NCBI RefSeq assembly: GCF_006345805.1
Contig: NC_043000.1
Span: forward strand, 59,148,001-59,212,000
Length of the DNA: 64,000 bases
Origin: Octopus sinensis
Taxonomy: Eukaryota
Direction of reading: 5' to 3'
The translations under genes were made by a program, and so were the position numbers. Positions within the stretch are counted from its first letter, which is position 1. Each line of letters starts with the position of its first letter. The notes beneath the pieces are model-generated. The model was not told where the DNA came from, did not search any database, and was given only the letters and a program-made list of their open reading frames with translations. Positions 1 through 64,000 of the stretch are shown here, in pieces.

Positions 1-866
1 TAGCGAAAAACGTGTTTCCCTATCTATCAATTGTTACATATTCAAAAGCAAAAACTACAATTGAATTAGATTTCTCTGCGATCATTCATCATAATTAGGA
101 GAATTAACCACTGATGTTAGTCTGGGAGAGAATAGAATAGCTTTGCGACGGTATTAACAGCTTTCACTTTTGTCGTTCAAGTGTCTTATATTAGCGAAGA
201 ATATATAGATAAAAAACCCCAGCTCAAATCAGTACTAGAATACAATTATAATCATTATGTAAATAATTTAGAATTGTCTTACCAAAGAGTAAACCATTCC
301 GGTATTATGAGTATAAATAGCATTGATCAATATTTCTTGTACGGAAAACCAGTAGTGAAATATTCGTTTCCGACTTTTAGTCTTTATTTCTAGATCAAAC
401 CATTTTAGTCAATACGATGAATTTTGTATTTAACTCATCTTGCTTTTCTTGGCAAGAATTATCATTAACAGTAGTGATTTTTGGGCGGACATAATGAAGT
501 CAAAACCCCATCGACAAAAGTGAATGCTCTCCCACCATAATAATTACGAGTCCTGTTGTTTCTGAGTTTTAGACTTTTCTGACTATTTTATCGCTACACT
601 ATTTGTTACTCCAATTGCATCACCCATATTGTAAAGTTGTTAACCATACAATACGCACCATAACTTGAGTTTCAAGATGCATTTCTAATAATGCTGTTTA
701 AGCTGGTAACATTTTCTAATCTTTTGCCAAAATTAAAGCTTAAATTAGAAAACATCGCGTGATTTTGTCAAATTTTACGTTATACTGGTCAAAATGGAAA
801 TTAATTTCGTTCGTTAATGAGAATTAAGCTCTGTACTCAAGAAGTTACTCCGTGGACTGTTTAGAG

Positions 867-1092
867 CAGTAGTTTTCAACTGGGGGTCCATGTAAGATTT
901 TCTGGTTAAATCTTATGTGCAATACATTGCTCATACTTCTACAATACACGAAATATTTTAATTTTTTATACATTTCCTAATAATATTTCATTATAAAAAT
1001 ACAGTAGGACTTTTTTTTTATATGCAGAATGGCTAGAAATGTAGAGTAGGAATGAAAGGGATCCATAGACAAAAAATAGTTGAGAACCACTG
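867..1092. mobile_element. hAT-like MITE
   Basis: Imperfect TIRs CAGTAGTTTTCAAC (867) and GTTGAGAACCACTG (ending 1092), similar to the termini of the MITE at 55337. The 8-bp flanks match only partly (GTTTAGAG vs GTTTCTAA). Confidence 0.6.
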
Positions 1093-1240
1093 GTTTCTAA
1101 CAGTAGTTTCTAACCATAGATCTAACCAGCATGGTGCTAAAAATGGGACGACTCTTGGGTGTAAGGACAGAAAGATACTGATACGTTCGTAGATATTGTA
1201 GGGTTTAAAGAAACCTTAGAGGAAAATGTGACTGAGTATT

Positions 1241-1405
1241 CTTTTCTGCTCTAGGCACAAGGCCCGAAATTTTTGGGGAGGGGGCCAGTCGATTAGATCG
1301 ACCCCAGTACGCAACTAGTACTTAATTTATCGACCCCGAAAGGATGAGAGGCAAAGTTGACCTCGGCAGAATTTGAACTCAGAATATAAAGACAGACGAA
1401 ATACC
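1241..1405 (-). mobile_element. tRNA-derived SINE (family S1), truncated in its head at GAAATACC by LINE A
   Basis: Core ATCGACCCCGAAAGGATG...GGCAAAGTTGACCTCGGCAGAATTTGAACTCAGAA recurs many times in the window; B-box-like GAGTTCAAATTC on the minus strand. Confidence 0.85.
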
Positions 1406-1604
1406 AATTTCTTTATTGCCCACCGGGGGCCAAACATAGAAATGGACAGAACAACTGATGGGATCAGTAAAGCGATATGATTTTACATATAATGTGACTT
1501 TAAAAATTTGAATACAATATAAAAAATCGAATGGAATTAACAATGCAAGGACAATACAAATGAAGCGATGATCAGGCCACGCTCCGACCTCACAAGCCTC
1601 CATC
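1406..1604 (-). mobile_element. Tx1/L1-like LINE A, 3' UTR and tail
   Basis: Colinear with the LINE B 3' UTR (8076-8270), e.g. ACGCTCCGACCTCAC in both. Minus-strand terminus CCCCCGGTGGGCAATAAAGAAATT. Confidence 0.8.
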
Positions 1605-1842
1605 TGTTATATAATCATCACAACAAACATGAACAATCAACGTCGCCCATTGTCTCCCTTGATAAAAGGACTTTCAGTTTGTTTCCCGCCAAAACAATTA
1701 ACTTGTACAACAACGGCAGTCGAATAAAGTATCTTGTATCGTTAACACGTTGTTTCAGTCTCTCTCATATTCTTAATCTTTCATACTAAGTACTCACTAC
1801 TTCCTTTAATACTCAATACATTATATATATATAACAACAACA
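1605..1842 (+). repeat. 5' LTR
   Basis: TGTTATATA...TATATAACAACAACA. Differs from the 3' LTR at 2 positions by manual comparison (both G in the 5' LTR, A in the 3' LTR). Confidence 0.97.
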
Positions 1843-1853
1843 TGGTGTCAGAA
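1843..1853 (+). promoter_or_regulatory. Primer-binding site TGGTGTCAGAA (probably tRNA-Leu primed)
   Basis: Directly abuts the 5' LTR and begins TGG (complement of tRNA CCA). Matches the recalled 3' end of tRNA-Leu(CAA). Confidence 0.75.
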
Positions 1854-1896
1854 TACTAAAAGAACCCAAAATACAGAAACCAAAGGAAAAAAGAAG

Positions 1897-2538
1897 TTGA
1901 AATCATACTTCAAAGACGAAATGGAAAATTTACCGCATCCAAAAGACCTAGACTTTAATCAGGAAAATCTAGCCGCAGCATGGAAAAAGTGGAAAAAAGA
2001 ATTCAATCTCTTTTTGATAGCAACAGAAAGTGACATGAAGCCAGACAAAGTAAAAACTTCAATGTTTTTAACTTGCATCGGTTCTAAAGGCCGAGATATC
2101 CATTCCACACTGGATTTCGATTCACCCGACGAAGAAATGAACCTTCAGACAGTAATCGAAAAATTCGATGCATATTGTGAACCCAGGAAAAACATAACTT
2201 TCCTAAGACACAAATTCTTCACATGTGGACAAGCGGAACATCAAAAATTCGATGAGTACGTAGTAGAGTTGCGCCAAAAGGCACAACAGTGCGAATTCGG
2301 CAACCTCACAGACAGTCTCACCAAAGATATTCTGATATGTGGAATCAGAGACATGAGATTAAGAGAAAGATTATTGAGAGAACCAAATTTAGACCTACAA
2401 AAAACAATTCAAGCAGGTCAGAGTGCAGAGCAAACACGACTCCAATCAAGGATGCTAAATGCCACATCCGAAACAAGAGATAACGAAATCTCGAGGGTAT
2501 ATAGTCAACACGACAGAAAAGCGCCAAAACTCAAATAA
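1897..2538 (+). CDS. gag: Gypsy Gag, capsid-like N-terminal part (first ATG at 1921)
   Basis: WKKWKKEFNLFL...FLTCIG, FDAYCEPRKN...ERH-like LRHKFFT, and KDILICGIRD..LRERLLRE motifs typical of Mag/K02A2.6-type Gag. Confidence 0.85.
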   Translation: MKSYFKDEMENLPHPKDLDFNQENLAAAWKKWKKEFNLFLIATESDMKPDKVKTSMFLTCIGSKGRDIHSTLDFDSPDEEMNLQTVIEKFDAYCEPRKNITFLRHKFFTCGQAEHQKFDEYVVELRQKAQQCEFGNLTDSLTKDILICGIRDMRLRERLLREPNLDLQKTIQAGQSAEQTRLQSRMLNATSETRDNEISRVYSQHDRKAPKLK

Positions 2539-2546
2539 CCCGCCAT

Positions 2547-4619
2547 ATGCAATCCAGACATCAAAACGAACAAGGCGGAAGTGACAGAAAGCCCGCGAAG
2601 TTTCAAGCGCCAAGTCAACACTACGTCACTAACTGTCACTATTGTGGTTATAATCACAAAAGAAATAAATGCCCAGCATTTCACAAGACATGTGAAAAAT
2701 GCAAGAAACAAGGACACTATGCAAAAATGTGCAAATCAAGAAAATTTGTACATAAAGTAGAGATACATACCGACGATGAATCAGATGACGATACACATGT
2801 ACTCGAAATGATCACTGCAAATAATTCCCGCGTGCACAAAATCGAAAAGTTCAAGACTCCAAAAGACATTTGGACGGTCGAACTAAAAGTGAACAACTCG
2901 AATGTAACATTCAAAATAGATACAGGAGCAGACGTAACCGTACTGCCATTCAGAGAATATAGAAATATAATTCCAAAACCACAACTGCAAAAAACTTCAA
3001 CTCGATTATCAGCTTATAATAACACAGCTATAAAAGTGCTAGGAAAATGCACAGCAGTCATTAAATACAAAGAATTATCAAAGCAAATAAAATTCATTGT
3101 TGCAAAAACAAACTCGCACGCAGTTATAGATGCAAAGACAGCTAAAGATCTGAACCTAATTCAGAGAAATTCAAAAATAAATTCGTCGAACACAAACGAC
3201 ATATTAGAAAAATATGAAGACTGTTTCGGAGAAATCGGCACTTTGTCAATAACACATCATATCACAGTGGATCCACAAATAACTCCTGTAATTCATCCAC
3301 CAAGATCGGTTCCTTTTTCTATAAAAGAAAAACTCAACAAAGAATTAAAAAGAATGACAGAATTAGATATCATAAAACCTGTTAGTGAACCTACAGACTG
3401 GGTAAATTCCCTAGTCATCGTTGAAAAAGCCAACGGAAAACTCCGACTCTGTTTAGACCCCAAGAATCTAAACAAAGCCATAAAAAGGCAACATTTCAAA
3501 CTCCCTACAGCGGAGGACATTTTTGCACAAATGCATAACCCTAAATATTTTTCAAAACTCGATGCATCTAATGGATACTGGCAAATTCCAGTTGACGAAG
3601 AAAGCTCCCATCTTTTAACGTTCAACACACCTTTTGGAAGGTATCGCTTCACACGACGACCCCTTGGAATTCACAGCGCCAGTGAAGTTTTCCAAAAAGA
3701 AATTTCAAAAATAATAGAGGGCATAGAAGGAGCAAGAAATTCACAGGATGACATCATAATCTGGTCCAACACTTTAGAAGAACACACAAATAGACTACAA
3801 CAAGTTTTCGATCGAATCCGAAAGCACGGATTAAAGTTAAATAAATCAAAGTGTATCTTCTATGAATCACAAATCAAGTACCTTGGGCATATATTAACCA
3901 GCGAAGGGATAAAACAAGATCCAACCAAAGTACAAGCAATCATTCACATGCCACTGCCAACAAGTAAAAAAGAATTACAAAGATTCCTAGGTATGACAAA
4001 TTACCTATGTAAATTTTTATCTAATTACTCCGAAGTCACAGCACCATTGCGCCAGCTTCTACAGAGTGACACGTTATGGTCATTCGACAAACCACAAATC
4101 GAAGCAATAAAAAAGCTAAAAGAAATGATTACCAGAAAACCAGTGCTACAATTTTATGATCCAGATCTACCAATAAAAATAACTACAGATGCTAGTAAGC
4201 ATGGGCTCGGAGCGATACTTGAGCAGAAACACAACGAAAGATGGCTACCTGTTTCGTTTGCATCTCGTGCAACAACTCAAGCGGAACAAAACTACTGTCC
4301 GATAGAGAGCGAAGCTCTCAGTATAGTTTTCGCATGCAAGAAATTTCATCAGTTTATATACGGAACTCATTTCAGAATCGAAAATGACCATAAACCGTTG
4401 AAGCAAATATTCAAAAAATCGATCACTAAATGCCCCCCCAGAATCCAAAGATTTCTACTAACATTACAAAGATATGATTTTGACCTAAACCACATACCTG
4501 GTAAAGAATCAATTGTTGCAGATACCCTATCACGTGCATACCTTGAGCAAAATACTCCAGAAGTATCAGACGAAGATATGAAATCGCACATTCATGCAGT
4601 AATAAAAATTACCCCATAA
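2547..4619 (+). CDS. pol: Gypsy nucleocapsid knuckles, aspartic protease, reverse transcriptase and RNase H
   Basis: CEKCKKQGHYAKMC knuckle; FKIDTGADV protease; KLRLCLDP, KLDASNGYWQI and SQDD RT motifs; TDASKHGLGA and ENDHKPL RNase H motifs. Confidence 0.95.
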   Translation: MQSRHQNEQGGSDRKPAKFQAPSQHYVTNCHYCGYNHKRNKCPAFHKTCEKCKKQGHYAKMCKSRKFVHKVEIHTDDESDDDTHVLEMITANNSRVHKIEKFKTPKDIWTVELKVNNSNVTFKIDTGADVTVLPFREYRNIIPKPQLQKTSTRLSAYNNTAIKVLGKCTAVIKYKELSKQIKFIVAKTNSHAVIDAKTAKDLNLIQRNSKINSSNTNDILEKYEDCFGEIGTLSITHHITVDPQITPVIHPPRSVPFSIKEKLNKELKRMTELDIIKPVSEPTDWVNSLVIVEKANGKLRLCLDPKNLNKAIKRQHFKLPTAEDIFAQMHNPKYFSKLDASNGYWQIPVDEESSHLLTFNTPFGRYRFTRRPLGIHSASEVFQKEISKIIEGIEGARNSQDDIIIWSNTLEEHTNRLQQVFDRIRKHGLKLNKSKCIFYESQIKYLGHILTSEGIKQDPTKVQAIIHMPLPTSKKELQRFLGMTNYLCKFLSNYSEVTAPLRQLLQSDTLWSFDKPQIEAIKKLKEMITRKPVLQFYDPDLPIKITTDASKHGLGAILEQKHNERWLPVSFASRATTQAEQNYCPIESEALSIVFACKKFHQFIYGTHFRIENDHKPLKQIFKKSITKCPPRIQRFLLTLQRYDFDLNHIPGKESIVADTLSRAYLEQNTPEVSDEDMKSHIHAVIKITP

Positions 4620-5852
4620 CCGACACTAAATTAAAAGAGTATAAAGAAGCCACTGCAGACGACCCGTCTCTACAGACACTCGTCACATTTACAAGAACAG
4701 AATGGCCCCCAAAAGACAAAATACCAATAAACATCAAACCATTCGTATCTGTTCGTGATGAAATATCAATCGTCAATGGTCTCGTTCTAAAAGGTTCAAG
4801 AATAATTGTACCTAAGTCATTACGTAGAGAAGCTCTACAGGAAATACATACCGGACACATGGGTATCGAAAAATGCATAGAGAGAGCGAAGGAATGTATA
4901 TACTGGCCCGGCATTAACGCTCAAATCAAAGACATGATTAACACATGCTCATACTGCATTGACTACAAAAATCAACAAGCAGCCGAACCACTAATAAATC
5001 ATGAAATACCTACTACACCATGGACCAAAGTGGGTACAGACGTATTTCACCTGTCTGGAAATTCGTATGTCACAATTATTGACTATACAACAAGATTTTT
5101 TGATCTACACGAAATAAATGATTGCCAGTCAAAAACCGTAATCAAAAAATTAAAAGAAACTTTTGCTAAATTCGGAATTCCGCAAACAGTTGTAAGTGAC
5201 AACGGTCCAGAATTCAATTCGGCTGAATTCAAAAAATTTGCATTTTCATCACACGAAGACAAGCCCGCATTATCATCAAGCGAATGGCATGGTTGAGAGA
5301 AATATACAGACAATAAAAAAGACGCAAAAAAAGGCATTCAAAAGTGACGAAGAACCTCAGTTAGCGCTCTTAGCATTACGCACGACTAAATTACAAAATG
5401 GTGCACCATCCCCTGCAAATCAAATAATGAATAGAACATTGCGAACAAATCTCCCAAACATACTACACGGCAAAATTGGTATCAGGCCTCACGAAAAGAA
5501 GAAATCAAACATTACAACAGAACTCCCAGAGTTAAAACCACACGACACGGTTAGAATTAAGTTTAACAACAATTGGTTTAGAAGGGGCAAAATAATTAAA
5601 AAACTAGAGCAACCTCGTTCATACTTAGTAATAACAGAGGAAGGTAATACAGTCAAACGAAATAGACAACATATTCTTAAAACAAACGAACACGTTCGCA
5701 TAACAGAAGAATTAGATTATGAAAATATATTTCCTAAGTCAACAAACACGCATGAAAAAACAAAAACAGCACAACTACAGAATTCAACACTACAAAATAA
5801 TAAAACCACAAAAAGTGGACGACGAATAATTATTCCCTGTAGATACAGATGA
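4620..5852 (+). pseudogene. Gypsy integrase region split by frameshifts near 4615 and 5245
   Basis: HTGHMG...YWPG...CSYC (HHCC zinc motif), GTDVF, VSDNGPEF and NGMVERNIQT (DDE) spread over ORFs 4859-5296 and 5196-5852. Confidence 0.9.
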
Positions 5853-5874
5853 TAATAAAAAAAAAAATAAATAT

Positions 5875-5889
5875 AAAAAAAAAGGAAGA
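5875..5889 (+). promoter_or_regulatory. Polypurine tract
   Basis: AAAAAAAAAGGAAGA immediately before the 3' LTR. Confidence 0.85.
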
Positions 5890-6127
5890 TGTTATATAAT
5901 CATCACAACAAACATGAACAATCAACGTCGCCCATTATCTCCCTTGATAAAAGGACTTTCAGTTTGTTTCCCGCCAAAACAATTAACTTGTACAACAACG
6001 GCAGTCAAATAAAGTATCTTGTATCGTTAACACGTTGTTTCAGTCTCTCTCATATTCTTAATCTTTCATACTAAGTACTCACTACTTCCTTTAATACTCA
6101 ATACATTATATATATATAACAACAACA
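5890..6127 (+). repeat. 3' LTR
   Basis: Direct repeat of 1605-1842, followed by the TSD CATC. Confidence 0.97.
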
Positions 6128-6131
6128 CATC

Positions 6132-6750
6132 TACCGCTGGTACCTTTTTTCTTCTTTTTTTTCTGTCTATTCACACGGTTCCTTGCAAGCACAACACTTG
6201 TGCAACATGCTTCCATCTCCTTTGGAACGTACACTCCGACAGACATCTCTTCTCCAGCCACAGCTTCCTTTTCAAATGAAAAGAAAAAAATGATCGTAAA
6301 TTGTGGCCAGAGATAAAGTTGCCTGTCTTAATTCCTTTTATCCTAGTCTTCCATACTGCCTCTTTTGATATTGCTACAACCGTGAGAAAACAATTCTTAC
6401 CTTCATTCGTTAAAACTCCCGGTGTCAATTTTTATAATTGACTCAGTCTACAGCTGTACTCTTCCTTCGCCGGACAACAGGTGTTCAGCATAAGCCCACA
6501 TTTCAGTTATCTTGGGACACTGAACAATAGCGTGAGGGACGGTTTCCCTGTCCCCACTCCGTATCTTGGACAGGTCGGCGACTGGCGCTTACCGTGTCTT
6601 GCGAGCTTATCCCAAATGGGCAAGGCACATCTGTAGCATTGCCAGGTTGAGGACTTTTGGAAATTGTCCAACGTTCTCAACCCGAATGTACGGTGAAACA
6701 GGCTATCCAGTTGAATAAACCCGAGTCCTAGAGTCGCCCCCAGGCCATCG
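6132..6750 (-). pseudogene. Tx1/L1-like LINE A, ORF2 C-terminal fragment (continuation of 1406-1604), 5'-truncated
   Basis: Aligns with LINE B 8270-8880 (e.g. TAATTGACTCAG..ACAGCTGTACTCTT). Removing the gypsy element restores CCTCCATCTACCGCTGGTACC, which is colinear with B CCCCAATCTCCTACTGGAATC. Confidence 0.8.
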
Positions 6751-6899
6751 TCGCATTCAGACTACCAACCCACTATCAAGTCACTGATACTGGATGTATG
6801 TTTTAATGGTTCATTCTTCATAGAGGAAAGCCTAAATATTTCCGACATTTTGTTTATCTCGTTTCCTGGTAAGTAAGAAGTCTATTTTGCTAGAATGTT

Positions 6900-7140
6900 A
6901 ACCTGAATGGTAGGCGTTGAGGAGGCTGGCCGGTTTCATGAAGTTAGTGTTGCGTTCGGTAATTTGCATTACAGGACATTAAGAGCCTTGATCCTTCTTC
7001 ATTACATGTACCATAACTATGACTTCCATATACATCAGAATAGGCAGGATGGTGTTGTTCAACATGTCTATTAAAGACACCAACCATGTTAACGAAGTTA
7101 TTGTCATCTGTTTTTGAGGTAGTCTGCAAGAAGGTTCCAT
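6900..7140 (-). pseudogene. RTE-like LINE endonuclease fragment
   Basis: GVFNRHVE...YGSHSYGTCNEEGSRLL resembles the APE motif GDFNGHVG...YG.G..NEEG.RLL. Confidence 0.5.
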
Positions 7141-8057
7141 AGAAGCGATCCTTTTGCTAATCTCTTGATTTCAGTGCATATGCAGAGATCATCACTGCTG
7201 ATGTTTGTCTACGACTAATCTAAGCTTAGTTATTCAGTCACATACGACTACCACAATTACTTTAGTAATTTCTCAGCCCAAAATATGCCTATTTCACCAA
7301 CTCTAGTGCTGTTATCCACTCAGAAGAATTTGTACCAGTGTTCCTTGTCTATGGAGAATCTGATTGAGGTTCCCTCCATCTTGTTTCTTGTGCACAACAT
7401 GCACCTAGTCACTTCTGCTCAAGAATCTCTACAACCTCTCTAGACTTATTTTTCATTGTGTTAATAAAGATAGTCGTCTTGAAGCTTTTCACTGAAGAAT
7501 AAGAGGAAGTTTGTCTTGCGGTATTTGGGTTCGTAACAGAGTGACCAGCTATTGAAATTGACAGCTATATAGCTGTTAAGTATATGAAGGCAGAGAGAGA
7601 GCAACCGAACCGTCAGGGATAGTCGATGAGATGCTGAAAGTTATAGAGCAAAATAGGACATCACTCAATATAGCTACTACAATTAGGTACTACAAGGTTT
7701 TTTTTTCATCAAGGCGAGCTATGAAGATCCTGCTGTTTTCATAGGAAAATTAATATATAACCAATGACGACCCAAGCTCAATTATCAAATGATGGTGAAC
7801 AACAACCAGCAGAATTTGTAATGTTTGTTGCTTTGATTCCGTATACCACTTTACGAAGGAATAAAGCTGGTTTCTTTTGTTACTTCTACGAATGAACATG
7901 CAAAATATATTATACAATGATATACATGTTTTTTTAGTAAAACCAAGGGTGACTTTAACCAATGTAAAACTCTGTTCTTCATAGTCGACGGTTTTTTAAA
8001 ACTTGGGGTCGAGTAGCAGCCAAGAAACCAGTCTTCTTTCGGACTTGTTAGACTGTG

Positions 8058-8075
8058 TCACCTATGGGCACCTCT
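8058..8075. repeat. Array-delimiting motif TCACCTATGGGCACCTCT, copy 1 (21 bp including GTG at 8055)
   Basis: Recurs at 12249-12266 (one mismatch) and 13918-13935, each time exactly at an element boundary. Confidence 0.9.
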
Positions 8076-8309
8076 ATATTTCTTTATTACCCACAAGGGG
8101 CGGAATACAGAGTGGGACAATACAGCCTGATTGGGGTCAGACACAATGATTATATAACTTTTAAAAATTTACATGATATAATGAAATCGAATGAAATACA
8201 ACAAGGACAAAATACAAACATGAAATGAAGCAGAGAGATGGGTTACGCTCCGACCTCACGAGCCCCAATCTCCTACTGGAATCTTTGTATACAGGCTTAT
8301 GACATGTTC

Positions 8310-10790
8310 ACGAGGAATCTTTCATTCCTAGCACCCTCGTAACATGCAACCATCTTTCTTTGAATATTTTCTCTGGCAGGCATCTTCTCTCCAGCCTCAC
8401 CTTCCTTTTAAGGTGGAAGATAAAAAATCTCACCAACCCGAGACCGGAAATGAAGTCGCCTGTCGCCAAACCTTTCATTCGCGTCTTCTATACCACCTCT
8501 TTCGCAATTGCTACTACTGTGACAAAACAATGCTTACCTTCTTTCGCGAGGAAATCCGGCGGTTCACTTTTTACAATTGACTCAGACGACAGCTGTACTC
8601 TTCTCGAACCTGACAGCAGATGTTCTGCATAAGCCCACACTGCAGACATTCCCGGAAACTGAACAATAGCGTGCAGGACAGTTTCCCTATCCTGCCCGCG
8701 TCTTGGACAGTCCGTAAGTCTAGATTGACCGTGTCGTGCGAGCTTATCCCGAACGTGTAAAGCTCCTCGGTAACATTTCCAGGCCAGGGATTTTTGGAAA
8801 TTATCCAAACACCCCGGCCCGAACGTCCCTCAGAACAGACTGTCTAACTGGTTATCTCCGAGACCTAGTGTATTCCCAGCCTCTACCAACCTGCTATAGA
8901 AAGATGTGATGGTACCAAAACCGCTGGCATTACCCGAGCGACGGAACAGTAGGAGTGTTTTACGGCACTCCGTAAACCATGTACGGACACCAGGTACCGA
9001 TGGTCAACCCTATCTAATGCTTTTGACTGGTCTAAATGGACCAAAGCCCCACCTTTGCCAGGATCACTACCAAACTCTTCTAAGGTATAGCATATATGAT
9101 GGAGATTGTCCTGAATGCTTCTGCCGGGGACGGCACAGGTTTGTACCTTGCCGATCTGGACATTCGCAATCCGCGCCAATCTTTTTGCTCGTACCTTGGC
9201 CAAAATCTTCAACTCTGCGTTTAACAGAGTGAAGGCCTAAAGTTGTCTATCTTATCCCCCTCGTCTGGGCCCTTCCTGACCAGAGTTATCACTCCCCGGC
9301 GTACAGATTTGGGGATCAACCCATTCTGCTGCCAGTTCGCGTAAACACCGGCCACAATTTGCCCAAACAAGTCTGGCATACTTTTGTACAGTTCGTATGG
9401 AAAACCATCAAGTCCCGGAACCCTACCAACTTTGCAATCAGCTATAGCCTCTCTCACCTTCTCAGGTGTGATCGACCCTTCACAGCACTCAGCATCCTGC
9501 CCCGAGAGACGCAGCAGCCCGGTAAGGAAGTCCGAAAGGTCCAACCTACTATCCGGTCCATCGCCCTCCCGAAAAGCTGTGCAAAGTGCTCCTGAAAAGC
9601 ATGACATCTCATCGGGCTCGTTCACAATCTCGCCTTGTAGGTTCTCCACAGATCGAATTGTGGAATCATTTCCACGTTGGGTTTCCACCATCTGGGCCCA
9701 TCCATCGGCATTGATCCCCTCACTCCCCAATGCATGAAGTCTGGCCCTGATAATGCATCCCATGTGTTTGACCTCGAGGTGCTGGTTTAATTCCAGTCTC
9801 TTAGCCTTCACCCGAGCAGCACTACCAATCAACACGGCTTCCTCTAATTCCTTAACTAGTTTTAGTTCCCTCTTACGCTCTCTAGTCACTAAACCTATGC
9901 TATATCTAACAGACTCAAATTTAATGGCTCTTTTGAGGGCGTACCACCATTTATTATTAATGATGGTACCTGTTAAAGCTCTCTGTATCAATAACTTAAT
10001 CCGGCTCCTGTACTTTTCAATCGCCAAAAGGGACTTATTGAGTCTCCAGTAACCGGATCCTCTATTCTGTAACTTATCTAGGTTCAGCTTACAAGTGACC
10101 AATTTATGATCATTGTAGCTGACCAAGTGGAACTGTAGACACTTAGCTATGGATTTATTTCTCTAATTAGAATCCTATCTATATAGGACTTAAAAGACTC
10201 GTCACCTCTTAACCATGTCCACACTGGGGTGTTCGGGAATTCAAGTCTGTATGGATCTACTAGCTGAAAGTGACATGGTAGATCCCGGAAGCCGGCATTC
10301 GGTACCCTATTTGAGTTCGAGCCAACATTATCTACGCGCTCATCGTGATTAGTGTTAAAGCCCCATAACAAAACTAATGAGTACGACGTAACAAGAAACT
10401 TCTCTAGGTTTCGGAAATACTCAGATTGACCATTATTGGAGGCGTAAATTGCCACCAGTCTGATTTTCTTACCGCAACTGAAAGTCAGGTCTAAGACGAC
10501 CAGCCTACCTTCTGGGTCAGAAAAAATTGACTTCTCTGAAACCCGGTTTCTTTTTAGTAGGACCAATACCCACCCCACTCTCCGGCGGACCTGGAGAAAT
10601 AAATTTCTCGTATTCGCTCAGGAGTGGGAGCAGACCGCTTGATCCCTTTAACTGGGTTTCAGTAGCAACAATGACATCCAAATTATGTGACCTGACGTCG
10701 TTTAAGAAGCGACCTTGCTTCCATCCCGCGGTCAGGCCACGCACATTTAAACATCCAACGTGAACTGCTATAAGCCTTACCTTAATTTAC
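8310..10790 (-). pseudogene. LINE B ORF2 (endonuclease, partial RT, C-terminal domain), frameshifted
   Basis: Fragments 10517-10744, 10147-10578, 9221-10126, 8883-9212 and 8488-8808 occur in L1/Tx1 ORF2 order; no YADD segment is present. Confidence 0.85.
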
Positions 10791-11124
10791 TGTGTCTTCG
10801 TTAAAAGGCGAAGGGTGGGGTGTTAAGTAAGCCATCGTACAGTTGGTCTGAAATATCCCACCTCATCGGGCCAACATCGTCCCGATAGTCATTTTTTAGA
10901 ACGTTGTAAGACGTTCTGTCCACGTAATATATTTCGAACCCGTCTTTTACGTTTTTGTATTCAGTTCTTTTAATTTTTTTTGTTACATTTTATTCGGCTC
11001 ATTAACCTCGAGTTTGAGGTTCGAATACAGTACTTCTTTTTCTCTTGTTTTTGATCTTTTTGCTTTTTCATGCTTTCTTTGATTTCATATTTCTTTTAAT
11101 CTTCCTTTTGCTACCAGCTATCTC

Positions 11125-11989
11125 TCACTCCGTCTCTTCTTTATTTTCGCTCTGATTTTCTTCTTGTGTGTTTTCTTCCTCTATTTTTCCGTTTTCTGTA
11201 GTTTCGTCTTCCGAATCATCTTCGATGTTATTTTCTTTGTTCTCTTTTTCTTTTTCTTCTCCACTCTTGCATTCGGACCTAACATGGCTCTTCTTTCCAC
11301 ATTTAAAACATCTGGGTTTTCTACCCTCCACCATGACGACTAGCATTGTATCCATTATGACTATGACCTCTGGAATTTTTTCTAGGGTCATAGGTTCCGC
11401 TTGGATTAACATTTTTATTGTCTGGCCAAGCCAGACTTTGTCTTCTGTAACTTCCGCGGAAAGAAGTTTGATTTCTTCCTCCAAGTTGTACAGTACTGCC
11501 GCTACTAGCCACTCGGCGTTTATTTCTGGTGGTACACAGCTTATCTTTATTCTGGAGGTTCTCCTCCCCATATAAATAGCCAACAGTACCACCTCAACTG
11601 TTCGCAGCGGCTCCACAGAATATTTTTGTGCCTGTTCCACTGTCGACATTCTCACTTCAGCGGTTGCATATCTTTTTCCTTTGGCCAAATATTTGATGTC
11701 TTTCCATATAGGCCTTAAACATTTTTCTACGTTTTTGTCATTTACATAGTCAATTTTTTTTTTCAACGTTATACGTTTTGAAAACTATAGTCCTTTCGAG
11801 TGCATCTTTAATGATGCTATGAGGAGGGACCACCTTTATTTCGTTCCTTTCTTTCGTTAATAGCTCCAGGTGTGCCTTCAAATTGGTTGTATCAGTTTTC
11901 CTTGAGTTTCCTCCGGCGGCAGCCGCAAAGCTCCTTATTGGTTCCTCCCCAGTTGCAAGGCTGGGTTCATTAATATTCCTTCTGCTCAC
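11125..11989 (-). pseudogene. LINE B ORF1 (gag-like, CCHC zinc knuckle)
   Basis: ORFs 11750-11989 and 11125-11766 join across a T10 run (11754-11763); CFKCGKKSHVRSEC followed by an acidic tail. Confidence 0.85.
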
Positions 11990-12245
11990 TACGAATCCTT
12001 ACTCGTACTTGGCTCTGGAGATACACTCTTTACGCGTGTCAATACTTTCCATTGTGTAAAAAACACAAATAAACACAATAAAAAATTCCCTCGCACAGGG
12101 GAATTAAAACAGATTTTGCTTCACAACAAGCAATAAACAGTTCCCTTTTTTTTTCAAAATATAACAAATTTAACAATATCAATAGCAGCCACAAAATTTT
12201 ACCTTCGCACGACCAAAAAAAACACACTTGTAACCACGAGGGAAA

Positions 12246-12266
12246 GTGTCACCTATGGGCAACTCT
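12246..12266. repeat. Array-delimiting motif, copy 2 (GTGTCACCTATGGGCAACTCT)
   Basis: Lies between the 5' end of LINE B and the 3' tail of element C. Confidence 0.9.
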
Positions 12267-13917
12267 TTATTTTTTATTACCCATAAAGGGCTTACATAGA
12301 GGGGGACATCACAAACATTGGGGACACAAAACACACACACAAAAAAAAATACAGGAACGTATGATGAAAAATGAAAAATTGTAAAAATGAGAAATAAAAG
12401 CGATGTTAACGGCCCCATCCGATAACATCACTTACTTGTCCTTCTTCCCTATATCGGGATAAAAAAAAAACATGTAGTCCTCTAGTTTCGTCCCATGTTT
12501 TTCTTCCAGTTCATATCTCCTATTCGGTTCAATCGTTTTCCAAATTAAATCACAACTTTTTAAAAGTTTTTCTTTGAGTTCTTTTTCTTGGTCATCTGAT
12601 ATTACTATATCCATCAACCCCAACTCATTCCAGCTGTCTTGCAATTCCACCTTTCTCCAATCCCTCAATATTTCAAGTATTTCTTCCTTGTTTCTTACAC
12701 CTAAAACATGGGGACGGGAATTTTTAAAGTTATCTTGTGTGGTTGTGTTTCTTTTTTGTTTTCTTGTTGGTGGGGAGCGGGTGGGCTCAGTGTCTGCAGG
12801 GAAAGGGTGGGCCACACAAGGTGCGGGTGGTGATGGGGTGGGTTGGGGTTCAGTACAGTTTATCTTTTTCTCCTTCTCGTCCTCCTTCTTCCCATGGATT
12901 CCCATTCTGTTGGTACCTCCTCCTCGACCACTTGCTTCTCTTCCGCTGTATTCTCTGTCTGCTCCTCTAACTCTCTTGCTGGTTCCTTTCTTGGTTCTTT
13001 TGTTGGGGGAGGACAGTTAGTTCTTATGTGGCCCTTCAAGCCGCATTTGTAACAACGATGAGCTCTGCCCTCCATCCATACTCTCATCATGATATTTCCC
13101 ATTGTTATCGTCTCGGTCAGTTGTTCTAGTACTTCTAATTCTGCCCGGACACCCATCTCCAGCACTCCTCCTCTCCATCCTCCTTCGTCCGTCACCGTGG
13201 CATGAAGAATGTCTACTTTATCTTCATTGCCGCTGATAATGGTTGCCACAATCTACTCTCCGTCTATGTCTGGCGGTATTCCCTCCACCCTGATCCGGGT
13301 CGTCATTATTCCCAGATACGAGGGCAGAAGGAATACTTTCTCCGTCTTTATAGCCATTATTCTTGCAACTTTTTCGTACTTGAACTGCACAACCACGGTG
13401 CCGAACCCAATGCCTCTTGCGAGAAACGTTACCTCCTCTTCCATCGTTCTCAGTGCTTCCTCTTTCATTTCCATACCGACCAACTCTATTCTTATTTTTT
13501 CGTTAGCGAAGACTTTGTATGTAATAGTCTTTTCTCATACCAGTCTCTTCTTTTCCTTGGCGGCGACAATTCAACGTCACCGCCTACCTTTGTTAAAAAT
13601 TCTCGATAGCCTGGCAACTTAGCCAGATCTACCTCCTTTTCCGTTGACTTCATCGCTCGCGCGTATGTTGCTTTTTCTCCCAGTTCTCTATCCAATTTCC
13701 TCACTGCCTTTGCCAGTTCCTCATCAGAGGTCGACAGTTCCGACTCACTGAGGCTCGAAAATACGTTATTCCTCGCCATTCCCCCCCTTAGGGAGGGGTA
13801 AACCGTTTTTTTTCTTGTCTGTCACCGACAGGCAAAATTCAACAATAACGATTAACAAAAATTAACAAACAAGAGGCAAAGCAATTACTCACAGGTTCGA
13901 AAAAACGACTACACAGT
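12267..13917 (-). mobile_element. Element C: ORF1-only (half-LINE) Tx1-like retroposon
   Basis: Frameshifted ORF1 (13492-13779, 13253-13483, 12860-13249, 12432-12905) with CYKCGLKGHIRTNC, followed directly by a ~165-bp 3' UTR ending CCCTTTATGGGTAATAAAAAATAA. No ORF2 sequence. Confidence 0.8.
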
Positions 13918-13935
13918 TCACCTATGGGCACCTCT
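13918..13935. repeat. Array-delimiting motif, copy 3 (TCACCTATGGGCACCTCT)
   Basis: Identical to the core of copy 1; lies at the 5' end of element C. Confidence 0.9.
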
Positions 13936-13989
13936 CTTGTGTTTGACCACTCTTTCGCATTTATAACCTCTATTTTGGTAGAAACATCT

Positions 13990-14400
13990 GATACTTTCGA
14001 TAATATGGGATGATATTGCTGCAAGATGATTGGCTCATATTCACGGAAGCTGCCTAATCTTTAGCTGCTAAACCTACACGGTTTCAAATCTAGGTCTCGC
14101 TAAAAATCCTTATTTTTCATCAACAACTTCAACAGATCAGTCAATAATTTATTCTAATATATTCTCTTTCATTGTTCATGACTTCTTGCCAATGTTACAC
14201 AAGCTTGCAATGCCTTGACAGTAAAAATCATCAGGTTTTCACACGAAGAATTAATTGAACCACGTAGTCATTGAACAAACGTGTCGCAGATTGTTGGAGA
14301 GCAACTAAAATAGGTAATAATCTGAAGGCTTTACATCAAGAGAATAACGTCAAGAATACATCAAGAGAATACGGCAGAGCTCTTGAATAGCATTTTTGGT
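13990..14400 (-). pseudogene. Possible mariner transposase C-terminal remnant
   Basis: Minus-strand GGCATTGCAAGCTTG..CATTGGCAAGAAGTC resembles the mariner C-terminal GI.KL..RWQ.V motif; heavily degraded. Confidence 0.35.
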
Positions 14401-15296
14401 CAAATTATCGACATGAAGAAGTAGGCGCATTCCCCCCCCCTCCCACCTTGACAGCGGGTAAACAAGCTGGCTATACAAAGATAGAAGGAGTTACAAAACA
14501 TTAAGGTGCACACACGTGACATTATCTCTTCCTCTTTCTGTACTGGAACCTCGAACTGTAAAGATGTGATCTAGCCTCTCTCAACACCCACCAGCTACCA
14601 GATAGGAGCATAGCATAGAAGACCATACCCTTTACACACCAACGACCTGCACCATCTAAAATGATGACACCCGACGTGAACACAAACTTCTAACATGGCA
14701 ACTTAATGTGGGAGATGAACATATTCATCTGAAATGGTGACTACCGGGCGAATACAGAACAGTGAATACGTATTCCCTTTTCTCTTTCGCGACCTCCACT
14801 CCTCGCATAGGAACATGCTACCACTGATGCCTCTCGTCGTCATATTGTCTTCTTCACCAGGAAAAATTTTGGCGCCATTTTCAAGCGGGAAACTGCAAAT
14901 CGTTTTTCTCGGGTGGTAACCGAAAATACAACTCGGTCATTTGAAGACACAGCGTCCCAGACAATTTTCTTCTTGCTTATAAAAAAAAAAAAGGGAAAAA
15001 ATAATCCAGAATTTTCTCCAGAATTCACATGGACACAAAAAATTTTCCTACTTGTCAGGTATGAGTTTCTTTCTCTCAACCATTCGGATTATCTACGCGT
15101 TGGCCATAATTCGTTCCTTATCAACTAGCTAGGATTTCTTCTATTTTCATCCTCTGCTATTAAAAAAAAAATTTTTTTTCCTAGTTCGCTTCTCGTCGTG
15201 TCTTTTTTCAACTATGGTATTTTGACTGCCATTTCTAATGGCGTTTCTTCAACCAGTTGTTCTTCGTGCCGTTCCGTTTTCCTACTGTCGTCCAAG

Positions 15297-15780
15297 ATGA
15301 GTCATTTTCCTCTGCCTCAATATCAAGGAGATGCTAAGATGTGGTTTTCACAATTGGAATCGTTTTTCATTTCTTTTAACATTCAGTCAGCCTAGAGAAA
15401 ACTTCACATCGCTCTTACTGGCATTCTTTCTCCGCTCGCACTTTCAGTGTGAGATATGATAACAGGAACCCCACCAGATATGACTTACGAAACCTTCAAA
15501 GTCGAGGTTCTGCGGCGTAACTCACCCTCGGCTGAGAGTAAATTTCGCACACTCTTGCAGGATGAGCATCTCGGGGACCGAATCCCCACCCAGTTTTTAC
15601 GACGAATCGAAGAGTTGTCCAATAGCTCATATGAAGGACAGGCATTTGTCAAGCAACTATTTTTCTTGAGGATGCCTTCTAATGTACCAGTCGATTAGCT
15701 CCTATGATGGAACACACGGCCCTTGAACAACTCGCCGCCTCCGCAGACAGGATTATGGAATTTTCTGGCTCACTATCCTC
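15297..15780 (+). pseudogene. Gypsy gag relic
   Basis: WFSQLESFF, TYETFKVEVL, LGDRIPTQFLRR and [13 protein letters not shown] motifs, with stop codons. Confidence 0.75.
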
Positions 15781-16029
15781 TGCTTCTTCATCTTCCTCTC
15801 AAGATTCTACTTCTTCTGCTCTGGTTCATATACAATCCTCTGAAATCTTGCGGGCTGTCGCAGAACTGACCCGTCAGGTTTCACGCATGTGTAGGAATCG
15901 TTCGTCTTCAAGCACTGTCACACCCCAGCATTGCGTCCACAGTAAAGCTTATGTAGGCCCGCTTTTTCTGGCCAAATATGCGACACTCATGTGCCTGTCT
16001 ACCATGTCAGCGTTCCAAAGGTCATCGTC

Positions 16030-16325
16030 ACTTGAGAGCACCTCTTGGAAATTCCAGCCACCGGACGCCAGGTTCCGTCACATACACATGAACCTGGTTG
16101 GTCCTTGGCTGATCAGTTGTGGATTTACTTATATATTGACCTGCATTGACCGTTTCTCCAGATGGCCTGAAGCCATCCCCCTCATGGACATTTCTGTGGA
16201 AACAATTGCCCGAGCACTTGTCTCTGGGTGGATATGTCGCTTTAGAGTACCCTCTAGAATTACTACTGATAGTTGACACCAATTTGAAGCTTGTCTGTTC
16301 TGTGAGAGTTTGAGATTGTGGGGCA
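16030..16325 (+). pseudogene. Gypsy integrase relic, part 1
   Basis: [15 protein letters not shown]...[15 protein letters not shown]...SRITTD (rve core). Confidence 0.85.
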
Positions 16326-17350
16326 CAGTCATGCCTTTGGTTGTCAGAAGTGAAAGTAGAAAAATCTGACGTCAGACGTCAACTTCGTGTATTTACGTCG
16401 TCATGTTTAAACTTTCGTTTATTTACGTACCACCACGCTTTAATTTACGCCGTTTATTTACGTACCACCACGCTAGGTTTATAAACAATTGAAGCTTGAA
16501 GTTAAGTTTATAAATAAATACATTTCATTTGACCGTGAATCATTCAATAAATTTTGTTGATCCGGTAACATTTGCCACAACCAACCACATAGAATATATA
16601 TATATGCAAGGTTTATGCAGAATAGGTTACAAGATTAATATATTTCGGTACTTGTCTATTGTAGTGGTCCCGGTTGCGCGGGCGCGAATTCGCGCGCGCC
16701 AGACGTAGGTGCTCGATACTCGAGATCCAACGAGGTGACTTGCGCATGCGCAGTGCGCGATTCGCGCATGCGCAGTGCACGATTCGCGCATGCGCTTTAA
16801 CCCCCACCCCGGATTTTTTCAGATACCTTTCTGCTTTTTAAGACAAAAAGGTGTTGGATTTCACAAAAAATATGTGTGTTTGTGTGTGTATATAACATTT
16901 TCAATTTTACACAAAAAAATTACATAGTCGCTTTCCTCGCGGATTTACAGATAAATGAATTAATTACTATTTTACAGAATAAAATTAATGAATTAATTAT
17001 ATAAATTAAATAATTCTTGAAAATTAATTAATATTAATAATATTTTTTGAACAAAGTAAATAATTTTTAAAAGTGTATATATATATGTATACAATAATAT
17101 ATGTTGTACATACCTTAAATTTTTCATGATATTGTAGCGATTTTATGACAGTGTAGCAAAATAGTAGTCAATTAGATAAATACATTTTTTTTCTGGGGTA
17201 TTTTTTTTCAACCTCGTCACATATTTGCACCTTTCAATTTAAACCTTTCAATTTAAGTCTTAATTAAGCAATTGCGGCAGCTTAGCAGAAATGTCACGTT
17301 CTAATTTCTGTTATTCAATGGTTTCAATACACGCGTGACATCATACCCCT

Positions 17351-18088
17351 TCAAATTTTATACCATTCTGAAAGATGTTTCAGAATATTCATCACACAAT
17401 CGTTTTCATTTTGTCCATACTGTTCCTTCCACAGAAACTCATCAAGGTACGAGTCCACCATGGTGGAATGTACCCCCATCATCGTTTTAAATTTTCTTTT
17501 TGCATTTTTCCAGTAACATTCCACAGAATTTGTGTGTACACCTGTTAGCGGATCCACAAAATTCTGGGAATGGTTTACTGTGAAATGGATGTATTTTGGT
17601 GTCACATCCATTTCTGCAATCCCATTATAGGCGGCCCAGCAATCCGAATGAATTGTGCCTGGTCTAATATATTTTTTGATGATGGGTAGCAGAGTTTCCG
17701 AGGAACGGTCAGCTACGAAGAGTAGGAAGCCTTTTTTCTCTTCTCTATCATAACCTCCAAAGACCCATCTCTCTTGTGGCGTTCTCCCTCTATTGTACTT
17801 CCTCTTGCACATCAGACTTTCATCTATTTCAACAACTTTTCCGACACCACCAATTTGGTATGGATTGTTGACCAGATTGTTACTACAAATATCTCGCATG
17901 TATTGAAACCATTGAATAATGGTACATTTTGACAATCCAGTCATTGCTATTGTTGCTGTTATTGTTAGGTTATTGCCCCAACAATATATTATATGTATGA
18001 AATCATGTAAGTTTCAATCTGCTATTTTCGAGATAGGAGTTCCTTCTAATTGATTCTTTTTCCCCTTTGTGAGTTGGGCAGCGAAATA
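17351..18088 (-). pseudogene. Inverted partial copy of the Merlin transposase (lacks the N-terminal 49 codons; 1-bp insertion at 18009-18010)
   Basis: ORF 17351-17944 encodes the same C-terminal 197 aa as 18368-19249. Confidence 0.92.
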
Positions 18089-18367
18089 TTCTGATGATAA
18101 AATGTTTTTGAAAGAATATATTTTTATAAAAATCTAGAATATATATACTTTTCTCACACTACAATTAAGATATATTTATTTTAAATCGTTCATCTTTCTC
18201 CCCCCCCCCCCCCACAACAAAAATTAGTTTGAAAGAGGGGACAGAGAAAGTTCTAAAATCTAACCAATCAGAGCTAACTGACTTCTTACCATGATAGTGA
18301 AAATAACTTTATTAGTTATTTTCACTTTATCTTCACCAGTTGAACTGTGAGATAAAATTAAAAAATA

Positions 18368-19249
18368 ATGTTGTATGAGATAGAAAGTATCGTGAAAGAC
18401 TTTGATAGTATTTATTCCTTCCTCAAGGACAAAAAGGTCTTAAGTTCCTCTTCGCCAATTTGTTCGAGATGCCAGAGAGAGATGACTCTGATAAAACACA
18501 ATCAAGAAAAAGTATTTCGCTGCCCAACTCACAAAGGGGAAAAAGAATCAATTAGAAGGAACTCCTATCTCGAAAATAGCAGATTGAAACTACATGATTT
18601 CATACATATAATATATTGTTGGGGCAATAACCTAACAATAACAGCAACAATAGCAATGACTGGATTGTCAAAATGTACCATTATTCAATGGTTTCAATAC
18701 ATGCGAGATATCTGTAGTAACAATCTGGTCAACAATCCATACCAAATTGGTGGTGTCGGAAAAGTTGTTGAAATAGATGAAAGTCTGATGTGCAAGAGGA
18801 AGTACAATAGAGGGAGAACGCCACAAGAGAGATGGGTCTTTGGAGGTTATGATAGAGAAGAGAAAAAAGGCTTCCTACTCTTCGTAGCTGACCGTTCCTC
18901 GGAAACTCTGCTACCCATCATCAAAAAATATATTAGACCAGGCACAATTCATTCGGATTGCTGGGCCGCCTATAATGGGATTGCAGAAATGGATGTGACA
19001 CCAAAATACATCCATTTCACAGTAAACCATTCCCAGAATTTTGTGGATCCGCTAACAGGTGTACACACAAATTCTGTGGAATGTTACTGGAAAAATGCAA
19101 AAAGAAAATTTAAAACGATGATGGGGGTACATTCCACCATGGTGGACTCGTACCTTGATGAGTTTCTGTGGAAGGAACAGTATGGACAAAATGAAAACGA
19201 TTGTGTGATGAATATTCTGAAACATCTTTCAGAATGGTATAAAATTTGA
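18368..19249 (+). CDS. Merlin/IS1595-family DDE transposase, 293 aa, open frame
   Basis: N-terminal CxxC...CxxH, then VEIDES (D137), HSDCW (D197) and VNHSQNFVDPLTGVHTNSVE (E238). Confidence 0.93.
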   Translation: MLYEIESIVKDFDSIYSFLKDKKVLSSSSPICSRCQREMTLIKHNQEKVFRCPTHKGEKESIRRNSYLENSRLKLHDFIHIIYCWGNNLTITATIAMTGLSKCTIIQWFQYMRDICSNNLVNNPYQIGGVGKVVEIDESLMCKRKYNRGRTPQERWVFGGYDREEKKGFLLFVADRSSETLLPIIKKYIRPGTIHSDCWAAYNGIAEMDVTPKYIHFTVNHSQNFVDPLTGVHTNSVECYWKNAKRKFKTMMGVHSTMVDSYLDEFLWKEQYGQNENDCVMNILKHLSEWYKI

Positions 19250-19954
19250 AGGGGTATGATGTCACGCGTGTATTGAAACCATTGAATAACAGAAATTAGA
19301 ACGTGACATTTCTGCTAAGCTGCCGCAATTGCTTAATTAAGACTTAAATTGAAAGGTTTAAATTGAAAGGTGCAAATATGTGACGAGGTTGAAAAAAAAT
19401 ACCCCAGAAAAAAAATGTATTTATCTAATTGACTACTATTTTGCTACACTGTCATAAAATCGCTACAATATCATGAAAAATTTAAGGTATGTACAACATA
19501 TATTATTGTATACATATATATATACACTTTTAAAAATTATTTACTTTGTTCAAAAAATATTATTAATATTAATTAATTTTCAAGAATTATTTAATTTATA
19601 TAATTAATTCATTAATTTTATTCTGTAAAATAGTAATTAATTCATTTATCTGTAAATCCGCGAGGAAAGCGACTATGTAATTTTTTTGTGTAAAATTGAA
19701 AATGTTATATACACACACAAACACACATATTTTTTGTGAAATCCAACACCTTTTTGTCTTAAAAAGCAGAAAGGTATCTGAAAAAATCCGGGGGGGGGGT
19801 TAAAGCGCATGCGCGAATCGTGCACTGCGCATGCGCGAATCGCGCACTGCGCATGCGCAAGTCACCTCGTTGGATCTCGAGTATCGAGCACCTACGTCTG
19901 GCGCGCGCGAATTCGCGCCCGCGCAACCGAGACCACTACAATAGACAAGTACCA

Positions 19955-20150
19955 TATATTTCTTTACTGCCAACAAGGTGCTAAACATAGAGGGGACAAA
20001 CAAGGATAGACAAACGGATTAAGTCGACTACAGCGAAACTGGTACTTTATCGACCCCGAAAGGATGAAAGGCAAAGTCGACCTAGGCGGAATTTGAACTC
20101 AGAATGTAACGACAGACGAAATACCGCTAAGCATTTCGCCCGGCGAGCCT
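19955..20150 (-). mobile_element. SINE S1 with a Tx1-LINE-like 3' tail; head has a small internal deletion
   Basis: S1 core plus tail GCACCTTGTTGGCAGTAAAGAAATA. Flanked by an 18-bp TSD-like repeat, TAGGTTAC(AA/TG)GATTAATA, at 16623-16640 and 20151-20168. Confidence 0.88.
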
Positions 20151-20426
20151 TAGGTTACTGGATTAATAATAATAAACAAGTTACAAGCAGGAAGAAAAAC
20201 CAAGCTTTCGTAATTCACCTTTGTACAAAATAAAACAAGGATGCAATGACAGAACAACATGCGATATCTTCTGGACATATATAACTTTTAGCTTCTAAAC
20301 TATTAACGCATAAATACATAAATACCATGTGTTTGAGAAATTATACGGAAAGAAACGAAGATGGACGAGAAAAAGTGTGACGTCACACTTTTTCTGCTTT
20401 CATCCTGACAACCAAAGGTATGACTG

Positions 20427-20640
20427 CCCATCCACACCACCAGTTGCCATCCTGCCATGAATGGAATGGTAGAAAGATTCCACTACCAGCTTAAAGCTGC
20501 TATTCGCATGGCTCCTGACCCTCATCATTGGTCCGAGTTTCTCCCCATTGTTCTGCTAAGGTGCCGCTCAGCTATCAAGGAGAACTTAGGCTACTCCTCT
20601 GCTGAGTTACTGTATGGCACCACCTAAGCACTTCCTGGAC
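20427..20640 (+). pseudogene. Gypsy integrase relic, part 2
   Basis: HTTSCHPAMNGMVERFHYQLKAAI...LPIVLL...SAIKENLGYSSAELLYGT continues part 1. Confidence 0.85.
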
Positions 20641-21291
20641 AAATGTCATTCTTTGCTGACCTGCTATTGTTGCTTCCTCGTGACCAGTCTATTTCCTCTG
20701 CAGTAACCCCAACCCTAACCTTTGACTGATGTGTTTGTAAGAAATGATGCCATCAAGGGACCTCCCTACACTGGACCCTAGTGCATTCTTAAAAGCACAC
20801 CTAAACTGATCACTGTGGACATTCATGGAAAAAAAGAGATTGTCTCTATCGGCAGAGTAAAAGAAACCTTTTCCAAAACATTTATGCCCACTTGCTGACA
20901 CACCCATCATTCCACAAACACTGCTACTCCACCTCCACTCACCGAAACACCAACTACACAAACACATTCTTCACCTTACAGGACAGATTGGTTCATCGAC
21001 CAAAGAAACTGTCTCTGACTATTTACATTTCTTAACTTTGCCTTGCCAGTAACTGTTCCGGAAAATAGATTTATGCTGCTAGAGACACTGCATACACATT
21101 TTCTCTCTTCTGTATCATTGTACATATATGCCTTGATTGCACACCTTTCTTTGCTGAATGTTTTTCCTTGTATTGTATTTTTTCAATTGTTCATACTACT
21201 GTTTTGCCATGGTTCATTCTTCTGTGCCCTCCTAATACACTTCGCCTACACTACTATTAATCGACCATTTCCAGTCTAAGAGGGGGGCCTC

Positions 21292-21616
21292 TGTAGGCAC
21301 ATTACCCCTCTTGACAGCAGGTAAACAAGCTGGCTATACAGGGGCAGAGGGTGTTACACAACATTAAAGTTCAGACACGTGACCTTATCTCTTCCTCTTT
21401 CTGTACTGGGACCTCGAACTGTAAAGATGTGATCTAGCCTCTAGCAACACCCACCAGCTACCAGATAGGAGCATAGCACAGAAGACCATAGCCTTTACAC
21501 ACCAACCTTTCTATTTATCATTCCATTGTGTATATATGTGTGGCCACAATAAACGTATTTAAGTTGCAACCTCGCTTGTACGTTTTCCCTCCAGGTTTAC
21601 CACCAGTGAGATTACA
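21292..21616 (+). repeat. 3' LTR of the old gypsy element
   Basis: TGTAGG...ATTACA preceded by a PPT, with AATAAA inside. The first ~215 bp are homologous to 14420-14643. Confidence 0.8.
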
Positions 21617-23236
21617 AGGATAGGCCAGGAGTACCTTTTCGGCCGAAAATTAATTTCTTTGCCAGGAATTGAACTCTTTTCACAACTATCATTTATTTAA
21701 AAAAAAAGAACTTTTATTGAACTGTTATTTTTATTTTTTCTTCCCTTCTGTTGTGTCTTTCCCTCTTCCTTTTTGTGTCTTTATTTTTCTATTTGCACTG
21801 TATTTGAACTTTTTGTAAATGGCAAAGGAATTACTTGTGTGGGAATTAACACCTCCCAAAACATGGCTAAAAGAGCTCGAAAGGAAGACGGTGGTATTGA
21901 GGACTTATTCAAAGTCACTCGATATAATAACTGTCTTCCCGAAAACCACAATTTTGAAAGAGCTGACAGAATACATGCCAACCATTAAATTTATTTCACG
22001 GGGAGTCAAATTTGCAATGGTCTGGTTACTATTTGATTCCCCCCTAAGAAGCTTGCGAATTTGCAAGCCAGCCCCTCGAGGGCAATGAAATTATGTTCCT
22101 CCCCAGTTATTATGGGAAAAAGTTAACGAGGGCTTGCGTCTGCGGTCTACCACCCGGAATTGAGGACTCTATCCGCCGAGGTCTGGGTGGTAGCAGTACC
22201 AAGCTGCTCAACGTAAAAATTTTGCCTGCGGCTGATTGGGAGGGGTCAAAAGCTGTGTTGACCCTATGGACCCAATCAGCCGAAAGTCTGGTTTTCCCAG
22301 ATTTTTTGAGGGTCTAGGTATCCGGTGATGCTCGAGGGACGCCCCCCCCAAGTGTCACCTGTGCCTGGAGACCGGCCACATCAAGAAAAACTGCCCCAAG
22401 GACCAAAATAGGATCCTGGAGCAGTTAACAGAGGAATCACTCCCTGCTCCCTCAATGGAGAGAGAGAAGGAGGAGTGAAAGGTGGGCAACAACGGTTGCC
22501 CACCGAAGAACCCGAGAGCTGCGGGAGAAAAGGGGGACCTGCTGGACACAGCAAGGGAACACCACCCTCTCGCGGCCCAAGGGAAAAAGAAAAGAAAAAA
22601 GGGACATTGCCGGTGGGTTGTGACACGCTGCCGGTGTGTCCCGATTCTCCTTTGGCGGGTGTGCCGCTGGAGGAGGAATTTTTGGTCCTCTTCCACAAGG
22701 GAGGAACTTTGCAAAATGAAATCAAAAAAATTGAAAGGAAGTGTCGGTAGGAGGGGCTTCTGTCCTACACGGAGGACCCTGAGTGGCCTTTGCAGGTGGC
22801 TGCGGAGGTCATATGGGAGAACGATCTGTGCAGGATAACGAACTCCTTCCCAAAGGACTCCTTCAGATTTATGTTGAAACCTTTAAGTTCGGAACGGACC
22901 AGGTGCTTCGATGAAGCGAGGAGCCTAGCCGGGCGGAAAAATTGAAGAGGTGTATTACCTCAAAAAGAGACTAAAAATGTAAAAAGTGAGAGGAATATTG
23001 CCTCGTGTTTGTGTTTTATTTTTAATTTTGAACTGTGTAAGAGGTTTATTGCCTCATTGTGTTTTTTTTTTAAAAAAAGGGAAAAAGAACAATGTTTTAG
23101 AGAAGCGAAAGTTGGCGGGCGCTTTTCGTCTTCTCCCATCCTTATATCATCATCATTCATCCCATTAATGTCTCTGTCTAGCCCTCAAGCTTCTCTCTGT
23201 GTGCTGCCCTTGTGGCAAATTTAATGAAATAAAGAA
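21617..23236 (+). mobile_element. Element D: second ORF1-only Tx1-like retroposon
   Basis: Disrupted ORF1 from ATG 21819 (VVLRTYSK; RACVCGLPPGI; knuckle CHLCLETGHIKKNC near 22354-22395), no ORF2, and 3' end CTCTGTGTGCTGCCCTTGTGGCAAATTTAATGAAATAAAGAA. Confidence 0.72.
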
Positions 23237-23590
23237 GCTGGCTTCCCAACCACATGGTTCTGGGTTCAGTCCCACTGTGTGGCACCTTGGGCAAGTATCT
23301 TCTAGTATAGCCTCAGGCTGACCAAAGCCCTGTGAGTGGATTTGTAGACGGAAACTGAAAGAAGCCCATCATATATATGTATGTATGTATTTGTGTGTCT
23401 GTGTTTGTCCCCTCATCATCACATAACAACCAATGCTGGTCTGTTTATATCACTGTAACCTAGTGGTTTGGAAAAAGAGACCAATAGAGTTAGTACTAGG
23501 CTTACAAAGAATAAGTCCTGGAGCTGATTTGTTTAACTAAAGGCAGTGCTCCAGCATGGCCACAGTCAAATGACTGAAACAAATAAAAAG
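23232..23590 (+). mobile_element. tRNA-derived SINE, second family (S2), missing the first bases of its head
   Basis: B-box-like GGGTTCAGTCCC, internal (TATG)/(TG) repeat, and tail GGCAGTGCTCCAGCATGGCCACAG...TGAAAC. Confidence 0.8.
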
Positions 23591-24022
23591 AAAAGAAATG
23601 TAAAAATAAAGAATGTATATATGTGTATGTGCATTTGCATTGCACACATAATTTAACTGTCTAAACTGAAGTATCAACCAACCAATTATAAATTACTTTT
23701 CTTGAATACAATAAAATTTTGTATCCTGCTATATGAAGTTGTTTTCTAACATTTTTTTTTGCATCATGCATATATTAATTCTGTTGTTTGCAGCAAGTCA
23801 ATTCTTGTTATATAAGTGCATTAATTGGGAAATAAATTGAAATAGAAATGAAAAACCACTCAAAGATCTGAATATTTAATTAACTGATGCCAAGTTTCAT
23901 TGAATTTCCTTCTATGAAACATTATCTATAAGCAAGAACTGTAAGAGCTATTGGATAGAGGTAAAATAGAAGTATATTTCATATTAGCTAAGTTTCATAA
24001 AATGCAAATAAGTCTAAATCTA

Positions 24023-24283
24023 AAGATTATTTGCCAACATAACACGGCAGTCCTAGCTTATGATGAATGTTGCTGTAATTTAGCCCCAGGTGACATTGTT
24101 TCCAGCTGGCTATACAACATGTTCTGTGTCCTTATGTTTTTGATTTAGGGTGCTAGATTCCCTTGCTAGAAAATATAAGGACACAGAGTCATATAGCCAG
24201 CTGGAGATGATGTCTCCTGGGGCTAAATTACAGCAACATTCGTCCTAAACCAGGGCTGCCATGTTATGTTGGCAAATAATCTT
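24023..24283. repeat. Foldback inverted repeat (~115-bp arms)
   Basis: AAGATTATTTGCCAACATAAC... pairs with ...GTTATGTTGGCAAATAATCTT; internal GCTGTAATTTAGCCCCAGG pairs with CCTGGGGCTAAATTACAGC. Confidence 0.9.
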
Positions 24284-24471
24284 CAGTCCAAAGTACTGTT
24301 GCTGAATATCTCTCATTGTGAGATTTACAAATAGTAATTTTCTAAGTCTAAATCTAGTTCTTGGAATAATGAAATTTTAAATCTATTATTATTGCTATAG
24401 ACAACTGAATCCTGGGCCACGAAGAAGGAGCTTCAAAATCATCTTGATGTTATACACATCAGGCATCTGAA

Positions 24472-24660
24472 GTCAGTGAGCTGGTAAAATTGTTACCTAG
24501 CAGCATTTCTTCCATTTTATATTTTGAGTTCAAATTCTGCTGAGGTCAACTTTGCCTTTCATCCTTTCAGAGTTGATAAAATAAATACCAGTTCAACACG
24601 AGTTGATGTAATCAACTTCTATTCCCACTCTAAATTGATGGCTTTGTGCCAAAATTAGAA
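24472..24660 (+). mobile_element. SINE S1, diverged
   Basis: GAGTTCAAATTCTGCTGAGGTCAACTTTGCCTTTCATCC core. Confidence 0.75.
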
Positions 24661-25853
24661 CGAGCATCTGGCATCTCATGAGAGCTCAAAACACCTTTTG
24701 GCATAAGCACAGGATTTGCAAGGAGATTTATGGACTCATTCCGCCCCATCTCAGCTATTGTTGTTCACTGTAAGGTAGCTTTACTGGTCATTGCAATAAT
24801 CCAGAATGTCGTATTAGATGTTATATTTTAGAGACTTCTACACTTAATAGATAATGAAAAACCACTCAACTATATTGATATTATTAACAGATACAAAAGA
24901 GCATGAAATACTGAGGAACTATCAAAAGTGATGATAAAGATTCCTTGTGAGATGTCGTGAAACATATTTTGGTTGTGTCCACTTGAAGAAGAAGAAGGCA
25001 ATGTTCTCTTAATGAAAGTACTTTTCTAAAAATTATGAAAAATACTCAATTTCACTAAAATTAGAAATCATTTCTACTTTATGAGTGGTTGGTGTTATTA
25101 GAATCAGCATCTATCAGGAAAAGCACTGACTCTATAAACCCATACATGGCCAAATTTACAGAACTATTCAACTCATGCTAGCAAAGGCAAACAAATGTAA
25201 AAATGTTAGAAAAAAAAGTACAACAATTAGAAAGAAAAATATGTGAATACTTAACATGTATTTATTTTTTAAGGCTTTATTTGAGAAAAAGAGAAGTGCC
25301 TATCACTTTTTTTGCAGGGTCTCACAGTCTGATGGAGAAAAGAGAAGAAGAACCCAAGACTTAGACAAGAGTCTTGGTATGATGCTTGCAGTAGATGGAT
25401 TTGGCCCAAAGTACCAAAGAACCAGGTGATGGATTACACTAGGCTTAGGCAATTGTTTCTGAGAAGCTGGTCATATGAGGCTGCATTTGTCTCATCATCT
25501 GGTGGCTACACTACTAATGGAATTCAAGGTAATTTTTCATTAGGCATGCAATTCAGAAAGTTCTGCAATCTGCAGATTATGGACTAGATTTCAGTCTGGA
25601 TTAGGCTATCAATCCAGAGCAGGTAGATTTATTGGACTTCTATATAGTACCCATCTACCCAGTTCTACTCACAAGGCTTAGATCAATCTAAGGCTATGGT
25701 AGAAAATATTGGCTTATCTCACATTCAAACTGAACCTGGAAAATCACATGACCATGCTTACATACATAGAACTTATTGGAACAAATATGCAAGAACAATA
25801 TCTAACTGTAATATGACACAAGAATCTGTCACTCAGACTTTTATGTTACGTTT

Positions 25854-26178
25854 TTAAATGAATAGTCAAAACATGCAGATATTAAATAACTTAAGCTTTA
25901 CTGTCTGAACCCATTGTTTACATTCAATAATTAGTGTTAAATGGGTGCATTGTTTACATTCAATAATTACTGTTAAATGAGTGCATGATGGTAAATAATA
26001 AAAAGAACAAACAAAAATACATGACACAGTAACAAGTGTCGTTTTTTTGTTTGTTTTTCTTATCATTTGCCATCATAGTAAATGTGCTCATTTAACACTA
26101 ATTATTAAATGTAAACTATGAACTCAAATAGTAAAGCTAAAGTTATTCAATATCTGTGTGCTTTGATTATTCATTTAA
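25854..26178. repeat. Degenerate foldback/MITE (~155-bp arms)
   Basis: TTAAATGAATAGTCAAA... pairs with ...TTTGATTATTCATTTAA; centre GACAC-N8-GTGTC; the left arm carries a ~35-bp tandem duplication. Confidence 0.8.
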
Positions 26179-29100
26179 GAATGATCACATATGTAATCCA
26201 ATTTGGTCTGTTAAAGTCAGTGTTTCCTAAAGTTTAGCCTGTTTACCACAGGAAATATATAACTGAATTTGGTACCCAGGTGTTTTCTCATCTCATTTTC
26301 CAGCTGTACCTCAAGTTCAGGGCAGAAACCTGAGATCAGTTAAATACAAATGAAAGTAGGAAGTACTTGATATTTCTAATTGTTGCATGTCTTCCAGTTT
26401 AATTTTCTACATTTCACACTTTTGAGACATTCATATGCTAGCATAGAAAGCAGTTATTTAAACTTTTAACCATCTTAAATTCTAGACAAAATACTATCAA
26501 CCTTGCTTTAGGTAAAATAACTTACATGTTTCTTGTGAATCAACTGGGATATCAAATGCTTGATATCCTGTTCATACTTGATGCTCTACTGCATTTATCT
26601 CACAAAAACTGAGTTTCCAATACCTGGTTTCTGTACAGTCTGCAGCAATGAATTTCTGATATTCCTTTTTAGCATAATTAATAATGCAAAATTGGCTAAA
26701 GCCACCTAAGGACTTGATGTGGTGTAAAATGATGGACAATCTTTTCTGAGAAGTGGGCCATACGAGACATGGCTCATCATCTGGTGGGACACACTACTAA
26801 AAGTATTCAAGATAAATTTTCTTTAGGCATACTATTCTGAAGACCCTGTGGTGCTTTCTTTCTGACAGTGTTATTGCCTATACAAAGGTACTATTATTAA
26901 CTGTTTAAATATGTGTAACAGAGAGATTAACATCATTGGTAAAGTACTGTATGTGGCAGAGAAATTTATGACCAACTTAGTACAAGATAGGTAGAAGATC
27001 AGCAGAATGCATCTTAAATTGGTTTATTGGGTGTCATATTCTTTGAAAGGAAATTGCAAGAGAGCATGTGAAGGACAAACAAATCTATTTTGCACTGAGA
27101 GAATGTTTATAACAAGATTTAACAATGGTTCAACTAAGTTAAGATGAACGGTTTAAAGAAGCTGTCAAGTCTATATATGGAAGGGACTAAAAGCAAAATT
27201 AGGATAAAGAATAAACTCAATGAAGAGTTTCAGTTAAATGTGAGAGTTTACCAAGGCTCAACATAAATCTCGTTTGTAGACATTGAAGCTATTAAGAAAC
27301 TCAGGAAATTGGAGTTTTAACAGCCAGCTTTATTAAAATTCCAATTTAAACAGTTGTAACTTTAAAACAAGGATGGTTTAAAGGCAAATATGTCTAAGAT
27401 GAATATTCATGTAGAAGGAAACCAGAAACATTTTGAGAAATGCTCAAAGAAATATCGATTCATAGGTGAATTCAGAAAATAAAGAGCTGGAACAAGCATT
27501 AGAAGGCATTTTGCCCAATGTATTTATTCCATCAATCTGGTGCCTTGAACTGTTACTTTATGTTATTGACCCTGGAAGTATCAAAGGCAAAATTGACCCT
27601 GTAGGATTTGGACTCAGAACCTAAAGAGCTGTAATTAATACTGCAAAACATTGTGTTCAAAACTCTAATTATTAGGATATAATCCTCTGCCTTAGAGAAG
27701 GAGTTAATCATAGCATAATATTGGGGGTTGAGGGTGATTTGAAAAAATTTTGAAAACTGTTACCCTTATTTGGAAATAAACAGTTTTTTTTTATCTATGT
27801 TCATAATTATGAAGCTTCATGGAAGTGAAACTTATGATGTCAGAGGATGTAAAAAATGAGTATAAGTTAACGCATCAAGTATCATCTCTTGAACATCATT
27901 TGAGAGTTTCACCTATTCTAATGTAAATAGAACTGGTGGTCGAGTCTGATAGGACACTGGTCAACTAGTTGAGAGGTCAGTAGTTTGGTGTCTATAATCA
28001 ACGCTATGCTGTGCCTATGGTTCAGATGAGGGAGCTTCTACATCCTGCACAGACAACTTTTTTCAAAAAGTGGGACTGATGAGACATGGCTTGTCATCAA
28101 GCAGGCTGCACTACTAAAATAATGCACGATAATTTTTTGTTAGGTATGCTAGAAACATCAGCAAATTGCCAACAAACTACACTGTACAGTCTCAAGTGAT
28201 AGTAGACTTAATCTGTTGCTCATTTTAACATCGCCACATGGTTTTTGAATGTCTTTAGCAGAGTCCACTCTTTTGTAAGTATTCAGGCCAGGTCCCTGGT
28301 TTAAAGATAACTTCCTCTCTTTCTGCCACTAGTCTCACAGGCTCTGAAAAAGGTCATTGGTACTATCCTTTCCCTTTTGACTAAGTGATTATAAATGGAA
28401 GTATGTACTTGACAGTCTCATCCCTGATAAGCAAAATGGTAGAATGGTTATGGTGGAATGTCTTTTATCAGAGGTCTGCTCACATGATATTAAATAACTG
28501 TTTAATTGCACTTAAATACTGTTGGATAAAAGTTCTGTAAAATTGGCGATGGCTCAGAATACTGAGTTCAGTTTTATCTGTACAAAAAAAGTTTCCTGTG
28601 GTTGACTGGCATCCTGTCCAGGGAGACATTTGGTTTCATTTTCCACTTCACTTGATCATTATGCTAAAAGTGCTCTCAATAGACACAGCAGAAATGCAAC
28701 TAATTGTATAATAGAGCAGAATTAGTTCCTCACTATCACTATTCTGTTTGCAATTGTGCAGTTTACTTTAATCCATTAACATTCAGATTACTCTGTCAGA
28801 TGTAATGGTTATTTATTCATATTGCTCAGAATTATGCATTATCTCATAGCTGAGTGTTCAATGATGTGATTGTTTACTTTTAGAATGACATTGTTGCGTA
28901 TGTGTGAGATCTGGATTTGGCCAGTTTGGACATAAAGCAGTTAGGCTGGATATGGCCAGTTTAAATGCTAAAAGGTTAAAATATATCTTATGAAAATGTT
29001 GCATAGGATCACTATTATGTTCTAGTGGAAACCACCAAGAAACTTTATCACTATTTGTTCCAATTCAAAAGTTATCAACCTGAGAAAGATGACACTTTGA

Positions 29101-30199
29101 AACTGGTCTTTTAAAGGTTACCAAATTGTACATTTCATTCTCAAGGATCTACCAACAAAAATAAGATCTTCCAATTCATGGAAGATACAAAAAAGTTCAA
29201 CAACAGCAGCATCTAACTGTCCATTCTTTCTTTCTTTTTTTTTATCATTTTCTTATATAGCTCTTCTAGCTTCACACAGATGCTTAAATTGATAAAATAA
29301 ATACTGTGTGGTCAAAGACTGCAGGCCATGGTGTGTTCTCTGGTCGTTTGCTTGAGATTGTATAAAAGTTTTATGATGCAAGTGATGTAATTTGTGCTGT
29401 GAATGAGTATGAAATACAAAATTAACAGGCGCAACTGATTATTATTTTGTTACCAACAAAAAAAAAAGAAAAAACGATTAAAATGTTCCAACAGGTAGAT
29501 TGCATAATGAACATGTAGCTTTTGAAGTGTATGTAAATTAAATATAAACCACAAAGCTGGAGAATTAGAATATGATAGTTGGCTATGCAATATGGATATG
29601 AAAGTCTAAGAACAAGCTTGTTTAGAAAGTGACTGTGGAGCATCAGCATTGACTGACATAAAAGAAATAGCTCTGCTAGAATGAATTTATAATGTATATG
29701 GATAGTATGCATTTTGTGATGGGAATTAGTGAAAGAAGACATCAAAGGGAAAACAGATACAATTAATTAAATAAAAATGTTTTGGCTGACAAGATTTGGA
29801 ATGCAATTAGGGATTCTGTTGTAGAGACTGAGCAACATTTACTAATTTGGAATAAACTAATTGTCAGTTAATACTTGGGCCATTGATGAAGACTTGAAAA
29901 ATATCTCATGTCTTGCTTTTGTTGTTAAGGCATACAGGTACCCAAAATTATAATTTTCTCTATTTTTCCCAGGTTAATTCACATTGTGATGAGCAGCAAA
30001 AATAAAATTTTGTTTATTCCAGAGAATTTTATTTTTCCCTAATCTCAAAATATCTTAGTAACATTCAAGTTGTCTGAAAGTCCTGTTTGCAATAAATACT
30101 GTCACCCCCACCTCAAAGTGTTTTCTTTTCTATAATTCCCAAATTGGTTTTTACTGCATTTGTAATAATGATTCTCGCCATTTTGAAATTTAAATTAAT

Positions 30200-32000
30200 G
30201 TATTAAAAAATGTAATTGCCACATTTAAATATTAATAATACACTTTTAAAAACGATTTGCCAACTTGTAATTTATCATTCAGTCGAATCTATTGATGTGG
30301 CAGAAAATAGAGTAAAATATTTTCATGATAATGTTCACAAACATAATTTCTTGAAGTGCGTTTATCATAATTTACGACGTAAATAAAATACATTGGAGAA
30401 TAATAGATTTGTCATTTTCATTTATCACAATCTCCAAGACGAGTCAGCAAAATAATTTTATGATGTTCTTGGTCTTCCGTAGATAAAGTAAACAACTACA
30501 ACAACTACTATAACAGCTTAGCCTCGGACTCTCCTCGGAAACTTTCATACCGGTATTTTTACTGTCGTTATTTTCTTGTCAAATAGTAAGTCATCGTTTT
30601 GTTCTATTTACTTTTTAAACTAGTGGCAATAATATGATTTGCGTTAAATCCTCACGTTATTTGGTTGCTAATTATGATTTCACTCGACAAAATCATTCAA
30701 GTATCCAACAGAATTTGGCTGTAATCGTGTTTATTAAAATGTCAGCTCCTAAGCGTAGTTCTGTAAATTTGATAAAGTTTTCTGTTTACTGTAGGCTTTG
30801 GAATTTGAATTGTTTTTTTCGTGTTATCTGTTTTATATATCAGTAGAAATGTTTATAGAGTAAGAAACCGAGAGATTTTCCTATTCATTGGTGCCTTCTC
30901 CGAAGTGAAATATTTGTTTACAACTTGACCCACGGCAAAGCTTGGTCGTCCATTATATGACCCCACCCACCACCTTTACTTAAATGGTCAGCATAGCTTA
31001 ATAATCATACATTCTCTTTTCCATTCGTAAATTTTTCCGAATAATTAAATTTATGCAACTTAAATACGTTTCTCATAAAAATCGCCACTGAATGTATTTA
31101 TGTCTGAAAACCCGTGTTTATTATTTTTCTTAAAAATCATAACATAGACGATGGGCACTCACTTTGTGACATCCTCGAATGTATTCCAGCCATTATTGTT
31201 TTTAAGATCCTAACAGTATTTTCTTTCGAATTTATTTTTAAAGAATTAAAGCTTGAGTGAATATATTGAAGTTATACATAAAAAAATAATTTAATATATT
31301 TACTTGTTTTTAAAGATCGAAGACTTTGGGTGTCAGTGTAGTTGGGCGAAGTATATTTTTCATTGAAAAATATTTTAATATTGATTTTAAAATTGTTTCA
31401 GTCTTCTATTACTTGTGGGTCAGTAAAAATTTCAAGCCAAATCAATAGTGAAATTCTCTTCGTGGTATCCTTTATGACGTTAAGCTGATTGGAATTGAAT
31501 GATATACCTTGTCAACGAAATTGGGATTAGAAAACTACGTAACAAGTTCTAAAGCTTAACTTTAACCTGTGTTTAAAGATTATTCATTTCACGATTTGTT
31601 TTCTGGAGAGTTTGTCATTGTCGAACCACCAGTAAATGTCTTAATCGGGCCGTTGTAAGAATAGTACAAGTCACCAGAAGCTTTCTTCTGAAATTAGGTG
31701 TTGAGTTTATAAGAAATATTTTGATTTTAAGTTAGTTCAGTTTCCATCAGCGTTTTAATATCTCATTTTTTTTCCCATTTAAGAGAAGGAAAATCTAATA
31801 TAGACAGTTCTTTTTTTTTATTTGCAATAGTTATTTACCAGTTTTCTAGATCCAATCTAAAATATTTTGCAGTTTGTGGTGTTAGCAGGCTGTGTCCCTC
31901 TCAGCTTGTTGCTCTTTCCCCACTAGTCCCATTTGTTATATTACTTCACATTTGCAGAGATATATCCTCCCGTTCCTCCGTGCAAAGAAAGTTTCTAGCT
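30200..32000. promoter_or_regulatory. CpG-retaining segment, candidate promoter/first-exon region
   Basis: CpG is visibly frequent here and scarce in the flanking 23.6-30.2 kb and 32-52 kb (qualitative reading). Donor-like GTAAGT at 30586. Confidence 0.4.
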
Positions 32001-34869
32001 AGCTTTTCTAAGTCCACGATGCAAAATGAATGGCATATTCTGCATAAAAATGTAAACAATGTATAAAACCCTCTTTCTTTCTGCAAAATTTGCTGCGTGT
32101 ATAAACTCTGAGAAAATTGTTTTGGATCAGAATGTACATGTCTTATTTTGTAAGAATGCAGGCTAACAATTTATTATTGAAAGACACATCTTGTGGTTAC
32201 CACCAAGACTAGTTCTTAGTGTTGTGGAAATTAACATGTACACAAACGAGGCAAATTCTACTTTCGGAATTCTAAGCAGTCCTTTACCCATCTCACAAGC
32301 CTTGAAGTGTCAATATAAATTAGTACTTAGCAATGACTATACAGTGTTCACAAGTGTGAGATAAATCTCATTTCTGGTTGGCACCAGTGTATAATTGGTA
32401 TATTCCAGCTGCTAGGTGAACTTGGGTTTGTAGAATTAAATTCATTGATCAAAGAACAGTTGACTCCTAATTCAGATCAGCAGGTATGAAATCCAGCTTC
32501 CTCACTTGTAAGATTAATGTTTATCCACTACACATGAGATAAACCTGGAAATTACCCAGAGTGCTAAATTCTGGGGGTGCCTTACAAATTCCAAATAACT
32601 TGGACATAATTTCTTAATCCAATGAAAAACACAAAAACTTAGTAATAAAGAAAGTAAGTGAGGACATTTCCAGAATAGTGCTTTAGTAGTAGCAGAAAAC
32701 TATCATCATCAACTGATGTGTTGATATAATACTGAATTAGAATATATCATACATTGTAAGCTACCACTTCTGGTTGTCTTTGGCAAACAATTGTAAGTGG
32801 GGAGTGCACATTGCAAAGCTTATTCTAGCATTGTCCTTGGATGTACATTTGGCTGTTCCACGTATGACACTATTAAATTTTGCTCATTAACTCAGGAGCC
32901 ATTCACTAAACTCTGTATACCTTATTCCATGCCTTTTAGATATGCATAAATGAGCCAATGACCAATGGTTGCCTACAGAAATATCCTAAATGTGAAACTA
33001 ATGTTCACTTCAAAGTGATGTGTGAAGTTCCACCTTGAAGTGCAGTCTGATTTTGATATCAGAAATATTATACAACAAATATGGAGCTGCATATGTTAAA
33101 ATGAACTTGGAGGGAAAGTCTAACATAGGAAACAAAACTGTTAAAAGCTTTGTAATGAAATGTAGTAGTTATACAGTTGTGAAATACCACTGTTATCACT
33201 GGCCCTAATATAGGTTAAGTCTAGAAATTTGAAGGAAGAGGGCAGTCAGTTATGTCAACCCCAGTACTTGACTAGTTTTGTTATTTTATCAACCTTAGAA
33301 GGATGAGAAGCAAATTTAAATTTGGCAGTATTTGAACTGCATGGCATTTTCATCAGTATTATAACAATAATCCAAAATAATAATAATTCTTTCTTTTTTG
33401 CCATCAGGGCCCATTATTTAAAAACAAAATACCTCGAAAGGAGCGACAATATGTGGGAATCTGCATGCATGTAATGTTATCCATCCATCTTCTCTACTTA
33501 CTATTCCTGGTAGAGTTGTGGGGATAGTATCCCATCAAAAGCAACTGTCATTACACTTTCCAGTTGGATTTCCAAGCATGGCCAATTGGGACTGTGGATA
33601 TTATCCAACCATTTTGTTCTTGGTCTACCCCTAGGTCTCCTGTTGGTTGGCTCACTTAGAAGAATTCATCTTGTGAATCTGCGGCATTCTAATCACGTCT
33701 ATAATGCGATGAAAACAAAAGTAAACCACATATACAAAGGGCGAGAAGCTGTCAGCTCAGTAGGCTCAAGGCAGTCCATGACTGACCACTTTTTGTTCCA
33801 TTCATCTCTACAAACTGGTCACTCTAAAGCTGCCTGTAAGCTTCTTTAGCCCCAGCTGAGCTATGAAGAGCTAAGGTTCAGTTGAACTGAAGGCATAATT
33901 CCTAAGCTGTTAGTAGACCACCACTTTGGTTTTTATTAAATGTCCTTCATTTATAGGCTCTTAGTTCTTATCACTCAACTCCTTTTTTAATCAGCAAAGT
34001 ATCTGGGTCCCCTATAAGGGCCAGTGTTTGGTCAACTAGGTAGAGTTGTTCTTTTGAATTACTGTAAAGTTCCAAAGACCCATGGGGATGGGGGCCTTTA
34101 ATGAGAGTTCCCCAGTCTTTCTTTATTTTCTGGTCAAGTTCAATTTTTATTTTTCTTACCCCTTTTTAGTATTTTAGTAGTTTTCCACTTATTTCCAGTT
34201 TCCATCTCTCCATAATCTTGTGATAATGGAGTTACACTCTTAGCTATGGTCTCTATTTGGCTCTTTGCTGGGAGGAAAGCCCCCTCAGCCTCTTGATGGC
34301 GAGGTTGAAGTGATTTTTTTCACTCTTACTATCCTTGGAGTTGATTGAGGATATACTAGAAACAGCTTCTGGAACCTGCTGCTGTTGTTTTCTATCATCC
34401 TCTTTCTTCAGTCAATTTTCTTTCTCTTCTGGGCAGAGAGTCCTCAAGTTGCTCTTATTTCCACACAAATAGTAACTGGGCTTCCTGCTTTGTGATATCA
34501 GTTTGATTGCCTTCTGCTCTGTTTCCATATCAGTGTACAACTCAAAGTCGAATGACATCAAGAGCTGCACGTCTGTGCAGACTATGTGGTGTTGGGTATC
34601 ACTTCTATGCTCATCATCTGTCAGTGTTGTTGCAAAGGTGGCAAGCCACATGTCTATGTCTGTACTGATGTCCCTGGCTATGTCCTCTACTTCTTCGTCA
34701 TTGGTTAGATGTCCAATATTTTTGAATTCTCTTGATGGTAAAATGAATTTCCCCAAAATTTTTTGCATAATATAGTCTTGAAAAAATATCTTCTGCACAG
34801 AACTCTGAAAATATAATTGTGTATAGTGAACAACAATAGTGGCTACAACAACAGCAATAACAATAAAAT

Positions 34870-36260
34870 AATGATCCTTTCTACTAAAGGATCAAAAAGC
34901 AACATGCTCAAAGGCACAATGCAACCCAGTACTTATTTCATTGACACCAAAAGGATGGAAAGCAAGGTAAACCTTGGCAGAAGTTGAAGTCAGAACATAA
35001 AAATGGATGAAATGTTGCTAAGGATGAAAGGCAAAATCGATCTTGGTGTAATTTGAACTCAGAATGTAAAGATGGACAAAATGCCACCAAGCATTTTGCT
35101 TGGTATGCTAACAATTCTGCCAGCTTGCTGCTTTAATAATAATAATAATAATAATAATAATCCTTTCTGTTATAAGCACAGGGTCTGAAATTTTTTTTTT
35201 AGGGGGCGCATTCGATTATATCAACTCTAGTATGCAACTGGTACTTAATTTATCGACCCCGAAAGGATGAAAGGCAAAGTTGACCTTGACAGCATTTGAA
35301 CTCAGATTGCAATGATGGATGAAATGCTGCTCCACTAAGCATTTTGCCTGACATGCTGATAATTCTGCCAGCTTGCTGCCTTTAAAATGATTGTTTTCTA
35401 ATATAGGTACAAGACCTGAAATTTTTAGGAGAGGGGCTGCACAGAAGTTAAGCTGATATTTTTAAACACAGTACTTGATATGTTATCTCATCAACCCTAG
35501 AGGGATGAAAGGCAAGTTGATCTCAATGGAATTTGAACTCAGAATTTAAAGAGATGCAAGAAATACTGCAAGGCATTTTATTCAATAATCTAATAATTCT
35601 GCCCATCCATTGCTTTGGGATTTGAACTCAGAACATAGAGAGTTGACAGGTATACTACAAGGCACTATATCCACTGCTCTAACAATGTTGTTAGTGCAGT
35701 ATCTTTCTTCTGTTTTGAGCCTGCAGGTTTCCTCAGGCTGGAATTCATTCAGATTTTCAAGGTGTTTGGGCAGAATATACAAAACTTTCTTTTGAATGGG
35801 ATACCAGTCTTTTGCAGGGTTAACCCATATGTGCTACTGGTACAGATTTCCAGCTGAGTGTACTGGAACAACATGCTCAAGGACTCAAAGCAACCCAGTC
35901 TGTGATGAGAACCCACAACTTCACTGCTGTGTGCCCAGCATCCAAACTACTAGGCCATGAGCCTTCACTGCCAAAAACATTGTTGAATAATAATATCCTT
36001 TCTACTATAGGCACAGGGCCTGAAATTTGGTGAGGTGCTAATTGATTACATTGACCCCCAGTACTTGACTGGTACTCATTTATTGGCCCTGAACAGGATT
36101 AAAAGCAAATTCAACCTTGGTGGAATTTGGACTTAGAACGTAAAGACGGATGAAATGCAGCCCAACTGGTACTTATTTAATTTACCATGAAAGGATGAAA
36201 AGCAAAGTTGGCCTCAATAGAATTTGAGCTTAGAATGTAAAGATAGACAAAATGCCACTA
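34870..36260 (-). mobile_element. Cluster of 4-5 diverged S1 SINE copies
   Basis: Repeated AAGGATG(A/G)AA.GCAA.GT..ACCT..G...AATTTGAACTCAG cores near 34950, 35030, 35260, 35500, 36100 and 36190. Confidence 0.8.
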
Positions 36261-37199
36261 TCACTTTGTACTTTACCACTTATATAACCTTTTTGATATA
36301 AATCATTTGAATTATTTATTTTAGCTCATTTTTAATTATAAGTTTTTGAATGTATCACATCTTGAAATATATCAAAGCAAGTGAAAATATCAACTGTCTT
36401 TTTCTTAAACATGGTGACATTATGCAGAAACTTGACAGATTATAATCTTTAGAGCAGTTTGAGAAGAATTAGTATTAGCAATTATTAACTCAAGTTTTTT
36501 CTTACATTTCTGAATGTTTAATGAAAATATGATTTTTTTTTTGTATTCCATTGTATGATAAAGGATTATAAGAGCTACTGAAATAAGCTTCTGAAATATA
36601 GAATTTGATTTAGTTTTTTTAAAATTTCTCTTTGGATATGCTATTGGAATGACTTTTATTTCTTACAGATTGTGGAAAGATGAAAGGCTGATAATTTTGG
36701 CAGGATTTATACTCAGAACTGAAGATATTTGAACTGATCACCTGTTGTTCAGTTTAGGTCAGTATTGTGACTTCAAATCACTATCTTGCCTAACCAGAAT
36801 TTTACCATCCCATTTCCTTTCAACAGATTGTGTATTGTTTATGGTATTTAAAAACAAAAAAATTGGTTCACCAGATTCTGTGTTACTTCACAGCATTTCC
36901 AAGTTCCAAATATAACAATTTAACAATACAACAAGGTTTTGGATGCACATCTAACATCGATAACTTTTTTTGTTAGTTAAAATGGTTTATGGTTAATTCT
37001 TCCACCACATATGAAACAGCATCATTAGACTTGTCAACATTACTATTTGCTAAGTGCAGGTTATTGGATAAAGGTTTATTTCAACATGTTTCAATGGTAA
37101 CTTTTCTCACTCTGTCATTATATAACTTTTTTTTTTTACCAACCTATTTGGTTACATTTACAGTTACCCAGTCATGCTCACTGATAGTCATTTACAAAG

Positions 37200-38600
37200 T
37201 TCTCTGTCTTTAATGGGGATAGATTGTTGGCCGATCTTTTAAAATACATTTTAGCCTTTACTCACTCTATGAATAGACAAGGTTGTGAGATATATCAGAT
37301 TTCAACTGAAGTTAAATGATAGACAATAAGGTTCTAGGTTTTAGACCAAATGCTGAACTAATGTGTAGTCTAAAAGTGTAAGATATGGATCATCTACTTA
37401 CAGTAGCAGTGATTTCAAAATTCCAATAGCTCTTTCTGATATGTGTCTAGGAGAGTGTGGGACCACTCTTTGCTTGAAGTGTTGTGCTCAAACTTCTCAA
37501 TATTGGAAAATACATTGAACAATTATCTGCTAAATTGCAAGTAGTTGTCTACCAGGTTTCACTGGAAGACCATGTCTTATAAACTGAAATTAACAGTGGT
37601 TTGTGATGTTTTGTTTTTTTGTGTCTGATGGTTCACTATATTCAGTGAACCCACTGTAGTAATTCACAAGAATGAAAAACTGAAAGTTCTTGTAAATGAA
37701 ACAAATCTGCTCTAACTGTTGGTCCTAGTAATTCCAGTACTGGTATTGATTCAAGCATCTCTTCTTTACTGGCTTCTCTGATGCTGTATACCCATACCAC
37801 ATTTGTCAACCAGTTCAGTGATATCTGTTGATATCCTAGGCCAATACATTAATTCTCTTTCTCTAGGTACTGCAAGTCATCTAAATAAATTAAGCATTTG
37901 TTGTTTTGTTACCAGAAGAACAATAATTTTGTATTTGTTGACTAATATTTCCCTGGACATGTGTTAATTTATCTTTGCAGTCCCTGAAACTTGTAATAAC
38001 CTCTGGTAATAGACAGTGTTTTTCGGGTCAGTCCTGTTCTAGAATTTGTACTTATTCAGCCAGTTAATTATCATTAGCAGTCTCGGCTTTCATTTCTGCA
38101 ATTTTTGTGTCATTCATCATTGATTTAAAATTGATTTGTTGGTGATAAATCAATTTTAAATCAAGTTTGTCTTATGAGTGAAAGACCAGTGTATTTGCAG
38201 TTATCACTTTGTACATATTTTGATGTGCAGTCATACTTGCACAGTCTATACCTAATTTTCTGCAACCCTGGAAGGAACTTGTAAGGAGTTTGTGCAGAAT
38301 ATTTAGAAGGGTTTATTGTCTGTCTCTCCTACGAATGAAAAACTATACACATGCTTGTGAAAAGTCTCGGCCCCCAAAACTACTGGGCTTAGCTCTTTTT
38401 AAAAAAATTTTTTGATGCTTATACAGTTGGATAGTTTGCTTGTTGTGAAACTGTGCCAACTGTGAATTTACTTTCATAGTACAGACTTTATTATGTCAAA
38501 GTGAAATAGTAATAGTTATTCTGGTTCAAACATTTTTTGCTCAACTTTAGCCTGTTGTCATGCTTTTGATCTTCTGTAAACTTTCTCAGAGGTTCTCATT
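37200..38600 (-). pseudogene. Decayed Ty3/gypsy pol (RNase H and integrase)
   Basis: Minus-strand ETDNKP (RNase H), RELMYWPRI..DI..LV.KC, VRADLFHL, RHGLP and SERAIGILKSLL, with many stop codons. Confidence 0.7.
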
Positions 38601-38619
38601 TTCACAGATGTAGAATAAT

Positions 38620-39081
38620 CTTGACCAGGTATGTCACCATGTTTAATAATCTGACTCCACTGGAATCAGTAAACAGTTGTATGAATAGCATCGAGAGTTA
38701 CACAGGTACTAGAACTGGGCACCACTGTATAGTGTCAAAGACTCCAAATTTGCCATCAAGATGTAGGACAAGATACTGCAATAGCCTAGGCTTCAGAGGT
38801 CCACAGCTCTTCAATATCCTCCCGAAGGACCTGAGAGACCTGCATGGGGTGGATGTAAGTGTCTTCACAATAAAGCTGGACCTCTTCCTGTAAGGTGTCC
38901 CAGATGAACCAACTTCGCGGCAGGAGGTGCAAATGAGGGCAGCTGCATCAAACTCTCTCATGCACCAAATGTCAATTGCTAAAAAGCATTCGTGAAGTAA
39001 AATTATGTAGCAACACCAAATGGCGGTGCCCCAACATGGCCACAGCTAGTGAGTTGAAACTAGATGAAAAAAAAAAAAAAT
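38620..39081 (+). mobile_element. 3' fragment of a CR1/L2-group LINE with an A-rich tail
   Basis: GPQLFNILPKDLRDLHGVDVSVF..KLDLFL..VPDEP motif, then GGCGGTGCCCCAACATGGCCACAG and a poly(A) run. Confidence 0.7.
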
Positions 39082-42000
39082 AGTTGCAGTTTTACTACTT
39101 TGGTTAGCAGATATTCAACATATTTTACTCATGTAACTCATAGCTAAGTTTCTTTGAATTCAAGTTTTAACCGCTGTCTCTATATTGTAAAATACCTTGT
39201 AAACATTTGCAGTGTTCAACCTTTGATTCATAAAACATCATTATATTGTCTATAACCACAAATACACATTGCATACTTTCAAACAAATGTTCCAAAGTTG
39301 CTTGGAACAACCCAGAAGTTGATTTCACTTTGAAAGGAAAACTGTTGTTAGCAAATCTTGCCTATGGAATTGAATGATATTAATTTGCTACTCTTCTTCA
39401 TTTATTAGATAAGATATCTGTGCTTTCAATACTGTGAAATCTTAGGAGATGGCATTTTAACTGAAGCTTGCAAAATTGTATATTTGAAGTAATATTTATT
39501 TTAAGTATCTCAGTTAAAATCTATTGAATCAAGGCTTATGCACACTGTATTATAGTATTTCTTTGGATTTTAGTTATTGTGTCACAGCTTTTCTTAATGC
39601 TTCTGGAATGCTGCAAAGACACCGGCAAATTTTTTCTAATACATTTTTGAGACTTTGTGTTTTCTGTTTTAAGTTCTTTCAACCTTTTGAAGTAATTCAA
39701 GACTTGTACAATTTTAACTCCAGTCACTGGTTTCTTAAATTAGACACATTTGCTATGAAGTGCATAAAAACAGTGCAGTCTCTGTACTTATACCACTGGT
39801 CATTCTACAAGTGTCACTATATGATCTGAAAAGAGGTTTTTATTCTATATTCGTTATGACTTTCAATAGCTGTTCAGAAATTGTCAATGGTAACATTGCA
39901 TTATGCATATGTGCCTAACACAACCTCATGTTTAATACTTTTAACTGGCACTATGCACACCCATCAAGTGTTGTCTCTGTCTAGTATGTCAATAAACATT
40001 GTATCTGTTTTCTTAGGATAATTAAATTATTTGATTTTATGTTTATTTTTTGGCGGAGCAGCATACACAAAATAGCCTGAGTTATCACATTTATAATACT
40101 CTTTGTGATGTAAAGGACAAAACTGAACTCCATATCTATGACCTGCACTAATTTTTCTTCTTTTTTTTCTTTTATATACGTATTTGGGGCTTTCTGACAG
40201 CTTTGTATTTACAACATCTGTGAATACTGGCATATTCAAAAGCAACTACCTTGGGCTTCTGTTGCTTCCTTTTGGCTCTTCATTACAATAGCTACAGCTT
40301 TAACCAGTTCAAAATGATGAGTTTCCTTAAATTTGCATCTTAATGAGATATCATCCAGACTAAGGGTCAATGTATGCAAAAGCAATTGGCCAGTCAAATT
40401 GCTAAACTAACATATATATGGAGTTCAGTCTGTTTCCTCAGATCTATTGGATATTCATCAATATCTCTATCATGCTCTTCAGAGTAAAGGAACCTGTCCC
40501 TAGCATCAAAGAGATGAATTTTAGGAGCACAGAAATTGTCAACATTATCTCTGGCATTCTCATGCATATTTTCACTAAGGCCTTTTAATATTTGAAATTG
40601 CCCCAAGTATCCTTATCTTGTTTACTAACAATGTGTAATAATAATGCAATTTTAATTTTTATCAGCTGACTCATTCTTCTCACTAACCATCAGAAACTCT
40701 AAAATCCTCCTGCAATAAGTGCTATTTGTCAGGCAAGTTAATATCAGAGAAAGGGTTAGATGCCAAGAGTTGATATTTACCTATTTGATAATATTCATTA
40801 ACAGTCATTAAAGTACATCAGCAAGATTGGAATTCATTTGTGACTCTCTATTAACCACATTACTAACAATGAAAATAGGATCATCAAAAAACTATTAGCA
40901 CATGTAATATATGTATTGATGAAGTCACCAATTCAATTCAACCAATATTCCTGGCACCATATTCTAACTGGGTTAGTATATGGCAATAATTTAAGTAACA
41001 CATCAGATTGTTCACCTTTTTTCTTAAATTGTATGTAGCAAACTCATTTTATTTTGCCCAGGTTTTCTGTGTGCGTATATATTATACAGCATGTGTAAGG
41101 GAAGACAACTTTATTACAAGGAAGACCACTTGCTAATGGTTATTCAGTCAGTTGTGGGTTTAAGAGAACATGGCAAGATTAGTTGCTTACATGGTCCTTC
41201 ATTGGCTGAGCGTTTGAATTTCATTGATACAGTTTTACTAAATCTACCCATCAGTCTCTTCTGTAAGATGCTACTGATGTGAAGTATCATGGCTATTGTC
41301 ATTATTAAATATAGTACTCGCCTAAGATATATAGGCAAGATGTTCTAGTCTATCAAAAAAATGGGTGAGTGTAGTAACTTTCAATGTAGCAGTGAACAGT
41401 TTTCTTCTTCACCAAAAATGATGAGGGAGCTTCTAAATGATCATTTGTCAACTAGAAATAACAGCCAAATCTATCCTAAACTACATCCATTGGCTTACAA
41501 AAAGACAGGATACATTAGATAATTTTTCTTAGCAACCACCAAACTACATATTATGATACCTGTTTTCTGCAAACCAGCTAAACTGCATACTCTTTCCATC
41601 CAGGCTTTTTCTGACACATCCATTTCTCCTCTCCTCATTCCCATCATGCCTCATTTTCTAGTTCTTTTGTTAAACACATTACTCATTACAATCTTTCAGA
41701 ACTAGCCTTATGGAAGTCACTTTCAGCCCACATTTTACCCTTTAGACACTTATGTACAGATATTCAGACTGAAATAAAGTGCATTTTTCTGACTAGTTCA
41801 AGAGAGGGCCTTCAACAGTTGTAAGTCATGGGCATTGACCCTCATTTAACTTATTCATAAAGAAAATATTGAAATTGTTGTTTTAGATGGTTGAGTTTTA
41901 TTGAGGACAAGTTACAATTTTGATATTTTCAGATTTTTGCATAACATGGTATAGAGTTGAACATTAAATGATCGTGAGTTCATTGTAAAACAAATTTATT

Positions 42001-43076
42001 CATCATTGGGTAACTGTAGTTAATATCATAAAATAGTTATTTCTGAGGATATTGATTACAGTTATAATTTGCTAACGTAAAATAATTAAATTAACTGGAG
42101 TATTAAAAATTTTTCATTATCATTTAAAATTGCTAATGAATTTAAGATTTATTCTTGTATGAAAAATATGATTTTGGCAGAATGAGCACTATTTAACCTA
42201 TCTGTTTACAAAACTAATGGGCTAAATAGTGACCAATATAACAATGTTGCAGGATTTCTAACAAAAGGCTGTCTATGATTCAAGGCTATGGAAAGGAGTT
42301 TTCACATTTATGGAAATATATGCAGATAAAAAGATATCATTTGTATACAGTACAGGTTCAGAATAGCATAGGTATCTCTCAAATTTCTGTTAGCTGTCTC
42401 AGGAATTTAACTGAATTAGTTTGTCTCTTGATTAATTTTATCTGATGTTTTTAATTATGTCTGCATATAATATGTAAAAATTAATATTTAAATTGTGATA
42501 TATTAGGTGCCATGTTAATGGTCATTATATTGACCAGATTATCAGATGTTATACACCACTGGTTCAATGCACTTCCTCACATTGTTGTAGCTTCTGAATG
42601 ATGCCACCCTTCTGGCTAGGCAGACAGGCAGGCAAATGTTCACCCTTAACAAGATGCCAGTCTGTTACAGAGTTACCCATTTACAACAGAGTGAACTGGC
42701 GCTACAGGAGCTGAAGTGTTTTGCTATAAAAAAAAATGCAAGGCACTGTTAGTCTGGGAATTGAAACCATAATCTTGTGAATGTGTGTGCAACACTCTCA
42801 CCAATTAATCATGCACTTTCACTTTTATTAATATTTTTATGTATTAATGATATCTATCAACAATTAATTACACAATGTAACACATGTTTTGTTTATTTGT
42901 ATTTTTTAATGTTCATATATGCATTTTTTGCCACTAAATTTAAAAAATCACATTCGTTTTGACGTAACATCGATAGTTATTTATTTATTCCTAATTTCAT
43001 ATTTGCTCATTATATGTGTAAGTTTTCTCTACAGCACATTGTTAGTTCAATCTATTCTAGTATTGTAAAGGATAAT

Positions 43077-45062
43077 CACACAACATTTAATACTTTTTCA
43101 TATATTGAAAGGTATTTAGGAAGTATAATATTAGTTAGAACAAAAAGAAACAATAAAACCCTGCACTGTAAATGCCTTGATAATTCTTTTCTTAAGATGA
43201 GAAGTGCTTTGATGATCGAGATTCTCTGGAGTGTATATCTTCATTTCTTCTGACTAGAGACCATATATAATCTGCCATCATAGCAGTATCCCATCGTCCT
43301 TGGTATCTTCTTTCCATAATTCGATGTCCTGACGAAATCTCTCACCATGCTCCTCACTGACATCACCCAAGTTTTCGGGGAAAAAATCTAGGTGAGAGTG
43401 CAAAAAAGGAACCTTTAAGGACATTCAATAACCCATTTTCTTGAAGTTTTCAATAAACTTAGCTACCAGCTGTTTGTAATTAGGATCTTTGTGATTTCCT
43501 AGGAATCCACGAACTACATCACAAAATGCACACCAAGCTTCTTTTTCAGCTTTTGTCATCACTCTTTCCAGTTTCTTCTAATTTAACATTGCATTTACTT
43601 GGGGCTCAACAAATATGCCACCCTTAATCTTAGCCTCAGATAGCTTTGGAAACATAAGACAAATTTCTTGAAAAGCTTCTCTATAATCTCAGGCCTTCAC
43701 AAACTGTTTCACCAATCCGAGTTTGATATGAAGTGGGGGTAATAAGATTTTATTGGAATCTACTAGAGGCTGTTTGAGAACTTTTAATATTCCTGGCTGC
43801 AGTTCCACTTGTGGGGGCCAATGTACTCTCTTGTAATGATGATCATCAGCTCTGCTGTCCCATAAGCAAAGGAAACATGAATACTTTGTGTATCCCCCTT
43901 GCAAGCCAAGCAAGAAGGCAAGCATCTTGAAATCACCACAAACATCCCACTTGAACTCAGCGTAATTTATTTTGTCGAGAAGTTCTTTGATATTATCGTA
44001 ATTTTCTTTCTTCTGTATGGAGTGTGCAAGGGGCTAAGAAGGATATTTATTTCTATTGTGGAGCAACACTGCTTTGAGAATTTGTGTTGAGCTATCTATG
44101 AACAGTCGCCATTCTGCAGTAAACAAACCAATCACACCTTTACAATAATATATTAATATTTTCATAGTAAATTTGAAATTCTTCATCACGTTTCCAGTAC
44201 ACATATGTCTTGCAGTCTTCCCCCAGTAGATTCCATTCCTTCAGCCTTGATGAAAGAAGTTCAGCTCCTGACTTAGACCCAGATCCCTGATAAAATCATC
44301 TAGCTCACTCTGATTTGGAAAATGAGGTTTCGAAGTTCTTGATACTAAAACTTCCTCCATTTCTTGGCTGCTGCTACTTGTTGACTCTTCAGATGAAATA
44401 TTTTCTGGTGGTAGTGGTACTCGTAAACTGTCATGTGGGACAGGTGCTCTAGATGATGGTATGTCTGGATACTGAAGAGCTTGTCTTCCTTTCACTTTTC
44501 TGTACTTTGTCACATTGATCATACAAAAGTAACAGTCATCGTGATGGTTCTTTGGCTTTCTCCATACCCTTGGAATGACAAAAGGCATTGACCTTCCTGT
44601 ACCGCTTAACCATCCTTCTAGAGTAGATTGACAGCTTCTACATATCACATGTGGGGCCCATAGTTTGTCCTGGTCACCCATGGGCATTCTGAAATGGGGT
44701 TTGTACGCTATCCACAATTTGGCACTTTTCATGATCTTATGTAATACCTCCTTTTTTCCAATATAATAACCACACATATCAAAATGTATCTGGAGAATTT
44801 TTACATACTCTAGTAGCCATCCTGAAAGTAGCAGAACTTAGTAATTGGTCTGAAAGAGAAAATTAGACATACATTTAGTAGCGGAGCATTATAATAATAC
44901 TGAATATAATATAAAATGGAAAGTTGACTGTTGATGAAACATAAAAATAATTTCATTTTTGGAATCAGCAGAAAAAATGGATTGATAAACAATACCCTTG
45001 AAAAATTATTACTAATTTATCCGGAATAGATTAAAAATGTGTTCAACTTGAAATATTGTGTG
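43077..45062 (-). mobile_element. Chapaev3-like (CMC superfamily) DNA transposon relic
   Basis: GDQDKLWAPHVIC, WRKPKNHHDDCYFC, LLGLQGGYTKYSCFLCLWDSR, LLPPLHIKLGL and HLDFFPENLGDVSEEHGERF motifs. Tentative termini CACACAA(C/T)ATTT; the ends and the superfamily call come from recall. Confidence 0.6.
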
Positions 45063-46325
45063 ACAGTATGATTAATATTTTATTGAAATTATTGTAGGTC
45101 AATATTTAGTTAGAAGACCTTGGCAGAGTTTGCTTTTCTTAGTGTTACGAACATGAAAGAAAATTTTGATTCAACATTCATGTGACACGAACATCATTCC
45201 ATGCATTCGAAATAAAAAAAGAAAAAGGGAATAAAAAAACTAAGTCCTTTTTAAAACAAAAAGAAAGAGAAAGATAAAAAAAAAATTTGGATTGTCCATG
45301 CTGTGAGAAAAAGAAAGAAGGAAAAAAATAGCCTTTAAAAAGGGCAGTGGACAGAGAAAACTCATGAGAACATGCGAAATGAGGAGAGTGCTGATCTGAT
45401 ATCAGGAGAGGTTGGATTCATCATTAGTGAATGTATATTGAGCATCAACTGGACTGTTACTGGTGATTATTTGTGTATATTCTATTCACTTTTCTGGATA
45501 TATTATAGTGTGAACATTCAAAACAGGCCAGCAATATTAATGATTATCATTTCCTTGTGGAATAACATTTGTATTGTATAATATTGTATATTTTGTACCT
45601 TATTAAGTGTTATTGTAGTAAATTTCCAAGTAGCATTTTAACTTTAATCTGTGTTTGTTTTCTTTAAATCTTGAATGTAACATTAGACATATGTAAGGGT
45701 AGTGTTTAATAAAAATGAGTATTCATCACTAAGTAACCTACAGAAAGAAAAATTGCTGTAGCATGTATGGAATTGTTATTATTTAATCTCAGGTCAACCC
45801 TTATTGAACAGATCTATTGCCAAAATCATTCTAGCATTATCCAATGTGTCCTTAAAAAAAATGACTGTGATTTTGGGGGAAATTTAGATGCTGTTTGCTA
45901 ATTGAACAATCATATAAGCTTTTGATTGGTATGTTTCTATTTTCTGTTTTTGGAAGTTTAAAACAGTGTATTTCCTCTTGTTTTATGTGTATTTATAATT
46001 ACTGTACTATGCATTTTTTGTTGAAGAAAACCTATTATTTTGTGTGTGAATATCTGAAATTGAATAGTATCTATTGAATGACTTATTGGTATTTATTTAT
46101 TGTTTTTTTCAGAACTCACAAGTGAAGACAGCTTATATCAATAGATTTCCAGTTTTATGGAATATGTTTGAATTTCACAATATTGTATGAAAAAAAAAAA
46201 TCCTAGTTACAAACTAAGAATTAATGTTATGGGATTACACAGTTCAGTCAAGATCATTTTCTTCTTAATAAAAAAGAAAAGACTGAGAGTTTGTCAATTG
46301 TAATTACATTTGTGAAAAATTGATT

Positions 46326-46411
46326 AAATTGAAGACCCTAGTTCTAAAAGTGCTTTAGTCACACGCAAATTAATGTGACTTAAGCACTTTTAGCAATAGG
46401 GTCTTCAATTT
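46326..46411 (+). other. 86-nt hairpin (38-bp stem, 35/38 Watson-Crick pairs, 10-nt loop) upstream of the zinc-finger ORF
   Basis: AAATTGAAGACCCTAGTTCTAAAAGTGCTTTAGTCACA-CGCAAATTAA-TGTGACTTAAGCACTTTTAGCAATAGGGTCTTCAATTT. Confidence 0.9.
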
Positions 46412-46465
46412 TTATTTAATGTAAAAAGATTGACCAAAAACCATCTACTGCATATTCGAGTGCAC

Positions 46466-47296
46466 ATGGAAATTTGCAATGGAAAAGATTCTTTTCACAG
46501 CGAATTTGAAGGAAAAGATTTACCCTTGAGATCACATGAGAAAAGTAATGAGAGATCATCAACAGAAGAATTACATTTTCATTGTGAGACATGTGGCAAA
46601 GACTTTTTAAGAAACATCAATCTTACAAGACATATGAAAATACACTCTGGGGAAAGGCCATTTTTCTGTGGGGTTTGTGGGAAAGACTTTCTAGAGAGCT
46701 CCAATTTAACTAAACATATGAGAGTACATACAGGAGAGAAACCTTTCCACTGTGAAATTTGTGGGAGGAATTTTTCTCACAGTTCTAATCTCACCCAACA
46801 TATGAGGACACATACTGGTGAAAGACCTTTCTCTTGTGGGGTTTGTGGGAGGGATTTTTCAGATGGTTCTACCCTCAACAAACATCTTAGGATACATACT
46901 GGGGTGAAACCTTTCCTCTGTGAAGTATGTGGCAAAGACTTTTCTCAAAATTCTTACCTCACACAACATCTCAGAACCCATACTGGGGAGCGACCCTTTC
47001 ATTGTGAGATATGTGAAAAGGATTTTTCTCAAAATTCACATCTAACAAAACACATGCGAATACACACTGGCGAAAGACCGTTTAGTTGTCAAATGTGTGG
47101 AAAGGGTTTTTCACAGAATTCCCATCTAACAAAGCATATGAGGACACATAACGAAGAAAAACCATTTCACTGCGAACTATGTGGGAAAAATTTTTCCCAT
47201 AATTCTAGCCTTAATGTACATATGAGATCACACACAGGAGATAAATCTTTTGAGTTTCAGATATGTGAAAAACTTTTCCAGATGGTTCCAATTTGA
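46466..47296 (+). CDS. C2H2 zinc-finger protein, 8 tandem fingers, single coding exon (276 aa from ATG 46466)
   Basis: Eight CxxC-x12-HxxxH units with TGE(R/K)PF-type linkers; putative acceptor TTTTTTCAG ending at 46112 suggests a spliced 5' UTR. Confidence 0.9.
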
Positions 47297-48089
47297 ATGA
47301 TAAATGAACATGTGATTTTGTCAGGTTTTTGGAGATGAAAGTTGTACTTACAAATGTTTTGTTTGGGAGAGGTCTTTTTTTTTTTTTTAAATATTTGGAT
47401 TTTTTTTTCACTTATCCATTAAATTACACATGACAATACTTAGCACACATATATATGTTATTGTAAATCATGTTCAAAATAAAACATGCACATATGCACA
47501 TACATAATCTGTGTAAAGAGAGACTAACCAAACAAAACAAAAAAAAAAATTTAATGAAAAACATATACGCACACACTCAGCTGCTCACACACATTCTCAA
47601 AAGTGTAAATATACAATAATAAACCTTAGTATACTCAGGTTTAACAGACCAGGAGCAATGAGGTGATGCGCTCAAGGATATTGACAAAGGGACTCTTGAC
47701 AAATCAAATGATTGATTAATTGTTCAAATGTTTAGTTAAACAATCAATTAGTTAATTGGTTAATTAGTTAATTAATTTACTAGAAAAAATTAAAAGAAGT
47801 AAAATATAATGTGAGCATGCATTTTTATTGGCAAAATGAACCTCCCAAGATACAACATATTTTCATTTTATTATCAAATTATGGATGCTTAAGTTTTCTA
47901 TTGCTCAACACAAAAGATATATGAGCAATGTATTCTTTTGCTTTTTTCATTGTTAAAATGCATACAGAGTGCATCAGCTATTTGAGACCAAAATTTTAAT
48001 TTAAAGAAAACAAAAATTGTTTATTAGAAAAACAAATATATTTTCATAGAATTTGGTGAACATTCTTACATATATATAGCGAAAGGCTA

Positions 48090-48900
48090 TTCAATAAAAC
48101 TGCCATCAGCCTCAATTACTGCCTTGATATGGCTTCTGAAATTTCTAAATGCATTGATCAGGTGATTATTATTCATTTTGGCCATAACATCCTTAGGTCA
48201 ACAGACATCAACAAATCCTTGGTATCATGGGCAGGTTTGTTGGCTTCCCTCTCATGGTGCCCCAAAGGTTTAGCCCAGAGAGTTTAAACCAGGAGAGCTA
48301 GGAGGCTAAATAGAAGTATGAAAATTTTTGGTCATCCACTCCTGTGTTATGCAAGCTGTATGAAAGGGAGCTGAGTCTTGCTGGAACACGTACACCTCCC
48401 CGTAGCAACTCTCTTAATCCAAAGCTTGACAACTGTCTCTGTTGTCTCGATGTCAGCTGCCACATTAATCTTAATATCTTGCAGGAAAAAGTGAGAAGGC
48501 ATGACATGGCCCTCATTTCTCATGACTCCCAAAGACCATCACAGATGATAGGAACTTGGTGTGCATAACAGTGAGGACTTCAGTAGGGCTGATACAGAGC
48601 CAGCTATCATTCTCCCTCTTCACTTTTGGATTTTGGACAAAACTCTTCTCATCTGAGAATCAGAGCATGTTTGGCTCCTCGGGTTACTTGAGTTTGTTCA
48701 GCAAGTTCTTCAATTGACTCAGATAGTTCTTGTTTTTATCAGACATGAACTGCCCTGTTATCATAATATAGGATTTGTATCTGTCTTTGTGCATCTAATC
48801 GTTGACTATGACACACGAAAATGATTAGTAATGGCCCTCATTGACTTGCCAAGATTGTCATTGATGATGTCCTGGACTTACTGGACAAACCTGATTTTTC
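48090..48900 (-). pseudogene. Tc1/mariner (maT-like) transposase relic
   Basis: Minus-strand VVKLWIKRVATGR.. followed by a degraded FQQDSAP and C-terminal FRSHIKAVIEADGSFIE. Confidence 0.7.
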
Positions 48901-51900
48901 TGACAATGTCTGACAGTCAAGAATGTTTTTCTTTTGGCTACAGAAAATATTCCTGCTAAAATCCAGGAGTTCTTTTCTTATTTTAAACATGAAGGACCTG
49001 GTGACATTTAAGGTTTCAATCTCAGATCCCTGTGGTTAAAGACAACAAAAACATGGTATGCTTTTTCATTATTTGCAGTAAATTCAAAGCTTCCATGTTG
49101 GGGCTGGAAAAGAAGAGAGATATTTAGTTAAAGTCTGGGCCACTTATTTGTTCTTAAAAGTTTTCTTCTCAAATAGCAGTACATCTGCAAAAAATTTGAA
49201 GATATTTTCAATTTATGAATTGTAACTTCATATATTTCTTACTTTTTATTTAAAATCTGTTTATTCACAAAATATGCAATGACCTATATAATAATGCTTA
49301 TTATTGATAATTTTTTTCTCCATTTTATGTCCTGGAACTGATTCACATTCCAGGTTTTTAACATTTTTCTTGAATATCTATTATTTGGTAGTTTACCAAG
49401 TTGATTCATGGCCCAAAATATGAGCATGCATTTATATTTACAGTTTATTGGTACCTATAGATTTCAGAGAGTTTTGTGGATTGTTCTTTCAGTGTGCATG
49501 TAGTTAATAATAATGTTAAAAGTTGTGCATTGAACTATCAGAAGATTAATCTGTCAAAACTGATCACTCAGTCAATGGAATAATGATAAAATGAAAAAAT
49601 ATCAATAAAAGTTGATAGGGCTTGAGAGTTTCAGGTGAATATAGATTTTTTTTTAAACTAGAGAAATACTATTATGTATTTCAGATACTAAAAATAATTA
49701 CTTGAAAGAGAAAAAGAAAATCTATATTTATAATTGTGATAATGCATTGTCTAGCATAACTGTTAAGTCTCTATAAATTGCTGTATCCATAATGTTAGCT
49801 TTTAAATTTCTTTCATTATGCACACTGGTTGGTATAAGGAAGGGCATCCAGCCATAGGACTCATGCCAAAGATAATATTGGTGTGTGATGTAGTCCTGTG
49901 GCTTGCTAGATCCTGTCAAACCACCCAGCCCATGCTGGCATGAAAAATGGATGTTAAATGATGATGATCATACACAGACTGCTTTTATTATTTCCTTGTT
50001 TCTTCTGCTATTAGAATAATACTATAAAAACTTGTGCAGTGAAAGAATAAAGTTATGTTATGACAGAAAGGTACTTGCCTTAAAATATTAAGTTTTCAAT
50101 TTCCACATATGATGACATGCAAGAGTAAAATGTTTTAAATTTCTTTATACTTTTTCAAGTTAACATGTACAAAGAATTAATATTTTATTGGACTAAGGAC
50201 TCAGGATTATAGGTTCAAAACAAGTAACTGAAAAACAAGGCAAAATATAAACAAATAAAATTTGCAATTTCATCTGTGGCATAAATTTTACACCTAAAAT
50301 AAACGTGTCTATTTTGGAATTTCATATATGGTAATATTGATGAAAATTTCCAAAACAGTTTTTGTGTAATTTCCATCATAATAATTAACTTCTGAAAAAC
50401 AGTAACCACTATATGAATTCTAATATTATTGCACAAGGTTAATTGTTTTACTAATCTCAGGAATATACCTGTTATATTATGTTATGTTATTACATATAGG
50501 ATTTTATTTGCATTTGTACCATTAACATTTTCATAGCTATTGTCTTTTTCAAACCCTTGCCATTATGAAAAAAGTAATTTGTTATAATTTTGCTTTTATG
50601 TTAACACTGAAATTTGTAAATCATTTTACCATATTTTTTTTTTCAAGAACAAAAAAAAAAAAACAACAACAAAAATAAAACTAGTTATTGTACATAACTG
50701 TTCAGATGATACATAAATATTTATTATAAATTTTATTTGGCAATGGAGGAGTAAATATTCAAATATTTTCCTGTGATTTGGACCAGTGAAATGCAATGGA
50801 GCAATTTATGGGACCATAATAAAAAGTTTTTGTTATGAGTTGTTTTTCATGTAGCTGTTCTTGGATAATGAGAAGTTTCATAGGAACAGATACAGCTGTT
50901 AACTTTTATATCTTTTATCTCTTAACTATTTTTTGTTAAGTAACTGCTACATCTTTGCTATTGGATGGTTGTGAAGCTTTATTGTACAAAGGTATCAGCA
51001 GATATCATCAAAAGCCTTAAGGTGATATTTGAAATTTTAATAATGTATTGATGATAGTAGTATATTAATAAAATAAAATAAAATATATTCTCTTTAATTG
51101 TTTTTTTCCCCCCTTTATTTCTTGTTTGTATGTGGATGTTTTGCATCTGTAAGAAATCGCATTAAAACTGTTTCCAAAACTTCTGAAAAAAAATTGGTGT
51201 TCCATAAATAGTTTGTTTATAATCAATTAGAATTAGAAGTTTTTCAGTATTTAACATTAAAAACAACTTCTAAAGCAGTAATTGTGAATAAAATGTCATC
51301 TATTAATATATGAATGAAAAAGTAGTGTATTGAATGCTGTACATAAAGTAATTCCTAATTAGTTGAAATTTCCCCCTCAGTTGGTTAAAGACAACAAAAA
51401 CCTAGTGGCAATTCTTAGTAACTCTCCAGAAAATAAGAAACTACAGTTAATTTATATGCTTAGAGGGAAATCTGATTTTCATAGGTAAGAGACCAATATG
51501 GACATGTTTCTGTCTATTAGGCCTCATCATAATATCTACTTGTCTAGTTGAAAAAGGTATAATATATGTAGGAAAAGAATTCTGAATAATTATTTGCCAG
51601 AGAAATTATATATATGATTTACACTTGAACACATACAAGCTTCTTGGAGACATTGCTTGGCATTTCAAAATATTTTCAGATAAAAGTTTTATATTGCCAA
51701 ATCATAATGATTTCTAACAAGGCCTTAATTTTTGAGGATTGGTGTAGTCAATTAAATCAACTCCCATTCAAGACAGTTATATATTTTATCTACCCCAGAA
51801 GAAAGAAAGGTCAGCCAACCTTAGCAGGATATGAAATCACAATGTAAAGGAGTATAGCTAAATACTACAAAGTATTTTGTTTGGTAGTCTGGCAACAAAA

Positions 51901-51929
51901 ACAGCGCCAATAACAACAGTAACAATAAT

Positions 51930-52741
51930 TATAATAATTCTTTCTACTATAGGCACAAGGCCTGAAATTTGGAGGAAGGGGCTAGTTGATTACATCAACC
52001 CCAGTACACAACCGTTACTTATTTCATTGACCCCAAAAGAATGAAAGGCAAAATCGACCTTGTCAGAAATTGAACTCAGAACATAAGAGCAGGATGAAAT
52101 GCCGCTAAGCATTTGCCCAGCATGCTAATGATTTTGCCAACTGACCACCTTAATAATAATAATCATTATAATTTCTACTCTAGGTACAAGGCCTTGAAAA
52201 GTTTTTGGGGACGGGGGAGGGGTAGTCGATTATATCAACCCCAGCATGTAACTAGTACTTATTTCATCAACCCTGAAAGGATGGAAGGCAAAGTGAACTT
52301 CGGTGAAATTTGAACTCAGAATAATAATAATAATCCTTTCTACTATAGGCACAAAGCCTGAAATTTGGTGGGAGGGGACTAGTCGATTACATCAACCCTA
52401 ATATTTCTTCACTGCTATTTAATTTATTGACTCCAAAAGGATGTAAGGCAAAGTCATCAAATACTGTTAAGTATTTCGCCCAGCATGCTAACGACTCTGC
52501 TTGCTCACTGTCTTAATAATAATAATAATGGGTTCAAATTTTGCCACAAGGGTAGCCACTTTGTGGGAGGGGACAAGTCGATTACATCCACCCCAGTCTT
52601 TCATTGGTACTTAACTTATCAACCCAGAAAAGATGAAAGGCAAAGTCAATCTCGGCAGAATTTGAACTCAGAATGTAAAGACAGATGACATACTGCTAAG
52701 CATTCTGTCCAGTGTGCTAACGATTCAGTTAGCTCGCCACC

Positions 52742-52742
<1 letters not shown>
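51930..52742 (-). mobile_element. Cluster of 4 S1 SINE copies separated by (AAT)n
   Basis: Repeated S1 cores with CpG-decayed variants. Confidence 0.8.
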
Positions 52743-52778
<36 letters not shown>

Positions 52779-52779
<1 letters not shown>

Positions 52780-54000
52780 CTTAAAATAATTCTGGTTGTC
52801 ATTACGTTACTTAACCCGTCGGTAACGCTTCCACGTGATTAGAGGTAGAAAGAGAGAGAGATAAAGAGTGAGAGAAGCGTCCGTGACGTGAGGAAGAGGG
52901 AATGTAATTGTAACGCTTTCACGTGATTTGTTCAAAAGAAAGAACAAGAGAAAGAAAAGAGAATAAGGCGATGAGTGAGACAGAAAGAGAGAGAAGCGTC
53001 TATGATATGTGGTGGGGGAACGTAATTATTACGTGGTTTAAAAAGTTAGTTGAAGGTAGTGATACAGAGGAGAATTAGGAATATAATTTTAGTAGAGGGG
53101 TGATGTTCTGATGGTGAGATTAAAGAAAGGGAGAGAGATGATGGTGGAGGTGGCGATGGTGAGTGCATAGCGAACAGTGAATTAAAAAAAAATTGAACAA
53201 AGTTTTTTTATATCACCTATCACTTAACGCATGCGTATCCCTAACTTGCCATTCACTTTAGAAAGAAACCAGTTTCCCGTTCGCCTGTTATATGCAATGG
53301 CTATCAATAAATCGTAAGAGCAGACATTTGATAAAGTAGGTTTCTTCTTTCCTGAACCTGTATTCGGTCATGGTCAGCTGTATGCAGCATTCCCAAGGGC
53401 TTGCAAATTAACCGACAACACTGACAAACAAGGGAAAAGAAGAGAGAGAACTTACACGAAGAACATAGTCTGCAAAGAAGTATTGGATTGAAAAGTGTAC
53501 GCAAATTGAAATGTGTATTGGCTCTGACCCATCGCCTTGGCTTATAAGTTACCAACGATGTGGTTTTCAGAGTATACCATGTTGCATTAAATTTTGACCC
53601 TCGTGAAATTGCGACCCCTATATTTTACATATAAAATAATTTTTTTTACTATAAAATTTTTGTTTTCTATATTTGGAATTGTAACCATGTAAAATTTAAA
53701 ATGTAATTTTTTCTGTTTACAGGGAAAATGGAAAAATAAGAGTGAATATTTATTGTATGAATGCTGTGTATTAAGTCTATAAAATTGTGCATAAAGTATA
53801 TGAAGTATGTATATAAAGTGCCTCAAGTAATCATTGCATTTTAGTTTCCTTCACTTTTAACCCAATGAATAGCAGATGAGCGACTATCTTTTGATACAGA
53901 TACAGCACAGGCTGCGCTTTCAGGCTTTTTGGATAAAGTATTCAGGAATAACCCAATAGGTTTAATATTAATTCCGTGAAATATTCACGGGTCCCGCTAG
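52779..54000 (+). mobile_element. Non-autonomous Helitron carrying a Pif1-helicase C-terminal fragment
   Basis: A|TC start inside (AAT)n; hairpin CCGTGAA-ATA-TTCACGG (53974-53990) followed by CTAG|T; QFPVRLLYAMAINKS*EQTFDKVG..PVFGHGQLY at about 53260-53400. Confidence 0.88.
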
Positions 54001-54004
54001 TAAT

Positions 54005-54226
54005 AATAATATTCCTTTATACTATAGGTACAAGGCCTAAAATTTTGGGGAAGGGGGCTAGTCGATTGCATCGACTCCAGTGCATAACTGGTACTTATTT
54101 CATCGACCCCCGAAAGGATAAAAGGCAAAGTCGACCTTGGCGGAATTTGAACTCAAAACGCAAAGACAGACGAAATACCGCTAAACATTTTGCCCGTTGT
54201 GTTAACGATTCTGCCAGCTCGCCACC

Positions 54227-54228
<2 letters not shown>
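54005..54228 (-). mobile_element. SINE S1, near-consensus with CpGs retained
   Basis: Full core including GTCGACCTTGGCGGAATTTGAACTC and GAAATACCGCTAA. Confidence 0.88.
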
Positions 54229-54316
<88 letters not shown>

Positions 54317-54328
54317 TAATAATAATAA
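54229..54328. repeat. (TAA)n microsatellite
   Basis: Direct reading. Confidence 0.97.
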
Positions 54329-54800
54329 AAAAGTCGAAACTAAACAACATTTAATAATACCACATAGTAGTAGGAGCAAAGATGGCATCTCAAGACTGTT
54401 ACAATACCAGTGATTGTAGGAGCACGTGGAATGATCAAAAATGGAGCTGAAAATTATTTAAGAATGATCCCTGGGTTACCGTACATGCAGGAGGTGCAAA
54501 AGATTGTATTAACTGGTACATCACACGTATTGAGGAAAGCATTGTTGCGGTGAATTTTGTTTCTTTTTTTACCCTTTGCTTACTTTTATATTTTATATAT
54601 TTTTCTTTTTCTCTCTGTCTTTCTCCCTCCTTTTTCTATCACATGACTTTGCAAATGGACAATCTAGTGTGATTATTTTAATGGCCTACAAATGTATACA
54701 GTGCATTTCTCTGCCCTAGGTGTCAGGAAGACACTCGGCGAGAAAAGGAAACATAATTGAAAGAAGGTGATAATAAAAGTAATAATAATAATAATAATAA

Positions 54801-57800
54801 TTAACGGAACCTATAACAAATCCAAGCAAAAGAACAACGGACGGATAATCACAAATACTATAAACTAGTTGATTTAGGAGTTACGCACACACACACACAC
54901 ACACACACATACACACACGCACGCACACTACTATGCAACACCTCCAAAACCATTCAGACTGTAAATACCCAACAAAATGAAAACCCACTACATGTGCCAT
55001 AGAAGGCCAATACCCGACAGAAGAACACAAACTGTGCTACACTAACAAGACAAAATATACAAGCTAATACAACAGAAGAATCAAACAAAATTCCAAGATA
55101 AAATGTACTGGTACAATACCCCCCCCCCCAAAAAAAAAAAATTGCAGCACACACCACTCCATGAGTACAAAGGTGCAACAAATGATGCAATAGAAGTTGC
55201 TTGAAACTTTCAGATGTCGAAAAATAAAAGTGGTGATGACGATGGTGACGAACGTTACCTTACTTCAGTTTATGAGAGACAGGAGTTTCCGAAGAACTTT
55301 GGTTGTAACAGCGAAAATGAAGCTGAACCTTTAAGGCAGTGCTTTTCAAACTTTTTGCAGGAGCGGAACCCCAAGGAAACATTCCACTGGCTCGAGGAAC
55401 CCCTGTGCAATAATTTAATAGTCTTATGCACACATATCTGCACAGGAGAATTAAAAATTTACTGCCGATTTAAGCAGTTTTGTAATTTCTTGCGGAACCC
55501 CTGGACTGTACTGGCGGAACTCTGGTTGAAAACCACTGCTTTAAGGGAAGGCCTCTCGCTCAGCAGTGGACCAGTAAAGATGCAGACTGACCACAGCTGT
55601 CATCCTAATATAGCATCAGCAGATAATAGAGCAAGGAGGAGGAAGCGGGGCTAGCGAATAAAAGAGAATAGTGATACAGTGCTACTTAGAAAGTGAACCT
55701 AAAAGAAGAGGCTATAGAAAACGGTTAACACTTTGGGTAGAGAAGGGTATGTTAAAGTGACTGAGAAGAGATTAGTTGATGAAGCTAATGCTATTAGGAT
55801 AAGAAAGTGGATGACAGAAGTGGAGGTAGAAGAGATCACAAGAGAACTGGAAAAGAAAGACCAGGCAGAATGAAAAACAAACAACATAAGAGATACAGCA
55901 CAAACCAAAGAAGAACCTAAAGGAAACAATAATAATAACGCTACCAATAAGGAAGGGACAACTGGTACCAACGACTTAAGTGATTTAAGTGAGGAAGGTC
56001 AGAAGATTTTAGATGAGTTGCAGGAAGTACTGAGTAAAGAGCTAGCAACTATAGACCAACTATAGACCAATCCCATTAGTGTGGAAGCTGTTAACAGGAA
56101 TGCTTTCAGAAAGTATTTACGAGCACCCTGACAACCAGAGTTTACTACCAGAACAGAAAAGTTACAAGAAGAAGGCTCGAGGGACATATGATTTATTATA
56201 TATAGACTAGACAAAGCTGTTCTAAATGAAGTAAAAGCTAGGAAGAAAAATCTGACAATAGCATGGATAGATTATAGGAAAGCCTATGACATGATCCCAC
56301 ACTCATGCATAAGTGAATGTTTGAGTATATTCAGTATAGCAGACAACATAAGAGAATTAATTAGCTGTTGCATGAAGAAATGGAAAGTAGATCTCTACTC
56401 AGGTGACATACTCTTAGGGAAAATTAATAGCAACAGAGGAATTTTTCATGGGTGACTCGTTGTCCCCTTTGATATATGTATTATGTTTGATCCCTCTCAG
56501 TTTAGGAAGGCAAAGGCAGGGTATCAGTTTAGAAATAGTAAGGGAAAAATTAACCATTTTTTCTACATGGATGATCTGAAGCTTTTTAGTAAGAATGAAA
56601 AAGAGATAGATTCCTTAATACAAACTGTAAGACTCTTCAGCAATGATATAGGTATGAAATTTGGCATAGATAAGTGTGAAATATTCGTCATGAGAAAGGG
56701 ACTGGTAGTCAACAGGAAAAGCATTCAATTACCAGATGGCTAGACATTAAAATCATTGAACGGAGGAGAGTGATAAGTATCCAGGAGTATCAGAATCTGA
56801 CAGAGTACTAACTACAGAAATGAAAATGAAATTTGAGAAGGAGTACACCAGAAGGGTGAGGAAGCTAATGAAGTCAAAGCCAAATGGTCCGAACTAGTGA
56901 AGGCTGTAAATTCCTCGGCAGTATCATTACTTAGATAATCAACAGCTTTTGTAGCTTGGACAAAAACTAAATTAGCAAAGCTAAACAGAAGAACCAGGAA
57001 GGAATTCAATATGAATGGAGGATTCCACCTAAAGGCGGGAGTAGCAAGATTATACCTTCCTAAAAAGGAAGGTGGAAGAGGGTTAATATCAGTAGCAGAC
57101 TGTGTGGAGTTAGCTAGAGTAGATATAAACTCCTATGTAGGTAATAGTGAAAAAAGTTTATTAAAAGCTGCTAGAGTCACAGCAAGACATAGGAAAACCA
57201 AAACACCAAACTAACTTAAAAACCAGAAAAAAGTGCAGAAATTATCTGACTGGCAGGAGAAAGCGTTGCATAGTAGATTCCCTTAGATAGTTTCAGCAAA
57301 CAGTAGCAGTGAGACATAGTTATAGCTGCAGAAAGGAAAGCTGAAGAAGGAAACAGAAAGTTTGTTAGTAACTGCATAAGATCAAGCATTAAGGACTAAT
57401 TGGATAAAAGCCAAGATGACAAAAACCAACTAGATTCCCAATGTAGATTATGCAAATCAAAAGGGGAAAACGTTACTCATACAGAAAGTGAATGTAACAT
57501 GCTGGCTCAGAAAGAATACAAGAAAAGAACGACAATTTAGAGAGAGCAATCCACTGGGAGCTATGTAGAAAGCTAGGATTTGAACATACTGATAGACAGT
57601 ATGAACATGAACCTAGTAAAGTTTTAGAAATAAGAAATACAAGATGTTGTGGGACTTTGACATCCAGGCTGTCAGAGTAACAGAAGTTAGAAGGTAGTAA
57701 TAGATAAAGAGAATAGAAAGTGCCAGATAATTGACTTTACAGTCCTAAATGATGAAAACATCAATATGAGAGGTATAGAGAAAATAGCTAAGTACCAGGA

Positions 57801-58100
57801 CCTAGCTATTGAATTTACAGAGACTATGGAAAGTGCAGGTAAAATGTATCCCCGTAGTTATAGGTGCACTGGGAATTATTCTTAAAATCTGAACAGATGG
57901 ATAGAGGAAACAGGCATAAAAGCCAGTTTAGTACAGCTCCAGAAAACAGTGTTATTAGGCAGAGTTAGGATACATAGGATGGTTCTTGGTATCTAAAGTT
58001 ACTTGCTGTAACCCTATAAGAGGGTTCTTAACATCTAAGGCTACTTGTAGCCTGATGTTAGGATTCTTTTCTTTTCCAGCAGTCTAATCTGTTGAGTGTA
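54801..58100 (+). mobile_element. Decayed R4/Dong-like non-LTR retrotransposon (C-terminal RLE type) bounded by (TAA)n
   Basis: GIFHGDSLSP, KINHFFYMDDLKLF, DIGMKFGIDKC, LYLPKKEGGRGL, CRLC..KGENVTH..SEC and WDF motifs. The 5' boundary is tentative. Confidence 0.75.
55337..55538. mobile_element. hAT-type MITE
   Basis: TIRs CAGTGCTTTTCAA and TTGAAAACCACTG; perfect 8-bp TSD CTTTAAGG (55329-55336 and 55539-55546). Confidence 0.92.
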
Positions 58101-58116
58101 AATGATGATGATGATA

Positions 58117-58200
<84 letters not shown>
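58101..58200. repeat. (ATG)n(ATA)n compound microsatellite
   Basis: Direct reading. Confidence 0.95.
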
Positions 58201-58320
58201 GCAGTGTTATTAGGGACAGCTTGGATACTTAGGCAGGTTCTTGGCATCTAAGGTTACTTGTAGCCCAATGTTAGGAGTTTTTTCTTTTCCAACAGTCTAA
58301 TTTGTTGTGTGTATATGAAA
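58201..58320 (+). mobile_element. Second short 3'-end copy of the R4/Dong-like element
   Basis: CAGTGTTATTAGG...CATCTAAGGTTACTTGTAGCC..TGTTAGGA..TTTTCC.ACAGTCTAAT repeats 57947-58100 and is followed by (ATA)n. Confidence 0.8.
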
Positions 58321-58331
58321 ATAATAATAAT

Positions 58332-58727
58332 AATCCTTTGTACAAAAGGCACAAGTCCTGAAATTTGGTGGAGGGGATAGTCGATTACACCGACTCCAGT
58401 GTTTCATTGGTACTTAATTTATCAACCCCGAAAGGATGAAAGGCAAAGTCGACCTCAGCGGAATTTGAACTCAGAACGCAACAGCAGACGAATACCTATT
58501 TCTTTACTACCCACAAGGGGCTAAACACAGAGGAGACAAACAAGAACAGACAAACGAATTAAGTCGATTACATCGACCCCAGTGCGTAACTGGTCCTTAA
58601 TTTATCGACCCCGAAAGGATGAAAGGCAAAGTCGACCTCGGCGGAATTTGAACTCAGAAGGTAACGGCAGACAAAATAGCGCTAAGCATTTTGCCCGGCG
58701 TGCTAACAATTCTGCCAGCTCGCTGCC
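58332..58727 (-). mobile_element. S1 SINE dimer: full copy with Tx1-like tail (58497-58727) joined at GAATACC to a headless copy (58332-58496)
   Basis: Tail TATTTCTTTACTACCCACAAGGGG on the plus strand; A-box-like TGGCAGAATTG and B-box-like GAGTTCAAATTCC on the minus strand. Confidence 0.88.
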
Positions 58728-59339
58728 ATAACAACAACAACAACAACAGTTATGATTTCTTTATTTGCCATAAATGCAACTCATAGATGCATATACAGAA
58801 GGCTAAAGTATTTTAGGCATACATATGATTGAATTACAAATGATGCTATATAAACAATAAAGATATACATAAAGTCGTTGGCAAATTGATTGAAGTTGAA
58901 AAGACTTTTTAGTCTTGCTGAGGGTAAGACAACCTCTAATAATGTTGGCATCTTGAAACAAAATGCGCACAATATATTTTGTAAAGTGTTCGATGTCAGG
59001 AAGGGCATTCAGCTATAGGAAGTATGCCGAACTGTGACATTGGGGCAAGATATGGTTTTCCTATTTTGATCCTGTCAAACCCATGTTCGTATGGAAAGCA
59101 AACATAGAAGATGTTGATTAACTACACGTAGACTGTTGGCGATTTTTACCTCCTTCTTCCTTTTTGTTTGGACTTTCCTATGTTTCCTGTTTCCGAAGAA
59201 GAGCTATGCTCGAAACGTAAAACAACCACTCTTTTTCTTCTATGAGCGTTTTATTAATACCTTGCATGTGCTACGTCCTCACGTTGTTGTATTTTTCTCC
59301 GTTTTTTAAATTAATTATACAAATACACACACACACATG

Positions 59340-59529
59340 CATAATATATATATATGTATATTATGTATGTATGTATGTATGTATGTATGTATGTATGTAT
59401 GTATGTATGTATGTATATATATATATATATATATGTATCTATGTTAGTATGTACATATATATATATGCATGTATATATATATATGTATATTATGTATGTA
59501 TGTATATATACATGTATATATATATATAC

Positions 59530-59564
<35 letters not shown>

Positions 59565-59660
59565 ATATATATATATACGTGTGTATGTATACATGTGTGT
59601 GTCTCTATCTCTATATATACATATATATGTATGTATGTATGTATGCATGTATGTACGTAT
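59340..59660. repeat. (TATG)n/(TA)n low-complexity tract
   Basis: Direct reading. Confidence 0.95.
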
Positions 59661-61264
59661 TCACATATACTTCGTTTGTGTATTTGGTTTGCAAGATCTT
59701 TTATGTGAGTTCGTGTGTTGAAACAAATTTTGTTGTGTCTTGAGAAAGTCATTATACCAATATTACAGTAAGATCCATGATAGTAGAATCCAAGAAGTAT
59801 GACGTTCCAATGGTAATCTGGGTGAAGTACTGATAGAGTAGTTCAAGAGAGGTGGCAAAGTTCCGAGAAGGTAGGAAAGGAAATGAGGGTTCTAGAGAGG
59901 AGGAAGTTCAATCGGGTAGAATCAAATTGCAGTGATCACATGAGCGTATATTATATATGGTTCAAAATTTACAAAAAAAAAAAAAAAAAGAAAAAGAAAA
60001 AAAGAAAAGTAAAGCAAAGCAAACGTAAAAACGAAAAGCAAAAGGCAGCAGAACAACAAAGTGCGATTGTTTGACGCTCAGGAAAAATGGAAGAGTCTTT
60101 GACGTTTCAAGCCTACACTTTTCTACAGAAAGGAATGAGGAGAGAAAATAGATGAAAAAAAAAGCGGAGAAAAAAAGTGTCTGGATTAACAGTTGCACAT
60201 GTTGAAATGACCGGAAGGAAGTTGTTGGAGCCAAGGATGTCAAGGGAGACAACAGTAATCTGGCTAAAGTGTGTGTGCATGTGTTTTTATGTATATGGGC
60301 CGGCGACAAACATGTGTATGAAGATATTCATACAAGTTTAAATATCTAGTAAACCAGCCTAACAATTGATTCATTAATTAGTTCCTTTATTAATTTTATA
60401 TCGCAATGTGAGGCTACATCATCGTTGATTTCTGTGTTCAACAAGCCAATCACTGATTTTCTAAATGGAAAACGTCACCAGTTTTTCGATTTCTCGCCAT
60501 ATATATGCATTGATCCTTTTTCTGACAGCAGTGCTATTGTTAACTCAGGTTTTAAACCTTTCTCGTGATTCTAGTGATACTAAGTAAATCATCTACCCAT
60601 GCTGTTAAACTCATGCGAACTATTTAACTTGGCGTAAATATTTATTTTGTGTGGTTGGTTGTTACGACGAAACATATTTTGCGCATTAATTCGACACGAA
60701 CTTCATGTTCTTGCATCCATCTCTCAACTTAATTAAATTGTTACTCTGGTGATTACCAAAAAGTAGAAATTTTCTTGTTATAATCAACCTCGACTATCAA
60801 AAAATGTCTCCCCATTAACTGTCCACATTGTGTCAATATCTCATGGAAATAATCGTGTTAAAGATAAACCAACTAATCGTAGCTCTGAAATAAATTCACA
60901 TATGTTCACTCAGCATATTGACTTAATTTTGTATCAAACAAAACATCATGCAGTTGGTCTCTTATATTCATAAATGTAAAAAGAAAGAAAATAGAACTAC
61001 ATGCGAAATTTATCAAATATGTACATTTACTGACGTTAAATCAAAAACTATGCATAACTCGTGGAGGAAGAAAATTAACTACTCAAAAGAATCAAAAGAA
61101 GCTTTTAGGGATAATGCAACTTATGGCTAGATTCTAGGTCTGGATCGCATTAATAGCAAATGGAAGAGAAATTGCTGAGGCATGGTTGTGTGGGTAAGAA
61201 ATTCGCTTCACTTCAGAATTAAACGGTTTCAAGTTCGATTCTATTGCAAATGCACTCACACACA

Positions 61265-61337
61265 TGTATGTATGTATGTATGTATGTATGTATGTATGTA
61301 TGTATGTATGTATGTATGTATGTATGTATGTATGTAT
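61265..61337. repeat. (TATG)n microsatellite
   Basis: Direct reading; preceded by a degenerate tRNA-like SINE head at about 61178-61235. Confidence 0.95.
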
Positions 61338-61501
61338 GTGCGCGCGCGTGTTGGTGTCATAAGAATTTTGTAAACTTTCGAGAGAACGTGAAATATTTCT
61401 CTTTTGCAACATTGGATCTCGAAGCACATAAAGTTATAAATACCAACAAATAAATATTATACTGAAAACCTCTTTTGAATAGAGCCTTTGACTTTTACAA
61501 C

Positions 61502-61504
<3 letters not shown>

Positions 61505-61586
<82 letters not shown>
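61505..61586. repeat. (TA)n microsatellite
   Basis: Direct reading. Confidence 0.95.
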
Positions 61587-61589
<3 letters not shown>

Positions 61590-64000
61590 GCCATATAGTT
61601 TAAAACAAGAAAAGTTAATCGTACTGTCATAGAGAAAGAGCTTAGTATAGTTTGCAGGAGGTATGTAAATAAAAAAAAAGATAAATAAATAAAATAAAAT
61701 GTTCTCAGGCAGAACATCATAGATGATGTGAGTGTATTTACTTTCATGGTTATACCTAAGTTATGTGAGATGTGTTTGTTATGTTAGTTGATTGAATGTG
61801 ATTGGTTATGGAAATTAAATTGTAAACGAACAGAAAAAGAGATATAATATATTCACTCCTGTGAAATATCACTATATAGTATATCCTTTTACTCCGATGG
61901 TCGTGTACATTTCCAGTTATCTAGAAGGTGATTTCTGGAAGGTCTGTCATTTATTAAATACAAATAATAAACGGAGTTATTAACTTTTCTATTAACGAGA
62001 TTTTCTTCCGAACTGCACAATTCACAAAATCATTTGAATATGTTCACATTTTTCAAGGATTTTCTATTCGGTGCGGAATGCAGTACGACGTTATTTCAAT
62101 GTTCAAACAGAACTGGATAATTTAGTTACATTTCTGTTTCCGACATTTCTAAACGAGTAGGTATGGTTGTAGAATTGGTGTTTAAATTTACCTTCCATCA
62201 TACCGACATAAAATTTATACTCAGAAACTGAGTTTTTGCTTGATATGGCCTGTGCAATCTTAGATAATTGCTTCAGCATTGCTTGACTAATTAAGAGGAC
62301 ATAAATTAGTGTTTCTGCACGAACAATCTACCTCTGTTCGATTTATTGGGTTGTTCGCAATTTTTTCATATTAATGGTGCAGCCGAAGCTTAATTTTAAG
62401 TTGTTTCTTTTAAATAATCTCCTGTAATGACAGTTGGCAAGGAATACTTGGTAATTAATGCTAAGATTTTTTGTATGTTATTTTACTATATGTATTTGTA
62501 TCTTAATGACTGTTAGCTTCTAGTGAGTTAAATAGGGTGAAGCTACATCAGAAGTTTATTTATTAGATGATAAACCGGAAATTTTCTCAAGATTTTTGAA
62601 GACTATGAATGGATTGCTGGAAATCATGTTAATGTATGTGAGATTTATGTCTGATTTAATTATATATTTTATACTTATCAATGATTAGACTGAAAATGAC
62701 ATTAAGAAATTAACCGTTTTCAAATTAATGAATATTGTTACCTTAAGACCGGAATTATTGAAAGTGTTGGTGAATTCTTTCAAAATTTACCTAAAGAATA
62801 GTTTTTAGCATATATGAAATAAGACCAATCCATATAGAAAAGCCTATATCAGTGACAGTGCATGAATTTTTAGAGAATGTAGGATATCTACATTCCTATA
62901 AGATCACATATTTCTGCGCTATCACACAAACCTCTTGTCTGTTGTTATTTTTCTTTTACCCATACGAAATTGTCGTCGAAAAGCAGGACTTTCCTAGCTG
63001 GTATTACTGCAAACTATGGCATGCATGATAACTTCAATATCAATAATTGTTTATATTGTTACATCTTACTGAATTCTTGGGATGTAACGATATTGAAACA
63101 GAGGGATAACTTTCAGCAATAATGATTTAGATAAATTTGCTCTGATTTGTATTGATGTTTTAAAATCACCTAATGATAGAGTAGGTATTGTTCTATCGAC
63201 AGACGTTAGTCGTTTTGGTAAGTGTTATTATTAATTTGACTACAGATTCATATATACGCATCAAGTATTTTTAGTTTTTTCGTGATTACACCCCACAATC
63301 AACAATATATAGCTTATTTGTAAAGCGCATCAGAAATTCATTCTTTTCATTTAATTTCTTTTTCATTTGATCATGGTCACGCCTCGTTTGATTTTTAAGC
63401 AAAGTAAACTTTATTTAAACATATCTAAAATGTATTTATGGAGCCTATACGTACATAGTTGTTATATGTATGTGTATGCATGTGTGTCTGTGTGTGTGTG
63501 TATGAGTGCGAGAGAGAGCGCATATAAGTGAATGTATGTGTACATGTCGTAGGCATGCGTTTCGTCAATAAACATCGATGAAAAAAAGCCCAAAATTAGA
63601 GCTTTCCGAACGAAGTCCATCGAGATAATTGTTCAATACCGAGTCAAAGATATTCTCTTGTGACTCTCGGTGTCTAAAATGCAGTGAACCACTGAGTACC
63701 TTTAGAAATGTCCACTCAACGAGACTATTTTTCACTTAATGTGATATAGCATAATTATACAAATAATTTAAATCCCGTATGCAAAGTAATACTTTTGAAA
63801 ATGTGGTGCTTGTTGAATTATATTGTTAAGGTATTTGCTTGAAAAGAAATGCAATTATCTATTTCCATAATTTAACCAAAATCTGAAAGTAAAAGTGAGA
63901 TAGTCTCACTTTCCATCAACGACAGTTTTTGCCTTCAGTATAGTTCACAGGTTTCATAAAAATTTAATATCAAAACCCTGCATCACCTGCTGGAAGCCTT

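Follow-up and report, generated by a model that had tools for sequence, protein, structure and literature searches.

An Octopus sinensis Merlin transposon whose inverted arms contain most of its own transposase gene

Elements of the Merlin superfamily (IS1016/IS1595-related; Feschotte 2004, in PMC8101967) encode a DDE_Tnp_IS1595 transposase of ~290-300 aa with an N-terminal zinc-binding motif, and are bounded by inverted ends starting 5'-GG and by an 8-9-bp target site duplication (TSD). As the original prediction for the locus analysed here assumed, the inverted ends described are short and non-coding, at 24-462 bp (PMC8101967), a range that describes the known members and is not a requirement of the superfamily; the accessible Merlin literature contained no ends that exceed 462 bp or reach into the transposase gene. 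Long, internally repetitive inverted ends that vary in length from copy to copy are known from Galileo, a member of the P superfamily, where they grow as tandem repeats expand and as internal sequence is recruited, the recruitment being ascribed by the authors to recombination between long inverted repeats that lie close together (PMC3573991). Maize provides two systems in which inverted duplications of transposase sequence trigger siRNA silencing. Mu killer (PMC3440606) is a non-mobile, non-coding derivative for which read-through transcription out of an adjacent gene has been proposed, and the Ac/Ds composite insertions (bioRxiv 10.1101/2020.01.07.897926) carry inverted duplications that arose through the element's own aberrant transposition or repair.

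In Octopus sinensis, we found a complete Merlin/IS1595-type transposon with GG...CC termini and an intact DDE transposase at positions 16647-19953 of the window, the whole 64-kb stretch of DNA that was analysed. Its features are the following.

16638..16646, no strand: left copy of the TSD, ATATATTTC, equal to 19954-19962
16647..18088, minus strand: left arm, 1442 nt; repeats the right arm in inverted orientation, apart from 3 substitutions and 1 indel
16647..17445, no strand: presumed native long inverted end, common to the left arm of the closest relative (element positions 1 to ~680-799)
16742..16795, no strand: subterminal 22-bp tandem repeat, 2.5 units, with three GCGCATGCGC palindromes; mirrored at 19805-19858
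17351..18088, minus strand: inverted partial transposase, codons 49-293 and stop, from the arm alignment
18089..18512, plus strand: single-copy spacer, 424 nt, comprising the region upstream of the ORF (18100-18367) and codons 1-48; colinear with positions 5743-6150 of the closest relative
18089..18099, no strand: novel junction, 11 nt, TCTGATGATAA, between the inner end of the arm and the start of homology to the closest relative, from the alignment with that relative
18368..19249, plus strand: intact 293-aa Merlin/IS1595 transposase, uninterrupted ORF, PF12762
18513..19953, plus strand: right arm, 1441 nt, comprising codons 49-293 followed by the 3' non-coding stretch and terminus, from the arm alignment
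18681..18712, no strand: 32-nt sequence within the ORF that recurs inverted just past the stop codon (19258-19289), 91% complementary
19954..19962, no strand: right copy of the TSD, ATATATTTC, equal to 16638..16646

The element is laid out as ATATATTTC / GGTACTTG...CAAGTACC / ATATATTTC (flank / terminus ... terminus / flank), and the uninterrupted target without it would read ...GATTAATATATTTCTTTACTGCC.... Comparison of the flanks bore out the predicted GG termini and perfect 9-bp TSD: both copies of the direct repeat are identical (chance probability ~4^-9), their length is one of the two (8 or 9 bp) that define the superfamily, and both ends start 5'-GG (GGTACTTG...). The terminal 23-mer was present at only two sites in the 64-kb window, namely the ends of the element (0 expected). 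The terminal pattern GGTA(C/A)-N-(G/A)CCC was common to the relatives L001, L003, L004 and L006-L008; the TSD measures 9 bp in L003 and 8 bp in L006-L008, and that of L001 is 9 bp long with 4 bp added. A SINE-like repeat begins at the right flank; its copies start 6-10 bp left of the junction, inside the TSD, and hence do not constitute an independent paralogous empty-site test. Searches for an ortholog through an integrase fragment (15704-16273) returned only protein matches of 56-81% identity, and those through a gag-like ORF (11128-11766) returned matches of 49-92% identity over partial lengths; none was orthologous. A metagenome scan with the terminal 27-mer gave 0 matches, as expected for a cephalopod sequence.

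The transposase ORF (18368-19249) is open throughout, as predicted, and its product matches PF12762 DDE_Tnp_IS1595 (E = 6e-18; score 65.7 bits, cut-off 27). The DDE catalytic triad (D137, D197, E238) falls in conserved alignment columns, the zinc-binding Cys/His are conserved in a CxxC...CxxH motif at residues 32-55, and the C-terminus agrees with the family consensus. Among 836 homologues, the best was the O. sinensis copy L001 (91% identical; dN/dS = 0.25). Exact protein look-up gave no database record for either the 293-aa ORF or the 197-aa ORF of the left arm, and a sequence search of solved structures gave no match to the protein. A minus-strand 293-aa gene in L010, considered as an inverted transposase copy, was rejected as unrelated.

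The two arms are reverse complements of each other with 99.7% identity, and their alignment reproduced the predicted coordinates. Exactly four differences were observed where about four had been predicted: substitutions at 16670/19930, 16806/19794 and 17888/18712, and an extra A at 18009. The right arm begins at the second base of codon 49, and therefore 737 of the 882 coding nucleotides (84%) lie inside the arms, whose 1441/1442 nt exceed the non-coding range of 24-462 bp described for known Merlin members (PMC8101967). The left arm, in agreement with the prediction, is an inverted copy of codons 49-293 together with the whole right end. In this copy the extra base causes a +1 frameshift at codon 75, and what remains is therefore a 197-aa remnant (M97-I293; 17351-17944, minus strand), while the change at 17888 (I115) is synonymous. 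When polarised by L001, both coding-region differences are derived in the left, redundant copy.

Subterminal and internal repeats were also observed in both arms. All 6 occurrences of GCGCATGCGC in the 64-kb window lie within the subterminal repeats (0 expected), another 9 occur in the arms of L001, and the repeat stretch 16742..16795 is 98% conserved relative to L001. The 32-nt inverted pair (18681..18712 and 19258-19289), with its mirrored counterpart at 17311-17342 and 17889-17919, is found in L001 too. The element is apparently a recently inserted, seemingly intact cut-and-paste transposon, and its perfect TSD, arms that differ by 0.28%, intact ORF and low dN/dS relative to L001 suggest that it is either of recent origin or part of a functional lineage. 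Gene conversion between the arms could instead account for how nearly identical they are; arm identity is no argument against such conversion, because the arms of L001 are also 99.4% identical though L001 looks older.

To place the arms in the context of the family, we compared the element with L001, the closest relative found (~91% identical, ~9-13% diverged) and the only close one retrieved (n = 1), from which the 'canonical' form of the family is taken. L001 has arms of ~1.3 kb (3899-5243 and 6906-8199), 99.4% identical at aligned sites; the 93% identity in an arm-versus-arm BLAST falls short of this through indels. Long arms thus look like a family trait, judged by one comparator; inverted ends of 26-365 bp were found in more distant relatives. 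The arms of L001 hold ~320-bp tandem sub-units, including an inverted ~100 nt resembling the 3' end of the ORF, and L001 is itself rearranged: besides these tandem units, its C-terminus is broken and one of its TSD copies carries 4 extra bp. Its left arm matches element positions 1-799, the arm-to-arm repeat stopping at element position 680 and the repeat units reaching 799, which indicates that ~0.7-0.8 kb of the 1.44-kb arm is probably native to the Merlin family and that ~640 bp would be new, again by this one comparator. Only 1 of the sites separating the arms of L001 was informative for tracing the arms in the window to a right-type end. The original prediction had inferred transposition with two right ends as one of two possibilities; this is no special requirement, the ends of the family being symmetrical for hundreds of bp to begin with.

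Comparison with L001 also bears on whether the foldback is older, with all or most members of the subfamily carrying 1.44-kb arms and the copy in the window being an ordinary one. The perfect TSD, intact ends and intact ORF are compatible with transposition in foldback form, and the sequence resembling the ORF 3' end in the left arm of L001 is likewise inverted. The only close relative, however, is without the extension, and the arms differ by only 0.28% though the left ORF copy could decay freely. Two Merlin families recently active in O. vulgaris comprise 11 insertions and 28,998 bp, a mean of ~2.6 kb (PMC13282606) that is below the 3.3 kb of our element but would be relevant only if the window came from that species. 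We regard this normal-architecture interpretation as unlikely.

Homology to L001 begins at 18100 (L001 5743) and is colinear through 18513 to the stop codon, with 70-100% identity per 60-nt bin between the spacer and L001 5743-6150 and with no discontinuity at the start of the right arm (18512/18513). To the left of 18100, the inverted ORF in the window is matched in position by 500 bp of unrelated sequence in L001 (5244-5742). Relative to L001 there is one rearrangement junction only, 18088/18089. A single junction, with L001 colinear elsewhere, is what is expected if the copy in the window is the derived state. The 11-nt junction (18089..18099) carries no clear microhomology signature. A CCAAT is located at ~18265, within the region upstream of the ORF; unusual conservation of this region relative to the ORF was considered and is not clearly present.

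The spacer and the outer boundaries also help to judge whether the structure is a foldback chimera or a mis-join within a long inverted repeat, produced by the library or the assembly. Assemblers are error-prone on long, near-perfect inverted repeats, and 2 of the 4 arm differences lie in short homopolymers (the C-run at 16806 and the AA at 18009) and could be sequencing errors. Chimeric foldback reads, however, would duplicate flanking DNA too and leave little or no spacer, whereas here the duplication stops exactly at the element termini, the flanks differ, the TSD is perfect, and the 424-nt single-copy spacer, which is colinear with L001, supplies the rest of the ORF in frame. An artefact is accordingly highly improbable.

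We consider it probable that the element is a young octopus-lineage Merlin copy, natively long-ended, in which the left internal segment was replaced by an inverted right part, likely through a template switch. In this putative mechanism, DNA synthesis repairing a gap or double-strand break would copy the left inverted end, and the growing strand would re-anneal to the complementary right inverted end and copy the transposase gene backwards to codon 49. Joining of this strand to the other end, at 18088/18089 and immediately upstream of the gene's 5' region, would complete the event. The product would retain both transposase-recognised termini, the TSD, ~270 bp of upstream sequence and the intact transposase ORF, and should therefore still be mobilisable and possibly autonomous; mobility thus appears to have been retained. 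As a by-product, any RNA that runs through both arms would form a 1.44-kb hairpin whose stem includes 84% of the coding sequence.

A composite origin would require two near-identical elements in head-to-head orientation that lost their inner ends by deletion and were then transposed by their outer (right) ends. Two right ends do face outward in the element, and Ac/Ds elements are documented to undergo alternative transposition, in which ends of neighbouring elements are used. Such an origin takes three events, namely two insertions, then a deletion, then a further transposition to yield the matching TSD, against one for the template switch, and the 99.7% identity of the arms is set against the ~9-13% divergence of the only other family copy seen. 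We therefore judge it very unlikely. The Ac/Ds composites are, moreover, fractured fragments in larger chromosomal rearrangements, whereas the octopus element is tidy, with both termini and a TSD.

The template-switch origin that we favour makes the foldback an unusual but explicable rearrangement, with arms grown inward over the element's own transposase gene. Its inverted ends are long, hold internal tandem repeats and are extended by internal sequence relative to L001 (one comparator), as in foldback-type elements such as Galileo (PMC3573991). The likeness is one of mechanism and not of membership, Galileo belonging to the P superfamily and the octopus element to IS1595/Merlin. In Galileo the longest ends occur only in non-autonomous copies without an ORF, whereas the octopus element keeps an intact ORF, and the sequence that it recruited is the ORF itself. 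Within the Merlin superfamily, it differs by 1.44-kb arms holding most of the ORF, and L001 by 1.3-kb arms with tandem units.

The original prediction further proposed a self-silencing killer allele. In the predicted fold of the whole element, 1438 of the 1442 left-arm bases pair with the right arm (-2703 kcal/mol), and the ~1.4-kb duplex foreseen for read-through RNA would accordingly form, at about 1.44 kb, if both arms were transcribed. Like Mu killer, the element has an inverted duplication of part of the transposase gene and the terminal inverted repeat. ADAR activity is abundant in cephalopods, which also possess a piRNA pathway. The locus could act as a silencer: read-through or arm-initiated transcription across both arms would yield a hairpin that, once converted into small RNAs or hyper-edited by ADAR, would repress the Merlin family in trans, as Mu killer does MuDR in maize. 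This builds on the structural explanation and is not exclusive of a template-switch origin.

Several features weigh against a silencer. Transcription reading into the element from either side would meet poly(A)-signal hexamers, AATAAA and ATTAAA, after ~330-360 nt (16978 and 17005 on the plus strand; mirrors at 19622 and 19595 on the minus strand), and the flanks, filled with TEs, show no evident host gene or promoter. The gene copies are head-to-head, and an ordinary transposase mRNA, starting in the spacer, consequently holds one arm only. Hairpin potential is also not new to the family, because relatives already offer a 1.3-kb arm duplex. SiRNAs and heritable silencing have been demonstrated for Mu killer, whereas the octopus element is known from its sequence; it also differs in being TSD-bounded, in retaining an intact transposase gene, in having no known driving promoter and in residing in an animal rather than a plant. 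We therefore consider a silencer doubtful, and the killer allele a hypothesis to which the sequence lends no support beyond the capacity to form a hairpin.

These results suggest a Merlin lineage with a mobile arm boundary, two octopus copies having arms of 1.3-1.44 kb with different inner boundaries. They may also be useful for TE annotation pipelines, which are prone to split or mis-call such copies. Provided that the structure is genuine and that transcription spans both arms, the element would be a candidate for a naturally occurring trigger of DNA-transposon silencing in an animal; if not, it is a clean case of repair-mediated arm extension in a gene-retaining element. It is a decidedly long shot that the element is an autonomous animal counterpart of Mu killer, combining an active transposase with a hairpin that represses its own family through small RNAs or ADAR, in a lineage that may repeatedly extend its ends into the gene. 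Were this true, it would lend itself to studies of the onset of de novo DNA-transposon silencing in animals.

The 1442-nt and 1441-nt arms of the element at 16647-19953 were found, by repeat finder and explicit alignment, to be reverse complements that differ at three substitutions (16670, 16806 and 17888) and one extra A at 18009, matching the structure described in the original prediction base for base.

Features of the window element
16647-18088, left arm, beginning GGTACTTG
18089-18512, single-copy spacer of 424 nt
18513-19953, right arm, ending CAAGTACC
18368-19249 (plus strand), sole long ORF, 293 aa
17351-17944 (minus strand), open remnant of the left-arm ORF copy, 197 aa

The element is flanked on either side by ATATATTTC, a perfect target-site duplication, and its terminal 23-mer had no further occurrence within the 64-kb window. 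The right arm begins within codon 49 of the ORF, so 737 of the 882 coding nucleotides are duplicated and inverted in the left arm, where the extra base at 18009 shifts the reading frame at codon 75.

The element is a Merlin transposon. The ORF matches Pfam DDE_Tnp_IS1595 (E = 6e-18). A search of the protein collection gave 836 homologues, led by an Octopus sinensis protein (91% identity) and then proteins of O. bimaculoides and other molluscs, a ranking that places the window in an octopus-like genome. A 15-sequence alignment showed the catalytic D137, D197 and E238 and the N-terminal C32, C35, C52 and H55 to be in place, and the C-terminus is closer to the family consensus than that of the O. 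sinensis protein. The dN/dS of 0.25 against the O. sinensis copy (dS 0.30) indicated purifying selection on the gene, which fits a lineage spreading via its own transposase. The terminus GGTA(C/A)...CCC is common to the element and relatives from other assemblies, and 8-9-bp target-site duplications were observed in five relatives (L003, L006-L008 and, with 4 extra bp, L001).

Published inverted ends of Merlin elements span 24-462 bp (PMC8101967). For ten retrieved loci that code for relatives (L001-L010), we determined the length of the inverted repeats on either side of the gene.

Inverted ends of the ten relatives
L001, O. sinensis, closest relative: about 1.3 kb
L002, O. sinensis: none detectable
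L003, ENA metagenome contig: about 360 bp
L004, ENA metagenome contig: 74 bp
L005-L009, Biomphalaria: 26-40 bp
L010, ENA metagenome contig: 184 bp

The arms of L001 (3899-5243 and 6906-8199) are 99.4% identical at aligned positions, with indels besides. On this one comparator, arms of such length seem to characterise this octopus Merlin lineage and not to have originated in the window copy. What is new in the window copy is about 640 bp more arm (element positions about 800-1442), consisting wholly of inverted coding sequence. As a less likely alternative, the entire subfamily may share this architecture. Transposition with "two right ends", which the original prediction had offered as one possibility, poses no problem for the transposase, because left and right ends are already equivalent over hundreds of bp in L001. 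The L001 arms hold two tandem units of about 320 bp, each including an inverted or direct copy of the ORF's final 100 nt or so, and in the left arm a sequence that resembles the gene's 3' end is present in inverted form. This unit is multiplied in tandem and mirrored in both arms (L001 6791-7494 and 4632-5243), the annotated L001 protein has its C-terminus replaced beyond residue 270, and the gene of this copy seems to have been damaged as the arms grew by tandem duplication. L010, a distant Merlin element (L010 2073-7443), carries on the opposite strand a second gene of 293 aa (2734-3615, minus strand) with no Pfam match and no transposase similarity.

Alignment further showed that L001 is colinear with the window from 18100 (L001 5743) to the stop codon. 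The colinear stretch takes in the upstream region and start codon and crosses the spacer/right-arm boundary at 18512/18513, which is thus just the stopping point of the duplication. The sole novel join, as judged from this alignment, is 18088/18089. Left of 18100, the left arm of L001 is reached after 500 unrelated bp (5244-5742), and in the window the inverted ORF is reached after 11 nt of uncertain origin (TCTGATGATAA). This pattern would be expected if an L001-like order (left arm, left internal segment, upstream region, gene, right arm) were ancestral and the window copy had given up its left internal segment, gaining the right part in inverted form in its place. The reverse polarity would require the L001 breakpoint to have landed by coincidence within 11 bp of the window arm boundary. 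An assembly artefact is unlikely, given that the duplication ends exactly at the element termini, between two different flanks, and that the spacer supplies the rest of the ORF in frame.

The behaviour of cut-and-paste elements in gap repair, together with the discussion by the authors of Galileo, a P-superfamily element with extended inverted ends (PMC3573991), suggests how the arms may have grown. During repair synthesis, a 3' end copying the left inverted end would dissociate and re-anneal to the complementary right inverted end, on the template or the same molecule; copying would resume leftwards, antisense through the gene as far as codon 49. Finally, end joining would connect the extended strand to the other repair end, close by on the upstream side of the gene. 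A single template switch plus a single join would most likely account for the structure, leaving flanks and target-site duplication untouched, whereas building a composite from two head-to-head copies takes more events and calls for source copies that were nearly identical. The structural interpretation in the original prediction was essentially right, but is better recast as arms, probably long to begin with, that were extended inward.

With L001 as outgroup, the frameshift and the synonymous change at I115 are both derived in the left, redundant copy, and the 16670 difference is derived in the right arm, a distribution that fits a functional right copy with counts too small to carry weight. 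The perfect target-site duplication, intact ORF and 0.28% arm divergence would point to a recent event; the near-identity may instead reflect homogenisation by gene conversion between arms, since the L001 arms are nearly as alike.

The surrounding sequence contained the following features.

Neighbourhood of the element
1605-6127, young Ty3/gypsy-type LTR retrotransposon: direct repeats 1605-1842 and 5890-6127 (238 bp, 99.2% identical), gag-like and protease/RT/RNase H ORFs 1897-4619, integrase over two frames 4859-5852
9221-13249 (minus strand), retroelement-like ORF run with no Pfam matches; two gag-like ORFs with CCHC knuckles (11125-11766 and 12860-13249), nearest named proteins octopus "SREK1IP1-like"
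14447-14643 and 21310-21506, 197-bp direct repeat, 91% identical, about 2 kb from the Merlin on both sides
16326-16377 and 20375-20426, 52-nt inverted repeat (CAGTCATGCCTTTGGTTGTCAG...), 75% complementary, bracketing the Merlin and the adjacent SINE-like repeat
1291-1405, 19957-20145, 24498-24583, 35020-35578, 52020-52704, 54071-54196, 58415-58496 and 58497-58703, abundant SINE-like family (also L002 11223-11681), copies 75-89% identical to one another
46430-47296 (plus strand), ORF with tandem C2H2 zinc fingers, seven matched Pfam stretches, characteristic of the ZNF families that are expanded in octopus genomes; no other coding sequence noticed within the window looked unrelated to TEs

One SINE-like copy begins within the target-site duplication, which places the Merlin insertion at the very edge of that repeat. 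The 52-nt repeats may be the ends of an older element of roughly 0.8 kb that contains the Merlin; no clear target-site duplication was seen for it.

In a whole-element transcript, 1438 of the 1442 left-arm bases are predicted to pair with the right arm, a fold that gives the element a real capacity for hairpin formation should such an RNA be made. Because the gene copies lie head-to-head, the normal mRNA, with its start in the spacer, includes a single arm. Read-through transcripts from either flank would encounter AATAAA and ATTAAA hexamers, located about 330-360 nt inside each end in the read-in direction, and no host promoter was evident in the neighbourhood, which consists of other transposable elements. 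Such inverted structures can silence a transposon family, as with maize Mu killer (PMC3440606) and maize Ac composite insertions (bioRxiv 10.1101/2020.01.07.897926); these precedents indicate what such structures can do, not that the window element silences its family. The proposed self-silencing "killer allele" is a hypothesis that we consider improbable.

The element keeps both termini, about 270 bp of conserved upstream sequence and an intact gene, as well as subterminal 22-bp repeats that place three GCGCATGCGC palindromes, spaced 22 bp apart, in each arm (16742-16795 and 19805-19858). These palindromes are confined to the Merlin arms within the whole window and recur, 98% conserved, in the L001 arms (4002-4358 and 7764-8110). 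The palindrome equals the NRF-1 binding consensus, and the repeats could be bound by the transposase or serve as a host-factor or promoter element. A 32-nt stretch within the ORF (18681-18712, codons about 105-115) recurs inverted right after the stop codon (19258-19289; 91% complementary), bracketing the catalytic half of the gene, and is mirrored at 17311-17342 and 17889-17919; L001 has the pair too, with its arm boundary within the downstream copy. The pair may be a trace of earlier recombination, or its pairing may have a regulatory role. From the retained termini, repeats, upstream sequence and gene, we would expect the element to be still mobilisable and possibly autonomous. It represents a structural variant new to a known superfamily, for whose mechanism other superfamilies offer clear precedents.
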